Assembly (NCBI GenBank): GCA_963666515.2
Contig: OY762897.2
Location: 2,368,001 to 2,432,000, forward strand
Source of the DNA: Candidatus Binatia bacterium
GTDB taxonomy: Bacteria > Desulfobacterota > Binatia > UBA9968 > JAJDTQ01
Direction: 5' to 3'
DNA length: 64,000 bases
Shown: in pieces, positions 1 through 64,000 of the stretch
Position numbering within the stretch: position 1 is the stretch's first letter
Layout of the letters: each line of letters begins with the position of its first letter
Program-made: the position numbers and the translations under genes
The notes under the pieces: generated by a model
Databases searched by the model: none
What the model was told of the DNA's origin: nothing
The model's input: the letters and a program-made list of their open reading frames with translations, nothing else

Positions 1-868
1 ACTTGAGCTTGTGGTTCCAGTGGGGCTTCCAGCGCTCCATCCATAGCTGATCGGGCGGCACCTCGCCGGTCTTCATGTGCCAGATGGTGGCGGGTTCGCG
101 GGCACGCGCGGTGATGGTGTCGGCGGTCTCGTGGGTGAGGTCGTCGAGTTCTCCGACCTGGAGAGAGCCGACGTAGTGGCCGGGCTTCAGGATGGCGCCG
201 TCGAACACCGGCTCGTAGGAATTGGTCGCGCAGGCGATGATGTCGGCGCCTTTTACCGCCTCTTCGGTGCCGGACACGGGGATCAGCTTGGCGGGGACCC
301 GCCCCTCCATGGCCCCGCAGAGCGCCAGCTTGTGTTCTTCGGTCGGGCAATAGACCCGAATCTCCCGGATCGGCCGCACCGCGCAATGGCCGATCACCTG
401 GGTCGGGGCCAGCCATCCCGCGCCGAGGAGCGCCATCACTTCGCTGTCGGCCCGGCTCAGATGCCTGGCGGCGATGCCGCTGGTGGCGCCGATCATGGTG
501 CGGTTGAGCACCGCGTCCTGAAACATCGCCAGCGGCGCGTGGTCTTCGATGCTGAACATGATGATCAGGCCGGAGAACTTGCCCACGGGATTGGGAATCT
601 GGTAACGCCGGGGAAAACCCTTCACCACCTTGCGCGACAGATGTTCCGAGGTCATCCGTATCAGGTGCACGCCGTAGCGCGGCACCGAGGCGTCCATGCA
701 GGAGTAGAGGTAGAACTCGCCGTCGCCGAGGCCGGTATAGTTGAGCGTGCGCGGACGGCTCGACAGCCGACCGGCACCAAGGTCGGCAAAGGTCGGCTCC
801 AGCACCTTGATGGCATCCTCGACGGTAACGAGCCGCTCCACCTCCTCGTTGGTCAGGAACAGCGCCAT
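1..868 (-). CDS. Ornithine cyclodeaminase/mu-crystallin family protein (3' end runs off window)
   Basis: Manual minus-strand translation from ATG at 868: MALFLTNEEVERLV...LNRTMIGATSGIAARHLSRADSEVMALLGAGWLARPQ...ADIIACATNS, typical OCD/mu-crystallin NAD-binding motifs. Absent from the ORF track because there is no stop inside the window. Confidence 0.85.
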   Translation of the reverse strand, partial: MALFLTNEEVERLVTVEDAIKVLEPTFADLGAGRLSSRPRTLNYTGLGDGEFYLYSCMDASVPRYGVHLIRMTSEHLSRKVVKGFPRRYQIPNPVGKFSGLIIMFSIEDHAPLAMFQDAVLNRTMIGATSGIAARHLSRADSEVMALLGAGWLAPTQVIGHCAVRPIREIRVYCPTEEHKLALCGAMEGRVPAKLIPVSGTEEAVKGADIIACATNSYEPVFDGAILKPGHYVGSLQVGELDDLTHETADTITARAREPATIWHMKTGEVPPDQLWMERWKPHWNHKLK

Positions 869-922
869 GATGTCCCTGCCTATCCAACCGTCCGAGGAAA
901 GACAAGGCGCAACAAAGCAAAC

Positions 923-997
923 ACGCTCCCGGCACTCTCGCTCGTTCCCGACATCGGGCCCGAGAGCCGCATTCTCGACATCGGGGCTGCGGAACCG
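923..997 (+). pseudogene. Decayed partial copy of the N-terminus of the methyltransferase at 2172
   Basis: TLPALSLVPDIGPESRILDIG versus TLRALSLVPGIGAETRILDVGCGTG (2241-2313). A 2-nt insertion falls in the GCGTG motif. Confidence 0.7.
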
Positions 998-1197
998 CGG
1001 CAGGTAAGACTTGAAGTATTGCTGTCCAGGATGCCCCATAACTACAAGCCTGAGGAATTCGATGGAGACGAGGGCTCGCTTTTCTTTCTCTCCCTCCCTG
1101 GATTACGTTGGATACATGCGACGGAGGGCATACCTTGCCGACCAAGGTTAGTAGTACCGGATCGTCCCTGTCGTCTATTGACAGGGCCGAGGTGGAC

Positions 1198-2175
1198 ATG
1201 TTCGAGCGACCCACGTTGCAGGACGTCATCGGGGCGAGCCGCCGCACCGCCCCACACGTGACGAGGACCCCGCTTCACCGTTACCTGTCCCTGGACCGCC
1301 TCCTGGACGCCGAGGTCTACGTCAAACACGAGAACCACCAGCGCTTGGGGGCCTTCAAGGTGCGGGGCGGCGTCAACCTGGTATCCCAGCTCTCCGACGA
1401 CGAGAAGCGTCGCGGCGTGACGGCGGCGTCCACGGGCAACCACGGACAGTCCATCGCCTACGCCGCCGGGGTCTTCGGAGTCGAAGCCGCCATAGTCGCG
1501 CCCGAAGGCGCCAACCCGGGCAAGGTCGAGTCGATGCGGAACCTCGGCGCCAACGTCGTCTTCCACGGCACGGTCTTCGACGATAGCCTCGCCCATGCCG
1601 CGCGGCTGGCGCGGGAGCAGGGGTACCGCTTCATCCACTCCGCCAACGAGCCCCACCTGATCGCCGGCGTCGGCACGGTCGCCCTGGAGATCCTCGAAGA
1701 CCTGCCGGACGTGCAGGTCATCGTGATCCCCATCGGCGGCGGCAGCGGCGCTTGCGGCGCCTGCATCGTCGCCAAGACGGTCAACCCGGACATCCAGGTG
1801 TTCGGCGTTCAGTCCGCGCAGGCCCAGGCCGCTTGGCTGTCGTGGAAGGAAGGCCGGATCGTCGACTCGCCCATGCGGACCATTGCCGAGGGCCTCGCAA
1901 CCGGATCCGGCTACGAGCTGACCAACGGCATCCTGAGGGATCTGCTCGACGACTTCGTCCTCGTAACTGACACGGAGCTGGAACGGGCGGTAGTGCTGTA
2001 CCTCGAAAAAACCCACAACCTGACGGAGCACGCGGGCGCCGCCGCTCTGGCCGGAGCGCTGAAGGTCGGGGAGCGGCTGCGCGGGAAGAGGATCGCCCTC
2101 GTGATGAGCGGAGGAAACATCTCGATCCCGCAGTTGCGGGCAGCCCTGGACAACGCGCCCCGGGAGTCGAGTTGA
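1198..2175 (+). CDS. PLP-dependent threonine/serine dehydratase family protein (no ACT domain)
   Basis: KHENHQRLGAFKVRGG, ASTGNHGQS, PIGGGSG and MSGGN motifs. ATG at 1198 follows GAGGTGG. Confidence 0.9.
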   Translation: MFERPTLQDVIGASRRTAPHVTRTPLHRYLSLDRLLDAEVYVKHENHQRLGAFKVRGGVNLVSQLSDDEKRRGVTAASTGNHGQSIAYAAGVFGVEAAIVAPEGANPGKVESMRNLGANVVFHGTVFDDSLAHAARLAREQGYRFIHSANEPHLIAGVGTVALEILEDLPDVQVIVIPIGGGSGACGACIVAKTVNPDIQVFGVQSAQAQAAWLSWKEGRIVDSPMRTIAEGLATGSGYELTNGILRDLLDDFVLVTDTELERAVVLYLEKTHNLTEHAGAAALAGALKVGERLRGKRIALVMSGGNISIPQLRAALDNAPRESS

Positions 2176-2915
2176 CGACAGCACTCTTCTTCGAATTGTT
2201 CAGTGGGCTGCCGCGCCAGGGACCCGGTGACGCCTCCAGCACGCTCCGAGCCCTCTCTCTCGTTCCTGGCATCGGGGCAGAGACCCGTATTCTCGACGTC
2301 GGCTGCGGCACCGGCATGCAAACGCGGGTCCTGGCGCAGAACTCCCCTGCCCGCATCGTCGCCATAGACAACCATCCGCCGTTCATCGACGTCGTGAACG
2401 AGGAAGCACGCCGCCTCGGCCTCGCGGACCGTTTGCAGGCCCGTGTCGGCGACATGCGCCAGCTCGATTTCGCGGACGCCTCGTTCGACCTGATCTGGTG
2501 CGAGGGCGCCATCTACATCGCCGGCGTCGAGGCCGCGTTGCGCCACTGGCGCCGCCTGCTTGCGCCCGGCGGGCACGTGGCCTTCTCCGAGGTCTGCTGG
2601 ACGAAACCCGACCCGCCGGAGGAATGCGCGTCGTTCTGGAAACGGGAGTACCCGGCGATGCGCGAAGAAGAGGGACTCCTGAGCGCAATCGACGCGTGCG
2701 GTTACGAGACCGTCGGGCACTTCATGCTGCCCAAGTCCGCGTGGTGGGACGACTACTACGGACCGCTTGAACGGAACGCAACGGCGTTCCGAGCGCGTCA
2801 CCGCGGGCGTCTCAATGCGCAGGAGCTGGCCGATGAAACTCAGCGCGAGATCGACGTCTGGAAGAGCTACTCGGACTACTACGGCTACGCGTTCTTCGTC
2901 GCGCGCGTCCGGTAA
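2172..2915 (+). CDS. Class I SAM-dependent methyltransferase
   Basis: ILDVGCGTG and FDLIWCEGAIY motifs. 4-nt overlap with the upstream stop. Confidence 0.9.
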   Translation: MTTALFFELFSGLPRQGPGDASSTLRALSLVPGIGAETRILDVGCGTGMQTRVLAQNSPARIVAIDNHPPFIDVVNEEARRLGLADRLQARVGDMRQLDFADASFDLIWCEGAIYIAGVEAALRHWRRLLAPGGHVAFSEVCWTKPDPPEECASFWKREYPAMREEEGLLSAIDACGYETVGHFMLPKSAWWDDYYGPLERNATAFRARHRGRLNAQELADETQREIDVWKSYSDYYGYAFFVARVR

Positions 2916-2943
2916 TGCACACGGACGTGTCGGAGACCGGCGA

Positions 2944-4500
2944 TCACACCCGCTCTACCTCCATCCCCACCACGTTGCGGGTCTCCCGGCTGAACTCCAC
3001 GCCGACCAGCCAGATGGGCCGGCCCAGGCCGCGGTGCTTGTCCGCGTAGCCCCGCTCCTTCAACTGCGCCATGGCCGAGCCCTTCTGCCCTTTGTCCGTG
3101 TTCTCCACGACCTTGAACTCGAACAGGTAGACGTTGTCATTGAAGCGCACGCTCATGTCCAGCCGGCCGCTGCTGCTGCTGTCTTCGACGGTGGTGTCCA
3201 GACCGAGGGCGCAGAACCAGGAATAGAAGACACTGGCATAGTAGCCTTCGTAGTCGGCGATGCGATTGTTTACGTGCCACTGGTACGGGATGCTGCTGAA
3301 AAACGCCTGAAACAGCGTTTCGAGACCGGCGAAGTCGTTGGCGGAGAGCAGCTCGTACAACCGGACGTCGTGCTCCCCCTGCCGGGATGGATCGGGTCCG
3401 GTGGCGCGCAGCAGATGCTCGTTGAGGCTCTGTTTGACTTCCTGGTTGGGATAGCCCAGGCGATACAGGGACTTGCCTCCCAGTTTCCTTTCCTCCGCGA
3501 TCGTCAGGTAGCCGGTCTGGAACAACAGCGCCTCGGTGGCGATGTCGTCCACATCGAACCGCGACAGGAGGTCGTCGGTCCCCATCATTTCCTCGAGAGC
3601 CAGGGAGCTGACGCGCCGCCCGAGAAGCGTCTCCACCAGAAACGACGGGGAGCCGGTCTCGAACCAGTGGGCCTTGAACTTGCGGGTGTCGAAGAGCAGC
3701 AGGATATCGAACGGGTTGTACACCCTCTGCTCCCCCAACCAACTGTAGCCGTTGTACCAGCGGCGTATCTCGTCACGGTCCAGGCCGGGGAGTTCCGGCG
3801 CGAACACCCGATCCAGGTCGGCGTCCGAATAGCCGCAGACCGCGGCGTAGCGCGGGTCCAGGGTCATGTCCTGGAGGTTGTTGAGTCCCGAAAACAGGCT
3901 CACCTTGGAAAACTTGCTCACGCCGGTGAGGAAGACGAAGCGGATGTGGGCGTCGCAGTCCTTGATGACTGCATAGATGCCGCGCAGGAAGTCCCGGTTC
4001 GATCGCGCCGACTCCGGCGCGTCCAGCGCGTCGAGTATCGGCTTGTCGTACTCGTCGACCAGCACTGCCACGGGCTGTTTCGCGCGGCGGTGCAGGTCTT
4101 CCAGCAGCGACGCGAAACGTCCCGCCGCGGTCGTATATTCGGTGACGGCCCCCGATCGCCGTTCGGCGGCGGCGAGTTGCTCCATCACGTGCTGACGCAG
4201 GTAATCGGGCTCCTTGAAGTTGCCGCTGCCGAAGCTCAGGCGCAGCACCGGATGGCGGACTGACCAGTCCCACGAATCATGGATATCAAGCCCCTCGAAC
4301 AGGGCCTCGTTGCCCTCGAACAACTCCTTCAGCGTGTCCAGGAACAGGCTCTTGCCGAAGCGTCGCGGGCGCGACAGGAAGAAATGCGAGCCTTGGTCGA
4401 CCAGCGCTCGAATCCAGGGCGTCTTGTCCACGTAGTAGTGGTCCTGCTCCCGGATCTTGCGGAAAGTCTGAATACCGATGGGAAGCCGTCGTCTGGTCAT
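2944..4500 (-). CDS. AAA-ATPase-like protein with C-terminal PD-(D/E)XK nuclease (PDDEXK_9-type)
   Basis: LPIGIQTF, YYVDKT, SRPRRFGKS (Walker A), LVDEYDKP (Walker B), GRLDM...LFEFK. Start placed at MTRRRLPIG (4500). Confidence 0.9.
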   Translation of the reverse strand: MTRRRLPIGIQTFRKIREQDHYYVDKTPWIRALVDQGSHFFLSRPRRFGKSLFLDTLKELFEGNEALFEGLDIHDSWDWSVRHPVLRLSFGSGNFKEPDYLRQHVMEQLAAAERRSGAVTEYTTAAGRFASLLEDLHRRAKQPVAVLVDEYDKPILDALDAPESARSNRDFLRGIYAVIKDCDAHIRFVFLTGVSKFSKVSLFSGLNNLQDMTLDPRYAAVCGYSDADLDRVFAPELPGLDRDEIRRWYNGYSWLGEQRVYNPFDILLLFDTRKFKAHWFETGSPSFLVETLLGRRVSSLALEEMMGTDDLLSRFDVDDIATEALLFQTGYLTIAEERKLGGKSLYRLGYPNQEVKQSLNEHLLRATGPDPSRQGEHDVRLYELLSANDFAGLETLFQAFFSSIPYQWHVNNRIADYEGYYASVFYSWFCALGLDTTVEDSSSSGRLDMSVRFNDNVYLFEFKVVENTDKGQKGSAMAQLKERGYADKHRGLGRPIWLVGVEFSRETRNVVGMEVERV

Positions 4501-4552
4501 GGAAGTTCGGAACTGCCAGCCTCTGTGTAGCCGGCGAGTTTGTCCACCAAGT

Positions 4553-5314
4553 CTACCTGGACCACCATCCTGTTCGTCTCTTGAGTTCGGTCTCAAGTTC
4601 ATGCAGCGCTTGTGCCTTACGTTCCCGCGACTCGCCGTCCCATTCCGTTTCAGCGAATTCATGCAAATGGTCGACCAGAAACTCCGTAATGCGGTTCTTG
4701 TTGCAATCCCGGTTTGCAGCGCAGTAATCCGAAAGTGATTTCGTCAACTCCTTGGCTGTCTTGCCTGACGCATCGCCCACACATTGTTCTATCGCGAACT
4801 CTACGAAGTCCGGAGCGTACCCCCATTCCTCCACGTAGTAGGACACGATGCCTTCTTTTTCTTCTCCACTCACCTCTCCGTCGTCGGACCTTGCGATCCA
4901 GATACTGAGGGGCAACATGAGACCCATCAGCTTGTCGGCCAGCAGGTGCAACGGCGTGTTGACGTACTTGGGGAATTGGACTAGGATATCATCCCTCACC
5001 TTGTCGAGCTTTCGCCTTATGCCGTAATACGCGCCCCCGGCGAGAACACCGGCCGCAAGTACCCACCCGATTGGCGTCGTAGCGGCAGCACCCAAGCCGA
5101 TCCAAGCGAGCAGGCCGCTGGAGGGAAAGAACGTGGTAGCAACCACGGAACTCGAGGCGATCATCGTTCCACCGGAAGCAGCGCCTGCAGTCCCCAATAT
5201 GTGTTCCAGGTTGCGCGCCGATTTCAAGAATCTGTAGCAATCCTCCCCGACACCGAGCCGTTGCTTGAATATCAACTCGTTCGCAAGAATTGCCTCAGGC
5301 TCATCCCTCATCAT
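4553..5314 (-). CDS. Membrane protein with Gly/Ala-rich hydrophobic hairpin and TerB-like C-terminal domain
   Basis: Hydrophobic GLGAAATTPIGWVLAAGVLAGGAYYG segment, then IARSDDGEVSGEEKEGI resembling the TerB A-x-DG-x4-E motif. Confidence 0.6.
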   Translation of the reverse strand: MMRDEPEAILANELIFKQRLGVGEDCYRFLKSARNLEHILGTAGAASGGTMIASSSVVATTFFPSSGLLAWIGLGAAATTPIGWVLAAGVLAGGAYYGIRRKLDKVRDDILVQFPKYVNTPLHLLADKLMGLMLPLSIWIARSDDGEVSGEEKEGIVSYYVEEWGYAPDFVEFAIEQCVGDASGKTAKELTKSLSDYCAANRDCNKNRITEFLVDHLHEFAETEWDGESRERKAQALHELETELKRRTGWWSR

Positions 5315-5342
5315 GTGACGCTCCCCCGTATTGATTACCCCT

Positions 5343-5900
5343 TCACACCTCTGCGTTCACGATTGCAAAGGGCTGAAGCGCTTCCCGGGCGGCGTGCCCG
5401 ACTGGCTCGTTCATCAGGATTTTCATTACGTCGGACTCTTGACTACCCTCCGCCTTGTCGGCCTGTTCAACCCCCCCGGCGGCTTTGTTCGCGCGATCTG
5501 TCAGCCAATCCTTTACAAAAGCGTAAAGCAACTGGATCGCCGCGAAAAGCGGGACAAGTATCGGCGCCAACCAAGGAGCAACCGTGGAAAGAAGCTCGCC
5601 AACCAGCCACATGACGACGGCAAAAGTGGTATTCGGGTATCGCTTGCGGAGATCGAGCACAATCTCAAGAACTCGCCTGCCAATGTACAGCACGGCGTTT
5701 CCGATCCTAACCGTGGCGTTCATGAGCGAATCGAGCAGTGCCTTGACATCGGCAGGAACCGACAGCTTGCCGATCTTCCGTTCCAGGTCTTTTCTGGAAA
5801 CCCTGGGTCTGGCTTCACGAACAAGCCGGTCCAATTCCTCGAGGGATATTTCGACGGCGATATCTTCGCCGGTTGCCGGATTGACAGCTTTAGCCTGCAT
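5343..5900 (-). CDS. Hypothetical membrane protein
   Basis: GGAG RBS before ATG 5900 (MQAKAVNP). Helical N-terminus and two hydrophobic segments. Co-oriented 28 nt upstream of the TerB-like gene. Confidence 0.6.
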   Translation of the reverse strand: MQAKAVNPATGEDIAVEISLEELDRLVREARPRVSRKDLERKIGKLSVPADVKALLDSLMNATVRIGNAVLYIGRRVLEIVLDLRKRYPNTTFAVVMWLVGELLSTVAPWLAPILVPLFAAIQLLYAFVKDWLTDRANKAAGGVEQADKAEGSQESDVMKILMNEPVGHAAREALQPFAIVNAEV

Positions 5901-6320
5901 TGACAACTCCAGGACCATGAGGTGCTTGGTGGTACACCAAGAGCCATGTCTCGCACACCGGCGACGAAGGGTCAACCCGGGTCAACCAGCGGCCGGGCAG
6001 TGGCGGCGGCAGAATGGGACCGACGAGACCCCGGAATGGCGCCCTTCGACTTCCGGCCGCTGGGTGTCGTGAAGTCTGTCCTGGGCTGGCGAAGGGCTCG
6101 GGACGAATGGGTGGATTGGCGACTGGCTCAGCAACGCTTGGTATCCGTGGCTGTGACGTGGTACCCTCGCTTCCGCATGACCGGCAAGGCGTGCCCGGTC
6201 AAGTTGGAGCTGAAGAGCAGCACTGACGCCAACGGATACCACATATGGGTCGGCGTGGGCGGCGCATCGGCGGGGATTTCAACAACCATACGCACAACGT
6301 CCTTGCGTTGGAGGTGAAGC

Positions 6321-7559
6321 ATGGGTGAAGGCTGGCGGAATTTCATCAGGTACATCTGCTCAACAGACGCCATCCTTGCAGGCGTCCTTCTGGCCCTGAC
6401 AATGCTTTCCTTCCACGGCGCGTTGGACGACCTCGCCCATAAACGCCTTAGTGATACCACAAAGGAGTCCGTCGGCATATATGCTTTGGCCAGAGCTACT
6501 AACGCCAGCATTTCGGTGTTGCAGAGTTCCGAGGTCGGCATGGCGCTTGTCGGTAAGGTATCCGTGAAGCTGGGCGAGGTGCTCGACCCGATAAACGATG
6601 CGATCGAAAGACTTTCGTCCATAATGCTGTGGGCCATTGGCTCGCTGTTGCTCCAGCGTCTGGTGCTTGAAGTGACTTCGACGGCTGTTTTTCGGTGGGG
6701 GTTCTTCTGTATCGGCCTTGTGGCGTTTCTGGCGCTGTTCCTTCCGGCATGGAAACCCTGCCGGGAATTAGTTCGCGTCAGGTTCCAGATTTCCGCTGTG
6801 AGCTTGGCCCGCTGTCGCGACCTGCTCGTCCGGATTTTCGTCGTCGGTGCCGTCGTTCGTTTTATTGTCCCAAGCTTTGTCCTCGTCAGCATTATGGCCG
6901 CCGAGATGTTCCTCGGAACCACCATCCAGGAACATCGAGATCGCTTGTCGGTCTTGAGCGCCGATGCCGGAGCAGGTTCGCCGGTGGCCGGCAATCGGAG
7001 CTTGGCAAGTCAGAAGGAAGATATGTCGATCAAGTTGAACACCCTGCAAGCCGCCATGGAGGAGCACCAACGGGAAAAGCAGCGCCTGGACGACGAAATT
7101 CGAAAGATTCAGGAAGAGGTGGGCTGGCGCGGCTGGGCTTTCGTACCTGAATTCCTTGGCGGTGTATCGCCGGGAGAGGAACTGCTGAATAAGCGCGAGC
7201 AAGTCAGCGGCGCCGTCGAGGATATCCAGACGCAGGTCGATCAGAACAGGGACGATCTTCAATGTATCGAGCGCCAGATGGCAGGCGAGACGTGCGGTTC
7301 GTTGTTCGACAAGTTGTCCGGGGCCGGCAAAGCCGGTTACGGCAGGATCGCATCCATTGTAGAAAAAGCGAGCAACTGGGCGACGAGCATCGTCCGGCTC
7401 TCGATTGCAATCGTGATCAAGAACGTCCTGTTCCCGATCATTTTTCTGGTGATCGCCATGAAATGCAGCCTTCCCTTCATCCGGTACGCAATGAGGAAAT
7501 GTTCCACATGGCCGCGGGATCTGAATGAATTGCCGAATTCCCTGAGACAGTTGGATTGA
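6321..7559 (+). CDS. Hypothetical multi-pass membrane protein with coiled-coil insert
   Basis: GGAGGT RBS, several TM segments, ARATNASISVLQS...GEVLDPINDAIERLSSIML block, heptad-rich central region. Confidence 0.7.
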   Translation: MGEGWRNFIRYICSTDAILAGVLLALTMLSFHGALDDLAHKRLSDTTKESVGIYALARATNASISVLQSSEVGMALVGKVSVKLGEVLDPINDAIERLSSIMLWAIGSLLLQRLVLEVTSTAVFRWGFFCIGLVAFLALFLPAWKPCRELVRVRFQISAVSLARCRDLLVRIFVVGAVVRFIVPSFVLVSIMAAEMFLGTTIQEHRDRLSVLSADAGAGSPVAGNRSLASQKEDMSIKLNTLQAAMEEHQREKQRLDDEIRKIQEEVGWRGWAFVPEFLGGVSPGEELLNKREQVSGAVEDIQTQVDQNRDDLQCIERQMAGETCGSLFDKLSGAGKAGYGRIASIVEKASNWATSIVRLSIAIVIKNVLFPIIFLVIAMKCSLPFIRYAMRKCSTWPRDLNELPNSLRQLD

Positions 7560-7741
7560 GGCGCGGTCACGACCGCCACAGCCGGACAAGGGGCCGGGCA
7601 GTCGTCAGAAAGCTGGGGAGACCGGAAAGTCACCCGTGCGTACCAAGGTTCAGAAATGGAGCAACGGCAAGGGAATTCGGTTCACGAAGGCCCTACCGGA
7701 CACGGCAGGGCGGACGCCGCCCGCCGATAAAACCTGTCCGT

Positions 7742-8359
7742 CTAATCCGGGGCGTCGAACACCGCGGCTACGTCAGCGACGAATCCTTCGAGCAGCGGCG
7801 AGGTAGCGTTGTCACCGCGGCGGAACACGCCGTGCTCGACGTAGGCGGCGCCTTCGAGAGTGAGGACCGTGATGGTATCGTCACGGGGGTCTACTATCCA
7901 GTACTCCGGGATGCCGCCCTCGGCGTAGTCGGCGCGCTTCTCCACCAAGTCCCGTTCCGGGTCGTCGGGGCTCACGACCTCGGCTACCAGGTCCGCGCCT
8001 AGCCAGTAGCGGTCCTGATAGCGTGGATCCGAACGACGGCGCAGGAGCAGTATATCCGGCTCGCGGAACTTGCCTTCGCGGATGCGCATGCGTAGCGCCG
8101 AAACCATGGCGACGCCGCCGAGCGGCCTGAGGTAGTCGCGGAACAGTTCATAGAGGAACAAGAGGATGGCTTGGTGCGTGGACGTGGGCATGGGCAGTTC
8201 CTCGATGTAGCCATCGGTGAATTCAATCAACCGGCGGCTGTAGTCCGTGAGCCACAGATAGCCCTCGTCATTCCAGGCTCCCTGGCGCGGCAGGGTCTCT
8301 CGCAACAGGGCATTCAGCGCTTCCTGCGAGGAGTCCGCGGGTCCTGTCATCCTGGTCAT
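7742..8359 (-). CDS. Uma2 family endonuclease
   Basis: IEFTDG, PTSTHQ, REPDI, DLVAEVVSP, KRADYAEGGIPEYWIVDP. Confidence 0.92.
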   Translation of the reverse strand: MTRMTGPADSSQEALNALLRETLPRQGAWNDEGYLWLTDYSRRLIEFTDGYIEELPMPTSTHQAILLFLYELFRDYLRPLGGVAMVSALRMRIREGKFREPDILLLRRRSDPRYQDRYWLGADLVAEVVSPDDPERDLVEKRADYAEGGIPEYWIVDPRDDTITVLTLEGAAYVEHGVFRRGDNATSPLLEGFVADVAAVFDAPD

Positions 8360-8400
8360 GCCTTCATCCCTTCGTGTTGCAGGCGTCTACAGAGGCTACC

Positions 8401-9615
8401 CTACACCAGCACCCCCTCCTCTTTCCACTTCGCGATGGCGGCGGCGTCGTAGCCGAGCACGTCTCGCATGACCTGCTCGGTGTGCTCGCCGAGGTTCGGG
8501 GTGAGGGGGATCTCATCCTCGGGCTGGTCCTTGAAGATGATCCCGCCGCGGGGCAGCTCGAAGGGGCCGATGGGGGAGTCGTCGTACTTCTGGAAGTAGT
8601 CCCGGTGGCGGAGCTGGGGGTCCTTGCAGAGGTCGGTGCCGTTCTGGACCACCCCGGCGGGGACGCCGGCGGCCTGGAGGCGGTGGGCCACGTCCTCGAC
8701 GGTCTGGGTGGCGAGCCAGTCGGACATGATGGCGTCCAGCTCGCCGGCATGGCGGCGGCGCTCGACGCAGGTGGCGAAGCGGCTGTCTTCCGCCAGCGCC
8801 TCGTTGCCCATGACGCCGCACAGGCGGCGCCACTCGTCATCGTTGTTCACCGACACCACGCACCAGCGCTCGTCGCCCTGGCAGCGGTAGCAGCCGTGGG
8901 GGGCGGCGGTGAGGCTCCGGTTCCCCTGGGGTTCGGGGTCCACGCCGTTGATGCTGGATTCCAGGTAGCTGGGACCCAGGGTATAGGCGGTGACCTCTCC
9001 CTGGGACACGTCGATGATGGAGCCCTTGCCGGTGAGCTTCTGGCGCAGCAGCGCGGCCATCATGATGGTGGGGGCGGAGATGAAGCCGAGGTGGTCCGGA
9101 TAGACGCCCTGGCTGCCGATGGGGCGGTCCTGTCCCGGATGGTTCCAGAGGTAGGTCATGCCGCTGAAGGAATTGAGGTTGAAGCCCCAGGTGCCGTACC
9201 AGTTCTTGGGTCCGGTCTCGCCGAGCCCGGGCAGCTTGAGGATGATGATGGAGGGATTGACCTTCCTCAGCTCGTCGTCGCCGAGCCCCAAGCGGCCCAG
9301 CACCTGTGGCCGGAAGTTCACCAGCACCGCGTTGGACCTGGCCGCCAGCTCCTTGATGATGCGCTTGCCGTCGTCGTGCTTGATGTTGACGGTCATGGAC
9401 CGGATGGCCAGGTTGCACTCGATGAAGCGCGGCGCGGCGTTGATGTCGCCCTCCGCGCCATAGTGCCGGAAGGTGTCGAGCCCGCCGGGGTACGACTCTA
9501 CCTTGATGACCTCGGCGCCGTACTGCGCCAGCAACCGGCCGGCATAGGGGCCGGCGTATCCGGTGGTGAACGCGATGATGCGGACGCCTTCGAGAATCCT
9601 GCTGGGACTGGGCAT
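8401..9615 (-). CDS. CoA-transferase family III (CaiB/BaiF)
   Basis: LEGVRII, AGPYAGRLLAQYGAEVIKVE, NFRP, LGEHT motifs. Confidence 0.92.
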   Translation of the reverse strand: MPSPSRILEGVRIIAFTTGYAGPYAGRLLAQYGAEVIKVESYPGGLDTFRHYGAEGDINAAPRFIECNLAIRSMTVNIKHDDGKRIIKELAARSNAVLVNFRPQVLGRLGLGDDELRKVNPSIIILKLPGLGETGPKNWYGTWGFNLNSFSGMTYLWNHPGQDRPIGSQGVYPDHLGFISAPTIMMAALLRQKLTGKGSIIDVSQGEVTAYTLGPSYLESSINGVDPEPQGNRSLTAAPHGCYRCQGDERWCVVSVNNDDEWRRLCGVMGNEALAEDSRFATCVERRRHAGELDAIMSDWLATQTVEDVAHRLQAAGVPAGVVQNGTDLCKDPQLRHRDYFQKYDDSPIGPFELPRGGIIFKDQPEDEIPLTPNLGEHTEQVMRDVLGYDAAAIAKWKEEGVLV

Positions 9616-10811
9616 CAGATGACTCCCTCCGCGGCCAGCACCCCCATGTCCTCCTCGCTCAAGCCGAGGTCGCCGCCCAGGACCTCGGCGTTGTGCTGGC
9701 CCAGCATGGGCGCGGGCCGCGGCCCCCGGCGCTCGCCGTCCAGCAGGAACGGAACGCCGGGCTGGGCAAAGGAGCCCAGCACCGGGTGCGTGACCGTGCC
9801 GAAGAAGCCCCGCTCGACGATGTGCGGGTCCTCCATGAAGTCCCGCGGCGAGTTCACCGGCAACGCCGGCAGGCCGTGCTTCTGGAGCAGCACGGACAGC
9901 TCCTCCTTGCCGTATTGGGAGGTGAACGACGCCACCATGGGGTTGAGCCAGTCCGCGGCCGCGCGCCGGTTCAGGTTGACCAGCAGCTCCGGGTCATCCA
10001 GCTCCGCCGGGTGCCCCTCCCACATGTCCAGGAAGATGGGCCAGTGCCGCTGGGTGGCGAAGAACGAGATCCAGCCGTCCTTGCACGGGAACAGGTTGGC
10101 CGGGGCGACGTGCTGGTGCTGGCTGCCGGCGCGTTTCATGAGCCGCCCCTCGGACGACCAGGTGAAGGCCACGTGCTCGTGGAGCGCCATGCTGGCCTGC
10201 ACCGAGGCGTCGATGTGCGCCCCCAGGCCCTTGGTCTCGCGCTGCCAGAGCGCCAGCAGGGCGCCCAGGGCGGAGTAGAGACAGGTGTAGACGTAGGACT
10301 GGCCGCCGGGGGGAACGCACGGCGTCATGCTGGGGTCGCCGCTGATGAACAAGAGCCCGCCCATGGCGTTGGCCACCAGGTCCGGCGCCCGGTAGTCGCG
10401 GTAGGGGCCGTCCTGCCCGAAGGCGGAGATGGAAACCAGCACGAGTCTGGGGCGGCGCGCCACCATCTCGCCGTAGCCGATCCCCAGGCCGTCCAGGTAG
10501 CCGGGGTCGTGGCTGTCGATGACCACGTCGGCCTTCTCCACAAGGTCGAGCAGGAGCTTCCGGCCCGTCTCGCGGGACATATCCAGAGTGATGCCGCGCT
10601 TGCCGGAGTTGAAGTAGGCGAACCGGAGGCTGCCCTCGCGGTTGCTGTGTCCCTTGGCGAAGGGCGGCTCGGTGCGGAGGTCGTCCCCCGACGGCGGCTC
10701 GACCTTCACCACGTCCATGCCGAGGTCGGCCAGCACCTTGCCGCAGAAGGCGCCCATTGCGGTGCTGAGGTCCAGCACCCGGAAGCCGGAAAGCAGCGCT
10801 TCTCCGCTCAT
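9615..10811 (-). CDS. CoA-transferase family III (CaiB/BaiF)
   Basis: LSGFRVLDLS, DLGMDVVKVEPP, ISAFGQDGPY, APMLGQHN. Coupled to the downstream paralogue. Confidence 0.92.
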   Translation of the reverse strand: MSGEALLSGFRVLDLSTAMGAFCGKVLADLGMDVVKVEPPSGDDLRTEPPFAKGHSNREGSLRFAYFNSGKRGITLDMSRETGRKLLLDLVEKADVVIDSHDPGYLDGLGIGYGEMVARRPRLVLVSISAFGQDGPYRDYRAPDLVANAMGGLLFISGDPSMTPCVPPGGQSYVYTCLYSALGALLALWQRETKGLGAHIDASVQASMALHEHVAFTWSSEGRLMKRAGSQHQHVAPANLFPCKDGWISFFATQRHWPIFLDMWEGHPAELDDPELLVNLNRRAAADWLNPMVASFTSQYGKEELSVLLQKHGLPALPVNSPRDFMEDPHIVERGFFGTVTHPVLGSFAQPGVPFLLDGERRGPRPAPMLGQHNAEVLGGDLGLSEEDMGVLAAEGVI

Positions 10812-10872
10812 CGCCGGGCCCCCCTGCCCCTCAACGCTTGCGACTCCCGGCTCGTTATCGGCGCCTCTCCGC

Positions 10873-12042
10873 TCATTGGCCCTTGGCGCGGGCGCGCAGC
10901 AGGTTCTGGGCCATGCGCCAGCGCAGCACCTCGGTGGCGCCCTCGGTGATGCGGATGCTGCGCAACTGCCGGTACCACCACTCCAGCGGCAGCTCCTTGG
11001 TAAGGCCGATGCCGCCGTGGACCTGGATGGAGCGGTCCACCACCCGGCTGGCCATCTCCGTGCACACGCACTTGACCATGTAGCCCATGTTGCGGATGTC
11101 CTCGCCGCGGTCGTGGCGCCAGGCGCATTCGTAGACCAGGTTGCGCGCCATGTGCAGCTCCATCACCGAGTCGGCGATCATGAACTGGACGGCCTGCCGT
11201 TCCGCCAGCGGCTGCCCGAAGGTGGTGCGGATCTGCGAGTAGTCCATCATCATGTCGAGGGCGCGCTCGGCGATGCCGACGCAACGCGCTCCGTGGCCCT
11301 TGATGCGCCCCTCCTGGAGCCAGCCCTGGGCCAGCCGGAAGCCCTGCCCCACCTCGCCGGCGACGTTGCCCGCGGGGATGCGGGCGTTCTCGAAGAGGAT
11401 CTGGAACGGCGCGTCGCCCATCATGGTGGGCCAGCGGCGCTCGATGGTCACGCCCGGCGTGTCCATGTCCACCAGGAAGCAGGTGATGCCGCCCCGCGCG
11501 CGCTTCTCGGGATCGGTCACCGCCATGACCTGGGCGAAGTCGGAGAAACCGGCGTTGCTGATGAAGCGCTTGGTGCCGTTCAGCACCCAGTGGTCGCCGT
11601 CCAGCACCGCGCGGGTCTTCATGCCCGCGGGGTCGCCGCCGGCGTCGGGCTCGGTCTGGGCGAAACACGCGGTCTTCTCGCCGCGGATCACCGGGTAGAG
11701 GTAGCGCTCCTTCTGCTCGTCGTTCAACTCGAACAGGATGCCGCGCGCCTCCGGGCCGAAGACCGGGTTGTTGCGGAAAGGGATGGAGATGGTGCGGGAG
11801 ACCTCCTCCTGGATCACGCAGCGCGTCAGCAGGTCGAGGCCGGCGCCGCCGTACTCCTCGGGGATGTCGAGCATCCAGAACCCCAGGGCCTTGGCCTTCT
11901 CCTGGAGCGGCTTGTACAGCTCCTCGGGCATCTCCTCGCCCTCCGGGCGAAACTCCCGCTCCAGCGGGATCAGCTCCCGCTCCACGAAGTCGCGCATGGT
12001 GTTCTTGATGATCTTGATCTCTTCGGGAAGCTCGAAATCCAT
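10873..12042 (-). CDS. Acyl-CoA dehydrogenase
   Basis: MDFELPEE, FAQTEPDAGGD, LNGTKRFIS, QVHGGIG, ITEGATEV. Confidence 0.93.
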   Translation of the reverse strand: MDFELPEEIKIIKNTMRDFVERELIPLEREFRPEGEEMPEELYKPLQEKAKALGFWMLDIPEEYGGAGLDLLTRCVIQEEVSRTISIPFRNNPVFGPEARGILFELNDEQKERYLYPVIRGEKTACFAQTEPDAGGDPAGMKTRAVLDGDHWVLNGTKRFISNAGFSDFAQVMAVTDPEKRARGGITCFLVDMDTPGVTIERRWPTMMGDAPFQILFENARIPAGNVAGEVGQGFRLAQGWLQEGRIKGHGARCVGIAERALDMMMDYSQIRTTFGQPLAERQAVQFMIADSVMELHMARNLVYECAWRHDRGEDIRNMGYMVKCVCTEMASRVVDRSIQVHGGIGLTKELPLEWWYRQLRSIRITEGATEVLRWRMAQNLLRARAKGQ

Positions 12043-12193
12043 TCTTTCCTCCTTCTCCAGCGTCGGTCCGGTTGACGGATGGCTCGTAACATAAGCCCGC
12101 GACCGGACGGAGGTCAAGCCGGGACCAGGGCTCGCCCGTTCACCCGGCCCGCGCCCCCGTGTGCGCCCGCGGCGATGCCGCCCGACGCCGTAT

Positions 12194-12222
12194 TTGACAA
12201 CCGCACGGCCAGTGTCTATGTT
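12194..12222 (+). promoter_or_regulatory. Sigma70-type promoter of the fmdB-like gene
   Basis: TTGACA-17 bp-TATGTT, 30 nt upstream of ATG 12253. Confidence 0.6.
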
Positions 12223-12252
12223 TCCGATAACCCACCCGCGCGAGGCCAGCGT

Positions 12253-12555
12253 ATGCCCATCTACGAGTACAACTGTTCGGAATGCGGCGTGTTCGAAGTG
12301 ACCCAGAGGATCACCGAAGATCCGCTGGACACGTGTCCCACCTGTGAAGGAGAGGTTCGGAAGCTCATCTCGAACACGTCCTTTCAACTCAAAGGCACCG
12401 GTTGGTACATCACCGACTACGGACGGGGCAAGGGCGCCGACGGCGAGAAGCAGGACACTAACGGCGGAAAGGATTCGACGGACTCCGGGAAGTCCAAGGA
12501 GAGCAAGACCTCCGAGAAGTCATCCTCCGGTGACGGCGCCGCCAGCACCGCCTAG
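12253..12555 (+). CDS. FmdB family zinc-ribbon protein
   Basis: [12 protein letters not shown]...CPTC...[13 protein letters not shown]. Confidence 0.9.
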
Positions 12556-12669
12556 GAGCCCGTCTCAAGCCCGCTCCTCCCCGGATCGTCCGCCGCGCTC
12601 CGCGCAGTCCGGAGGCGCGGCCATCCAACCGAAACGACCGCCCTCCCGGGTCTCCACGACAGGTATCCG

Positions 12670-13473
12670 ATGAAGACGAAACCACTCGGCCGCACTCAGA
12701 TCCAGGTGCCCGAGATCGGCCTGGGCGTCTGGCAATACCGGGGCGGCGTCGAGCCCCTCCGGCACGGCATCGAGCTGGGCGCCAACCTGATCGACACCGC
12801 GGAGATGTACCGGACCGAGGACGTGGTGGGCGAGGCGGTGAAGGGCATGCGCGAGCGGGTGTTCATCGCCAGCAAGGTGTCCGGCGACCACCTGGGATAC
12901 GACCAGGTGCTCCGGGCCGCGGACGCCAGCCTTCGCCGCCTGGACGTGGACGCCATCGACCTCTACCAGGTCCACTGGCCGAGCCGAAGCACTCCCATCG
13001 AGGAGACCATGCGGGCCATGGGGACCCTGGTGGATACCGGCCGCGTCCGTTTCATCGGCGTCAGCAACTTTTCCGCCGACGAGCTGGCGGAGGCCCAGGC
13101 CGCCCTGAGCCACCACCCCATCGTGTCGAACCAGGTCCTGTACAACCTCCGGCGGCGGGAGATCGAGCGGACGCTGATGCCCTACTGCCGGCGCCACGGC
13201 GTCACCATCATCGCCTACACGCCGCTGGACAGCGGCAGGCTGGCGGCAGGCCGCGGCCTGTTCTCGGCGCGGGGCACGAAGGTGCTCCAGGAGATCGCCG
13301 AAGCGAACCGGAAGACGGCCGCTCAGGTGGCGCTGAACTGGTGCATCTCCCACGAGGAGGTCATCGCCATCCCGAAGTCCGACAGCGTCTCCCGGACCGC
13401 GGAAAACTGCGGCGCCTCCGACTGGCGCCTGTCCGCCGAAGACGTGGCCCGCCTGGACCGGGCCTTCGCCTGA
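12670..13473 (+). CDS. Aldo/keto reductase
   Basis: IGLGVW, IDTAEMY, IDLYQVHWP, IGVSNF, IPKS. Confidence 0.93.
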   Translation: MKTKPLGRTQIQVPEIGLGVWQYRGGVEPLRHGIELGANLIDTAEMYRTEDVVGEAVKGMRERVFIASKVSGDHLGYDQVLRAADASLRRLDVDAIDLYQVHWPSRSTPIEETMRAMGTLVDTGRVRFIGVSNFSADELAEAQAALSHHPIVSNQVLYNLRRREIERTLMPYCRRHGVTIIAYTPLDSGRLAAGRGLFSARGTKVLQEIAEANRKTAAQVALNWCISHEEVIAIPKSDSVSRTAENCGASDWRLSAEDVARLDRAFA

Positions 13474-13532
13474 CCGCGTCACGCGGCAACGGGCGGAGGC
13501 TTCCGGCGCGCCGCCTGGAATCGAGGCAACCG

Positions 13533-14909
13533 ATGGATTTTCCCGCGCTGACCCGCACCGGAGCCTTGGCGTTCTTCTCCGAGTACGGGAAGACGATCCA
13601 CAACCCGCAGGGCATCCTGTACTGGACCCGCAAGGCCAGGGCCAGGGCGCGCATCAACGCCACCATCGGCTCGGCCCGGGGGCCGGAAAGCGCCGTGTAC
13701 CCCGGCGGCGGCGAGCGCGAGATCACGCTTTGCGCGCCGCTGATCCACTCCTTCTTCAACGGGCTGGACACCGAGGAGATCTTCCCGTACACGCCGGAAA
13801 CCGGCACCCCTGCCTTCCGCTCGGCGTGGCGGAAGTGGATACTGTCACGCGCGGGCGACGAGTCCGAACGTCTCGAACGGCAACTGCATCAGCCTGTCCT
13901 CACTCCCGGCATCACCGCCGCCATCAGCATCGCCGCGCGGATGTTCGTGGACCCGGGCCGCTCCATCATCACGGCCGACCGGCGCTGGGAGAACTACGAC
14001 CACGTGCTCGGACAGAACCTCGGCATACGCATCGCCGGCTTCCCGCTGTACGATGACGGCGACCTGAACGTGGCCGGCCTCGTCTCGGCCGTCCAAAGGG
14101 TATGGCTCGAACAGGACACCGCGGTGGTGCTGCTGAACTTCCCCAACAACCCCACCGGCTTCTGCCCGTCCGCCGCGGCCGGACCGCGGCTGGCGGAATC
14201 GCTGGAGCGACTCGCGGAGGGGACCGCGAAGCGGCTGGTGCTGCTGTTCGACGACGCCTACGAAAGCTACGTCTACGACCCCGACGCCATGCAGTCGTCG
14301 CTGTTCTACCTGTGCCGGCCGCGGCCCAACCTCTTGCCGGTGAAGCTGGACGGCGTCACCAAGGAGCTGCTCTGGTACGGCGCGCGCGCCGGCGCCATCA
14401 CGCCGGCCTTTCCCGACGAGTGGCTTTCCGGCGAAGACGCGGAAGCCGTGGCCGCGGAGATCGACAACAAGTTCGCCGGCGTCAACCGCGGCCTGTTCTC
14501 CAACAACTCGACGGTGACCCAGGCGGTGGCCACCCGGGCCATGGAGCAGATGGAGCGGCTGGTGGTGGAGCGGCAGCGGACCTTCGATCTCCTGAGACGG
14601 CGGTACGAAACCCTGAAGGACGAGCTGGGGCAGATGGACACGGACCTGGTGACCGTGGAGCCGTTCCAGGGCGGCTTCTTCTGCTTCATCACCCTGAGAC
14701 CCGAGTCGGGGCTCCGGGCCACGGACGTCGCCGATCACCTGCTCGACGAGCACGGCATCGGCACCGTTCCGTTCGACACCGACAGCATGAACGGGCTGCG
14801 GATCGCGTTCTGCAGCGTCGACAGCGCCGACCTGCCGGAGCTGTGCCGGAGACTGGCCCAGACCGTGAACGAGTTGGCGGATAGGAGGCAGGCTCATGGG
14901 CAGGCTTGA
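13533..14909 (+). CDS. Aminotransferase class I/II (PLP)
   Basis: LNFPNNPTG, FDDAY, KLDGVTKE...GAR, LRIAF. Confidence 0.88.
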   Translation: MDFPALTRTGALAFFSEYGKTIHNPQGILYWTRKARARARINATIGSARGPESAVYPGGGEREITLCAPLIHSFFNGLDTEEIFPYTPETGTPAFRSAWRKWILSRAGDESERLERQLHQPVLTPGITAAISIAARMFVDPGRSIITADRRWENYDHVLGQNLGIRIAGFPLYDDGDLNVAGLVSAVQRVWLEQDTAVVLLNFPNNPTGFCPSAAAGPRLAESLERLAEGTAKRLVLLFDDAYESYVYDPDAMQSSLFYLCRPRPNLLPVKLDGVTKELLWYGARAGAITPAFPDEWLSGEDAEAVAAEIDNKFAGVNRGLFSNNSTVTQAVATRAMEQMERLVVERQRTFDLLRRRYETLKDELGQMDTDLVTVEPFQGGFFCFITLRPESGLRATDVADHLLDEHGIGTVPFDTDSMNGLRIAFCSVDSADLPELCRRLAQTVNELADRRQAHGQA

Positions 14910-15627
14910 GGGAAGGGTCGCCATCGTCACCGGCGCCAGCCGCGGCATCGGCCGGGCGGTGGCGCTGGCCTTCGCCCGGGAGGGCGCCACCCTGGCCATT
15001 ACCGGCGTCCGGGACCAGGCCGCCCTGGACTCGGTCCGGAACGAGCTTTCGGCCCTGGGAACCGAATGCATGGCGCGGATGGTGGACGTGGGCCGGCGGC
15101 CGGAGTTGGACGCGCTGGCGCGGGAGGTGGAGGAACGCTGGGGCCGCATCGACGTCCTCGTAAACAACGCCGGGGTCCTCACCCTCAAGCGGTTCGAGGA
15201 CATCACCGAGGAGCAGTGGGACGAGACCATCCGGGTCCATCTCAAGGGCACCTTCAACGGCATGCAGGCCGTGCTGCCCGTCATGAAGCGGCAACGGTCC
15301 GGCAAGATCATCAACCTCACGGGCCCGGCGGCGCTGCGGCCGTCCAACGGCGTATCCGACTACGCCAGCGCCAAGGGCGGCATCATCACGCTGACCTTCA
15401 ACGTCGCCAACGAGATGAAGCCCCACAACATCCAGATCAACTGCATCTCGCCGATAGCCGACACGCGCATGACCGACGCCATCGCCGAGTTCCGTGAACA
15501 CGAGGGGATTCCCGACAACCGGCCCAACCCGGCCCCCGCCGAGACCGTAGCGCCGGCGTTCGTCTTCTTCGCGTCCAGCGACAGCGACTACATCACCGGC
15601 GAGGTGCTCGGGTTCCACCGCAAGTGA
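14896..15627 (+). CDS. SDR family oxidoreductase (FabG-like)
   Basis: VTGASRGIG, VNNAG, YASAK. Confidence 0.92.
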   Translation: MGRLEGRVAIVTGASRGIGRAVALAFAREGATLAITGVRDQAALDSVRNELSALGTECMARMVDVGRRPELDALAREVEERWGRIDVLVNNAGVLTLKRFEDITEEQWDETIRVHLKGTFNGMQAVLPVMKRQRSGKIINLTGPAALRPSNGVSDYASAKGGIITLTFNVANEMKPHNIQINCISPIADTRMTDAIAEFREHEGIPDNRPNPAPAETVAPAFVFFASSDSDYITGEVLGFHRK

Positions 15628-15712
15628 GCCCGGCGGCCTCCGGCGCGGCAATCGCGGGTCACGGATGCCGGACCCGTGACCGCCGACACAGGACAGGAAA
15701 CGAGGTGAACCC

Positions 15713-16702
15713 ATGCTCCGAAAATCAGCCGCGGCCTGGCTGGCCGCCATCATGCTGACCGCTTTGGCGGCGGCCACGGCCGCGGCCCCGCCCCTTGGCT
15801 TCCAGGCGGTGCCGCGGGACGCGTTCCCGGTGTTCGACGACCCCAGGATGCTGAGCGCCGCGGAAGCGGAAGAGAAACAGTTCGTCTTCGACCGGGACGT
15901 GATCATCGGCGTGGCCCACAACGGCGAGGCCAAGGCCTATCCGGTCACCATCATGGGCGTCCACGAGCTGGGCAACGACTCCATCGGAGGGGCGCCCATC
16001 GCGGTATCCTGGTGACCCCTGTGCCAGACGTCTATCGTGTATAGACGCACACTGGGCGACAGGGTGCTGAGCTTCGGGCACGCGGGCATTCTCTACGAGC
16101 AGTCGTTCGTCATGTACGACCGGGAAACCGGCTCGCTGTGGGTCCACGTCACGGGCGAGGCCGCGCACGGACCCCTCAAGGGCAAGCGCCTCGAATTCAT
16201 GCCGTCCACGGTGACCACCTGGGCCAACTGGAAGAAGAGCTATCCCCATACCACGGTGCTGCCGGGCTATCGCCGGGGCGGGTTCATGGGAACCTACGTC
16301 GGCCCCTTCCAGAGCGACATCCTCGGGCTTGCGGTGGTGGTGAAGCTCAAGGCCAAGCTCTACCCCTACGGAGTGCTCGCGCGGCAGAACCTGGTCAACG
16401 ACGAGTTCAACGGGGCCAAGGTGGTGGTGTACTATTCGCCGGCCGACGCCACCGGCACCGCCTGGCGCCGGGAGCTGGACGGACGGGTGCTGACGTTCGT
16501 GCAATCGGACCGCAAGGACGCCGGCGGCAACGCGCTGCTGCGCGACGAGGAGACCGGAAGCCTGTGGTCGTGGCTGCGCGGGGAAGCCGTGGCGGGGCCG
16601 CTCAAGGGACGGAAGCTCCGGCAACTGCTCTACAACCCCATCCTGAACGACCGCTTCGCCGCCTTCTATCCGGGCGCGCCCGTGTTCGAGACCGCGAACT
16701 AG
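15713..16702 (+). CDS. Exported DUF3179 family protein, probable selenoprotein (UGA 16013-16015 = Sec, UPLC motif)
   Basis: ORFs 15713-16015 and 16037-16702 are in the same frame. Readthrough gives IAVSW-U-PLCQTS, matching the family CPLC motif. N-terminal signal peptide; KAYP and MYDRETGSLW motifs. Confidence 0.85.
16024..16055 (+). promoter_or_regulatory. Bacterial SECIS-like stem-loop
   Basis: CCAG-A-CGTCTAT-[CGTGT]-ATAGACG-CACA-CTGG starts 8 nt after the UGA: 7-bp upper stem, G-containing apical loop, lower CCAG/CTGG stem. Confidence 0.75.
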
Positions 16703-16781
16703 TCTGCGGGACGAAATCGTTATATACCTTACGGAAAGCACATCCCTTCGACCACAGGGGACGAAAGGCATTCCGGGACCG

Positions 16782-17831
16782 GTGAGCGCGACTGGCGACT
16801 ATATCCGTGAAGCGCGGGAGCACAAGGGGCTGACGCTGGGGCAGGTGGCAGAGGCGACGCGCATCCCGCGCTACTACCTAGAGATCCTCGAAGGCGGCGG
16901 CGACGACCGCCTGGTTTCGGACCGTCTCTACATGGTCCACTTCCTCCGCACCTATGCCGCTTTCCTGGAGGTCGAGGAGGATGCCCTTGCGGCCCAGTTC
17001 GTTCGCGAGAACCGGCAACCGGAACCCGAGACGATCGTCCCTGTAAAACAACGCCGGTCATGGAAGGCTGCGGCCGCGGCTACGCTGACCGTGCTGCTGG
17101 CCATCGGGGTCGGCGCGTATCTCTACGACCCGGCGCTCGTCGGCATGGTCGGCGCGCCGGTGCAGCGCCTCGTGATGACGACCACTCCCGCACCGGTTCC
17201 GCCGGAAACGCCGGCACGACAGCCGTCGCCGGTCCCGGCCGCCCCGCCCCGGGTCGAAGATGCCGAAAGCTCCGTCTTGCAGCCCGAGGCCAACGAAACG
17301 GATCCATCCCAACCCAGGCTGGTGGCCGACCCTCCGGCGCCTCCGCCCGAGCCGCTGCCGGCGACCGCGCCGGACGCTCCGGTGTCACGAGACGGCCCTG
17401 CGTCCCCCACTGCCCGGAACGTTGCGGCGTTGCAAAACGGCGAAACCGCGGCGGGGAACCCGGCCGCGGGCGAACCTCGGCCGCGGCAGGACCCGGCGAC
17501 GGTGACCGGCGCCGCGGACACGCCGCCGGCACCCGAGGCGGCCGCGCTGTCCGGGCAGACGGACGCCTCCGTCACGGAAGCATCGGCAAACCACAGCCTT
17601 ACCATCTTCGCCGAGCAGAAGTCGTGGCTGAGGGTCTGGGTCGACGGCGAGCCGTACAAGGACATGCTCCTGTCCCCCGGAACGACGAGAACGCTGTCCG
17701 CGCAAACTCACTTCATCATCACTTTCGGCAACGCCGGGGGAGTGCGTCTTACCTTGAACGGGGAAGAGCTTCCCCCCGCGGGAACATCGGGACAGGTGGT
17801 CCGCGGCTTCAAGCTCCCTCCTGACCCATAG
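16782..17831 (+). CDS. rodZ: RodZ-like protein (HTH, TM, Pro/Ala linker, DUF4115)
   Basis: N-terminal XRE HTH (FLRTYAAFL), one TM helix, C-terminal SWLRVWVDG...[12 protein letters not shown]. Confidence 0.8.
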
Positions 17832-17841
17832 ACGGACGAAC

Positions 17842-18867
17842 ATGATCGACCTGCGTTCCGACACCGTTACCACACCGACGCCGGAGATGCTCCGGGCCAT
17901 GACCGCGGCCGAAGTGGGCGACGACGTCTACGGCGAAGACCCCAGCATCAACCGCCTGGAGGAAGAGGTGGCCGGGCTCCTGGGCAAGGAAGCCGCGGTC
18001 TTCACGCCCTCCGGGTCCATGGCCAACCAGATCGCGCTCCTGCTCCACACCAGGCCCGGCGACTCGGTGCTGTGCGAGGAAGGCTCCCATTCCTTCGCCT
18101 ACGAAGCCGGCGCCGGCGCCGCCCTCTCGGGCGTGCAGTTCGACCTCATCCCGTTCAGCGAGAAGTTGTCCGACGAAGCCATCCGGGGCAGGTTCCGGGC
18201 CGACGGACTCCATGAATCGCCGTCCACCCTGATCCTGGTGGAGAACACCCACAACCGCGGGCGCGGGCGCGCGCTGCCGGTGCGGGAGACCCGACGGATC
18301 GTCGCCACCGCCCACGGTCTCGGGCTCAAGGCGCACTGCGACGGCGCCAGGCTCTGGAACGCCGCGGCCGCCACCGGCGACTCCGAGCGCGAGCTTGCCG
18401 CCGGCTTCGACACGGTGTCCGTCTGCTTCTCGAAGGGGCTGGGGGCGCCGGTGGGCTCCGCCCTGGCCGGCGGCCGGGACGATGTCGCGCGGGCGCGCAA
18501 GCTCCGCAAGCGCCTGGGCGGCGGCATGCGCCAGGCGGGGTTCCTCGCCGCCGCGGCGCTCCATGCCGTGCGGCAGCACCGCGGGCGCCTCCCGGAGGAC
18601 CACCGGCGCGCCGTCACGCTGGCCGAGGGACTGAAGGAACTCGTCCAGGACGGGCGTCCGCTGGAGGTCGACGTCCCGGACCCGACCACCAACATGGTCT
18701 ATTGGCGCGTGACCGACGGCCAGGAGACGGTGGAACGGTTGCGGCGCAAGGGCGTGCTGATGAACCACGTGGGAAACGGCTGGATCCGCGCGGTCACCCA
18801 TCTCCAGATCTCCGACGCGGACATCCACGACGCGGTGCTCCGAATCCGCGAAGCGCTGTTGGAATAG
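17842..18867 (+). CDS. ltaE: Low-specificity L-threonine aldolase
   Basis: [43 protein letters not shown]. Confidence 0.93.
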
Positions 18868-18911
18868 AGGCCAGGAGACCCCAGCGCCAACCCCGTTCTC
18901 TGGACCCGGAC

Positions 18912-20066
18912 ATGCGACCCGAAGACGCGCGATACGTCATCATAGGCGCCGGTTTCGCCGGCGCCGCCACCGCCTGCCACCTGGCCTTCCGGGGCGCGCG
19001 GCAGATGGTGATCCTGGAACAGGAAGCCGTGGCCGGGTTCCACTCGTCGGGCCGCAACGCGGGTTTCATAAGGCAGGTGCTGTCCGAGCCCTCGGTAGCG
19101 GACCTGGCGGCGAAGTCCGCCGAGTTCATCCGCAACCCGCCGCAGGGCTGGCCCGTGCCGGTCTCGTACGACGCCATCGGGTGCCTGATCCTCGGCCGCG
19201 GCGCGCAGTGGGAGGCGTTGTGCCGGGATACGGAGCTGGCGCGAGAGCGCGGCCTCGCGGTCGAGTTGTGGTCGCCCGAACGGACCGTGGCAGCCATGCC
19301 GCTCATCGAAGGCGGCAGCCTCGACGGCGCCGTATGGTGCGCCTCGGACGGCGTCATCGACATCAACGCCCTCTTGTCGGGGTATCTCAAGACGGCACAG
19401 AACGGCGGCGCCGTGATCCGTTACGGCGAGACCGTGCGCGAGGTGCAGGTGCGCGGCGGACGCACGCGGGGAGTCGCCACGGAACAGGGCTTCTTCGAGG
19501 CCGACGTGGTGGTGAACGCGGCCGGACCGTGGGCCGGACCGGTCGGGACCATGGCCGGAGCGGCGCCCGTCGCGTTCTACCCGCGGCGGCGGCACCTGTT
19601 CGTGACTCCGCCGCTCGACTGGGTCAAGCCCGACTGGCCCTTCATCCTCAACGTCTCGGACGAAGTCTACTTCCAACCCAGCTCCGGCGGACTCATGCTG
19701 TGCCCGTGCGACGAGGAGGATCTGCCGCCCTGCGACCCGCCGACGGACGTGCGCGCCATGGAGCTTCTGGCCGAGAGGCTGGCGGCGGCCTACCCCGCCT
19801 TCCCCGACGTCTCCATCGCCCGTTACTGGGCCGGCCTGCGGACGTTCACGGACGACAACCGCTTCGTCATCGGCTGGGACCCCGAGGTGGAGGGATTCTT
19901 CTGGGTGGCGGGCCTCGCCGGCCACGGCGTCACCACCAGCGCCGCGGTGGGCTCTCTGGCCGCCGGCCTTCTCTTCGGCGCAGACCCGGACCCGAACTTC
20001 TCGCCCGCGCGTTTCGGTTCGACTACGAACCCAGGAGGCCGTGGCGGTCCAGGAACTCGCGCATGA
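18912..20066 (+). CDS. FAD-dependent oxidoreductase (DAO/sarcosine oxidase beta family)
   Basis: IIGAGFAG, SSGRNAG, VNAAGPWA, WAGLR, GLAGHG. Confidence 0.9.
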   Translation: MRPEDARYVIIGAGFAGAATACHLAFRGARQMVILEQEAVAGFHSSGRNAGFIRQVLSEPSVADLAAKSAEFIRNPPQGWPVPVSYDAIGCLILGRGAQWEALCRDTELARERGLAVELWSPERTVAAMPLIEGGSLDGAVWCASDGVIDINALLSGYLKTAQNGGAVIRYGETVREVQVRGGRTRGVATEQGFFEADVVVNAAGPWAGPVGTMAGAAPVAFYPRRRHLFVTPPLDWVKPDWPFILNVSDEVYFQPSSGGLMLCPCDEEDLPPCDPPTDVRAMELLAERLAAAYPAFPDVSIARYWAGLRTFTDDNRFVIGWDPEVEGFFWVAGLAGHGVTTSAAVGSLAAGLLFGADPDPNFSPARFGSTTNPGGRGGPGTRA

Positions 20067-20955
20067 TCGCGACGCAGCTCTCCGGTTGTTCGAGCTGCAG
20101 GAAGTGCGTCGTTTCCGGCACGAAATCGTAGTCCACGGTCAGCATGTGGCTCAGGTCCAGCGTCGGCAAGTAGGAAAACGGCAGGGTGGGGTCGGCGCCG
20201 ATGACCTTCGTGGGACAACGGAGCTTGTCGAAGTCCACCATGACGGCGAAGAGCGCGGCGTATTCGATGACCTGTGCTTCGTAGTCACGCGGACACCGGA
20301 GATCATAGCCGTGACCGTCGGCGGACTCCCGCAGCGTCGTCCGTGCGACGAGGTCGCGCACGCCGGGAACGGCCCGCTGATACGTCGGCATGTAGAGCAG
20401 CAGGTCGGCGAACTCTTCCAGGCTCTCGAACCGCGGCGTTCGCCGCCGGGCCATGGCCGCCACCCGCTCGGCCGCGGCATCGAATTCCCGGTCGTTCAGC
20501 CCGCGCTTGCACACGGGCGGATCGAACAGGACCCGGGCCGCAAACTCGCGGCCCAGATTCGACGACACGAGGGTGGTCAGCGCCGAGACGGAATGGAAGA
20601 CGCCGATCTTGGGTTTGTCTCCGTAGTGGTCGTCGATGGCCTCGAGAACCACGTCGTGGTCGCGGACGAACCTTGCGACGTTGTGGCCTTCCGACCGGCC
20701 GACCGGGTTCCACCCGTGGTTTCTCAGGTCGTAGACGACCAGGTCGAAATCATCGACCAGCAGCGACCAGAAAGGGTAGTAGAGATCGATGGCGAGACCG
20801 TTGCCGTGGCACATGACGAGCCGCGGGCCCGCCGGGTTGCCGTGACGCCGCAGGACGATGACCGTGTCATCGTCCACGCGGACGTCACAGGTGGAAAGCG
20901 GGTCGGGTACTTCCCACACGGTTTCCCGATCGGCCTTAACCGGAGTGGGAATCAA
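20023..20955 (-). CDS. Alpha/beta hydrolase of the sup-type PKS cluster
   Basis: CHGNG oxyanion motif, YDLRNHG, FHSVSA nucleophile elbow, C-terminal THFLQLE His. Confidence 0.85.
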   Translation of the reverse strand: MIPTPVKADRETVWEVPDPLSTCDVRVDDDTVIVLRRHGNPAGPRLVMCHGNGLAIDLYYPFWSLLVDDFDLVVYDLRNHGWNPVGRSEGHNVARFVRDHDVVLEAIDDHYGDKPKIGVFHSVSALTTLVSSNLGREFAARVLFDPPVCKRGLNDREFDAAAERVAAMARRRTPRFESLEEFADLLLYMPTYQRAVPGVRDLVARTTLRESADGHGYDLRCPRDYEAQVIEYAALFAVMVDFDKLRCPTKVIGADPTLPFSYLPTLDLSHMLTVDYDFVPETTHFLQLEQPESCVAIMREFLDRHGLLGS

Positions 20956-21160
20956 CGTACGCGATCAGGTCGCCGATGGTGTTGAACTTCGCGACTTCTT
21001 CGGGAGGAATCGTGACGTTGAACTCCTCGCCCACGACCTTGATGAAAGCCACCGCATCCATGGATGACACACCCGAATCGGCGACGCTGGCCGCGGGATT
21101 CGCGGGGCGACCCAACTGTTCCTGGAAAAGCTGCTTGATACGGTCTTCACTCGATGCCAT
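20936..21160 (-). CDS. Stand-alone acyl carrier protein
   Basis: 74-aa acidic protein with DSGVSSMDAV (Ppant Ser) and FNTIGDLIAYV. Confidence 0.88.
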   Translation of the reverse strand: MASSEDRIKQLFQEQLGRPANPAASVADSGVSSMDAVAFIKVVGEEFNVTIPPEEVAKFNTIGDLIAYVDSHSG

Positions 21161-21324
21161 CTGTCTTCCCCTTTCGGTAAGCGGCCTGCGTAGCACGCAG
21201 GCCGATTTGACGGAACTCGCGTTCCGCGCGCCGCAAGATCAGCCCAATATAATGCCTTGCGCGGTCATTTCAAACCGCCGCGCCGGGCTTCCTCGCTCCC
21301 GCGAACGCCCATCGACTGACTGCT

Positions 21325-24300
21325 TCACTTTGGCGCCCGTTCAGGCGCCTCGATCCAGTATTGGCGGCGCTCGAACGGATAGCCGGGCAGCGAGATCCGG
21401 CGACGGTTCTCTCCAGCGAAGAGGCCGGAAAAGGACACCTCCAGCCCTGCCTCGTAGGCGCCGGCTACCGCTTCGACAAAGCCGTTTTCCGAGGGTGCGT
21501 CGCGCCGGAGACTCGACAGCACCAACGGCGCCCCGCGGTTCCCGTCCGCATCCGCCCGGTCCGGCCGCGCCCCTGCCATCGCCGGACCCGGCACACCGAT
21601 CTCCACCACCACGTCCACGTCCATCGCCGCGAGCATACTGACGCTTTCGGCGAACGCCGCGGACTCCCGCGGTTGCCGGGTCCAGTATGCCTTGTCGAGC
21701 ACGTCACCCGACTCCATGACGCGCCCGGTCACGCCGCTCAACAGGACCAGGGACGGCGGCGCCAACGTGACGCCGGCGAGAACCGCTTCCAAGCCGTCCT
21801 GGCCCGATTCCGGGCCTCCGCTCGCGGACGGCGACGCCGACAGCGCGTCCCGGGCCGCGGCCAAACGCAACCCTTCTTCCAGGCCGAACACTCCGGCCGC
21901 CTGCGCCGCGGCAAGCTCTCCCAGGTCACGGCCCATGGCCACGCTCGGGCGAATCCCGATGCTCGACCACAGCGCCGTCAACGCGCATTCGAGCGCGTAG
22001 ACCGCCGGCTGCATCCACGCCGTGTCATCCGTCGCCCCTTTCCCATCCGCCGCGCCGAACATGACATCCAGCAACGACCCGTCCCGCTCCCGCCGGACAG
22101 CGGCGTCGCACTGATCCAGGACCGCCCGGACCACCGGCTCGCTTTCGTACAGCGCCCGGCCCATGCCGGCCCACTCGCCGTCCCGGCCGCCGTACACGAA
22201 AGCCACCTTCGTCGCCGTCACCGGCTTCGCCTCGCCGCTCCCGTCCGCCAGACTCCTCAGCCCCTCCCGAAGCGATGCGGCGTCGCGGAACACGAGCGCC
22301 TTGCGGCACTCGAAATGGCTCCGCCCCACACCCGCGGTCCACGCCATGTCCGAAAGCAGGGGTTCCGACGCGGTATCTTCTGAAGAAAGCTCGCCGCCGC
22401 GCTCGTCCAGCCACGAAAGGTACCGCCGCGCCGAGTCCCGGAGCGCGCCATCGGTCTTTCCCGACAGCGGCAACAACCGCGAGGTGCGCCCTTCATCCGG
22501 CGCCCCGGACCCCTCGCCCGGACCCCGAAATCCCTCCACCACGACGTGTGCGTTGGTCCCGGAGATCCCGAACGCGCTGACCGCCGCCAACCGCGGCCGA
22601 TCGCGGCCGGCAGGCCACTCCACCGCCTCCGACGTCACGCGCACCGGGAGCCGCTGCCAGTCCACGTTCGGATTCGGGTCGTCGAAGTGAAGGTGCCTCG
22701 GGATCACGCCTCGCTTCATCGCCAGCACCGTCTTGATCAGGCCCGCGACCCCGGCGGCAGGCTCCAGGTGGCCGATGTTCGTCTTTACCGAGCCGATCAG
22801 GAGCGGTCGGTCCGCTTTGCGGCCCCTGCCGTAGACCGCGGCCGCCGCCTGGACCTCGATGGTGTCGCCCAGCTCCGACCCCGCCCCATGGGCTTCCAGA
22901 TAGTCCACGTCGCAGGGCGCCACGCCCGCCCGCGACAGCGCCTCTTCGATCACCCGCTCCTGTGCCGGACCGTTGGGCACCGTCGGCCCCGCGCTCGCAC
23001 CGTTCTGGTTCACCGCCGAACCGCGGATGACGCCCCAGATGCGATCGCCGTCCGCCGCCGCGTCGCCGAGCCGCTTGAGCACCACGATTCCGCAGCCCTC
23101 GCCCCGCACGAAGCCGTCCGCGGCGGCGTCGAAGGCCCTGCACTGACCGCCCCGCGACAACATCCCGAGGTCGGCCATCTCTTGGGTTATTCCCGGCGAC
23201 AGGACCGCGGCCACGCCGCCCACCAGAGCCATGTCCACTTCGCCCTGGTGCAAACCGGCGACGGCGTGATGCACCGCCACCAGCGACGACGCACAGTTTA
23301 GCTCCACCGGCATCGTCGGCCCTTCCAATCCCAGTTGAAAGGCTACCCGCCCGACCGCCATGCTCGCGGCCGTGCCCAGGTAGCTCACGCCGTGAGCGCC
23401 GGCCGTCATCAGGTCCCGGTACTCGCTGGTGCCGATTCCGGCGTAGACCCCGGTGCGGCTGCCTCTCAACCGGTCCGGGTTCATCCCGGCGTCCTCAAGG
23501 GCCTGCCAGGCCGTCTCCAGCATCATGCGTTGCCGGGGATCCATCAGGCGCGCCGCGATCGGCGTAATACGAAAGAAATCCGCGTCGAACCTGTCGATCC
23601 CTTCCACGAAGCCGCCCCGGGCGTAAGCCTCATACTCGGGAGGGAGGCCCTTGACGAGATCGTCCGAGGAGCCGGCATCCCGGCGCCGGTCCGTCACGGC
23701 GTTCTCGCCCGCTTCGAGCTGGCGCCAGAAGGCTGCAAGGTCCGGGGCGCCGGGCAGACGGCAGGCCATGCCGACGATGGCGATGCCGCCGTCCTCGCGG
23801 CGCGCTGCCGGCCGCGCCTCTGCCGGTATCTCCGGCTGTGCCTCTGCCCGTGTGTCCGGCTGTGCCTGCGGGACGGGCGCGCTGCCGACCTCGCCGAGCT
23901 CCCCCACCAGATGCCGGGCCAGAGTGGCGATGTCCGGGTAGTCGAACACCGCGGTGTTGGACACCGTGTACACGTCCGCCAACGCCCGGTTCAGCCGGTT
24001 CCGCAGCTCCACCGCCATCAGCGAATCCATCCCCAGGTCGAAGAACCCCACCGTGGGCGCCGGTGTTGCCGGCAGCCTCAGCACCGCCCGGACCTCCTGC
24101 TGCAGGAAAGACACGAGCAGCTCCTCGCGCGACCCCGCGGGTGTCCCCCGCAGTTGGGATAGCAGGTCGCCCGAAGGGGCCTCGGTACCGGCATCGTCCT
24201 CGACGGCCGTGGACAGCAGGTCCTCCAGAAAAAGCGGACGGTCGTCGGCCGCCTCTTCGAACATCGCCCAGTCCATCGCCATCACCACCGAGGTGGTTGC

Positions 24301-27300
24301 ATCCTGCCGCACCAACTGGTCCAACGCCCGGAGACCCTGCTGCGGGGTGAACCAGCGCCCGCCCAGGGCCGTCCGTTGCCGGTCGATGCGTTCCCGCTGT
24401 TCCGCGGCCTCGCCGATCTCGGACCACGCCCCCCAGGCAATGCTCTGTCCCGGCAGCCCCAGCGCCCGGCGATGGCCGGCGAGCTGGTCCAGAAAGGCAT
24501 TGGCCGAAGCGTGGTTGGCCTGGCCCGGATTGCCCATGACGCCGACCCGGCTCGAGAAGAGGATGAAGAACTCCAGCTCGCGGTCCGCGGTCGCGCGGTG
24601 CAGGTGCCAGCCGCCCAACACTTTCGGCCACAGCACCGTCTCGAACCGATCCCAGCTCTGGTTGGTGAGGGCGCCGTCCGACAACACGCCGACGCTGTGG
24701 ATCACGCCGCCGAGGGGCGGCAGTTCTCCATCGATCCGCGCCAGCATCCCGTCCACCGCGGCCGCGTCGGTAACGTCCGCCAGCTCCACCTGAACCGTCA
24801 CCCCGCGTTCCCTCAGAGCGCCGATGGCCTCTTCGGCCGCGTCGTCGGGAGCGCGGCGCCCGTTGAGGACGATGGTCCCCGCTCCGCGGTCCGCCAGCCA
24901 ACCGGCCACGGCGCACCCGATGCCGCCCAGACCGCCGGTCACCAGGTAGGTCCGGTCCTGCCGCAACCGGCCCCTCGCCAGCGGCGACGCGGTGACGACG
25001 ATCTTGCCGAGGTGGCGCGCCGAGCGCATGAAGCTCAACGCCGCCCCTACTTCCGCCAGCGGCCACCGGCTGTGGATGACGGGTTCCAGCTCCCCCGCCA
25101 CCAGGCGCTCCATCACCCCCCGCAGCACCCTTCCCACCCACGCCGGGTCGGTCTTCTTGAGAACGTCCAGCTCCAGGATCAGGTAGGCCACGTCGGGACG
25201 CGCCGCCGCCATCTCGCCCGCGCTCAGGATGTCGCGTCTGGCCAGCTCCACGAACCGGCCGCCGTGCGCCAGACATGACAGGCTGGCGTCGATGAAGCCC
25301 TCTCCCGTCAGGCTGTTCAGCACCACGTCCACGCCCGCGCCGTCCGTGTCCTCGATGATCTCTTTCCCGAACGCCGTCCGGCGGCTGTCGTAGATGTGCT
25401 CCACTCCCAGCGACCGGAGATACGCCTGCTTCGGCGCGCTGGCGGTGGCGAAGACCTCGGCTCCGGCCGCCTGCGCCAACTGGATCGCCGCCAACCCCAC
25501 GCCCCCGGCGCCGGCGTGAATGAGCACGCGGTCGCCGGCTTCCAGCCCGGTGAACTCGTACGACAGCGCCGCGGACACGAACGCGCTCGGCACCGTGGCG
25601 AGCCCGGTCACCGGAATCCCCGGCGGCGCCGGCGCCACCAGCTCCTCGTGGGTGATCATTTCCGCGGCGAACGCGCCGAACCCCAGTCCGACCACGGGGT
25701 CGCCGGCCGACACGGTCGAGACCTCCGAACCCACGTCGACCACCTGCCCGCACATCTCCCTGCCCAGGTTCCCCTCCTCGATGAAGCCCAGCGAACGGAA
25801 CACGTCCCAGAAGTTGAGCCCGGCGGCATCCACCGCGACGCGGACTTCCCTGGGCTCCAGGGGACGCGCCGGCAGCGGCATGACGTACGGTTTCTCGAAC
25901 ACGCCGGCCGGATCGGGGGCCAGCGCCCAGTCCGGCTCCTCCGGCAGGGTCAACCGCTCTACCCCCTCCCCGGCTCGCACCAGGCGCGCCACGCGCCGGC
26001 GTCCGGAGCGGTAGGCGATGTGATTTTCCGGGTCAGGGTACAGCAGCTCATCGACGAGGTCCGGCGCGGCCGCCGTCGTCCCCGGGTCCAGATCGATCAT
26101 CCTGGGCTGCAAGTGCGCCGCTTCCCGCGCCACCGCCTTGCCGAAACCCCAGAGGGTGGCGCCGGCAAGCTCGCCGCCGCGCTCCCGTTCCAGGACCTGC
26201 GCGCCGCGCGTCACGAACCACATGCCCTTGGCCGGCGTCAGGTCGGAATCGGCAACCGCCTGCGTCAGCGCCAGCGCGCTGGCCCCGGCGCGTCTCACGT
26301 CTTCGGCGATCTCCGCGGTCGCAGCCTCGGCCCCGTGACCGTCCAGCCCGGCCAGGTGCACCACCCCGTTGAACGGTATGTCTTGAGGCAAGCCCTCCAC
26401 CAGCGATCGCCACGCCTCGCGATCCTCTGCACCCACGGCCGTCCTGAAGACACCCGGCCCGCGGATCTCCGGGCTTTCCGGCGCTCCGCCGTCCGCCAGC
26501 ACGACCGTCTGGTTCCGCGCCGCCAGCTCGGTTGCCAGGCCGGCCGCCACCTCCCCGTGGTCCGCTGCCAGAACCCACGCGCCAGCCGGTTCGGTCACCT
26601 GCGCCGGACCCTGCGCCACGATGACGCCCTTGTCCGGCATCCGGTCCGTCTCGGACTCGTCCGGCCCCAGGACTTCCGCTCCCGTGAAGCCGGCGTCGCC
26701 GAGCGCCCGGCGCCACACCGCGGGGTTCGCCAGGGCGTGATGCGGGCGGTAGTCGTCGGCGAACCGCCACCACCCATCCAACTGTCCGAAGGTGAGGTCC
26801 ATCCAGCCCAGGCCGCTCAGGTTCTCCAGCGCGATCAGGTGTCCCGACGGCGCCAGCAGGTCCCGGCAGTGGCCCAGCGTCTCCTGCAGGTACCGGGTCG
26901 CGTGCAGCACGTTGGACGCGAGCAGCAGGTCGTAGCCGTGGGACTCGAAACCCTGGGCGACGGGGTCCTTCTCGATGTCCAGCGGACGGTACTCGATGCC
27001 GTCATTGCCGAAGCGCGCTTCCGCTTCCGCGAAGAAGCCCGCGGAGATATCCGTGTAGGTGTAGTCGAACCGCCCTTCCGGCAGTTCCGGCAGCACGGAC
27101 GCGGTGGCCGATCCCGTGCCCGCTCCCACCTCCAGCACCCGCAGGCGCCGCCCCTCGGGCAACCGGGCCACCAATGCCTGGACCGCGTCCGCCAGCATCC
27201 GGTTCGCTGCGCGCGCCACCGGCGCCTTGAGATACAGGTCGGCCGCGGTGGGCTCTCCGCTGCTGAACAGGAGGGTCAGCGGATCGGCGCCGCCGCGGAG

Positions 27301-30300
27301 CACGTCGGCCAGGGCGTCCGCCGACCGCTTGAACAGCCCGATCTCGACCAAGCCGTCCGGATACAGCTCGGCCATCCGCGGGGCGAACCCCTCGGGGTCC
27401 CCGGTCATTTCCTCCGGCCACGGATCTCCCGATCCCGCCACGACCGTGAAGCCGTCGCCGGTCTCCTCCAGGACGCCCGACTTGGCGCACATTTCGAGCA
27501 TCCGGCGGAAGAGGCGCCTGTGTTCCTCGTTGACGTTCAGCCGCTGCCGCAGGTCTTCGGCATCCACCACCTCGCCGGCCCGGCGCTCCCACCCCAGCTT
27601 GTCCAGGTTCGCGAGCGCATAGGACCGGGACCACCGCTCCAGGTCCGCCAGCAGGGCGCACCTGTCCTCCGGATCGACGTCCGCGCCGGTCAGGTAGCCG
27701 GAGAACGACTGCGACGCCGCGGCAACGGTCGCCGGACTCGGGAAGAAGTCCGCGGGCAACAGTCCCGGCGCCAGGGCGGAGTCGCGCCACACGACCTCGT
27801 ACAGCAGGTCGTTCACGCCTTCGATTGCCGACAGCAGCGCCTCGCGCGTGGCCCGCTTCACCGTGTACCCGCTCAACACCCCGAGGAGCGCCCCGTCGGG
27901 GTCGTAGATGGTCAGTTCTCCGCTCAGGACCTCCGGCGGCTCGCCGGCTTCCGCCTCCGGCTCCGGGGACGGCATGTTCATGCGCACGTGGCAGACCACC
28001 CGCTCCGGCAGCCGCCCCGCAAGCCACAACCGCTCCCATCCGAACGGCAGGTACGTGGTCGCGCCCTGGGTTCCGGTCAGGCCGCGCGCGGCCCCCACGA
28101 CCTGGAAGCAACCGTCCAGCACCAGCGGGTGGACGTCCAGCCCGTTGCGGCCGAGAGCTTCCGGAAAAGAGACCTCGCCCAACGCCTCGCCCGGCCGCGC
28201 CCAGACGCTCCCGAGGGTGCGGAAGGACGGGCCGAGATCGATCCCCGTATCGGCCCTGGCCCGGTAGTAGTCCGCCGTCTCCACCGGCGACATGCCGGCC
28301 TTCAGACCTTCAATATCCACACGCGTCACGGGCTGCGGCGCGGGAACGCCCGACGGCACGCGTCCCTCCATGTGGAGCGTCCACTCCCCTTCAGCCCCCT
28401 TGCTGAAGATCTGCACGCCGCGCGGCGCCGCCTGCCCGGGAGCGTCGAGCACGAGCTGCATGGTCCGGCCGTCTTCGCCCGCGCCGTCCCCGGAGTCCTG
28501 CTCAGGAAAAACCAGCGCATTGTGGAGCTGCACGTCCTCCACCACCGCCGAACCGCTGCCCTCGGCAAGGGCCGCGGTTGCGGCCATGGCGCCGTAGAGC
28601 GCGCCCGGGGCCAGCACCCGCCCGAATACCCGGTGGTCGCTCAGCCACGCCGGATCCGAAGGGAAGACTTCCGTCTCGAAGGAGACCTCGCCGCGAGCGG
28701 ACTCGTGCCGGACGCCCAGCAGGGGGTGGCCGGCGTTCCCGCGCCGTTGCTTCGGTGCTTCGAGCCAGTGGCGTTCGCGCTGGAACGGATACCCCGGCAA
28801 CGAGATACGCCGCCGCGCCTCTCCCGCGAAAAGCCCCTCGAAACGAACCGGCAGCCCCGCCCGGTAGGCCCCGGCCACAGCCTCGACGAAGCCGTCGCCC
28901 GAGGGGGCCGTCGCGTCGCCGGACGGCCGGCACAGGCTCGACAGCACCCTCGGCACCGGCGTCGGCGACGACTCGGGCCAAGCCGACACCGCCATCGGCG
29001 CCAGCACCGAATGCGGACCGATCTCCACCACCAGGTCCACGCCGAGTTCCGCCAACGTCCCGACCCCGGCCGCGAACGCCACCGGCTCCCGCGCATGACG
29101 CCGCCAGTAGGCGCCGTCCAGCCCCTCGCCGGCCTCCACCACCCGGCCGGTCAGGTTGCTGACCACCGCCAGCGAGGGGGCCTCGACGGCCAGACTGTTC
29201 ACGAACGCTTCCAGCTCGTCCAACGCCGGCTCCACCAGCGCGCTGTGGAACGCCTTGGCCGTGTTGAGGCGCCTGACCCGGATTCCCTCCGACTCGAAAC
29301 GCTTCGAGAGGTCTTCGATGCCCGCCACCGGTCCGCTGACCACCTGGTGGGTTCCGTTGTCCGCGGAGATGTTGACGCCGATTCCGGCCGATGCCTCGTT
29401 GGCAGCCTCGACCACGGCCGCCACGCGCGCCGGCGGGGCAAAGACCGCGGCCATGGCGCCCGGCTCGATGCCCGACAGCAGGGTGCCCCGTGTCGCGGCG
29501 AGCCTCATCCCGTCCTCCAGGCTGAACACGCCCGCGGCCTGGGCCGCAGCCAGCTCGCCGACGCTGTGCCCCAGGACCGCCGCGGGCCGGATGCCCACAC
29601 TCGCCCAGAGCGCGGTCAGCGCGCACTCCAGGGCATAGAGCGCCGGCTGTTCCCACGCCGTATCGCCCAGGTCCCCTTCGCCTCCCGGCCGGCCGAACAT
29701 CACGTCCAGCAGGGAGGCCCCCCGCTCCTCCCGGAACACCGATTCGCAACGGTCGAGCACCGCCCGCGCCACCGGCTCGGTGTCGTAGAGCGTCCGGCCC
29801 ATGCCGGCCCACTGGCTTCCCTGTCCGGTGTAGGCGAACGCCACCGTCTTCGCCGCGGCCGGCGCGGCGTCCTCGCTAGATTCGGCCAGCGCCTTGAGGC
29901 CCTCGCGCAACGAGCCGGCATCCTGGAAGACTACCCCGGCGCGGTGGTCGAAGTGGCTGCGCCCCACACCTGCGGTCCATGCCATGTCGGACAGCGCCGG
30001 CCCGGAAGCAGCGCCTTCGACGGAGAGGTTCCCGGGGGGTTCGTCGAGCCACGACAGGTGACGCGCCGCAAGTTCCCGGAGCGCGCCCGGCGACTTGCCC
30101 GAGAGCGGCAGGAAACGGGCCGGCCGGGGACCGAGGCCCTGCTCCGGCCGCGGCAGGTCCTCCGCGGCAGCCGGCAGCGAAACCGGCACCACCCTGGCCG
30201 GACCCGCGGCCGCGCGTTCCTCCCCGGACGTCCCGTCCGGGGCGCGGTGCTCCTCCACCACGATGTGGGCGTTGGTCCCGGATATCCCGAAGGAGTTCAC

Positions 30301-31581
30301 GCCCGCGAGCCGCGGCCGCCCGGGACGGCTGGGCCAGTCCATCATGGTCGAGGTAATGCGCAGCGGCAGACGGTCCCAGTCGAGGCGGGGGTTGGGATCC
30401 TGGAAATGCAGGTGCCTGGGAAGGACGCCCCGATTGACCACAAGCGCCGTCTTGATCAGTCCGGCAATCCCGGCCGCGGACTCCAGGTGGCCGATGTTGG
30501 TCTTCACCGAAGCCACCAGAAGCGGCCGGTCGGCGTCGCGTCCCCTGCCGTAGACATCTGCCACGGCCTCGATCTCGATGGGGTCGCCCACCGCGGTCCC
30601 GGTCCCGTGAGCCTCCAGGTAGTCCACCTCCGACGGTGGTACTCCCGCTTGCGACAGCGCCGTTTCGATGACCTGCACCAGCGCGGGGGTGTGCGGCACG
30701 GTCAGACCGGAGCTGGCGCCGCCGTGGTTCACCGCCGCCCCCCGGATCACCGCCCAGATCCGGTCGCCGTCCGCCTCGGCCTCGCTCAGCCGCTTCAACA
30801 CCACCACCCCGCAGCCTTCGCCCCGCACGTAGCCGTTGGCGGAGGCATCGAACGCCTTGCTCTGCCCGTCGGGGGACAACATCATCGCGTCCGCCCGAAG
30901 TTCGTAGATGCGGCTGTTCAGGATCGCCTGAACCCCGCCGGCAATGGCCAAGTCCGCCTTGCCCTGCTGGAGGTCCGCCACCGCGTCGTGCACCGATACC
31001 AGGGATGACGCGCAGGCTGCGTCCACGGCCTTGGCCGGCCCCATGAGACCCAGCACGAAAGAGACCCGCCCACTGGTGCCGTTCAGGTTGGTGCCGCTCA
31101 GGGCATAGAGGCATTCGGCCGCGCCGGAAGGCTTGGTCGAATCCACCACCAGCATCCGGTACTCGTCGTTGCTGATCCCGGTGTAGACCCCGGTGAGGCT
31201 CTCCTTGAGTCGGTCGGGATCGATCCCCGCGTCCTCCAGCGCCTGCCAGGTCGTCTCCAGCATCATGCGCTGCTGCGGGTCCAGCAGTTGCGCTTCCACA
31301 GGGGATATCCGAAAGAAGCCCGCGTCGAACAGGTCGATGTCGTCGACGAAGGCGCCGAAACGGCACGCTTCGCTGGGAACCGCGCCGTCAGGGAAAATCT
31401 CGCCCACCCGCCCGACACCGGAACCCGGGGCGTTTTCGGTGATGGCGTTCCCGCCGGCTTCGAGCAGGCGCCAGAACGAGGAGAGGTCCGGCGCGCCGGG
31501 GAAACGGCAGGCCATGCCGACGATGGCGACGGGCTCTCCGGCCCGGACGACACCAGATTCATTGCTCATTTCGTTCTCCAT
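21325..31581 (-). CDS. supA: Type I PKS/FAS of SupA (sponge ubiquitous PKS) architecture KS-AT-DH-cMT-ER-KR-ACP-KS-AT*
   Basis: KS1 DAACASS/HGTGT/NIGH; AT1 GHSVG/AFHS; DH HRVFGRVLAP; MT LEVGAGTG; ER LIHAGAGGVG; KR TGGLGGIG; ACP GMDSL; KS2 LNCASS; AT2 GRDLG lacking the catalytic Ser. Confidence 0.88.
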   Translation of the reverse strand: MENEMSNESGVVRAGEPVAIVGMACRFPGAPDLSSFWRLLEAGGNAITENAPGSGVGRVGEIFPDGAVPSEACRFGAFVDDIDLFDAGFFRISPVEAQLLDPQQRMMLETTWQALEDAGIDPDRLKESLTGVYTGISNDEYRMLVVDSTKPSGAAECLYALSGTNLNGTSGRVSFVLGLMGPAKAVDAACASSLVSVHDAVADLQQGKADLAIAGGVQAILNSRIYELRADAMMLSPDGQSKAFDASANGYVRGEGCGVVVLKRLSEAEADGDRIWAVIRGAAVNHGGASSGLTVPHTPALVQVIETALSQAGVPPSEVDYLEAHGTGTAVGDPIEIEAVADVYGRGRDADRPLLVASVKTNIGHLESAAGIAGLIKTALVVNRGVLPRHLHFQDPNPRLDWDRLPLRITSTMMDWPSRPGRPRLAGVNSFGISGTNAHIVVEEHRAPDGTSGEERAAAGPARVVPVSLPAAAEDLPRPEQGLGPRPARFLPLSGKSPGALRELAARHLSWLDEPPGNLSVEGAASGPALSDMAWTAGVGRSHFDHRAGVVFQDAGSLREGLKALAESSEDAAPAAAKTVAFAYTGQGSQWAGMGRTLYDTEPVARAVLDRCESVFREERGASLLDVMFGRPGGEGDLGDTAWEQPALYALECALTALWASVGIRPAAVLGHSVGELAAAQAAGVFSLEDGMRLAATRGTLLSGIEPGAMAAVFAPPARVAAVVEAANEASAGIGVNISADNGTHQVVSGPVAGIEDLSKRFESEGIRVRRLNTAKAFHSALVEPALDELEAFVNSLAVEAPSLAVVSNLTGRVVEAGEGLDGAYWRRHAREPVAFAAGVGTLAELGVDLVVEIGPHSVLAPMAVSAWPESSPTPVPRVLSSLCRPSGDATAPSGDGFVEAVAGAYRAGLPVRFEGLFAGEARRRISLPGYPFQRERHWLEAPKQRRGNAGHPLLGVRHESARGEVSFETEVFPSDPAWLSDHRVFGRVLAPGALYGAMAATAALAEGSGSAVVEDVQLHNALVFPEQDSGDGAGEDGRTMQLVLDAPGQAAPRGVQIFSKGAEGEWTLHMEGRVPSGVPAPQPVTRVDIEGLKAGMSPVETADYYRARADTGIDLGPSFRTLGSVWARPGEALGEVSFPEALGRNGLDVHPLVLDGCFQVVGAARGLTGTQGATTYLPFGWERLWLAGRLPERVVCHVRMNMPSPEPEAEAGEPPEVLSGELTIYDPDGALLGVLSGYTVKRATREALLSAIEGVNDLLYEVVWRDSALAPGLLPADFFPSPATVAAASQSFSGYLTGADVDPEDRCALLADLERWSRSYALANLDKLGWERRAGEVVDAEDLRQRLNVNEEHRRLFRRMLEMCAKSGVLEETGDGFTVVAGSGDPWPEEMTGDPEGFAPRMAELYPDGLVEIGLFKRSADALADVLRGGADPLTLLFSSGEPTAADLYLKAPVARAANRMLADAVQALVARLPEGRRLRVLEVGAGTGSATASVLPELPEGRFDYTYTDISAGFFAEAEARFGNDGIEYRPLDIEKDPVAQGFESHGYDLLLASNVLHATRYLQETLGHCRDLLAPSGHLIALENLSGLGWMDLTFGQLDGWWRFADDYRPHHALANPAVWRRALGDAGFTGAEVLGPDESETDRMPDKGVIVAQGPAQVTEPAGAWVLAADHGEVAAGLATELAARNQTVVLADGGAPESPEIRGPGVFRTAVGAEDREAWRSLVEGLPQDIPFNGVVHLAGLDGHGAEAATAEIAEDVRRAGASALALTQAVADSDLTPAKGMWFVTRGAQVLERERGGELAGATLWGFGKAVAREAAHLQPRMIDLDPGTTAAAPDLVDELLYPDPENHIAYRSGRRRVARLVRAGEGVERLTLPEEPDWALAPDPAGVFEKPYVMPLPARPLEPREVRVAVDAAGLNFWDVFRSLGFIEEGNLGREMCGQVVDVGSEVSTVSAGDPVVGLGFGAFAAEMITHEELVAPAPPGIPVTGLATVPSAFVSAALSYEFTGLEAGDRVLIHAGAGGVGLAAIQLAQAAGAEVFATASAPKQAYLRSLGVEHIYDSRRTAFGKEIIEDTDGAGVDVVLNSLTGEGFIDASLSCLAHGGRFVELARRDILSAGEMAAARPDVAYLILELDVLKKTDPAWVGRVLRGVMERLVAGELEPVIHSRWPLAEVGAALSFMRSARHLGKIVVTASPLARGRLRQDRTYLVTGGLGGIGCAVAGWLADRGAGTIVLNGRRAPDDAAEEAIGALRERGVTVQVELADVTDAAAVDGMLARIDGELPPLGGVIHSVGVLSDGALTNQSWDRFETVLWPKVLGGWHLHRATADRELEFFILFSSRVGVMGNPGQANHASANAFLDQLAGHRRALGLPGQSIAWGAWSEIGEAAEQRERIDRQRTALGGRWFTPQQGLRALDQLVRQDATTSVVMAMDWAMFEEAADDRPLFLEDLLSTAVEDDAGTEAPSGDLLSQLRGTPAGSREELLVSFLQQEVRAVLRLPATPAPTVGFFDLGMDSLMAVELRNRLNRALADVYTVSNTAVFDYPDIATLARHLVGELGEVGSAPVPQAQPDTRAEAQPEIPAEARPAARREDGGIAIVGMACRLPGAPDLAAFWRQLEAGENAVTDRRRDAGSSDDLVKGLPPEYEAYARGGFVEGIDRFDADFFRITPIAARLMDPRQRMMLETAWQALEDAGMNPDRLRGSRTGVYAGIGTSEYRDLMTAGAHGVSYLGTAASMAVGRVAFQLGLEGPTMPVELNCASSLVAVHHAVAGLHQGEVDMALVGGVAAVLSPGITQEMADLGMLSRGGQCRAFDAAADGFVRGEGCGIVVLKRLGDAAADGDRIWGVIRGSAVNQNGASAGPTVPNGPAQERVIEEALSRAGVAPCDVDYLEAHGAGSELGDTIEVQAAAAVYGRGRKADRPLLIGSVKTNIGHLEPAAGVAGLIKTVLAMKRGVIPRHLHFDDPNPNVDWQRLPVRVTSEAVEWPAGRDRPRLAAVSAFGISGTNAHVVVEGFRGPGEGSGAPDEGRTSRLLPLSGKTDGALRDSARRYLSWLDERGGELSSEDTASEPLLSDMAWTAGVGRSHFECRKALVFRDAASLREGLRSLADGSGEAKPVTATKVAFVYGGRDGEWAGMGRALYESEPVVRAVLDQCDAAVRRERDGSLLDVMFGAADGKGATDDTAWMQPAVYALECALTALWSSIGIRPSVAMGRDLGELAAAQAAGVFGLEEGLRLAAARDALSASPSASGGPESGQDGLEAVLAGVTLAPPSLVLLSGVTGRVMESGDVLDKAYWTRQPRESAAFAESVSMLAAMDVDVVVEIGVPGPAMAGARPDRADADGNRGAPLVLSSLRRDAPSENGFVEAVAGAYEAGLEVSFSGLFAGENRRRISLPGYPFERRQYWIEAPERAPK

Positions 31582-33307
31582 CCGGCGGGGCTTCCACCCG
31601 CACGGTCAGGATGTCCGTGTCGTGATACTGCTGATGGCGGGCCCAGGCGGCGAGGTGCCGCAACAGCCGAAGCGACGTTTCCGACTCGTCGGGACCGTCG
31701 CTCGCGTGCTCGGCGAGCAGCACCATCCTGTCCTGGAGGTTCTCGCCGCCGGGCGCGGCCACGAACTCGAGGATCGCGCCGCGGTCCTGCCGGTAAGCCA
31801 CCAGGCCCAGGCGTTGCCGCCGGAGTTCACCGCCGGCCTCATCTTTTCCCATGAGCGTCAACAGCGACTCCTCCGCGGCGGCGGTCAGCCGCTCCGCCAT
31901 GGTTGTACCCCAACCGTTTCTGAACGAGAAATCTCCGAAGAACTTCCTGATCCCGGGCAGGAGCGCCACATCGAGAGCCCCCTCGAAGCGGCTGCGGCGG
32001 GGCTGGGTCAACTCCAGGAACGCGGTCATGAGGATGGCCGTGAGACCGCCGGCGGTCATGCCGTTCCGAAGCAGCCCCCCCGCGAACCCGGAAACGTGCT
32101 CCGGGAACACCACGCCATTGTGGAACCCGACGCCGATCCAGAAAGCGACGCCGACCACCAGCCCCTTGCGGTAGTCGATCCCGTCCTGAAGCACCATCTT
32201 CATGCCGATGACGAAGAGCATCGCGACGATGACGGTCATGTAGGCGGCGATCACCGGGGTCGGTATCGCCACCACCAGGGCGAGGGCCTTGGGAAGGAAT
32301 GCCAGCGCCATGAGGAGCGCCCCCGCGGCCACCCCGAGGCTCCGGGCGGCGACGCCGGTCAGCTCGGCGACCGATACCGCGGTGGTGTAGGCGGTGTTCG
32401 GCACCGTGCCGGCGAGGCCGGAAACCAAGTTGCCGAGCCCGTCCACGGTCGCCGCGCCCTGCACCGCCCGGAAATCCACGGCCCGGGGCCGGCGCCACGA
32501 CGTGCGCTGGGCCGCGACGGAGCTGCTGATGGTTCGGATGGAGCCGATGGTCGCCGCCAGCAGGAAGGCCGGGAGGAGCGCCCAGAACGCCGGCCCGAAG
32601 TCGAGGGCCAAGCCCGGCCACCGGCCATCGGGCAGCCCGACCCACGGCGCCTCCGCAACGGGGCTCATGTCGTAGATCCCGAAAAGCGCCGCGGCCACGG
32701 CGCCGCACACGATGCCGAGAACCGGCGCCCACAGCCGCAACGCTCCCGTCGCCTTCAGCGCGAGGCCGACGACCACCAGCACCGTGACCAGGGCGCTCAG
32801 CGGCGCCGCGGCCGCGGGGCTCCCGTCCGGCACGTCCCCCAGCATGTCGAAGATGACCGGCATGACCGTCACCGGTATCAGCATGATCACGGTCCCCGAG
32901 ACGGTGGGCGTCAGCACCCGCCGGAACAACGAGAGCCGGGCGGCCATGACGAACTGGAAAAGCGCGGCGGCGATCACCAGGGCGGCGAGCAGCGCCGGAC
33001 CGCCTTCGGCCACCGCGCTGATACAGACTGCGATGAAGGCCCCCGAGCTGCCCATCATGAGCGCGTGACCCATGCCGATGCGGCCGAGCCGGACCGTTTG
33101 CAGCACCGTCACCGCGCCGCAGATGAAGGTGGCGGCGAACACGGCCCACGCCACGTGGGTCTCGGCGGCGCCAGCGGCCCGCATCACCACGGTGGGGATC
33201 AGGATGGTTACGGTGGCGCTGATGACCGCGAGCTGCAGGCCCAGACCCAGGGAGACCGCTACGGGAGGCTGTTCGTCGGGCTGGAAGCGGATGCCGGTGG
33301 TGGTCAA
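31559..33307 (-). CDS. Xanthine/uracil (NCS2) permease family protein with extra C-terminal soluble domain
   Basis: LGLQ, LTPTVSGTVIMLI, DGLGNLVSGLAGTVPNT, many TM helices. Overlaps the supA start. Confidence 0.85.
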   Translation of the reverse strand: MTTTGIRFQPDEQPPVAVSLGLGLQLAVISATVTILIPTVVMRAAGAAETHVAWAVFAATFICGAVTVLQTVRLGRIGMGHALMMGSSGAFIAVCISAVAEGGPALLAALVIAAALFQFVMAARLSLFRRVLTPTVSGTVIMLIPVTVMPVIFDMLGDVPDGSPAAAAPLSALVTVLVVVGLALKATGALRLWAPVLGIVCGAVAAALFGIYDMSPVAEAPWVGLPDGRWPGLALDFGPAFWALLPAFLLAATIGSIRTISSSVAAQRTSWRRPRAVDFRAVQGAATVDGLGNLVSGLAGTVPNTAYTTAVSVAELTGVAARSLGVAAGALLMALAFLPKALALVVAIPTPVIAAYMTVIVAMLFVIGMKMVLQDGIDYRKGLVVGVAFWIGVGFHNGVVFPEHVSGFAGGLLRNGMTAGGLTAILMTAFLELTQPRRSRFEGALDVALLPGIRKFFGDFSFRNGWGTTMAERLTAAAEESLLTLMGKDEAGGELRRQRLGLVAYRQDRGAILEFVAAPGGENLQDRMVLLAEHASDGPDESETSLRLLRHLAAWARHQQYHDTDILTVRVEAPPDGERNEQ

Positions 33308-33448
33308 TCTCGTCCTCTCACGCGGTTTTCCAGGATATCCCGGCGCCTTCCCGGATTCAATCCGAGACCGCCTGTCGCTACGGGAAATTGTCGGGTAAAG
33401 TGAAGCGACCGTTGCCCGCGGGGGTTTCGGTCAACGGAGGGGGAGATC

Positions 33449-34171
33449 ATGCCGGACGACTACAACCTGGAAGGGACGCCGGAAGCCATGCGCGCGCCGC
33501 TCGGGCGCTACGCCGAGACCCTGAAGGAGCTTGCCGGAGACAACGCCCGGTCGCTCATCCTGTACGGCGCGGTCGCGGCCGGAACCTTCAATCCCCGTTC
33601 CCACACGGCGCGGAGCGTCTTCGTGGTGGGCGCGGTGGACCTGGAGGTGCTGCGACAGTTGGCGCGGCAGGGTCCGCGGCTCGGCAAGGCGCGCATCGCC
33701 GCGCCGCTGATCATGACGCCGGAATACATCGACGCCTCGCTGGATACGTTCCCGCTGGAGTTCCTGGAGATCGCCCAGCGCCACATCTGCGTGTTCGGAG
33801 AGGACCATTTCCGGGAACTGCCCTTGCAGGCCGCGGACGTGAGGCATCAGTGCGAGCGCGAGTTGAAGACCATCCAGCTCGGCATGAGGCAGGCGCTGCT
33901 GGCCGCGGCGGGCCGGGACAAGGCCCTGAACACCGTGGAGGTGGACGTGGGAGAGCGGCTGCTGCGGTCGCTTCGCGGTCTGCTCTGGCTTCACGGCGAG
34001 ACCGGGCCCAAGGCCGCGCTGGATGCGGTGGCCGCGGTCGAGGAAGGCGTCCACCGGTCGCTGCCGGGGGTCCGCAGCGCCATCGACGACCGCAGCCAAC
34101 ACGGCTGGGAGGAGTTCAAGACCCTGTACGCGGACGTGGACGCCCTGAGGACCCATATCGATGCGTGGTAG
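33449..34171 (+). CDS. Nucleotidyltransferase-fold protein (degenerate active site)
   Basis: SLILYGAVAAG and DTFPLEFLEI motifs of a family found with TPM/LemA genes. Confidence 0.7.
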   Translation: MPDDYNLEGTPEAMRAPLGRYAETLKELAGDNARSLILYGAVAAGTFNPRSHTARSVFVVGAVDLEVLRQLARQGPRLGKARIAAPLIMTPEYIDASLDTFPLEFLEIAQRHICVFGEDHFRELPLQAADVRHQCERELKTIQLGMRQALLAAAGRDKALNTVEVDVGERLLRSLRGLLWLHGETGPKAALDAVAAVEEGVHRSLPGVRSAIDDRSQHGWEEFKTLYADVDALRTHIDAW

Positions 34172-35006
34172 CGCCGGCCAGCCCTTCTTGCGGCCGGCGG
34201 CGGTGCTGTGTCTCGCCGCGCTGGCCCTGCTCGCTCCCGCGTCCGCCGGGGCGGTGACGGTCAAGGACCCCGGCCGCTACGTGGTGGACACCGCCGGCCT
34301 CATCGACGCCGCCACGGAACGCAGGATGGAGGGCTGGCTGCGCGAGCTGGAGCAGAAGACCACGGCCCAGGTCAAGGTGCTCACCGTGCCCACCACCGGA
34401 GGCGAGGACTTCTTCGGCTTCGTGCAGCGCCACGCCGAGGCCTGGAAGCTCGGCCGCAAGGGCAAAGATAACGGCGCCCTCATCGCCCTCGCCGTCAAGG
34501 AGCGGCGGGTGCGGGTCCACACCGGCTACGGCCTCGAAGGGGTGCTGCCCGACTCCTGGGCCGGCACGGCCTCCCGCCGGGTCGCTACGGACTTCTTCAG
34601 GGCGGGGAAGTACGCCCAGGGATTGATGGCCCTCACCGTCGCCACCGCCAACCGGGTGGCAGACGCCGCGCGCGTGAAGCTTACCGGCGCACCGGACTAC
34701 CGTATCCGCGGCGGACGCCGCGGCGTGACCAACACCGGCATCGGCGCCTCGCTGATGCCGCTGCTGATCTTGCTGTTCGTCTTCAGCTCCCTGCGGAGGC
34801 GCCGTCACCACGCCGCCTGGGGCGGCCGGGGCGCGGCCTCGGGCTTCCTGATGGGCGCCGTCCTCGGAAGCCTCCTGGGGGCGGGCGGGCGCTCCTGGGG
34901 GGGCGGCTTCGGCGGCGGTCTGGGAGGAGGCTTCGGAGGCGGGTTCGGCGGTTCCTTCGGGGGAGGCGGCGGCTTCGGCGGCGGAGGAGGAGGAGCCGGG
35001 TGGTGA
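34161..35006 (+). CDS. TPM domain (YgcG-like) membrane protein with Gly-rich tail
   Basis: VVDTAGLI, WKLGRKGKDNG, TGYGLEGVLPD, FGGGGGGAGW. Confidence 0.92.
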   Translation: MRGSAGQPFLRPAAVLCLAALALLAPASAGAVTVKDPGRYVVDTAGLIDAATERRMEGWLRELEQKTTAQVKVLTVPTTGGEDFFGFVQRHAEAWKLGRKGKDNGALIALAVKERRVRVHTGYGLEGVLPDSWAGTASRRVATDFFRAGKYAQGLMALTVATANRVADAARVKLTGAPDYRIRGGRRGVTNTGIGASLMPLLILLFVFSSLRRRRHHAAWGGRGAASGFLMGAVLGSLLGAGGRSWGGGFGGGLGGGFGGGFGGSFGGGGGFGGGGGGAGW

Positions 35007-35100
35007 GGCCGGCCCTTCCGGGGCTTGCTGCCGGGGCCGGCGGGCGCGGGGATGTGAAACCCGTCCCTGCTTGACTGTCCCTGCGATCCGTGGATAGCTC

Positions 35101-35694
35101 ATGGAGGCAAGGAGAAACGGTGTGAGCGCATCGAGGATTCTATTGATAATGCTGGCGGCCATCGTCGGCATGGTGCTGCTGGCGGGCGGTTGTGTCCTCA
35201 ACGGCTACAACCGGGCCATCACCCTGGACGAGGGGGTCAAGAACCAGTGGGCGCAGGTGGAGAACCAGCTCCAGCGCCGCTTCGAGCTGATTCCCAACCT
35301 GCTTGAGACGGTCAAGGGGGTAGCCAAGCAGGAGGAGAAGATCTTCCTGGGAGTGGCCAATGCCCGCAAAGCCTACTTCCAGGCGAACACGGTCAACCAG
35401 AAGGCGCAGGCCGCCGTCGGCTTCGAGCGGGCATTGTCCCGGCTGCTGGTCTTGCGGGAGCGATACCCGCAACTCAAGTCCAACCAGTCCTTCCTGAAGC
35501 TCCAGGACCAGCTCGAAGGCACCGAGAACCGCCTTGCGGTGGAGCGCAAGCGCTTCAACGACGCCGTCACCGCGGTCAACACCTTCGTGCGCAGGCTGCC
35601 GGGCCGTTTCTACGCGGGCCTCGCCGGTGTGGAGAAGGCAGAGTACTTCCAGGTGGAAGAGGCGGCGCGGGAAACACCGAGAGTCAGCTTCTAG
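35101..35694 (+). CDS. lemA: LemA family protein
   Basis: WAQVENQLQRRFELIPNL, ERYPQLKSN, LEGTENR. Confidence 0.95.
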   Translation: MEARRNGVSASRILLIMLAAIVGMVLLAGGCVLNGYNRAITLDEGVKNQWAQVENQLQRRFELIPNLLETVKGVAKQEEKIFLGVANARKAYFQANTVNQKAQAAVGFERALSRLLVLRERYPQLKSNQSFLKLQDQLEGTENRLAVERKRFNDAVTAVNTFVRRLPGRFYAGLAGVEKAEYFQVEEAARETPRVSF

Positions 35695-35724
35695 GAATTC
35701 CGCACACTACGGGCGATCTACGAC

Positions 35725-36808
35725 CTACAGCACTTGCTTCAGCAAGAACGCCATGTCGTCGGACGCCTCTTCATTAGCCAGCCAGTTCTCGCGCCGTGCC
35801 AGGAGCAACATCGGCTGAAGCCGTTCCAAGAGCGTCGTGCCGCGCAGCTCTGCGCGAACCATATCCGGGGAAAGGCGACCCATCGTGGCCAAGAGCCAGT
35901 TGTTGCCGTGTCCACCGGCATTCACGGCTGCTACCAGTGATTTCAGCACACTGACGCTGTCAATTACACGCAGGGCCTCCGACGCAGCCGGCGCCCGCCG
36001 TGCATCCCCGTCCATGAGAATTGCGACGAGGAGATCAATCACGTCTTCCGGCGTATCCGGTCCGAAGGCAGCAATGGCATGTAAGGCCACGTTGTCTTCG
36101 TCGTCTGCGATGAAAGGCAGGAGTTCCCGATAGGATTTCAAGCCGGCCTTTCCGAGACCCCAAATCCCTGCCTGCCGCCGTTCGTCATGGCGAAACCTTA
36201 CATCACCAGCGGCAAGGCGCAGTTGTTCCCGCGCAAATTCGTTCTTTAACTCTGTAAGGATCAGGATCGCCTCCATGCCCATCTCCGCGGCACCACCCTC
36301 GGCCCAAAGCGTCTCCACGATCCGTTTTTCTCCCAATTTTGAGCCCAGCGCCGTTGCACTGCCGGCCGCTTCGAGTCGCACGCGATTTTCCTGTTCCGTG
36401 TCGAGAATTCCGTCAAGGGCCAAAACAGCACGATCCCGGAGGTCGGCACGGAAACGCAGCGCCTTCACGGCCGCATACCGATCTACAGAACTTGCTGCGG
36501 CAACGTCACGGAGCGGGTCATAGCGAACCCGCATCCCAAGCCCTTTCGGGGTTGTTCGGCGCATCGCTCATTCGGATCATGAGGTCGCTCTTGGCCCGGA
36601 CTTCGACCCGCATGCCGGTCTTCACACAAAGCAGATCCGGCAAGCGAAGCCGCTTGACTTTGATTGCCCAGATCTTGTTCGACGTGCAGTTGCGTTCCAG
36701 CTCGATAGGTTCGAATCCCCGGTCCTTGAGTTCGGACAGAACGCTGTGCACACCCAAGGCGCCCATTGTCAGAAACCGCAGGAAGCTGGAATTTACCTTG
36801 AACCCCAT
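35725..36808 (-). pseudogene. Disrupted putative endonuclease-HEAT-repeat gene (two out-of-frame pieces)
   Basis: 36518-36808 carries PD-(D/E)XK-like LPDLLC...VEVRAK and stops abruptly. 35725-36564 in another frame has HEAT-like repeats and no convincing start. Junction near 36525. Confidence 0.6.
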
Positions 36809-36814
36809 CGGCGG

Positions 36815-37045
36815 TCATCTTTGCCTTTGGCCTGTTTGGAGCAAGTCGCCTGGGTCCACGCCGAGAGCTTCGGCCAGAATGAAGATGTTCTCAAGGGAGA
36901 CGTTCCGCCGCCCACGCTCAATGGAACTGATGTAGGTCCTGTGAAGGCCGGCCCTGTCTGCCAGCGCTTCCTGGGAAAACCCGGTTGCCACCCTGATGCG
37001 CCGAAGGTTGGCGGCGAGTATGGTCTTGGGGCTGCTATCGATCAA
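36815..37045 (-). CDS. XRE HTH controller (C) protein of an R-M system
   Basis: 76 aa, SQEALADRAGLHRTYISSIERGRRNVSLENI. Lies directly upstream of the putative nuclease, divergent from the MTase. Confidence 0.85.
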   Translation of the reverse strand: MIDSSPKTILAANLRRIRVATGFSQEALADRAGLHRTYISSIERGRRNVSLENIFILAEALGVDPGDLLQTGQRQR

Positions 37046-37081
37046 ATTTCGGCCTCGACGGATTGCAGAAAGGCTAGAAAT

Positions 37082-37118
37082 ATGTCAACAATAAGTCTAC
37101 AGACTTTAAGTCACCCAT
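37082..37118 (-). promoter_or_regulatory. C-box double operator
   Basis: Minus strand ATGGGTGACTTAAAGTCTGTAGACTTATTGTTGACAT: a GACT-N3-AGTC box followed by a degenerate second box, like C.Esp1396I-type operators. Confidence 0.8.
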
Positions 37119-37137
37119 CTGCATCGACGACGAGAGC

Positions 37138-38919
37138 ATGATGTCCCCCTTGGCTGCACTGCCGGAAACCATCACCGCACCGCGCACGGACGCCGTCTAC
37201 AACTGTCACGCCTATCTCACGAAGGTGCCCATCGCCGCCATACGGCCCTTTGTCGAAGCACTCTCTGCTCCCGGAGATACGGTCGTGGACTTCTTCGCAG
37301 GCTCGGGGATGACCGGCTTGGCCGCCCTGATGACCGGCCGCAAAGCGGTCCTCAGTGACATATCCGTACTCGGACAGCACGTTGCCAAGGGCTATCTGGC
37401 CGATGTCTCGCCGTCCGCGTTCCGCCACGCTGCTGCTGCGGTGGTCGAGACAGCGCGCGGCGCGCTGGGCGATCTGTACAGGACCCGTCGGGCCTCTGAC
37501 AGTGCCATTGTGGAAATGGCCCGCACCGTATGGTCCTTTGCCTATATCTGCCCTGCCTGCGCCGAAGAGATCATCTATTACGAACACATCACACCCCGCA
37601 GCGGTCCCCCGGAACAATGCCCCTCATGTGGCGGGCCGTTTGCACGCCGGAACTGGTCACGGGCGGGAGATGTGCCGGTTGACGTCGTGGTGACCGGAGA
37701 AGAAGGCAAACTCACTTCACAGGAAGTTTCCGATATTGACCGGAAAATGATCGCAATCGCCGCGGCCGATCCCCGTCGCAATGATGTGCCGTCCCTCCCC
37801 ATCGACGAAACTCGGGAGATGTACAGCCGGTCGGGGCTTGGGAAAGCAGGTCTGACGGAAACAGTCCGGTTCTTCGCGCCAAGGAACGCTATAGCGCTTC
37901 TTGAGTTGTGGAGCGCCATTCAGGCATATGAAGACAATGACATCCAACGCAAACTGAGTTTCGCCTTTACGGCGATTCTTCCACGAGCTTCCCGGCGCTA
38001 TCAGTGGAGCGCCAAGCGCCCGCTCAACGCACAGAACCAGACCTATTACATCGCTCCAGTCTACTACGAGTGGAATGTCTTCGACCTTTTCTGTCGGAAG
38101 GTAGAGGCGGTCCTGCGGGCCGATCGGGAGTTGTTCGGCGGAAGGAGTGAACCACTGTTCCGTCAAGTGAAGGGGCAGGATGTCTTGTATCAACTCGCGT
38201 CAGCGCACCGCCTGCCACACTTGCCGGACACGTCGGTGGACTACATCTTCACCGACCCGCCTTTCGGCAGCAACATCTTTTACAGCGATATGAGCCTGTT
38301 CCACGAAGCCTGGCTGGGTCGAACTACGGACAACGAAAGCGAGGCCGTTATCCACACTACGGGCGAACGGAAGAACGGCGCGGCCGAGCGCTATGAGGAC
38401 ATTTTGCGCGGCGCGTTCACGGAGGCATTTCGGGTCCTGAAGCCGAGTCGGTACATGTCTGTGGTGTTCGGCAACAGTAACGGCAGTATTTGGGGCCTTG
38501 TACAGCGTGCCCTGCGAGCCGCCGGATTCACGGGCACGCCCGTCCATGTCGCCATCCTCGACAAGGGCCAACGATCGGTCAAAGGTCTGAATTCCGGAAC
38601 CGAGACCGTGGCCACGGTGGACCTCGTCCTTACGGTTCAAAAGCCGGCAGTTGCGCAGCCGTCCGTTCAGGCTCACACGCTATCAAGCGGCGATGCGGCG
38701 GCATTGATCCGGGAATCGCTCGCCAACCTGACCGTCGAGCAAACCCGCAACGCCAGCTATATCTACGTCGGAATCCTGCGGCGGGCCATCCAGAAACACC
38801 GGATTCTGGACGATCTGCATCTCGGTGATGTGCTTGTTGAGCTACGGCGCGCCGGCTACACAATCGACCGCAAGACCGGAATGTTGCACCGCGACCCTGC
38901 CACGGTAACCGCGGCGTGA
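37138..38919 (+). CDS. Amino (N6A/N4C) DNA methyltransferase with zinc ribbon
   Basis: YLTKVP, DFFAGSG (motif I), CPAC...CPSC, FTDPPF (motif IV). Confidence 0.88.
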   Translation: MMSPLAALPETITAPRTDAVYNCHAYLTKVPIAAIRPFVEALSAPGDTVVDFFAGSGMTGLAALMTGRKAVLSDISVLGQHVAKGYLADVSPSAFRHAAAAVVETARGALGDLYRTRRASDSAIVEMARTVWSFAYICPACAEEIIYYEHITPRSGPPEQCPSCGGPFARRNWSRAGDVPVDVVVTGEEGKLTSQEVSDIDRKMIAIAAADPRRNDVPSLPIDETREMYSRSGLGKAGLTETVRFFAPRNAIALLELWSAIQAYEDNDIQRKLSFAFTAILPRASRRYQWSAKRPLNAQNQTYYIAPVYYEWNVFDLFCRKVEAVLRADRELFGGRSEPLFRQVKGQDVLYQLASAHRLPHLPDTSVDYIFTDPPFGSNIFYSDMSLFHEAWLGRTTDNESEAVIHTTGERKNGAAERYEDILRGAFTEAFRVLKPSRYMSVVFGNSNGSIWGLVQRALRAAGFTGTPVHVAILDKGQRSVKGLNSGTETVATVDLVLTVQKPAVAQPSVQAHTLSSGDAAALIRESLANLTVEQTRNASYIYVGILRRAIQKHRILDDLHLGDVLVELRRAGYTIDRKTGMLHRDPATVTAA

Positions 38920-38938
38920 CCTTGTACCAAAATCACGG

Positions 38939-39748
38939 CTATCGACGCTCGCTCAGGAGCCTTACTGCATTCTCCCGCGTCAGCAACTCCACGTCCGCTT
39001 CCCGCTCCAGAAACGGGCGCACGTCCGCGGCCACCCGATCCCACGCCAGCGCGTCGAGGCGACCGCGGATCGTCGCCCGCCAGTTTTCGGGATGCAGCGC
39101 CTCGCCCGCCCAGCCGGTCTGACGCAACGCCGCGTTGAGCAGCGTGAGATTGGGCGCGGGCCACGCCGGGTCGCTCAAGTACCAGATCAGGTCGTACAGA
39201 TCCCGGCCCTTGGTATAGGGACGCTGCAAGAGCGCGTGCAGCTTGCCGGCGAGCAGCGAAGCGCGGTCGTGGTGGCGAAGCCGCAGCGTCACGTGGCGGC
39301 GCACCAGGCAGATCGCCAGGATCGCCCCTGCTGGAGGCCGGGTATCGACCTCGATCCTGATGGCGAGGCTTTCGTCCGGATGCGGTGAGAGTCCTGCCTC
39401 ATGCAACAGCCCCCGGAAGCGCACGAACGCGCTGTGATCCGGGTTCCGGTCACGCACCGCGAGGCCGACGGCGTAACCCTCGCGGGAGAGTTCCGCGCGG
39501 ACGGCCTTCAACCAGGCCCGCAGGTCATAGGCCTCGGGGTCGCCTTCAAGGGTGAAGTCGAGGTCTTCCGAGTAGCGCGGGAGGGCGAAGATAAAGCGCA
39601 GGCATGTGCCGCCCTGGAACGCCAGCGACATCATTGCCCCCTCTCGTTGCAGGACGCCCAGGATGCGCGCCTGAAGGTATTCGCGCGCAATGTTGCGGCC
39701 CTGCAACGGGCCGGCCGCCTGCATGAGATCCAGCAGATGGGCTTTCAC
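38939..39748 (-). CDS. abiEii: AbiEii nucleotidyltransferase toxin (type IV TA)
   Basis: FQGGTCLR, RYSEDLDF, KLHAL, KGRDLYDL. Confidence 0.92.
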   Translation of the reverse strand: MKAHLLDLMQAAGPLQGRNIAREYLQARILGVLQREGAMMSLAFQGGTCLRFIFALPRYSEDLDFTLEGDPEAYDLRAWLKAVRAELSREGYAVGLAVRDRNPDHSAFVRFRGLLHEAGLSPHPDESLAIRIEVDTRPPAGAILAICLVRRHVTLRLRHHDRASLLAGKLHALLQRPYTKGRDLYDLIWYLSDPAWPAPNLTLLNAALRQTGWAGEALHPENWRATIRGRLDALAWDRVAADVRPFLEREADVELLTRENAVRLLSERR

Positions 39749-40383
39749 AGCGCCTCGTAGGACCCGGTCCGGTCTTCCGCCAGGGAACGGACGTGTCGCG
39801 CCGCTCGCAACAGCTTGGGCTTGGCCGCGGCCTGCGCCAGACGGTCCAACTCGTCCAGGTCCAGCGCCTCCAGGTCCAACCGCAACTCATCGATGTACGC
39901 CGGTTCGTCGCCGCCGGGACACAGATGGACGACATCGAGCAACGCCTTCTCGGGCGAGGCCACGAACGCCGTCTGTCTCGGGCCGACATCGACCTCACGG
40001 TAGCCGTAAAGCAGATCGACCTTGACGTGACGAAAGGAAAAGCGGCCCAGCGCGGTCCGGCGAAGTTGCGGCCTGCCGGACGCTACGCTGGTAACCTCGG
40101 CGACGTATTCGGGAATGCAATGCGCATGCGCCAGCGCCGAAAGGCCGCTTACGTAAGACCCTCGCACAAGGCGGTTGGCGACCAGAAAGGGATGCGGTGT
40201 CCGTTTACGATACGGGGGAGCCAGCGCGTACAGCTCACGCCGTAGCCGGTGAATCCGCCCGGCGCGGGTCCAGCGGGCGAGCTGGTGCCTGACCCTTACG
40301 GGATCGGCCTCCCCGCAAAGAAGCAACCCCGTCTCGAACACCGGCTCGTCGGCAACGATTTCGAGCAATCGGTGAAACTTCAC
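39745..40383 (-). CDS. abiEi: AbiEi antitoxin / transcriptional regulator
   Basis: RLRRELY, SYVSGLSAL, ASPEKALLD. 4-nt overlap with abiEii. Confidence 0.88.
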   Translation of the reverse strand: MKFHRLLEIVADEPVFETGLLLCGEADPVRVRHQLARWTRAGRIHRLRRELYALAPPYRKRTPHPFLVANRLVRGSYVSGLSALAHAHCIPEYVAEVTSVASGRPQLRRTALGRFSFRHVKVDLLYGYREVDVGPRQTAFVASPEKALLDVVHLCPGGDEPAYIDELRLDLEALDLDELDRLAQAAAKPKLLRAARHVRSLAEDRTGSYEAL

Positions 40384-40389
40384 GGAAAA

Positions 40390-40418
40390 AAAGTATCAAA
40401 TATGTCAAGTTAATGCAA
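40390..40418 (-). promoter_or_regulatory. Sigma70-type promoter of abiE, probably leaderless
   Basis: Minus strand TTGCAT-17 bp-TACTTT, 6 nt before GTG, with no Shine-Dalgarno. Confidence 0.55.
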
Positions 40419-40430
40419 TGATTTATGCCA

Positions 40431-43178
40431 CTACAACGCTTCCACCCGCGCCGCGCAGAACTTGTACTCGGGTATCTTGCCGAAGGGGTCCAGCGCCGGG
40501 TTGGTCAGCAGGTTCACCGCCGCTTCGGCGAAACAGAACGGGATGAAGACGCATCCGTCGGGGACGGCGCTGTCGGCGCGGGACTTGATCTCGATGACGC
40601 CGCGGCGTGTGGAGACGCGCACCATCTCGCCGGCGGACACGCCCAGCCGTCTCAACTCCGCGGGTGAGAGATTCGCCACCGCTTCGGGCTCCAGTTCGTC
40701 CAGCACGCTGGCGCGCCGGGTGATGGCGCCGGTGTGCCAGTGCTCCAGTTGCCGGCCGGTGCTGAGGATCATGGGAAATGACTCGTCGGGCTGCTCGTCG
40801 GGCGGGATGATGTCCACGGGCACGAGCTTCCCGCGTCCGCTGTCGGTGGGGAAGCCGTCGCCGAACACGACGTCGGTCCCCGGCTGGTCCGGCGCCGGGC
40901 ACGGGTAGGTCACGGAGCTTTCGCGCTCCACCCGCTCCCAGGTGATGTGGTCCAGGGACGGCATGACCTGTTTCATCTCCGCGAACACGTCGGCCGGGCC
41001 GGTGTAGCTCCAGTCGAGGCCCATGCGCTGCGCGATCTCCTGGATGATCCACCAGTCCTGGCGCACGCCGGGCGGGGGCGTGAGCGCGGCCCTTCCCATC
41101 TGCACTTGGCGGTTGCTGTTGGTGACGGTGCCGTCCTTCTCCGGCCATGCCGAGGCCGGCAGCACCACGTCCGCGTGAAAGGCCGTCTCGGTGAGGAATA
41201 TCTCCTGCACCACCAGGTGCTCCAGCCGGGCCAGGGCCTCGCGCGCGTGCTGCACGTCGGGGTCCGACATGGCTGGGTTCTCCCCCATGATGTAAATACC
41301 CTTGATCCTCCCCGCGTGCACGCCGTCCACGATCTCCATCACCGTGAGGCCCCGTTGCGGGTCCAGGGCCGTGTTCCAGACCTCCTCGAAGCGCCGGCGC
41401 GTATCCGCCTGTTCCACCGACCGGTAGTCGGGGTAGAACATCGGGATCAGGCCCGCGTCCGAAGCGCCCTGCACGTTGTTCTGGCCGCGCAACGGGTGGA
41501 GCCCGGTGCCCGGCCGCCCGACCTGTCCGGTGACCAGGGCCAGGGCGATGAGGCAGCGGGCGTTGTCGGTGCCGTGGATGTGCTGCGAGATGCCCATGCC
41601 CCAGAAGATGATGGCGGCGTTGGCCTGGGCGTAGAGACACGCCACCGAGCGAAGCGTCTCGGCGTCGATACCGCAGATTTCCGCCATGGCCTCCGGCGGG
41701 AAGTCCGCCACGTGCCGCTTCAACTCCTCGAAGCCTTCGGTGTGGGCGGCCACGTAGTCGCGGTCGTAGAGCCCTTCCTCGATGATGACGTTGAGCAGGC
41801 TGTTCAACAGCGCCACGTCGGCGCCGGGCCTGAACTGGAGCATCCGGGTGGCGTGGCGCCGCAGGGCCTGGCCCCGAGGGTCCATGACGATCAGCTCGGC
41901 CCCCCGCCTGGCCGCCTGCTTGAAATAGGTGGCCGCCACCGGGTGGTTCTCGGTGGGGTTGGCGCCGATGACGACGATGACGTCCGAGTCCTCGCAGGCG
42001 GTGAAGGGCGCGGTCACCGCGGCCGAGCCGATGCCCTCCATGAGCGCCGCCACCGAGGACGCATGGCACAGCCGGGTGCAGTGGTCCACGTTGTTGGTGC
42101 CAAAGCCCGTGCGCACGAGCTTCTGCACCAAGTAGGCCTCCTCGTTGGAGCCCTTGGCCGAGCCGTAGGCCGCCAGGGCGTCGCCTCCGTCGCGCTCCCG
42201 GATCTTCCGGAGCCCCGCCGCCGCCACGTCCAGCGCCTCCTCCCAGGTGGCTTCGCGGAAGTGAGTGTACGGGTTGGCCGGATCGATATCCGCCGATGCG
42301 TCCTTGGGCGCGTCCTCGCGGCGGATCAGCGGCACGGTGAGCCGGTGCGGGTGGCTGACGTAGTCGAAGCCGAACCGGCCCTTGACGCACAGGCGGCCGC
42401 GGTTGGACGGGCCCGTGCGGCCCTGGACCGCGGCGATGGCGTTGTCTTTGACGAGATAGTCGATCTGGCAGCCCACGCCGCAGTAGGGGCAGACGCTGGG
42501 CACCTCGGTGAGGTCCTCGCGCTTGTCCACGCCGTCCGCATCCACCAGCGACGCGGGCATCAGCGCGCCGGTGGGACACGCCTGCACGCACTCGCCGCAG
42601 GCCACGCACGTGCTGTCGCCCATGGGATCGTCGAAGTCGAAGACCACCTTGGCGCCGGCCCCCCGATAGGCCATGCCGATGACGTCGTTCACCTGCACCT
42701 CGCGGCAGGCTCGCACGCACAGGGTGCAATGGATGCAGGCGTCGAGGGCCACCCGCATGGCTGGATGGCTGGCGTCGGGGACCGGCGCCTCGCGCGCGGG
42801 AAAGCGGCTGCCGGTGACCTGCGTTCGCTCGGCCCACTGCCACAGGCGCGAGCCGGAGTCGTGGGCCGTTTCCCTAGCGGGCTGGTCCGCCATCAGCAGC
42901 TCCAGCACCATCCGGCGGGCGCTCCGGGCCCGCTCGCTGCCGGTGCTCACCTTCATGCCGCCGGCGGGACGCCGGATGCACGAAGCGGCCAGCACGCGCT
43001 CCCCTTCCACCTCCACCATGCACGCGCGGCAGTTGCCGTCGGGCCGGTAGCCGGGCTGGGGATCGTAGCACAGGTGCGGGATCGTCGTGCCGTTCCGCTC
43101 GGCCACCTGCCAGATGGTCTCGCCGGGCGCCGCCTCCACCTCGCGTCCGTCGAGCATGAAACGCACGGGTTCACTCAC
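40431..43178 (-). CDS. Formate dehydrogenase alpha subunit (Mo/W-bisPGD, Cys ligand)
   Basis: 2Fe-2S and 4Fe-4S Cys motifs, CPYCGVGC, RLCHASS, PLRGQNNVQG, PEYKFCA. GTG start overlaps the upstream TGA. Confidence 0.95.
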   Translation of the reverse strand: MSEPVRFMLDGREVEAAPGETIWQVAERNGTTIPHLCYDPQPGYRPDGNCRACMVEVEGERVLAASCIRRPAGGMKVSTGSERARSARRMVLELLMADQPARETAHDSGSRLWQWAERTQVTGSRFPAREAPVPDASHPAMRVALDACIHCTLCVRACREVQVNDVIGMAYRGAGAKVVFDFDDPMGDSTCVACGECVQACPTGALMPASLVDADGVDKREDLTEVPSVCPYCGVGCQIDYLVKDNAIAAVQGRTGPSNRGRLCVKGRFGFDYVSHPHRLTVPLIRREDAPKDASADIDPANPYTHFREATWEEALDVAAAGLRKIRERDGGDALAAYGSAKGSNEEAYLVQKLVRTGFGTNNVDHCTRLCHASSVAALMEGIGSAAVTAPFTACEDSDVIVVIGANPTENHPVAATYFKQAARRGAELIVMDPRGQALRRHATRMLQFRPGADVALLNSLLNVIIEEGLYDRDYVAAHTEGFEELKRHVADFPPEAMAEICGIDAETLRSVACLYAQANAAIIFWGMGISQHIHGTDNARCLIALALVTGQVGRPGTGLHPLRGQNNVQGASDAGLIPMFYPDYRSVEQADTRRRFEEVWNTALDPQRGLTVMEIVDGVHAGRIKGIYIMGENPAMSDPDVQHAREALARLEHLVVQEIFLTETAFHADVVLPASAWPEKDGTVTNSNRQVQMGRAALTPPPGVRQDWWIIQEIAQRMGLDWSYTGPADVFAEMKQVMPSLDHITWERVERESSVTYPCPAPDQPGTDVVFGDGFPTDSGRGKLVPVDIIPPDEQPDESFPMILSTGRQLEHWHTGAITRRASVLDELEPEAVANLSPAELRRLGVSAGEMVRVSTRRGVIEIKSRADSAVPDGCVFIPFCFAEAAVNLLTNPALDPFGKIPEYKFCAARVEAL

Positions 43179-44878
43179 GTCAACTCCTCCCGGAAGTAGC
43201 GGAACGCACAGCGCACCGAGTTGGGGGCCGCTTGGCCGAGGCCGCAGATGGAGGCGTCCGTCATGGCCTCGCCCAGCGACTCCAGCAGCGGCTCGTCCCA
43301 GGAGGGCCGCTCCAGCAGCGTCACCGCCTTCTCCGTCCCCACCCGGCACGGCGTGCACTGCCCGCAGCTCTCGTGCTTGAAGAAGCGCATCAGGTTGCGC
43401 ACCACGGCCTTCACGTCGTCCTTGTCGCTCAACACCACCACCCCGTGGGAGCCGACGAAACAGCCGTGCTGCTCCAGGGATCCGAACTGGAGCGGCAGGT
43501 CGGCCATGGAAGCCGGCAGAATCCCGCCCGAGGCGCCGCCGGGAAGGTAGCCCTTGAGGCGGTGACCGGGCGCCATGCCGCCGCAATGCTCGTCGATCAG
43601 CTCACGGACCGTGATGCCGGTGGGCGCGATCTTGACCCCCGGACGGGCTACCCGTCCCGATACCGAGTAGGCGTGAAGGCCGGCGCCGCCGTTGCGGCCC
43701 TGGGCGGTGAACCATTCCGGCCCCTTCTCCAGAATGTCCCGGACCCAGTAGAGCGTCTCGACGTTCTGCACCAGGGTGGGACGGCCGAACAGGCCGGTCT
43801 CCGCCACGTAGGGCGGCCGGTGCCGCGGCAGCCCGCGCTTGCCCTCGATGCTTTCGATCATGGCCGACTCTTCGCCGCAGATGTAGGCTCCGGCGCCGCG
43901 GCGCAGGTGCACATCCACGTGGGCGTCCAGACCGGCTTCCCGAAGCCTGGGCAACTCCCGCGACAGGATCTCCCGCGCCTCGGCGTACTCGTCCCGCAGG
44001 TAGATGTAGGCGGCCTCCGCTTCCACCGCCCAAGCCGCCACCAACACCCCTTCCAGGAACCGGTGCGGATCGCTCTCCATGAAGTAGCGGTCCTTGAAGG
44101 TGCCGGGCTCGCCCTCGTCCGCGTTGACGGTCATGAGCCGCGGGCCGGGATAGCCGCGCACGATCTGCCACTTGCGGCCGGTGGGGAAGCCCGCGCCGCC
44201 GAGGCCCCGAAGGCCTGAAGCCGTCACCTGTTCCACGATCTCCTCGCAGCTTCGGCCCCCCGCCAGACACTCCCTCAGGAGGGCGTAGCCGCCCTCCGCG
44301 GCGTACGCACCGTAGTCCCGGTAGGCCGGAATCGCGGCCTCGACCTCCCGGCGCCGGACCGGCCCCGCCACCGACTCCAGGGTGGCCCGCTCCACGTAGA
44401 GACGCCCCACCCTGGCCACCGGAGCGCGGTCGCAACCGCCCATGCACGGACCCGGCAACACCCGAACCCCATGCCCCAAAGCATCCGTCAGGCTGTCCAG
44501 CAGAGCCCGCGAACCCATCATCTCGCACACCAGTCCGTCACACACACGCACGGTCAGATCCGCGGGCGGAACCGTGCCGTCCCGGATCACGTCGAAGTGG
44601 GCGTAGAACGTCGCCACCTCGTAGACTTCCGCCAGGGCCAAGCGCATCTCGTCCGCCAGCGCCGCCAAGTGCGCTACGGACAGCACTTGGTAACGGTCCT
44701 GAATGAGGTGCAGGTGCTCGATCAGGAGATCCCGGCGCCGCGGGCGGTCGCCGAGCAACGCCCGCACCTGCTCCAGCGCCTCCAGGTCTACCTGCCTGCC
44801 CCGTGGACGGTTCCGGCCGAGGCCGCGCCCGGAACCGGGATGCTGCCGCCGCCGTGGCGGCTCGTGCGTTTCGGCCAT
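43175..44878 (-). CDS. NAD-linked FDH flavoprotein subunit (NuoE/NuoF-like fusion)
   Basis: EVATFY, GLRGLGGAGFPTG, NADEGEPGTFKDR, YICGEES, CGQCTPC. Confidence 0.93.
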   Translation of the reverse strand: MAETHEPPRRRQHPGSGRGLGRNRPRGRQVDLEALEQVRALLGDRPRRRDLLIEHLHLIQDRYQVLSVAHLAALADEMRLALAEVYEVATFYAHFDVIRDGTVPPADLTVRVCDGLVCEMMGSRALLDSLTDALGHGVRVLPGPCMGGCDRAPVARVGRLYVERATLESVAGPVRRREVEAAIPAYRDYGAYAAEGGYALLRECLAGGRSCEEIVEQVTASGLRGLGGAGFPTGRKWQIVRGYPGPRLMTVNADEGEPGTFKDRYFMESDPHRFLEGVLVAAWAVEAEAAYIYLRDEYAEAREILSRELPRLREAGLDAHVDVHLRRGAGAYICGEESAMIESIEGKRGLPRHRPPYVAETGLFGRPTLVQNVETLYWVRDILEKGPEWFTAQGRNGGAGLHAYSVSGRVARPGVKIAPTGITVRELIDEHCGGMAPGHRLKGYLPGGASGGILPASMADLPLQFGSLEQHGCFVGSHGVVVLSDKDDVKAVVRNLMRFFKHESCGQCTPCRVGTEKAVTLLERPSWDEPLLESLGEAMTDASICGLGQAAPNSVRCAFRYFREELT

Positions 44879-44929
44879 CTTCTCAGGCTTCCCGGTTCGA
44901 CATCCGTGAACGGCGCGATGTGCGCTTGC

Positions 44930-45109
44930 TCACCGACTCTCCTTCTCGAGGCGCTCGATCAGCGCCGCCAACTCGTCGAGACGCTGCCGTGCATCCGCCG
45001 CCGACCGGGCCACCCTATCCGCCGCGGCCCCGTCATGCACCGCGTCCTCCAGGGTCGTCACGGCGATACCGAATACCTTCAGCAGACGGCGCACTTCATC
45101 GCTTGGCAT
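44930..45109 (-). CDS. Small helical hypothetical protein downstream of aor
   Basis: 59 aa, MPSDEVRRLLKVFGIAVTTLEDAV..., with GC-rich codon usage like its neighbours. Confidence 0.6.
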   Translation of the reverse strand: MPSDEVRRLLKVFGIAVTTLEDAVHDGAAADRVARSAADARQRLDELAALIERLEKESR

Positions 45110-45151
45110 CAAGAGCCCTTTCATCCGGCTGTGTTTGTCCCTCCCCACCCC

Positions 45152-45180
45152 CTGGATTCCTGCTTTCGCGGGAATGACGG
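45152..45180. repeat. REP-like palindromic element
   Basis: CTGGATTCCTGCTTTCGCGGGAATGACGG (ATTCC...GGAAT hairpin). Same type of ends as the element at 52802. Confidence 0.7.
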
Positions 45181-45192
45181 TTGGGGCGTGGG

Positions 45193-47001
45193 TCATGTAA
45201 CACACGCGCTCAGTCCCAACGCCTCCAGCTTGGCCCGAGACACACGGCCATCCTCGTCCCACTCGCGGGCGCTGTAGTAATCCCGGATCATCTCTCGCAG
45301 CTCGTCGCGGGTGAGCCGCGTCCCCTGGGCCACGCCCGTGGCCAGGGATTCGGTGAGCACCCGAAGCGGCAGGCCGTCGTCCTCGGGGCGCCAGCCCTCG
45401 CGCTGGTTGAAGCAGCGCTTGAGCGTATGTATCCGCTCCGCGGCGCGCCGCAGCTCGTCCGCGGTGCAGTCCCAGCCCGTGACCTTGGCCAACAGGTCCG
45501 CGGCTTCGCCGTAGAAGTCGTGGAAGCAGCGCCGCAGGAACTTGCACACGATGAGGGAATCCTGCGCCGCGGCGAAGTCTTCGGAGGCGGCCACCAGCGC
45601 GCCCCGGCCCGGCCCGGACGCGAGCCGGTCCACCTCGCCGGAGAAATCGGCTTCGTAGGCTCCGGAACGGTTATGGCAGGCGCCCCGTGGACTCACCGCC
45701 AGACCCAGGGCCATGGTCTTGAGGCTCCGGGGCTCGTATCCGGGAAGCTCCAGCCCCTTGACCTGCATGGCCCAGTCCAGGGAGTCGTGGCCCACCGCCA
45801 GCGCCGCGCGCCGGGAGCCCTCGGCCAGCAGGTCGCCGACCCCCCGGCGCTCCGCGATGGCGGGGATGGCGGCCAGCACGGCCTGCGCGGAGCCGAAGCG
45901 CAGATCGCCGGCCTCCGGCAGCAACCCCCGCTCCACGCACTCCATGGCCCAGGCCAGGGTGCCGCCGGCGCTGATGCTGTCGATCCCGTATTCGTCGCAG
46001 AGCCGGGCGGCCTCCAGCACCGCGTCGGGATCCTCGATGCCGCACAGGGGCCCAAGGGCGAACAGCGTCTCGTACTCCATGCGCTGCTCGGCGCCGGATG
46101 CCGACTTGAACAGCCGCTCGCAACGGATGGTGCAGGAAGCGCACCCGTGGCGGCGGCTGAAGCTCGTCTCGGTGAGGCTCTCGCCGCTGAGGGCGTCGGC
46201 CGCGTCGAAGGTGGGCTGCTGAAAGTTGCGCGTGGGCAGGGCGCCGAGCCGGTCGAACACCGCCAGGTTCGCCACCGTGCCGACCTCCCGGTACTTGGCG
46301 GTGTGCTCCCCCAGGCTCCGTTGCCGCAGTGCCGCGGCCGCGGCCGCCACTCCCTCCGGGTCCGCCACCGACACCCGGGCGTTGCCGGACAACGCGACGG
46401 CCTTGAGGTTCTTGGAGCCCATGACCGCGCCGACGCCGCCGCGGCCCGCGTGCCGGCCCTCGTTGCTGATGGTTGCGAAGCGCACCCGGTTCTCTCCGGC
46501 CACGCCGATGGAGGCCACCCTCACGGCATCGTTCCGTAGCTCCGCGCGGATGGCGGTCTCCGTGTCCGCGGCGCTCCGCCCCCAGAGATGGCGCGCGTCC
46601 CGCAGTTCCACCCTGTCGTTGCCGATGAACAGCCAGCACGGGTTCGGAGCCCGTCCCGTCACCACCACCGCGTCCACGCCCACGGCCTTCAATTCCAGCG
46701 CGAAGAAGCTGGACGACAGCGAGTCGGCGATGAAACCGGTCAGAGGCGACTTCGTGACTACCGCGTACTTGGCGGTGGTGGTGAGCCCGGTCCCGGCCAG
46801 CGGCGCGCTGGCGAGGATCAGGGGGTTCTCCGGCGCCAGCGGCTCCACGGCCGGAGGGGCGAAGTCGTAGAGCAGGCTCGTGCCGAGGCCGATTCCGCCG
46901 AGAAAGGCCCGAAGCCGGCCCTCTCCGGTCTCGAGCCGGCAGTGGCGGCCCGTGCCCAGGTCCACGTGCAGCAGCCTGTCGTGAAACCCGTGCACGGTCA
47001 T
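45193..47001 (-). CDS. aor: Aldehyde ferredoxin oxidoreductase (tungsten AOR family)
   Basis: KSPLTG, AGRGGVGAVMGSKNLKA, CASCTIRC, EYETL, YGIDSIS, GACH, CKF. Confidence 0.93.
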   Translation of the reverse strand: MTVHGFHDRLLHVDLGTGRHCRLETGEGRLRAFLGGIGLGTSLLYDFAPPAVEPLAPENPLILASAPLAGTGLTTTAKYAVVTKSPLTGFIADSLSSSFFALELKAVGVDAVVVTGRAPNPCWLFIGNDRVELRDARHLWGRSAADTETAIRAELRNDAVRVASIGVAGENRVRFATISNEGRHAGRGGVGAVMGSKNLKAVALSGNARVSVADPEGVAAAAAALRQRSLGEHTAKYREVGTVANLAVFDRLGALPTRNFQQPTFDAADALSGESLTETSFSRRHGCASCTIRCERLFKSASGAEQRMEYETLFALGPLCGIEDPDAVLEAARLCDEYGIDSISAGGTLAWAMECVERGLLPEAGDLRFGSAQAVLAAIPAIAERRGVGDLLAEGSRRAALAVGHDSLDWAMQVKGLELPGYEPRSLKTMALGLAVSPRGACHNRSGAYEADFSGEVDRLASGPGRGALVAASEDFAAAQDSLIVCKFLRRCFHDFYGEAADLLAKVTGWDCTADELRRAAERIHTLKRCFNQREGWRPEDDGLPLRVLTESLATGVAQGTRLTRDELREMIRDYYSAREWDEDGRVSRAKLEALGLSACVT

Positions 47002-47891
47002 CCTCCGGCGTCGCTGGACATGATGAGAAGCCGGTCTCCGGGCTCCACCGGCCGGCGGGGGTCCCGCACGAAGTCGCGCCCGTTCAGGTTGCACACGTGG
47101 CCCGCGGTGAGGCCGTCGCCCGCCGTGTTGATGACCGGGCCCACCAGCGCCGGGAGCTTGAGGGCCAGCGCCGACAGCACCCGCGCCAGCGTGGCCGGCT
47201 CCGGCAGCTCCACCGAGACGCGGCTGGTCCGCGCCCGCAGCCGGGCCACGCCGAACAGCTCGACTTCGCAACGCGCGCCCGGCGGCGTCTCCTCCCAGCG
47301 GGCCAGCGCCGCGGCGTAGTCCTCCGGCGCGTTCATGTTGAAGAAGCTCGATCCGTCCGGATCGAAGGCGCGGATCTCGTCCTCCTCCACCTTCAGGGTG
47401 CGGACCTTGTCGTAGAGGAAGACCGGACGCAGCTCGCCGCGCTGGAGCTGCCCCTCCAGCAACGGCAGCACCGAGCGGCGGTACACCGCGTGGAGCGGCT
47501 GGAAGCGGCCTTCCCAGTAGGGCGCCACCACGTCATGTTGCGGAAGCCGGGAGGCCAGATGGGAGACCAGGGGAAGGCTGAGGAACGGTACGTCGCAGGA
47601 GGTGACGAACGCCGCGGCGCTGTCACATGTCCCGAGTCCGTAGCAGATTCCGCCCACCGGACCCTGATGGGCGACCTCGTCGCGCACCAGCGTGACGGGC
47701 AGCTCCGGCAACTCCTGCCCGGGTGCGGCCACCACCACGATGTCCGGGAACAGGAGCCCGAGCCTCCGCACCACCTGCACGATCAGGGGCTCTCCGCCGA
47801 AGGGAAGCATCGCCTTGGGCCTGCCCATGCGGCTGCTTTTGCCGCCCGCCAGAACAACGGCCGAGCCGACCTTGTCCGATTCACCGGTCAT
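46998..47891 (-). CDS. mobA: MobA molybdenum cofactor guanylyltransferase fused to a MoaD/ThiS sulfur carrier
   Basis: LAGGKSSRMG, SCDVPF, FNMN, then a ubiquitin-like domain ending DAGG. Confidence 0.9.
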   Translation of the reverse strand: MTGESDKVGSAVVLAGGKSSRMGRPKAMLPFGGEPLIVQVVRRLGLLFPDIVVVAAPGQELPELPVTLVRDEVAHQGPVGGICYGLGTCDSAAAFVTSCDVPFLSLPLVSHLASRLPQHDVVAPYWEGRFQPLHAVYRRSVLPLLEGQLQRGELRPVFLYDKVRTLKVEEDEIRAFDPDGSSFFNMNAPEDYAAALARWEETPPGARCEVELFGVARLRARTSRVSVELPEPATLARVLSALALKLPALVGPVINTAGDGLTAGHVCNLNGRDFVRDPRRPVEPGDRLLIMSSDAGG

Positions 47892-48037
47892 GCGTCATCT
47901 CGCCCGAAAGCCCGGCGAGGCCCCCTGCCCCGCGGGCCTTCGCTTGCATGATTCCACAGCCCTTGCACAAGCACAAGACGAAGCGTTTGACGTTTCGACG
48001 ACACGAGAGCCTGCAGGGAAACCGGAAGCCATGAAGC

Positions 48038-48436
48038 TCAGCCCGCCCGCACCTGGTTGAGGCCGGTTCCGGCAAGGTAGCCGAGCCAGACGGCGATCAG
48101 ACAGACCGCGGCCGAGAGGACGACGTTGCCGAGCGCGTACAGCAACTGACCATCGCGCAGAAGTTGGAGCGTCTGCAGGCTGAACGCCGAAAAGGTGGTG
48201 TAGCCGCCACAGAAACCGACCATGATGAACGCGCGGGCCTCGGGTCCGGGCGCCCATGGATGACCGAGGGATGCGCTCAACGGCGCAACCACGCCGATGA
48301 TGAACGAGCCGGCCACGTTGACGAGAAACGTGCCCCAGGGGAATGCGCCGCCGAACTGCTCCGAAACCAGGCCGGTGCACCAGTAACGTCCAACGCCGCC
48401 GATGGCGCTGCCGAGCGCAATCCACAGATAGGTCAT
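48038..48436 (-). CDS. crcB: Fluoride efflux channel CrcB/Fluc
   Basis: GGVGRY, FPWGTFLVN, GFCGGYTTFSAF. Confidence 0.95.
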   Translation of the reverse strand: MTYLWIALGSAIGGVGRYWCTGLVSEQFGGAFPWGTFLVNVAGSFIIGVVAPLSASLGHPWAPGPEARAFIMVGFCGGYTTFSAFSLQTLQLLRDGQLLYALGNVVLSAAVCLIAVWLGYLAGTGLNQVRAG

Positions 48437-48492
48437 TTCCGCATGGGTGCGATCGTTGGCGCGTTGGTGGAAGGCCGGAACGCGGCCGGGAG

Positions 48493-48774
48493 TCAGTGTC
48501 CGATCGCCCAGGGGCGGCGCGCGTGCCGGTGGCCGCCACCGTGGCCGTGCCCCGGCGGCTTCCCGGACACGACCTTGGGTTCATGCGCGCTTTTCTCGTT
48601 CCGCTGATGCGCAACCCGGTTGTTCGGGTCCATGTCGGCGATGAACGGCGCCGTGAGAATGCGCTGAGCGTCCTTCCCGCAGGTCGGGCAGGACGCCGGC
48701 TCCGACGATCGGCTCATGCTGCGAAATTCGGTGAACGGGCCGTCGCACACACACTCATAGTCGTATAACGGCAT
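48493..48774 (-). CDS. fmdB: FmdB zinc-ribbon regulatory protein
   Basis: MPLYDYEC...CPTC...NEKSAHEP, His-rich tail, RPW end. Located in the formamidase operon. Confidence 0.88.
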   Translation of the reverse strand: MPLYDYECVCDGPFTEFRSMSRSSEPASCPTCGKDAQRILTAPFIADMDPNNRVAHQRNEKSAHEPKVVSGKPPGHGHGGGHRHARRPWAIGH

Positions 48775-48854
48775 GGCGCTGTCCTCCCCCGCCGCCACTG
48801 ACCACGCGGCGGGATGCCGTTCGCCCCGAAAGGGGGACGAACGGCATCCGTCGT

Positions 48855-49370
48855 TTATGCCAGAATCCCTTCCAGCAACAGATATCCCGGCAGCCAGCCG
48901 GTCAGGATGCCCTGTATCGTGGTGACGGCGCCGGTCACCTTCGCGATGGGTTTCTGCATCGCGAGCAACAGGAAGAACATGAACCACAACACGGCCCACG
49001 CCGCCCAGCACAGCCCGAACCAATACCCCCACAGCGTCGAGGCATTGATGAGCGTGTCCAGCGCGACCGGAACGACGGTGATGGCAACGAACAGGCTGTA
49101 CCAGCCCAGGCCGCGGCCGTCGACATCGTGAAATCTATTGTAGGCCACCCACAGGTAAGTGAAGGTGAAGAGAAGCGTCAGCGCCGCGGCCTTGATCGAA
49201 GTCGCATCCGCATTCGGCCCGAAGGCCAAAAACGCCGAAACCAGCGCCGTGAGAGCGCCGACGAAGATATTGATGATGGCGATCTCCCGATCACCGATGC
49301 GGCCCATCAGCCAGATGCCGTTCAGGAAAAGAACGGACCCGACGTACAGTAGTGCAAGTCCCAAGAGCAT
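48855..49370 (-). CDS. amiS: AmiS/UreI amide/urea channel
   Basis: LLYVGSVLFLNG, LLFTFTYLW, GLGWYSLFVA, WAVLW. Confidence 0.92.
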   Translation of the reverse strand: MLLGLALLYVGSVLFLNGIWLMGRIGDREIAIINIFVGALTALVSAFLAFGPNADATSIKAAALTLLFTFTYLWVAYNRFHDVDGRGLGWYSLFVAITVVPVALDTLINASTLWGYWFGLCWAAWAVLWFMFFLLLAMQKPIAKVTGAVTTIQGILTGWLPGYLLLEGILA

Positions 49371-49417
49371 TGTTCAGGCCCTCCGAGTGTCACATCGCCC
49401 CTCTCCGCCAGGAACCG

Positions 49418-50656
49418 TCAACTGCAGGACGTAACGTCCACACCGCTGACCTGGACCGTCGGTCCGGAAGCACTCGGCCGGATATCGAAATCGAAGATTT
49501 CCGTCGGCACGGCAAGCGTGCAACAGGCGTTGGGGATATCGACGATTCCGCTGATCCGACCCTCCACCGGAGCCGTGCCCAGGATCATGTAGGCCTGCTC
49601 GCCCGAATAGCCGAACTTCTTGAGGTATTCGATGGCGTTCAGACAGGCCCGCCGGTACGCGACCGTCGCGTCCAGGTACTTCTGGGACCCGTCATGCTCG
49701 TCAACGCAGACTCCTTCGAAGATCAGGTAGTCGGAGTAGTGCGGCTCCACCGGGCTCGGCTTGAAGACCGGGTTGGTGATACCGTACTTCTCGATACCGC
49801 CCTTGATGACATCGACGCCGATGTCGATCCAGCCGGCCATTTCGATGGCGCCGCAGAAGGTGATCTCGCCGTCCCCCTGCGACCAGTGGATGTCACCCAT
49901 CGACAGCCCGCCGCCCGGCATGAAGACCGGGAAGTAGCAGCGCGAGCCGCGCGACAGGTTCTTGATGTCGCAGTTGCCCCCGTGCTCGCGCCCCGGAACC
50001 GTCCGCGCACCCTCCTGCCCCGCGGCCTGGGCGGCGTCGCCGGTCATTTGCCCCATCAGTGCCGTGGTGGTGCCGGCAAGCCCGTCCGGCAACGTGCACA
50101 ACGGCGGCACGCGGTTGGGATCGGTTCTGAACAGAGCCGATTCCCGGTCATTCCAGCGCTTCAACAAGTCGGCCGAAGGCAGCGTGCCGATGAGTCCGGG
50201 ATGAATGAGCCCGGGGAAGCGCACGCCGGGAATGTGGCGGGTGGTAGTGTAGATGCCGGAAAAGTCCCAGCAGGCCTTGCGTGCCTCGGGATAATGCTTG
50301 TCGAGGAAACCGCCGCCGTTCTCCAGCGCGAAGATGCCGGTGAAGCCCCACTGCGAGTCTTCAAGCCAGCCGATGTCGTTGATGTCGACGACCAGCAGGT
50401 CTCCGGGCTCTGCCCCTTCGACGCCGAACGGGCCGCTCAGGTAGTGCACCTTCGAAAGGTCGACGTCTCGGATGTCGTTGGCCGACTCGTCGTTGTGTAT
50501 CTGGCCCCCGGTCCAATCATAGCATTCGACGCGAAACTCGTCACCGGGCTTGAACTGCTCCACAATCGGGATGTCGGGATGCCACCGATTGTGGGTCTTG
50601 ACCGCCTGATCCTCGGGCCACTTGTCCATTTCCGCCCGAAATACCGTCTTGGCCAT
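49418..50656 (-). CDS. fmdA: Formamidase (FmdA/AmdA acetamidase-formamidase family)
   Basis: HNRWHPDIP, DWTGGQI, HPGLIG, EHGGNCDIKN, GDIHWSQGDGEI, DIPNAC. Confidence 0.93.
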   Translation of the reverse strand: MAKTVFRAEMDKWPEDQAVKTHNRWHPDIPIVEQFKPGDEFRVECYDWTGGQIHNDESANDIRDVDLSKVHYLSGPFGVEGAEPGDLLVVDINDIGWLEDSQWGFTGIFALENGGGFLDKHYPEARKACWDFSGIYTTTRHIPGVRFPGLIHPGLIGTLPSADLLKRWNDRESALFRTDPNRVPPLCTLPDGLAGTTTALMGQMTGDAAQAAGQEGARTVPGREHGGNCDIKNLSRGSRCYFPVFMPGGGLSMGDIHWSQGDGEITFCGAIEMAGWIDIGVDVIKGGIEKYGITNPVFKPSPVEPHYSDYLIFEGVCVDEHDGSQKYLDATVAYRRACLNAIEYLKKFGYSGEQAYMILGTAPVEGRISGIVDIPNACCTLAVPTEIFDFDIRPSASGPTVQVSGVDVTSCS

Positions 50657-50832
50657 CGTTCGCTCCCTCCTTGCACGGGTCTCCATCAAAGCTGCGGTAC
50701 GCGTTAGATTCGCCGGTGACAGATCCAACAGTCTGTATAGCGGCTGTCTGTCCTCCTTTCAGACTAAAACACTCGTCAGGTTCGTTCTGAGAAAGCCCCT
50801 AGCACGGCCTGGAAGTGAAAAACAACAAAAAA

Positions 50833-50952
50833 ATGAGAACGAATCCTCAACAACAAAAATAATGAGAACATATTCTCAATAAAGTTCCCGGACTTTACAA
50901 TGGGGACGAATTTCGTATCGTTCCCGGAGCTTCCATGAGAATAGACTCTCAA
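50833..50952. promoter_or_regulatory. Three copies of a palindromic operator ATGAGAA-N4-YYCTCAA upstream of fmdA
   Basis: ATGAGAACGAATCCTCAA (50833-50850), ATGAGAACATATTCTCAA (50862-50879) and ATGAGAATAGACTCTCAA (50935-50952) in an AT-rich intergenic region. Confidence 0.7.
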
Positions 50953-50982
50953 TATAGTTTGTGGATTTCTGGCAAGCAGGAA

Positions 50983-51438
50983 TCAGGAACACAGCCTGTG
51001 GCGCAGTTCCCGGAGGGCGAGTCGAAAAAGCTCGGGGTCCTTCGACAGGGCGGTCTTGTAAAGGGCATAGCGTTCGTGCCCCGCCCAACGGCCCCACTCG
51101 GCGAGGGTCACGGGCACGCCCTCCCCCTCGCTTCGCGCGGCTACCGAATCGGGCACCGAAGCGGCGGCCCACGCATCCGGGTCCATCGCCGGGCAACGCT
51201 CGGCCTCGACGCCGGCACGGGCCTCCGCCAGCGCGGCCATGAACGCGGCGAACACCTCCTTCTCCTCGTCGGTATCCGCCGGCAGATGACACAGCGCCCG
51301 GCGCTCCTCCAGGCTGAAGGCGCGCCAAGTGCTCAGCGACACCCGGACCCCCGCGAGGTCGAGCTTCATCCTGACGTGGAACGGCAGCCGCTCCAGCGTC
51401 GGATAGAACGCTGCCTCGAAATCGAAGCGGTAGAACAT
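50983..51438 (-). CDS. Nitrate reductase-associated protein family
   Basis: FDFE...LPFHVRMKLDLAGVRVSL...W...ERYALYK. Confidence 0.8.
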   Translation of the reverse strand: MFYRFDFEAAFYPTLERLPFHVRMKLDLAGVRVSLSTWRAFSLEERRALCHLPADTDEEKEVFAAFMAALAEARAGVEAERCPAMDPDAWAAASVPDSVAARSEGEGVPVTLAEWGRWAGHERYALYKTALSKDPELFRLALRELRHRLCS

Positions 51439-51476
51439 ACGTGATCACCGTGCGGGCACGGGCAGCCGACCGCGGC

Positions 51477-52709
51477 TCATTTGAACGCCTGCTCCCTGCT
51501 GCCTTTCAGAAAGCGAATCCCCCATACCATCAGTATGGAAACGATGAAATTCCCGAAGGCGATCATGAACGGGACGGTATAGTTGCCGAAGATATCGTGC
51601 AGGAAGCCGCCGAGCCATATTCCCACCGCACCGCCGATGCCGATGCTCAGGGTAAAGTACCCGTAGATGGCGCCGAAGTCACGGCCCAGGAAGACATCCG
51701 CGGAGATGGCCGACAGCACCAGCGCCCTGGAACCCTGACCGAGCCCGTAGCACGCGGCGTAAGTGTACAGCAGTATGGGGTAGGCGGTGCTGTCGGCCGC
51801 CACCAGCGCCAGTATCCCCACCGACGAAACCACCTGGACCAGCGTGTACACCCACTGGTGGCTCAGCACGTCCGTCAGGTAACCGAACAGGACCCGGCCG
51901 AAGATGCTGAACACCCCCATGAGGCCAAGGACGGAGGCGGCAAAGAACGGCGTGTAGCCGATATCCACGGCGTGCGCCACCTGGTGGTTGGTGATGATCT
52001 GGTTGCCCATGCTGGCGACCACGCGCGACACGAACAGCAGCCAGAACATGGTGCTGGTCAACGCCTCCCAGACGGTCCACTCCCCGTTCGTCGCGGCGCC
52101 CCGCTCCTCCGACTTTTGCGGCATCGGCGCGTCGCGGGGCATGAAAACGACCGAAGGCAACACCACGAACAGGAAGGCCAGCGCTCCCATGCCGAAGTAG
52201 GCCAGCCGCCAACCCCATATGTCCACGAGCAACTGCGCCACGGGCAGGAGCGCGGCGATGCCGAGACCGCCGCCGGACCACGCAAGGCCCATGGCCAGAC
52301 CCCTGCGCCGGGTGAACTGCCGCGCGATGATGGCCACGTGGGGCACCATGCCCATGAGTCCGAGACCCAGCGCCGTCACCACGCCGACCCAGAGATAGAG
52401 CTGCCACAACGACGAGACCGTGCCGCTGAACCCGAGACCCGCGGCGAGCAGCAGGCCTCCCAGCACCAGGGTCTTGCGCGATCCCCAGCGGTCCACCAGG
52501 GAGCCCGCCAGCGGCATGGAGAACCCTTCCGCCAGCACCGAGATGGACAAGGCGGTGGCGGTGACCCCGCGGGACCACCCGAAGGCGTGGAGCAAGGCGA
52601 CGTAGAAAACCGCGTAGGCGCCCCGGATGCCGCGGTTGAAGCCCATATGCAGAAAGCCCAGGGCGACCTGGCCGACACGCTGCCCGGTGGTGGCTGTTGA
52701 CTCTTGAAT
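51477..52709 (-). CDS. MFS transporter (possible ATT start at 52709; first ATG at 52646)
   Basis: About 12 TM helices, GSLVDRWGSR motif A, GYLTD. AGGAGG lies 9 nt upstream of an in-frame ATT. Confidence 0.85.
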   Translation of the reverse strand: MQESTATTGQRVGQVALGFLHMGFNRGIRGAYAVFYVALLHAFGWSRGVTATALSISVLAEGFSMPLAGSLVDRWGSRKTLVLGGLLLAAGLGFSGTVSSLWQLYLWVGVVTALGLGLMGMVPHVAIIARQFTRRRGLAMGLAWSGGGLGIAALLPVAQLLVDIWGWRLAYFGMGALAFLFVVLPSVVFMPRDAPMPQKSEERGAATNGEWTVWEALTSTMFWLLFVSRVVASMGNQIITNHQVAHAVDIGYTPFFAASVLGLMGVFSIFGRVLFGYLTDVLSHQWVYTLVQVVSSVGILALVAADSTAYPILLYTYAACYGLGQGSRALVLSAISADVFLGRDFGAIYGYFTLSIGIGGAVGIWLGGFLHDIFGNYTVPFMIAFGNFIVSILMVWGIRFLKGSREQAFK

Positions 52710-52768
52710 GTTAGTCTACCTCCTGCGCGGATCCGTGAGGTCCCGCGTTCGTTCCCGCCCCGCCTCTC

Positions 52769-52872
52769 CTGGACTCCGTATCACGCCTGGGGTGACGCTT
52801 TCCGTCATTCCGGGCTTGACCCGGAATCCAGACGCCCGTTCTCTGGACCCCGGATCAAGTCCGGGGTGACGG
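52769..52872. repeat. Cluster of REP-like palindromic elements
   Basis: CCGTCATTCCGGGCTTGACCCGGAATCCAG (52802-52831), inverted partner CTGGACCCCGGATCAAGTCCGGGGTGACGG (52843-52872), and a degenerate third copy at 52769-52797. Confidence 0.75.
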
Positions 52873-52901
52873 TGGGTATCACCGCGGTGACGGATGCGGG
52901 G

Positions 52902-53759
52902 CTACAGAAACTCGTTGGTCCACGCGTCGTATCGATCCTGGCCCAACACGAGCTTCATCAGATCCGGGGACGCGGCCTGCTCCTTGAGCGCTCCGGGCGG
53001 GCGCCCGTCCCGCAGGTGCGCGTACGAAGCCTGGAGGGCCTGCACCGCCACCTGGAACGGCATGTGGCCCTGGAGGGCGATGCGGACGCTGTTGGCGGCG
53101 AGGAACTCCCGGTCATGAAGCTCCGGCGGGGTGGTGCCCAACACCACCGGCAGGTTGGTCATGGCATGGATGGCGGCCACCTGTTCGCGGGTCCGGACGC
53201 CGGTGAAGAAAACTCCGTCGGCGGCGGCCTCCTCGCATGCCTTCACGCGCTCGGCCAGCGCCTTCTCTCCTTGGCTCGGCAGCACGCCGGTCCTGCCCAG
53301 GATTACCAGCTCCGGGTCCGACCGGGCCGACACAGCGGCGCGGACCTTGCCAGAGAACTCCTCGATCGAGATGAACTCGTCCTTTTGCGTGCCGAAGCCC
53401 TTGGGCAGGCGCGTGTCCTCGATGGTCAGGGCCGCCACCCCCGCGGCCTCCAGCTCCTCCACCGTCCTCATCACGCTCAGGGCATTGCCGTAGCCGTGAT
53501 CCGCGTCCACCATCAGCGGGAACCCCGCGGCCCGGACGATGCGGCGCGCCTGCTCGGCAAACTCCGTCAGGGTCAGAACGACGATGTCCGGCGCCCCCAG
53601 CACCGTGGCGGAGGCGGTGGACCCCGCCAGCATGCCGATCTCGAATCCGGCGGCTTCGGCGAGCCGGGCCGACACCGGATCGAACACGGATGCCGGGTGA
53701 TAGCAGGCGGTGTCCTGCAGCAGCTCGCGATACTGCCGGCGGCGTTCGGTGGCGGTCAC
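52902..53759 (-). CDS. Oxaloacetate decarboxylase-like, isocitrate lyase/PEP mutase family
   Basis: ASVFDPVSAR, VDADHGYGNAL, LTIEDT. Confidence 0.85.
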   Translation of the reverse strand: MTATERRRQYRELLQDTACYHPASVFDPVSARLAEAAGFEIGMLAGSTASATVLGAPDIVVLTLTEFAEQARRIVRAAGFPLMVDADHGYGNALSVMRTVEELEAAGVAALTIEDTRLPKGFGTQKDEFISIEEFSGKVRAAVSARSDPELVILGRTGVLPSQGEKALAERVKACEEAAADGVFFTGVRTREQVAAIHAMTNLPVVLGTTPPELHDREFLAANSVRIALQGHMPFQVAVQALQASYAHLRDGRPPGALKEQAASPDLMKLVLGQDRYDAWTNEFL

Positions 53760-53850
53760 GGCGTTCTCCCAGTGTTGCGTTCCAAATACGCTGACGAATA
53801 TGCGCAGTATCTGTTCCGTGCTCCGCCGAGCGCGAACACCAGGCCGCGGT

Positions 53851-54837
53851 TCAATGGCTTGGATTCAATCGCAGGTAGTCGTAGCGGTCGCCCGACACGA
53901 CCCGCACCTCTTCGACCCGAATCCCCTTGAGGAGGTTGAGCGGGACGCTGACCCCGGGGGCGCCGAGCGCCCAGACCTTGCGGTAGATGTCGGAAAGCCC
54001 CTCCACCGGAGCGCCTCCGACCCCCGCGATGAGGTCACCCGGACGGAGCCCGGCCTGCGCGGCCGGCCCTCCCCTGGATACACGACGGATGATCACGTGT
54101 CCACCCGCCTCTTCCATCTGCGCGCCCAGCCACGGCCTGGGCTTGGCGCCGGATCTCCCCTTCTGCGTGAGGTCCGAAAGGATCGGCTTCAGCAGGTCGA
54201 TGGGCACGAACATGTTGCCCGGCACGGGTTGACCGAGAATCGCCTCCGGCACCTGCAGCGAGCCGATCCCCAGCAGCCGGCCGCTCCGGTCGATCAACGC
54301 GGCCCCGCCGAAGTTGGCGTGGTGCGGCGCGGTGAAGATGGCCCGCTCCAGCAGGTATTCCCAGTAGCCGGCGAACTCCCGGCGCGACACCACGTAGGCG
54401 CCCTGCCCCGTGGGGCCGCTTCCCCCGTAGCTGAGGATCAGGGCCTCCGCGCCCCTATCCAGGTCTGCCGACAACCCGAGCGGAAGAGGCTTGGCGTCCG
54501 GCGCCGCGGACAGGGCACGGAGCAGGCCGAAACCCGTGGCGTGATCGTAACCCAGGACCTTGGCCGGCACCGTGCGTCCGGCGAAGTCGGTGACCTGCAC
54601 CCGCGACGCCTCGAGAATCATGTAGCCGATGGTCAGGATGAGACCGTTGGGGTCGATGATCACCCCGCTCCCTTGCCGCAAAGGACCGAGGGAAGCCGCG
54701 GTGCGCGCCTCCGCCGGAATCTCTGCCTGGACCTTGACGACGGAGTTGAGGGTTTCGGCGGTAAACTCCTGACTCCCGACGTGCGCCGGCATCGCCAGCA
54801 CAAGGGCAAGGATGACAACGAGACCTGCCTTTCCCAT
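53851..54837 (-). CDS. Exported trypsin-like (S1C) + PDZ protein with substituted catalytic residues
   Basis: Signal peptide, GSGVII, TIGYMI, ANFGGAALI, PDZ GGPAAQAGLRPGD. Confidence 0.82.
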   Translation of the reverse strand: MGKAGLVVILALVLAMPAHVGSQEFTAETLNSVVKVQAEIPAEARTAASLGPLRQGSGVIIDPNGLILTIGYMILEASRVQVTDFAGRTVPAKVLGYDHATGFGLLRALSAAPDAKPLPLGLSADLDRGAEALILSYGGSGPTGQGAYVVSRREFAGYWEYLLERAIFTAPHHANFGGAALIDRSGRLLGIGSLQVPEAILGQPVPGNMFVPIDLLKPILSDLTQKGRSGAKPRPWLGAQMEEAGGHVIIRRVSRGGPAAQAGLRPGDLIAGVGGAPVEGLSDIYRKVWALGAPGVSVPLNLLKGIRVEEVRVVSGDRYDYLRLNPSH

Positions 54838-54905
54838 AAGACACCTCCAGACCGGACCGCAGCTCTCCGGCAGCCGATACCGCCCCTATTGTACAAGGGA
54901 CACCA

Positions 54906-54914
54906 TGCTATAAT
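54906..54914 (+). promoter_or_regulatory. Extended -10 promoter
   Basis: TGcTATAAT about 50 nt upstream of ATG 54967. Confidence 0.5.
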
Positions 54915-54966
54915 CCATCCAGAAAACGTGTCCAGCCAAGCAGAAAGCGAAAAATCCTCACCCCGG

Positions 54967-55914
54967 ATGGACCCACGCATGCCCGCCCGGATTCGTGTCG
55001 GCGTCAGTAGCTGCCTCCTGGGGCACTTGGTCCGCTACGACGGCGGCCACAAGCGCCACCGGGCGGTCACCGATACGCTGTCGCGCCTGTTCGAGATCGT
55101 TGCCGTGTGCCCGGAGATGGAGGTGGGAATGGGGGCGCCGCGGGAGCCCGTGGACCTCGTCGGAGACCCCCGGGCGCCCCGCATGGTCGGACAAGGCTCC
55201 GGCAGGGACTGGACCGCGGTCATGCGACGATACGGACGACGGCGGGCGGCCGAGATCGAGAAGCTGGAGGTGTCGGGCTTCGTTCTCAAGAAGGGTTCGC
55301 CGAGCTGCGGGCCGGACGGCGTGCCGGTTCACGCGGAGTCCGGAAAGGCTCGCCGCAACGGCATCGGCCTGTTCGCGCGGGCGCTGGCGGACGCCCTGCC
55401 GCTGATGCCCGTGGAAGCGGAGGACGGGCTGGAGGACGCGTCGCTGTGCGAGAATTTCGTCGAGCGCGTCCACGGATACCGGGCATGGCGCGACTGTGCT
55501 CGCGGCGGACCGTCGCTGCCTGATCTCATGGACTTCCACGCGTCCCACAAGCTGACCCTGCTGGCCCACAGCGAAAGACACCTGCGGCTCCTGGGACGCC
55601 TGCTGGCGGAAGCGGAAAACAGCTCGCGGGAAGCGGTGACGACGCGATACGGCAGCGTCTTCATGGAGGCCCTGGCGCAGCCGGCGACGAGAAAGACCCG
55701 GACCAACGCGCTCCAGCACCTGACGGGCTTCCTGTCGAGCAGGTTGGACCGCGAAGAGCGCGGGCGGCTCGCCGCGCTGGTCGACGACTATCGCCTTGGA
55801 CGGGTCCCCCTGTCCGCGCCCCTGGACGCCATACGCCGACACGCGGCCGAACATCAGGCCGGGTACGTGCTGCGCCAGAGTTTCCTGCGCGCGGACCGGA
55901 TGCCGGACTCGTGA
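54967..55914 (+). CDS. DUF523 (2-thiouracil desulfurase-like) + DUF1722 protein
   Basis: GVSSCLLG...RYDGGH, CPE, KGSPSCG, FHASHK, NALQHLTGF. Confidence 0.9.
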   Translation: MDPRMPARIRVGVSSCLLGHLVRYDGGHKRHRAVTDTLSRLFEIVAVCPEMEVGMGAPREPVDLVGDPRAPRMVGQGSGRDWTAVMRRYGRRRAAEIEKLEVSGFVLKKGSPSCGPDGVPVHAESGKARRNGIGLFARALADALPLMPVEAEDGLEDASLCENFVERVHGYRAWRDCARGGPSLPDLMDFHASHKLTLLAHSERHLRLLGRLLAEAENSSREAVTTRYGSVFMEALAQPATRKTRTNALQHLTGFLSSRLDREERGRLAALVDDYRLGRVPLSAPLDAIRRHAAEHQAGYVLRQSFLRADRMPDS

Positions 55915-55968
55915 CGCACGGCAGACGCGTGTCCACGAGCGCCGGCGTCGCCTCCTTGAAGTCCGCGC

Positions 55969-56796
55969 TCAGGCTGTCCCGTTGGCGAGGATTCCGTGCA
56001 GGTAGAGGTGCAGCACGGGCATGTCCTCGGGCGCGTCGGGCGCCACGCGCTTGCCGAATTCGTAAAGGCTGCCGAGCTGCACCGCCTTCAGGCCCGTGCG
56101 TTCCTCGAGAACGGAGAGGTCGTTGAAGCCGGTGAGCCATTTGACGTTCAGGGTGTTCTGGAACTTGTCGGTGGTGGCGGTGACCCTGTCGTCGCCGGTG
56201 GTCCGGTCGATGATCCTCCTGTCGAAGAAATCGAAGGCGATGCGGAAGGACCGTATCCCGCCGCGCAGCCGGTTGAGGAAGCCGTAGATCAGGTCCTCCG
56301 GCAGGTACATGGTGTTGCCTTCCCAGATGATCAGCATGGGCGCGTCGAGATCGAATCCCACCTCCGCCAGCTTCGCGGCCAGGTCCACCTCCAGATAGTT
56401 GCACGGGATGCCCGCCGACGGGGTCACGCCGCGGGCTTCCAGCAACCTGCTCTTGAACGCCAGCACCGCGGGCTGATCGACGTCGCAGAAACGCACGCCC
56501 TCGCTCTGAAATATCTGAGGCCGCATGTCGAATCCGGCGCCGAGGATGACGACCTGCCGTATGCCGTTCTCGATCTCGTTGTGGGTGATCTCGTCGAACA
56601 GAGCGGAACGGTAGCGGACCAGCTCCAACCCTTCCGGCAGATCCGCGAACACGTGGCGGACCTTGGCCCGGACCTCGTCGTTGACGAACCACTCCGCGTA
56701 GGGGTCCCTGAACAGCGGATGTTCCCGGTCCTTCTCCTGCTCACGGATGCCCGCGATGAAGAATGCTGTAGCGCCGACTTCGTTGATGTCCGACAT
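55969..56796 (-). CDS. SAM-dependent methyltransferase (LCM/TIGR00027-like)
   Basis: DPYAEWF, QVVILGAGFDMR, DVDQP, WEGNTMYL. Confidence 0.88.
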   Translation of the reverse strand: MSDINEVGATAFFIAGIREQEKDREHPLFRDPYAEWFVNDEVRAKVRHVFADLPEGLELVRYRSALFDEITHNEIENGIRQVVILGAGFDMRPQIFQSEGVRFCDVDQPAVLAFKSRLLEARGVTPSAGIPCNYLEVDLAAKLAEVGFDLDAPMLIIWEGNTMYLPEDLIYGFLNRLRGGIRSFRIAFDFFDRRIIDRTTGDDRVTATTDKFQNTLNVKWLTGFNDLSVLEERTGLKAVQLGSLYEFGKRVAPDAPEDMPVLHLYLHGILANGTA

Positions 56797-56889
56797 GATG
56801 AACCCTCCTTACCCCGGATGATAACCGGAAATCTCCGCGGCGCAAACGCAGAGGACACCCCCGGCGGAGAGCTGCCGGCGGTTCCTCGA

Positions 56890-57774
56890 CTACGACAGAT
56901 GCTTCCTGAAGAAGGCCACGGTCCGCTCCCACGCGAGTTTCGCCGCGGCGGCGTCGTAGCGGGGCGTCGAATTGTTGTGGAAGCCGTGGCGCGTGCCGGG
57001 ATAGACATGCGCCTCGTACGGCACGCCGTTGGCCTTCAGGGCGGCCTCGTAGGCCGGAGCCTGCTTGTTGATGCGCGGGTCGTTCTCCGCGTAGTGGATC
57101 AACAGCGCCGCCTTGATCCTGGCGACGTCGTCGGCCGACTTCGGGGCGGAGCCATAGAACGGCACTCCGGCGCTCAGGTCGCTTCCCATCTGCACCGCGA
57201 GGAAGTTGACCACGCCTCCGCCGAAGCAGAAGCCGGTGGCCCCCAGCTTGCCGTTGGACAGCTCGTGGCCCTTGAGATACCGCGCGCTGTTGAGGAGGTC
57301 CGTCCGCAGCTTGCCGCGGTCGAGGCTCCGCTGCATCTTCTTGCCGTCGTCGTCGTTGCCCGGATAGCCGCCGATGGGCGAGAGGCCGTCCGGCGCCAGC
57401 GCGAGAAACCCCGCCACCGCGGCACGCCGGGCGACATCCTCGATATGCGGGTTCAGGCCCCGGTTCTCGTGAACGACGAGAACGGCAGGATACGGGCCCG
57501 CCCCGGCCGGCGCCACCAGATAGCCGCGCATCTTGCCGGAGTTGCCGCCGGGCGAATCGTACGTGACGTAGCGCGCCTTGATACGCTTGTCGGTGAAGGA
57601 GATCGTCTGCGCCCTAGCGTAGCGCGGCAGCATCGCCTGGGCCATCGCCAGCGCCGACCCGCCGACAACGACGAGGGCGGCCGCCCGCCGAAGGAACTCG
57701 CGGCGCTCCATGCTGCTGTGGCAGTACTCGTCATACAGGTCGTAGACCTGCGGATCGATCAGATTCCTGTCCAT
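56890..57774 (-). CDS. Dienelactone hydrolase family protein (YghX-like) with twin-arginine-like segment
   Basis: YDEYCH, RREFL, HENRGLNPHI, GFCFGG, HGFHN. Confidence 0.92.
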   Translation of the reverse strand: MDRNLIDPQVYDLYDEYCHSSMERREFLRRAAALVVVGGSALAMAQAMLPRYARAQTISFTDKRIKARYVTYDSPGGNSGKMRGYLVAPAGAGPYPAVLVVHENRGLNPHIEDVARRAAVAGFLALAPDGLSPIGGYPGNDDDGKKMQRSLDRGKLRTDLLNSARYLKGHELSNGKLGATGFCFGGGVVNFLAVQMGSDLSAGVPFYGSAPKSADDVARIKAALLIHYAENDPRINKQAPAYEAALKANGVPYEAHVYPGTRHGFHNNSTPRYDAAAAKLAWERTVAFFRKHLS

Positions 57775-57924
57775 GACATGCCTCCCTTTTCTTTCAGCAC
57801 GGTTCTTTCAACGTCGCCGAGCCCCGCCTCCGGGACACCCGATCCTGAAGCCATTTTAGGGCGAAGAATTCAAAGCGCAACGCCAAGGCTGCTCGCGGGC
57901 GATGGAGAACTGGTTGGGGTCAGT

Positions 57925-58100
57925 TTTTCTCCGACCTTTTCTCCGACCTTTTCTCCGACCTTTTCTCCGACCTTTTCTCCGACCTTTTCTCCGACCTTTT
58001 CTCCGACCTTTTCTCCGACCTTTTCTCCGACCTTTTCTCCGACCTTTTCTCCGACCTTTACCGACCTTTCTACCGACGTTTTACCGACGTTTTACCGACA
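57925..58100. repeat. 12-bp tandem repeat (TTTTCTCCGACC) x11 plus 4 degenerate units
   Basis: Perfect units at 57925-58056, degenerate TTTTACCGACG-type units to 58100. Confidence 0.97.
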
Positions 58101-58182
58101 TCGCCTTCCAAGATACGTTTTGCCCCAGCCCCAGTTCCGAAGCCGCCCTCCTCGTATCCCGGTTTCCTGCACACACAGGATC

Positions 58183-59364
58183 TCAGATCGGCGGACGGCT
58201 GTTTTCGCCGTACCCCGTAAGTTCCACGTACCCCTGGCCGATGCGTTCACCGCTTTCGGATTCGACCCGGACCGAGCCTTCCCAGTAGAACAGGTTCGGG
58301 ATCAGGGCGCTGCGGTTCTCCTGATCCGGCAGCTTGGGGGTGATCACGGCGCTGATGCCGGCGGACGGGATGTCGAGGTCCCATCGACCGGGATAGGCCG
58401 CGCGCGAGACGGGGCTGGTCCATTCCGCGATGGCTTTCAACTTCCATTCATCGGGAAGCAGATAGCGGACGGCGCCCTCGGGGTCCACGAGCGTAGCGCC
58501 GGCATAACGGGTGCCGCTGTCGCGGTTTCGGAGGACGTAGAGCATGACCTCGCGGCCGTCGTCGAGTTGCAGGCTGAACCAGTCCCACCCTTGCGTGTCC
58601 CCGCCGAGCTGGTTGGAGCCGAATTCCTTGTCCATCCAGCTCGTACCGCTGACCTCCCACTCCTTTCCGTCCAAGCGGACCTTCCCCGTGGTGGCCATGC
58701 GGGTGAGGCTGTAGTAGTGGCTGGCCTCGGTGGCGCCCTCCCCTTTGCGGCTCAGGCCGCCGGGACCCTGGAACACCACGGGCTTGAGCGGACGGGTGGA
58801 GAGGCTGAAACCGAAGGACCGTCCGGTGTCGGCCATGGTGAAGTCGAAGCCCTTGCCGTTCCAACGGAGCTGCCATTCTCCTGGTGTCCCCGGGGGACCG
58901 ACACTCCAGGCTATGCGCGGCTCCGGGTGGCGGCCGAAGCCGGCCAGGAGCGGAGCCGCCCGCACCACCACCTCGCTGAACCGGTGGCGGCCGGTGTCCA
59001 ACTCAGTGACGGCGGCGTGGCCCATGATGATGTTGCCGGCGGCCCATGCGGAACCGGGCGGCGGCGCATCCTTCGACACGCCGATCCTGAAGAACGTGAA
59101 CTGGTAGCCCAGGCGCCGGGCGGGCTCCCCGGCGGTGCGCAGGTGGCCAGTGAAGTACCACCATTCGGTCTTGTAGCCGTCGCGTACCCAGTGGTCTTGC
59201 GGGAACGACCAGACGTAGCCGGGTCGGGCCGGGGTCCAGGCATAGGCCATAAAGTCGGACCACGACATGACGGGCAGCAGCACAAGAACGCACGTCAGTA
59301 GGCCGTTACGGCACCGACCATGCCCGAGGTCCCTGCGCTGAGGCCGAGACGACTTCGGGCTCAT
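58183..59364 (-). CDS. AttH/CrtC-like lipocalin-domain protein
   Basis: FPQDH, TEWWYFTG, GYQFTFFR, SHYYSLT, WMDKEF, GWDWF, YWEG, GYVELTGY. Start position uncertain. Confidence 0.88.
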   Translation of the reverse strand: MSPKSSRPQRRDLGHGRCRNGLLTCVLVLLPVMSWSDFMAYAWTPARPGYVWSFPQDHWVRDGYKTEWWYFTGHLRTAGEPARRLGYQFTFFRIGVSKDAPPPGSAWAAGNIIMGHAAVTELDTGRHRFSEVVVRAAPLLAGFGRHPEPRIAWSVGPPGTPGEWQLRWNGKGFDFTMADTGRSFGFSLSTRPLKPVVFQGPGGLSRKGEGATEASHYYSLTRMATTGKVRLDGKEWEVSGTSWMDKEFGSNQLGGDTQGWDWFSLQLDDGREVMLYVLRNRDSGTRYAGATLVDPEGAVRYLLPDEWKLKAIAEWTSPVSRAAYPGRWDLDIPSAGISAVITPKLPDQENRSALIPNLFYWEGSVRVESESGERIGQGYVELTGYGENSRPPI

Positions 59365-59520
59365 TACACACCTTGCATCTCTGCGCTGGTCGTAGGTGTT
59401 CTTTCGGCTGGGCATGATCTGTCTGTCGGCGTAGGACTCGAACCTTTCGACGAAGTAACAGGGTCGTCGGATTACCGCTCGACGGCTGGGGTCAGATAGG
59501 ACGCGAATTGTACTGAAACG

Positions 59521-61086
59521 TTACGACCGTCTAAATCGTTCCGTCTCCCGTCCTTGGGTGTTTGCCAACGGCAAGGACACTCCTCCTCGAGGCAGATCGC
59601 GTTCCCATATGCTCTTTCTGAGGCACTCGGTCGAAGGCGATAGGCCCTTGGCATATACGACATTGAGAATTGCTGGATCCTGCGCCAAATGGTTCTTGTT
59701 GGCTAGACGCGCTTCCCTAATCAGATAGATTCCCGCCCGCGCCGCGAGGTCGGAATTTCTCGCATCGTGCGCCATAGCTATGGCTCGCCGATAGTGGTGT
59801 TCGCCTTCTTCCAACCGGCCGCGGCGGAAGGCGATTAATCCCTCGGTCGCGGTGACACATATCCGGGGGGTTACGTTCTGGGCCGCACCTTGATTCTTGG
59901 CCACTTTTATGTCCGCCTCAGCCTCGTCGAGCCTGCCGACAGTGGCTAGGGCGAAGGCCCGGTTGTTCAGAAGCGGGAGGTGTCTCGGATTCGCCATGAG
60001 GCCGGCATCGGCAGCCTGGACAGCACCCTCATGATCGCCCAAGTGCGTGGCACGCAAGGATGACAGGGCTACGGCCGGCGTCGAGGCGAAGGGCTCCTCG
60101 TGGTACCAGGCTTTACATGCCGTTTCGGCCTCTCGCCACTGAAGCCTTGCGAAGGCATCACGGGCGCAGGCCTCCGCCGATCCTTTCAAGGCGTCAGGGC
60201 TTGGCACACGAATCAACTTATCGACGTCTCGGGCGGCCCACACCGTCTGCGCGAGACCCAACTCGGCGGGATCGACCACAGCAAGCTGGAACAATTTCCG
60301 CGCCAACCGATGTTTTCCGGCGGCTAGCTCAGCAGTGGCCACGGCCGCCGCGAGCTCGGAGACTTGAAACGGCGGCCGGCCTCCATGCTCAACCACTGCC
60401 AGGGCTCGGCGTACGAAGTGCGAGTGTTTACCAACGAGTTGAGAAAGACCGATTTCCGGTGCCATGAGCCAAGGGTCGGCGAGAAGAAGGGCAGGATCAC
60501 GCCGCAATGTGGCGAGCGCCTGCTCGGGTTTACCCATGTGTTGATAGAGACGGGCCTCGGCGCGGAGGATGAGTCGGTTCGAGGCTCCGGCAAGGCCTCG
60601 CGCTACGGTAAGCGCCCGTTTCGCCTTGGAATATTGTCCGCAGGAAGAGTGGGCCAACGCGAGGTCGAGCCATGCGAATCCGCTCTCACGAACATAGGGG
60701 TCGGCGATGCGGAACGCGTGGATGTCGTCCTTTGTAAGGGAGGTCGGCGTAGGGTGATCGACCGCCAGACCGAGGCAGCTATCGATCAGCCGACGGCCGC
60801 CGCCTAGGTTCTCGCCATAGTGGGCGAGGAATCCGGCTGCTTCCCGGGCCCTTTCAGGTACACCCTCCACCACTGCAATAGCGACGGCTTCGGCTGCGTA
60901 GGGAGCTGCACGATGCTGTCGGAATTCTTCCATAGCGCGCATAAGACCCACTTGCCGCACCTTGCCAAGTGGAGCGGTCTCTGTACTCTTCTCGGCGGTC
61001 AATGCCTCACCGAGCTGGACTGATCGGCCGACCGGTCTCCAACGAGGTATTATGTTCCGAGCCATTTCGCGGCCATCCAATTGCAT
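59521..61086 (-). CDS. TPR-like alpha-helical repeat protein
   Basis: RNIIPRW N-terminus; TPR-like AWLDLALAHSSCGQYSKA, LLNNRAFALATVGRLDEA, ATEGLIAFRRGRLEEGEHHYRRA. Confidence 0.8.
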   Translation of the reverse strand: MQLDGREMARNIIPRWRPVGRSVQLGEALTAEKSTETAPLGKVRQVGLMRAMEEFRQHRAAPYAAEAVAIAVVEGVPERAREAAGFLAHYGENLGGGRRLIDSCLGLAVDHPTPTSLTKDDIHAFRIADPYVRESGFAWLDLALAHSSCGQYSKAKRALTVARGLAGASNRLILRAEARLYQHMGKPEQALATLRRDPALLLADPWLMAPEIGLSQLVGKHSHFVRRALAVVEHGGRPPFQVSELAAAVATAELAAGKHRLARKLFQLAVVDPAELGLAQTVWAARDVDKLIRVPSPDALKGSAEACARDAFARLQWREAETACKAWYHEEPFASTPAVALSSLRATHLGDHEGAVQAADAGLMANPRHLPLLNNRAFALATVGRLDEAEADIKVAKNQGAAQNVTPRICVTATEGLIAFRRGRLEEGEHHYRRAIAMAHDARNSDLAARAGIYLIREARLANKNHLAQDPAILNVVYAKGLSPSTECLRKSIWERDLPRGGVSLPLANTQGRETERFRRS

Positions 61087-61104
61087 TGCGGTCTCTTTTC
61101 CAAT

Positions 61105-62250
61105 CTAGGCTGGTAGCGGCGACGGGCGCTTGAGACGCACCGACGCTTTCTTGCGTAGCAAGTCAAACCCGCTTATGAAGCGGGCGAGCCCGTAAGGTTG
61201 TTCGACGCCAATACGGTTTCGGCGATGACCGCGGCGTGCTGGATTCGGGTGACAGAGTTGATAGGTGAAATCGGTGTGGTCGTGCGCGATCTCGGGGGTG
61301 AGACGCCGGCTCATGTGAGTCTTGAACTCAGTCATCATGGCGCTGTATGCGTGTTCAAGGTGGGGAAGCACGGACTTAAAATCCCCGTACCAACCGCCCT
61401 GACAACGACGAGGCCGCATGCCGATAGAAAGACGATCTATAAGATCAGCGGTAGGGTTACCAAGACCGAAAAGGAAGAAGCTTAGGCTGCCGAGGTGATA
61501 GAGGTCCACGGCTAGCCGAGCTTCGCCCCACTCGGCCGCGCGGTAGCCGTAGAGGAGCTCTGGAGGGCTATAGTGGGGGTCACCGAATACAGTAAGGTCA
61601 TTCAGTTCGGGATGGGGACGATGCTGTCCGGTTGCCGATCCGACATCGCCGATCTTGCTAATCCCCTCGGTTTCGAAATGCATCACGTTGGATGGTTTTG
61701 TGTCCTGATGGGCGACACCGACGCCGTGGAGTTGGGCCAAGGCGGCTGCAACGTCTTTGAGGCAGTTGAACCGCCAAGCGTCGTTGATGCCCTCCGCTAG
61801 GCTGAGGTAAGCACGAACGTCGCCATCGGCCATTTCGAAGATGAGGTAATCGACGCGAGGAACTGGAAACTGACCATCTACCTCGACGCCGTTGGCCTCC
61901 AGCACGCGGACAACACGACTGAGCCTGTGTCGCTGGCAGAGGTCATATAGGAGGTCTCGTTCGAAGAGGTAGCGGTTGGTCATGGTAGCGAGCACATCTG
62001 GCGTGTGTGGTGTGCGAAAGGCCATATGATAGTCGAGCGCCTTCAGGAAAGCCGTTCGACCGTCAGCACTTTTGACCTCATATCCGAAGGAAAAGGTGGA
62101 CCCGCTTAGAGGTGCCGCGCCGTTCAGTTGATCACGGTCTCTTAAGATGCGGATAACTCGCCAGCCGCCAGGGAGTTCGGTCCCCTCAAGGGAAGCGGCA
62201 GCGACAAGCTCGCCGTCGATTGTGACCGGGTTCGGAATGTTGATCTTCAT
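61105..62250 (-). CDS. Hanks-type Ser/Thr protein kinase (soluble)
   Basis: GSTFSFGY loop, AFLKAL, HQDTKPSN, IGDVG, YSPPE, DLYHLG. ATG at 62250 overlaps the upstream TGA. Confidence 0.88.
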   Translation of the reverse strand: MKINIPNPVTIDGELVAAASLEGTELPGGWRVIRILRDRDQLNGAAPLSGSTFSFGYEVKSADGRTAFLKALDYHMAFRTPHTPDVLATMTNRYLFERDLLYDLCQRHRLSRVVRVLEANGVEVDGQFPVPRVDYLIFEMADGDVRAYLSLAEGINDAWRFNCLKDVAAALAQLHGVGVAHQDTKPSNVMHFETEGISKIGDVGSATGQHRPHPELNDLTVFGDPHYSPPELLYGYRAAEWGEARLAVDLYHLGSLSFFLFGLGNPTADLIDRLSIGMRPRRCQGGWYGDFKSVLPHLEHAYSAMMTEFKTHMSRRLTPEIAHDHTDFTYQLCHPNPARRGHRRNRIGVEQPYGLARFISGFDLLRKKASVRLKRPSPLPA

Positions 62251-63260
62251 GGCGTCTTCTCCGAGTAAGCGCGTTCGAGCCTGTCGCTGAGCCGACGCAT
62301 GAATGCAGGCAGTGCGGAAAGCGACGGATCCGGTAGCTCCATACCCAGGTAATGCCTGGCGATCCACGCCGCTTCCTGTGCTTGCGCATAGTCACGGGAG
62401 CGCTTGACGGGCTCGCGGTCGGCACGCTCCGAAACCCAAACTTTGTGTAGCGCGAAAGCACGTGGGTCAACGCACCAGCACCGAAGCGGGAAGCCGTCTT
62501 CGCCGATTACGACGCCGTTCACCTTTGGAGCGTTAACGAGCCACTCGAGACCCTCGATGCCGACGCCGATCAGATCTTCTGGGTTGGTGCCAGCGTCCAT
62601 GACCACATAAGGGTCTTCGACTGGGCGAATCAGATCAACCATGAAGCCTTCTCGGTTAATGGCTCGAAAGAACTGCCGACGGCTGCGCTGGAACGAGCGG
62701 TCAGCGCGCCTGAGGTAGCCGATTACCCCTGAGTGGCGGAAGTCTTTAACTGCCAGGATCAGACTTTGGCGGGCATCCCACAGGAGGTCGACGTCGACGG
62801 TCGCAAGCAGATCGCTTGTCAGGTGGACGCCCGCCAGAGCCTCGTAAAGGAAAAGGCTGTTCGTACCGATGACGAAAATGTTTTGCCCGAGAACCTGCGC
62901 GGCCGCGAGGTGACGGAGAATTCGGCTAGTAATGCGCGGAACGCGGTTCAGGCGAAGCGCACGGTTTACGGGCGCCATCTCTCTGAGACGCGCGCGTAGC
63001 GCGTGGCATCGTTTCCGCTCTGTGTCACGGCCGCTGCGGAACGCGCGGTAAATCTCCTCTGTCTCGTCGGTCTTTCGGCCAAGCGAGATTTCGCTGCTGG
63101 CTTTTTTTCGCAACAGGTAAAGATGGCCCTTCCGTTCGACCCACCGCATAGAGCCAACGAAACGCTGGGCGAGCTCAGCCTTTGATTCTTCCCACGCCTC
63201 GAAGGTCTGGACCACATCGACGAACTGTCGTCTTTGGGCGTTGTTGAGCTCTGCGAGCAT
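62247..63260 (-). CDS. GSU2403-like nucleotidyltransferase-fold protein
   Basis: GSMRW...YL, VIGTNSLFLYE, ATVDVDL, GFMVDLI, DPRAFALHKVWVS, KRSRD. Confidence 0.85.
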   Translation of the reverse strand: MLAELNNAQRRQFVDVVQTFEAWEESKAELAQRFVGSMRWVERKGHLYLLRKKASSEISLGRKTDETEEIYRAFRSGRDTERKRCHALRARLREMAPVNRALRLNRVPRITSRILRHLAAAQVLGQNIFVIGTNSLFLYEALAGVHLTSDLLATVDVDLLWDARQSLILAVKDFRHSGVIGYLRRADRSFQRSRRQFFRAINREGFMVDLIRPVEDPYVVMDAGTNPEDLIGVGIEGLEWLVNAPKVNGVVIGEDGFPLRCWCVDPRAFALHKVWVSERADREPVKRSRDYAQAQEAAWIARHYLGMELPDPSLSALPAFMRRLSDRLERAYSEKTP

Positions 63261-63290
63261 AGTCTACCCTACTAGGTTGTATTACCGCTA

Positions 63291-63347
63291 GTTTCCACTA
63301 TATCTGGAGATTTCTCGAAGTGTAGAGGAAACCAAAGGGTATTGCAA
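63291..63347 (-). promoter_or_regulatory. Sigma70 promoter with overlapping inverted repeat
   Basis: Minus strand TTGCAA(63347-63342)-17 bp-TACACT(63324-63319). The imperfect IR GTTTCCACTATA...TGTAGAGGAAAC (63291-63332) overlaps the -10. Confidence 0.6.
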
Positions 63348-63439
63348 GTAAAATAGTCGCAACTTATTGAGATAACTTTGATTCCCACTTTGAAGATTGA
63401 TTTTGTCTAAGGAAGGGGAAACCGGTCCGGCGGATCGTG

Positions 63440-63485
63440 CCCTTCGACTTCGCTCGGCTGGGCCTCGCTACGCTCAGGACGAACG
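63440..63485. repeat. REP-like element (CCCTTCGAC...GCTCAGGACGAACG type)
   Basis: CCCTTCGACTTCGCTC...CGCTACGCTCAGGACGAACG, intergenic just downstream of the permease. Confidence 0.55.
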
Positions 63486-63521
63486 AAAAATGGGTGACCC
63501 ACCTTTCCCGAGCCCCTTTCC

Positions 63522-64000
63522 TCACGCATCCGCATGGCACAGCTCGTTGGCCGGCGTGCGGCTGGCGCGAAACGCCGGGTAGAGGCTCGCCAGCACTGCA
63601 GCGCACACGATGGCGATGGCCTCCCCGGCCAGGGGCAGCCACGGCCAGGTCCACTCGATGCTCCAGCCGAAGTAGCTCTTCTGGATGACGAAGATCAGCA
63701 CCGCGCCGAGGCCGATGCCGCCGGCGAAGCCCAGGGACAGGCCCAGGAAGGCCATGGCGGCGCCCTTGCTGACGAACAGCAGGAACACTTGGCGGCGGAA
63801 GGCCCCTAATGTGCGGTAGAGGGCGATCTCGCCGGCCTTCTCCTGGGCCACCACGAGCAGCGTGAGGGTGATGGCGCAGGCGGCGATGATCAGGCTCATG
63901 ACCTGGAGGATGCTCGTGACCGCGAAGGTCTGGTCGAAAACGTGCAGCACGTCGTCCTTGAGGCGCCGGTTGCTGCGCACGCGCAGGGAGCCCTGAGGAT
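63522..64000 (-). CDS. FtsX-like ABC permease (AttF/G-like), 5' part outside window
   Basis: VFDQTFAVT, EIALYRTLG, VIQKSYFGWS, LASLYPA. Confidence 0.85.
   Translation of the reverse strand, partial: PQGSLRVRSNRRLKDDVLHVFDQTFAVTSILQVMSLIIAACAITLTLLVVAQEKAGEIALYRTLGAFRRQVFLLFVSKGAAMAFLGLSLGFAGGIGLGAVLIFVIQKSYFGWSIEWTWPWLPLAGEAIAIVCAAVLASLYPAFRASRTPANELCHADA

Follow-up and report, generated by a model that had tools for sequence, protein, structure and literature searches.

A kinase–TPR gene pair matching the candidate defence system PDC-M71, behind a PF12281-family nucleotidyltransferase gene in a Candidatus Binatia genome

Toward the end of the window (the whole 64,000-nt stretch of a Candidatus Binatia contig, OY762897.2, that was analysed) lie three co-oriented genes, encoding a nucleotidyltransferase (NTase)-fold protein, a Ser/Thr kinase, and a TPR-type helical repeat protein (Table 1). 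They occupy an insert of about 4.1 kb, bordered by genes which from their Pfam matches are CrtC/lipocalin-like (58183–59415) and an FtsX/MacB-type ABC permease (ending at 63522). The composition of the insert is foreign, with a GC content of 0.588 versus 0.669 in the remaining window and a GC3 of 0.63–0.68 in its three genes versus 0.84–0.90 in three neighbouring ones. In three other genomes (G022, G015, and G017) the CrtC-like gene directly adjoins the permease gene, and the NTase block is found on the opposite side of the CrtC-like gene. The start codon of the kinase (62250–62248) overlaps the NTase stop codon (62249–62247) as ATGA, and a gap of 18 nt (61087–61104) lies between the kinase and TPR genes. 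The coupling of the genes and the less GC-rich DNA, both reported in an earlier sequence-only reading, are thus confirmed.

Table 1. Genes and other features of the locus (window positions).
Feature	Coordinates	Strand	Basis or remark
GSU2403-family / PF12281 (NTP_transf_8) nucleotidyltransferase-fold protein, 337 aa	62247..63260	minus	Pfam
Hanks-type Ser/Thr kinase, PDC-M71A, 381 aa	61105..62250 (from ATG)	minus	PADLOC PDLC04780, Pkinase
TPR-type helical repeat protein, PDC-M71B, 521 aa	59521..61086	minus	PADLOC PDLC04781, TPR_1/2/8 (Pfam)
Imperfect 42-bp palindrome, operator-like	63291..63332		overlaps promoter-like site
Sigma-70-like site TCTACA-18-TATAGT	63297..63326	minus	promoter scan, 9/12
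Alternative promoter candidate TTGCAA-17-TACACT	63319..63347	minus	8/12, read by eye, below scan threshold
Low-GC insert	59416..63521		no genes but these three, with their leader

The palindrome in the leader has arms of 20 nt each (63291–63310 and 63313–63332), 75% complementary. Its core, GTTTCC-N30-GGAAAC, occurs once in the window against 0.07 expected, and is conserved in each of the six genomes of the genus in which the NTase is present. The sequence-only reading had seen a sigma-70 promoter overlapped by an inverted repeat. The repeat and the overlap stand; the promoter site is weak, since the scan did not exceed chance (two sites in 4.3 kb versus 1.0 expected), and its –10 hexamer is not conserved in sister genomes. 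The hexamers TTGCAA and TAnnCT vary less among these six genomes than the TCTACA-18-TATAGT site does, and may mark an alternative promoter. The ATGA overlap leaves no space for a separate promoter, so that the kinase and TPR genes are expressed from the NTase leader here.

The kinase matches the PADLOC profile for PDC-M71A (E = 4.8e-90, 300.5 bits) over residues 16–373 of 381, on profile positions 7–349 of 352, and Pfam Pkinase (E = 8.6e-13), the sole Pfam domain found. It is a Hanks-type (eukaryote-like) Ser/Thr kinase, with all catalytic residues invariant. Among 10 homologues these comprise K70 (AFLKA), E97, H181-Q-D183-T-K185-P-S-N188, and D202 (IGDVG), and P229-P230-E231, D249, and R340 are invariant as well. 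K70 is taken here to be the VAIK lysine, E97 the alpha-C glutamate, H181, D183, K185, and N188 the HxDxKxxN loop, D202 the DFG aspartate, PPE 229–231 the counterpart of APE, and D249 and R340 the subdomain IX aspartate and subdomain XI arginine. No transmembrane-like segment was found (maximum Kyte–Doolittle 19-mer 1.39), and the sequence is that of a soluble kinase without an extra domain. Intact catalytic motifs and the lack of a transmembrane or sensor domain had been read from the sequence before, and both observations hold.

The TPR protein matches PDLC04781 (E = 1.2e-86) in two stretches, the best of them residues 131–466 on profile positions 145–478 of 515, and PDLC04782 at E = 4.8e-23. 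Its N-terminus carries an invariant R10-x3-P14-x-W16-R17 motif (alignment A3). At E ≤ 1e-30 the family of such partners comprises 2376 cluster representatives, almost all of them some 500–540 aa long. As in PDC-M71, genes A and B are adjacent in that order and co-oriented, with near full-length matches, and on this evidence the pair is a member of that PADLOC candidate anti-phage system, one of 145 candidate defence systems. The sequence-only reading had not recognised the system and had proposed that the lack of a PADLOC match would support novelty; matches of this strength to both genes show that the pair was already catalogued. The pair here differs from the catalogued system in having no leader of its own and in being ATGA-fused behind a PF12281 NTase gene.

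Throughout its range the pair is closely kept together. The TPR gene is directly downstream of the kinase gene in 11 of 11 genome loci from several phyla, in 72 of the 73 metagenome loci that leave 300 nt or more for it (64 by tblastn and eight more by profile), and on 10 of 10 IMG/VR contigs, so that the neighbourhood comparison proposed earlier bears out the pairing. The order is the same on Rhizobium etli and Deinococcus plasmids. At one metagenome locus (L056) no TPR partner follows, although 1214 nt lie beyond the kinase gene. PDC-M71 is a two-gene cassette spread over many phyla, plasmids, and predicted prophages. Within the genus its distribution is patchy, with one intact pair among 28 species.

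The defence-type context suggested by the sequence-only reading is found in part. Type I restriction-modification (RM) specificity-subunit models match 3/87 and 5/86 nearest-neighbour ORFs and mad2 matches 7/86, and the plasmid copies adjoin integrase, recombinase, and TniQ genes, or transposases; RM neighbours are present at a minority of loci only, and many loci sit amid housekeeping genes. In the ORF lists for the 11 genome loci, neither a phosphatase nor a recurring target gene stood out. The literature search found no experiment on PDC-M71, the term “pdc-m71” appearing only in an ecological survey, and the defence role is putative, based on genomic context. PDC systems are described, in the accessible part of the source, as candidates that turned up inside BREX, DISARM, or type I RM loci (10.1101/2024.01.29.577857), and PDC-M71 is not among the eight candidates assayed in a later study, as far as its accessible text goes (10.1101/2024.09.26.614923).

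Complex modelling, which the sequence-only reading had proposed, favours binding of the two proteins. The kinase–TPR model reached an ipSAE of 0.88 in three runs versus 0.00 for the best of three controls; among 80 solved complexes 58 attain this mark, and among 110 mismatched pairs 2 do, counts that apply only roughly here because the analysis used its own alignments. The runs have at least 74% of contacts in common, with a partner pLDDT of at least 84. The predicted interface joins kinase residues 145–150, 186–187, 225–226, and 258–312 to TPR residues 19–138 and 165–172, and conserved columns are present in both surfaces. At the level of a model, then, the kinase and the TPR protein are supported as binding each other, and in the prediction the first ~170 residues of the TPR protein grip the C-lobe of the kinase at the substrate-binding groove, contacting alpha-D, the catalytic loop, the P+1 loop, and alpha-G.

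Stk2 and PD-T4-6 are single-gene Hanks-kinase anti-phage proteins. The kinase here is like them in being soluble and of Hanks type, with a complete catalytic core, in its defence-type context, and in its likely logic, in which phosphorylation would lead to abortive infection. Membership was rejected, however, as only the kinase core aligns (residues ~113–261; E = 3.5e-11 for PD-T4-6 and 2e-6 for Stk2), and in place of a single gene there is a near-constant pairing with a TPR partner of about 520 aa. In architecture the pair resembles BcTir/BcTpr, where an enzymatic effector is accompanied by a separate TPR gene proposed, in the available description, to confer specificity (10.1101/2023.05.26.542521); by that description the effector has a TIR domain, in contrast to the kinase here.

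The NTase is a clear member of the GSU2403/PF12281 (NTP_transf_8) family (E = 9.3e-49, 166.8 bits versus a gathering cut-off of 26.3), with conserved hG[ST] and DxD motifs. An N-terminal helix/three-stranded sheet/helix module (residues ~1–105) is fused to the NTase domain (111–312), and the AF2 model made from alignment A1 has a pLDDT of 90.3. Across 32 homologues, G132-T133, D156-V-D158, H272-K273, and R289-D290 vary little or not at all, confirming the GT...DVD and HK...RD motifs noticed earlier. Its ESM Atlas neighbours are GSU2403-family clusters throughout. There was no PADLOC (E ≤ 0.1), NCBIfam, or PHROG match and no structure match at E ≤ 0.001, and nothing was found in print on the function of the family. 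CBASS (CD-NTase) was rejected, as none of the PADLOC families is matched at E ≤ 0.1.

AbiE is an NTase toxin-antitoxin system, in which AbiEii is the toxin and AbiEi, encoded upstream, the antitoxin. The NTase here shares with it and with other NTase toxin-antitoxin systems a Pol-beta-type core (hG[ST], DxD), and certain PF12281 genes have a small ORF in front of them that overlaps their start; 8 of the 30 PF12281 loci of the phylum are split into an ORF of 107–133 aa and an NTase ORF of ~230 aa. The description “AbiEii-like” nevertheless fails at the family level, and AbiE membership was rejected: there is no PF08843 match at E ≤ 0.1, hhalign aligns A1 with a set of 11 AbiEii sequences over 43 columns at E = 0.2, the N-terminal module is part of the same protein, and there is no AbiEi-like gene upstream, where the leader reaches the permease gene. 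A genuine AbiEii gene is present elsewhere in the window, at 38942–39748.

The NTase gene was found at none of the 101 kinase–TPR loci compared elsewhere: 11 in genomes, 80 in metagenomes (45 of these with at least 1100 nt upstream of the kinase gene), and 10 on IMG/VR contigs. PF12281 is found in 28 of 301 genomes of the phylum, standing alone in the 27 besides the window's own, and the kinase gene adjoins it at 1 of 30 places, the present locus. No recurrent neighbour was found among 64 ORFs around 18 distant PF12281 copies. Five sister species have an intact NTase gene (86–93% identity) with the same 163-bp leader, and have lost the kinase and TPR genes by deletion, with stubs of the first 21–99 kinase codons remaining, with frameshifts; three species have an identical breakpoint within the stub. 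The cargo downstream of the NTase gene is in some cases gone and in others exchanged for type I RM or Schlafen-like genes. All six genomes of the genus that have the NTase retain its junction with the kinase, and since each of the five sister species retains a stub, the arrangement is evidently ancestral in the lineage. At least three further assemblies (6029, 120498, and 5039 nt) appear to carry the full trio as well. With the shared leader and the ancestral junction, this leaves some room for a lineage-specific functional tie. Overall, the NTase is best read as an autonomous module, possibly toxin-antitoxin-like, that has come together with PDC-M71 in this lineage alone. The three-part sensor–kinase–NTase circuit of the sequence-only reading is not upheld as a conserved unit; its fallback, a kinase–TPR core with the NTase as passenger, is.

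The best explanation, considered fairly probable, is that two modules, the PDC-M71 pair and a self-sufficient PF12281 NTase, merged into one operon in this lineage, and that the pair acts by abortive infection. In the uninfected cell, the TPR protein would restrain the catalytically competent kinase or be its first substrate. The remainder of the TPR solenoid may sense a phage protein, and the released or activated kinase would then phosphorylate host or phage proteins and stop the infection, probably by growth arrest. The NTase needs neither of them, its N-terminal module and NTase domain being self-contained; in other taxa these two parts are separate overlapping genes, as in toxin-antitoxin pairs.

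The pair could instead be an addiction or stabilisation module of mobile elements, resembling a toxin-antitoxin system, with the kinase as toxin and the TPR protein as neutraliser, without phage sensing. This would fit the strictly kept order of the two genes, which overlap or lie a short distance apart, as well as the predicted position of the TPR N-terminus over the substrate groove and the copies on plasmids and beside integrases and transposases. A neutraliser of ~520 aa is unusually large, however, with ~350 conserved repeat residues unneeded for the predicted contact; the pair was cleanly lost in five sister species; and the putative toxin gene comes first, an atypical order for type II toxin-antitoxin pairs. 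This explanation is considered unlikely.

Less likely again is a single three-component system, with the NTase, for example, as nucleotidylylating regulator or antitoxin of the kinase, by type VII toxin-antitoxin logic, or as maker of a signal read by the pair. The ATGA overlap and single leader, the junction kept throughout the NTase-bearing genomes of the genus, the suggested trios on three further assemblies, and the foreign composition common to all three genes are in its favour, but the NTase was found with none of the 101 other pairs, is intact in five species without one, and has no kinase neighbour at 29 of 30 PF12281 places, and the TPR protein already provides a predicted regulator surface on the kinase. 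In a variant regarded as improbable, the NTase would be a working third component, encoded first in the operon after a conserved palindromic operator and exerting control over the PDC-M71 kinase, for example by nucleotidylylating the kinase or its TPR partner as type VII antitoxins do. It would be an addictive anchor as well, with the shared breakpoint as a point of cassette exchange, and the anchor role would explain the survival of the NTase after loss or exchange of its cargo. The idea of an ordinary but horizontally mobile signalling module, a Hanks kinase with a TPR scaffold of the PknG type, fits the many loci amid housekeeping genes and the coupling of signals to bacterial Ser/Thr kinases by TPR scaffolds described in the accessible part of PMC8546545, but is very improbable in view of the patchy distribution, foreign GC, copies on IMG/VR contigs and plasmids, type I RM neighbours, and the failure to notice a phosphatase or recurrent target gene at the genome loci.

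Under the preferred reading of two merged modules, the supposed new three-gene system becomes a catalogued pair and an unrelated, uncharacterised NTase family worth a study of its own. For PDC-M71, what is gained is near-absolute kinase–TPR synteny over phyla, plasmids, and predicted prophages, some 2400 clusters of TPR partners of uniform length, and a structural model that places the partner's conserved N-terminal region on the substrate groove of the kinase. If its defence role is confirmed, the pair would combine a kinase effector with a repeat-protein sensor encoded separately, and would offer a simple view of the way in which Ser/Thr kinases of bacteria may be kept silent until infection.

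Three ORFs, all on the minus strand, take up an insert of 4.1 kb (see table). The TGA of the nucleotidyltransferase (NTase) gene and the ATG of the kinase gene overlap as ATGA, and the TPR protein gene follows the kinase gene after 18 nt. GC is 0.588 in the insert (59416-63521) versus 0.669 in the remaining window, and GC3 of the three genes is 0.63-0.68 versus 0.84-0.90 in the neighboring CrtC-like, dienelactone-hydrolase, and LCM-methyltransferase genes, all in agreement with the description of three co-oriented, low-GC genes made from the sequence alone. The only direct repeats flanking the insert are 9-10-nt matches, taken as chance, and no tRNA or Rfam family was found within the window. 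A promoter with an overlapping inverted repeat had also been described. An imperfect palindrome does overlap a sigma-70-like site, but the promoter scan was not above chance (2 sites versus 1.0 expected); an alternative candidate, read by eye, is better conserved.

Positions of the features discussed, in window coordinates
Feature	Positions	Strand	Remarks
NTase gene	62247-63260	minus	337 aa ORF
Kinase gene	61105-62250	minus	381 aa counted from ATG
TPR protein gene	59521-61086	minus	521 aa ORF
Imperfect palindrome	arms 63291-63310 / 63313-63332		5' of NTase gene; 20 nt, 75%
Sigma-70-like site	63326-63297		overlaps palindrome; score 9/12
Alternative promoter candidate	63347-63319		TTGCAA-17-TACACT; better conserved than 9/12 site
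AbiEii NTase toxin gene	38942-39748		PF08843, E 1.9e-27
212-aa ORF	39748-40383		upstream of and overlapping AbiEii gene; no Pfam match
N6_N4 DNA methylase gene	37138-38916		adjoins AbiEii gene
Uma2-family gene	7745-8359		putative restriction endonuclease

Other stretches of the window also stand out. A second foreign-looking patch (37138-40383, with GC about 0.605 around 35-39 kb) carries the AbiEii toxin gene, the adjoining methylase gene, and an ORF that is possibly the antitoxin of the AbiEii gene. The lowest-GC stretch of the window (2400-9000, about 0.586) includes the Uma2-family gene along with two ORFs (210 and 412 aa) without Pfam matches. Between the dienelactone hydrolase and CrtC-like genes, a 12-nt tandem repeat, TTTTCTCCGACC, runs for 14.3 copies with 93% matches (57925-58093), and yields spurious plus-strand repeat-peptide ORFs.

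By Pfam, the kinase is a Pkinase (E 8.6e-13) and its neighbor matches several TPR families; neither NCBIfam nor PHROGs assigns any of the three to a specific family. All Hanks-type catalytic residues are present in the kinase and invariant across 10 homologues, and it has no TM-like segment, as was noted from the sequence; nor do the other two proteins. The three genes had been proposed as an undescribed system, with a PADLOC search as the check on novelty. This proposal is not supported: the kinase matches PDC-M71A (E 4.8e-90; its residues 16-373 align with positions 7-349 of the 352-position profile) and the TPR protein PDC-M71B (E 1.2e-86), the two components of a phage-defence candidate, and the NTase, which has no PADLOC match, is absent from the other pairs examined. 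The next PADLOC matches of the kinase (PD-T4-6, 3.5e-11; mad6; MkoA; Stk2, 2e-6) cover the catalytic core only. The pair is thus a new member of a catalogued candidate family.

The preprint 10.1101/2024.01.29.577857 describes the PDC systems as 145 "phage defence candidates" added to PADLOC and drawn from genes that lie inside BREX, DISARM, and type I RM loci; the "M" is assumed to mean multi-gene. The literature search found no experimental test of PDC-M71, which is named in a soil survey as a calcareous grassland indicator and does not figure among the eight candidates that 10.1101/2024.09.26.614923 put to the test, as far as its accessible text goes. Among titles and abstracts on kinase, TPR, and anti-phage, no published description of the kinase-TPR pair was found, and the only kinases mentioned in the accessible portion of the DefensePredictor paper are HipA-type and nucleotide kinases. 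A profile of the TPR partner retrieves 2376 cluster representatives at E<=1e-30, and among the 150 listed most measure about 500-540 aa and align along their full length.

The sequence-only reading had allowed that the kinase and TPR genes might be the core, with the NTase as a passenger, and had suggested a neighborhood analysis. The distribution of the genes supports this. A genome scan with the kinase gave 11 loci at 34-42% identity, in Chlorobiota, Bacteroidota, Caulobacter, Acidobacterium, Dongia, and others; at all of them (11/11) the TPR gene comes directly after the kinase, with the NTase found at none (0/11). A metagenome scan gave at least 596 pattern matches and 360 relatives, of which the best 80 were kept. 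Among these, 73 loci have at least 300 nt after the kinase, and tblastn finds the TPR gene in 64 of them; a profile from the TPR-partner alignment recovers its N-terminus in eight of the nine misses, for 72/73. The only locus without a TPR gene (L056, a 2411-nt contig) has 1214 nt of room after the kinase, with an unrelated 176-aa ORF instead. The NTase was found in 0/80 of these best matches, 45 of which have at least 1100 nt upstream. In IMG/VR there are 10 kinase loci (TPR 10/10, NTase 0/10). A search of the phage collection found no relative of the kinase at E<=1e-20. Three plasmids carry the kinase; in the two inspected (Rhizobium etli pRetIE4771b and Deinococcus sp. NW-56) it is followed by a "hypothetical protein" of 523-536 aa. 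Near the plasmid copies are an integrase, a MarR regulator, TniQ and a recombinase, or transposases. The pair is a conserved unit, and the NTase is no part of it.

As to defence context, among 173 nearest-neighbor ORFs at 69 kinase loci, matches to type I RM specificity models number 3/87 and 5/86, to a mad2-type methylase 7/86, and to a type I REase 2/87; these are crude longest-ORF calls on the two nearest ORFs per side, with those <150 aa left out, counted per family rather than per locus. The association is real but a minority one, in line with the candidate's route of discovery.

The NTase belongs to NTP_transf_8 (PF12281, E 9.3e-49). An alignment of 32 family sequences conserves G132-T, D156-x-D158, H272-K273, and D290, so the motifs noted earlier are indeed kept, but the suggested kinship to AbiEii is rejected at family level, where the profile similarity is not significant (E 0.2). 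An AF2 model from a single sequence was useless (pLDDT 34.3); the one used, built with the alignment, is confident (pLDDT 90.3). It has no Foldseek match at E<=0.001 in either the PDB or BFVD; the top PDB match is 4wse_B, the Mimivirus poly(A) synthase (E 0.028), and terminal uridylyltransferases rank lower. The alignment profile likewise finds nothing meaningful among PDB sequences (best thymidylate kinase, E 0.033), which leaves Pfam and the motifs as the basis for assigning the fold. ESM Atlas matches are only to "GSU2403 family nucleotidyltransferase fold protein" clusters. A literature search for the family turned up a single paper, and no account of what the family does.

PF12281 occurs in 28/301 sampled genomes of the phylum, at 30 places, and adjoins the kinase only at the locus in the window. 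A second copy in the same genome (L026, G000:C1:516537-517154; 358 aa, family E 1.3e-60) is only about 26% identical to the copy in the window and belongs to the other main subfamily. In eight of 30 loci the family is split into an ORF of 107-133 aa followed by an adjacent or overlapping NTase ORF of about 230 aa; the 337-aa NTase is thus a fusion of the two parts of one module. These split loci (L041, L047-L052, and L055; NTase ORFs 225-244 aa) have a layout resembling a toxin-antitoxin pair; in L050 the NTase ORF is broken by a TGA stop, and in one locus the small ORF has a weak DUF6788 hint (E 0.004). No recurrent partner was found among 64 ORFs neighboring 18 distant NTase copies (of 20 loci; L168 and L180 were left out because the ORF picker missed the NTase), tallied as for the kinase loci: a type I REase, DrmD, IetA, and SduA are matched once each, the remainder being housekeeping genes. 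Most likely the NTase acts separately from the pair. Its split forms, the palindrome over its promoter, and its persistence would be compatible with a module that is toxin-antitoxin-like or self-regulated.

This persistence is seen within the genus. Of 27 other species, five carry the NTase, at 86-93% identity; the kinase was found by the genus scan only as a fragment, in one of the five. In all five the 163-bp leader is retained and the NTase is intact, followed by just the first 21-99 kinase codons, with a GTGA junction and frameshifts, which implies that an NTase-kinase(-TPR) arrangement was ancestral in the lineage. After the stub, G022 and G015 have an unknown 234-aa gene and then type I RM genes (HsdM, HsdS) with a Schlafen/AlbA_2-HATPase_c_4 gene, G001 has RM genes without the 234-aa gene, and G020 the Schlafen-like gene alone. 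The Schlafen/AlbA_2 proteins (456-512 aa, with HATPase_c_4 and wHTH; L020:2613-3992 and equivalents in L021, L022, and L024) are encoded beside or inside type I RM genes and weakly match pAgo-associated profiles of PADLOC (E 5.4e-16). The stubs of G020, G017, and G001 (L022-L024) end within a few nt of the same point, after codon 29-31, and the DNA beyond has no match between the three genomes in all-against-all blastn; this could reflect a single ancient deletion with independent later insertions, or a hot spot for recombination. In the window's genome, G020, and G001, the NTase block sits between the CrtC-like and ABC permease genes, and in G022, G015, and G017 (L020, L021, and L023) it is found beyond the CrtC-like gene, so either the block moved or the locus was rearranged within the genus. 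Matches on records of equal size (6029, 120498, and 5039 nt) suggest an intact trio in at least three further close relatives. Overall, the pair has decayed repeatedly or been replaced in this lineage while the NTase remained, and the link between them, an operon fusion specific to the lineage, is of uncertain meaning.

For the pair itself, complex prediction, suggested earlier as a check, supports binding between the kinase and the TPR protein, although a prediction does not show binding. It scored 0.88 in three runs versus 0.00 for the best of three controls, against a mark reached by 58/80 solved complexes and 2/110 mismatched pairs, which applies roughly because own alignments were used. 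At least 74% of contacts are common to the runs, with partner pLDDT at least 84. Near its N-terminus the TPR protein bears an R-x3-P-x-W-R motif that is invariant, its repeats are conserved, and its C-terminal stretch of about 50 residues is variable; TPR residues 19-138 and 165-172 are predicted to meet kinase residues 145-150, 186-187 (catalytic loop), 225-226 (before the PPE motif), and 258-312, on the substrate side of the C-lobe. The TPR partner may gate the kinase or serve as its phosphorylation target, with the repeats perhaps sensing a phage product. In Stk2, kinase activity aborts infection, and by analogy that of the PDC-M71 kinase would then do the same.
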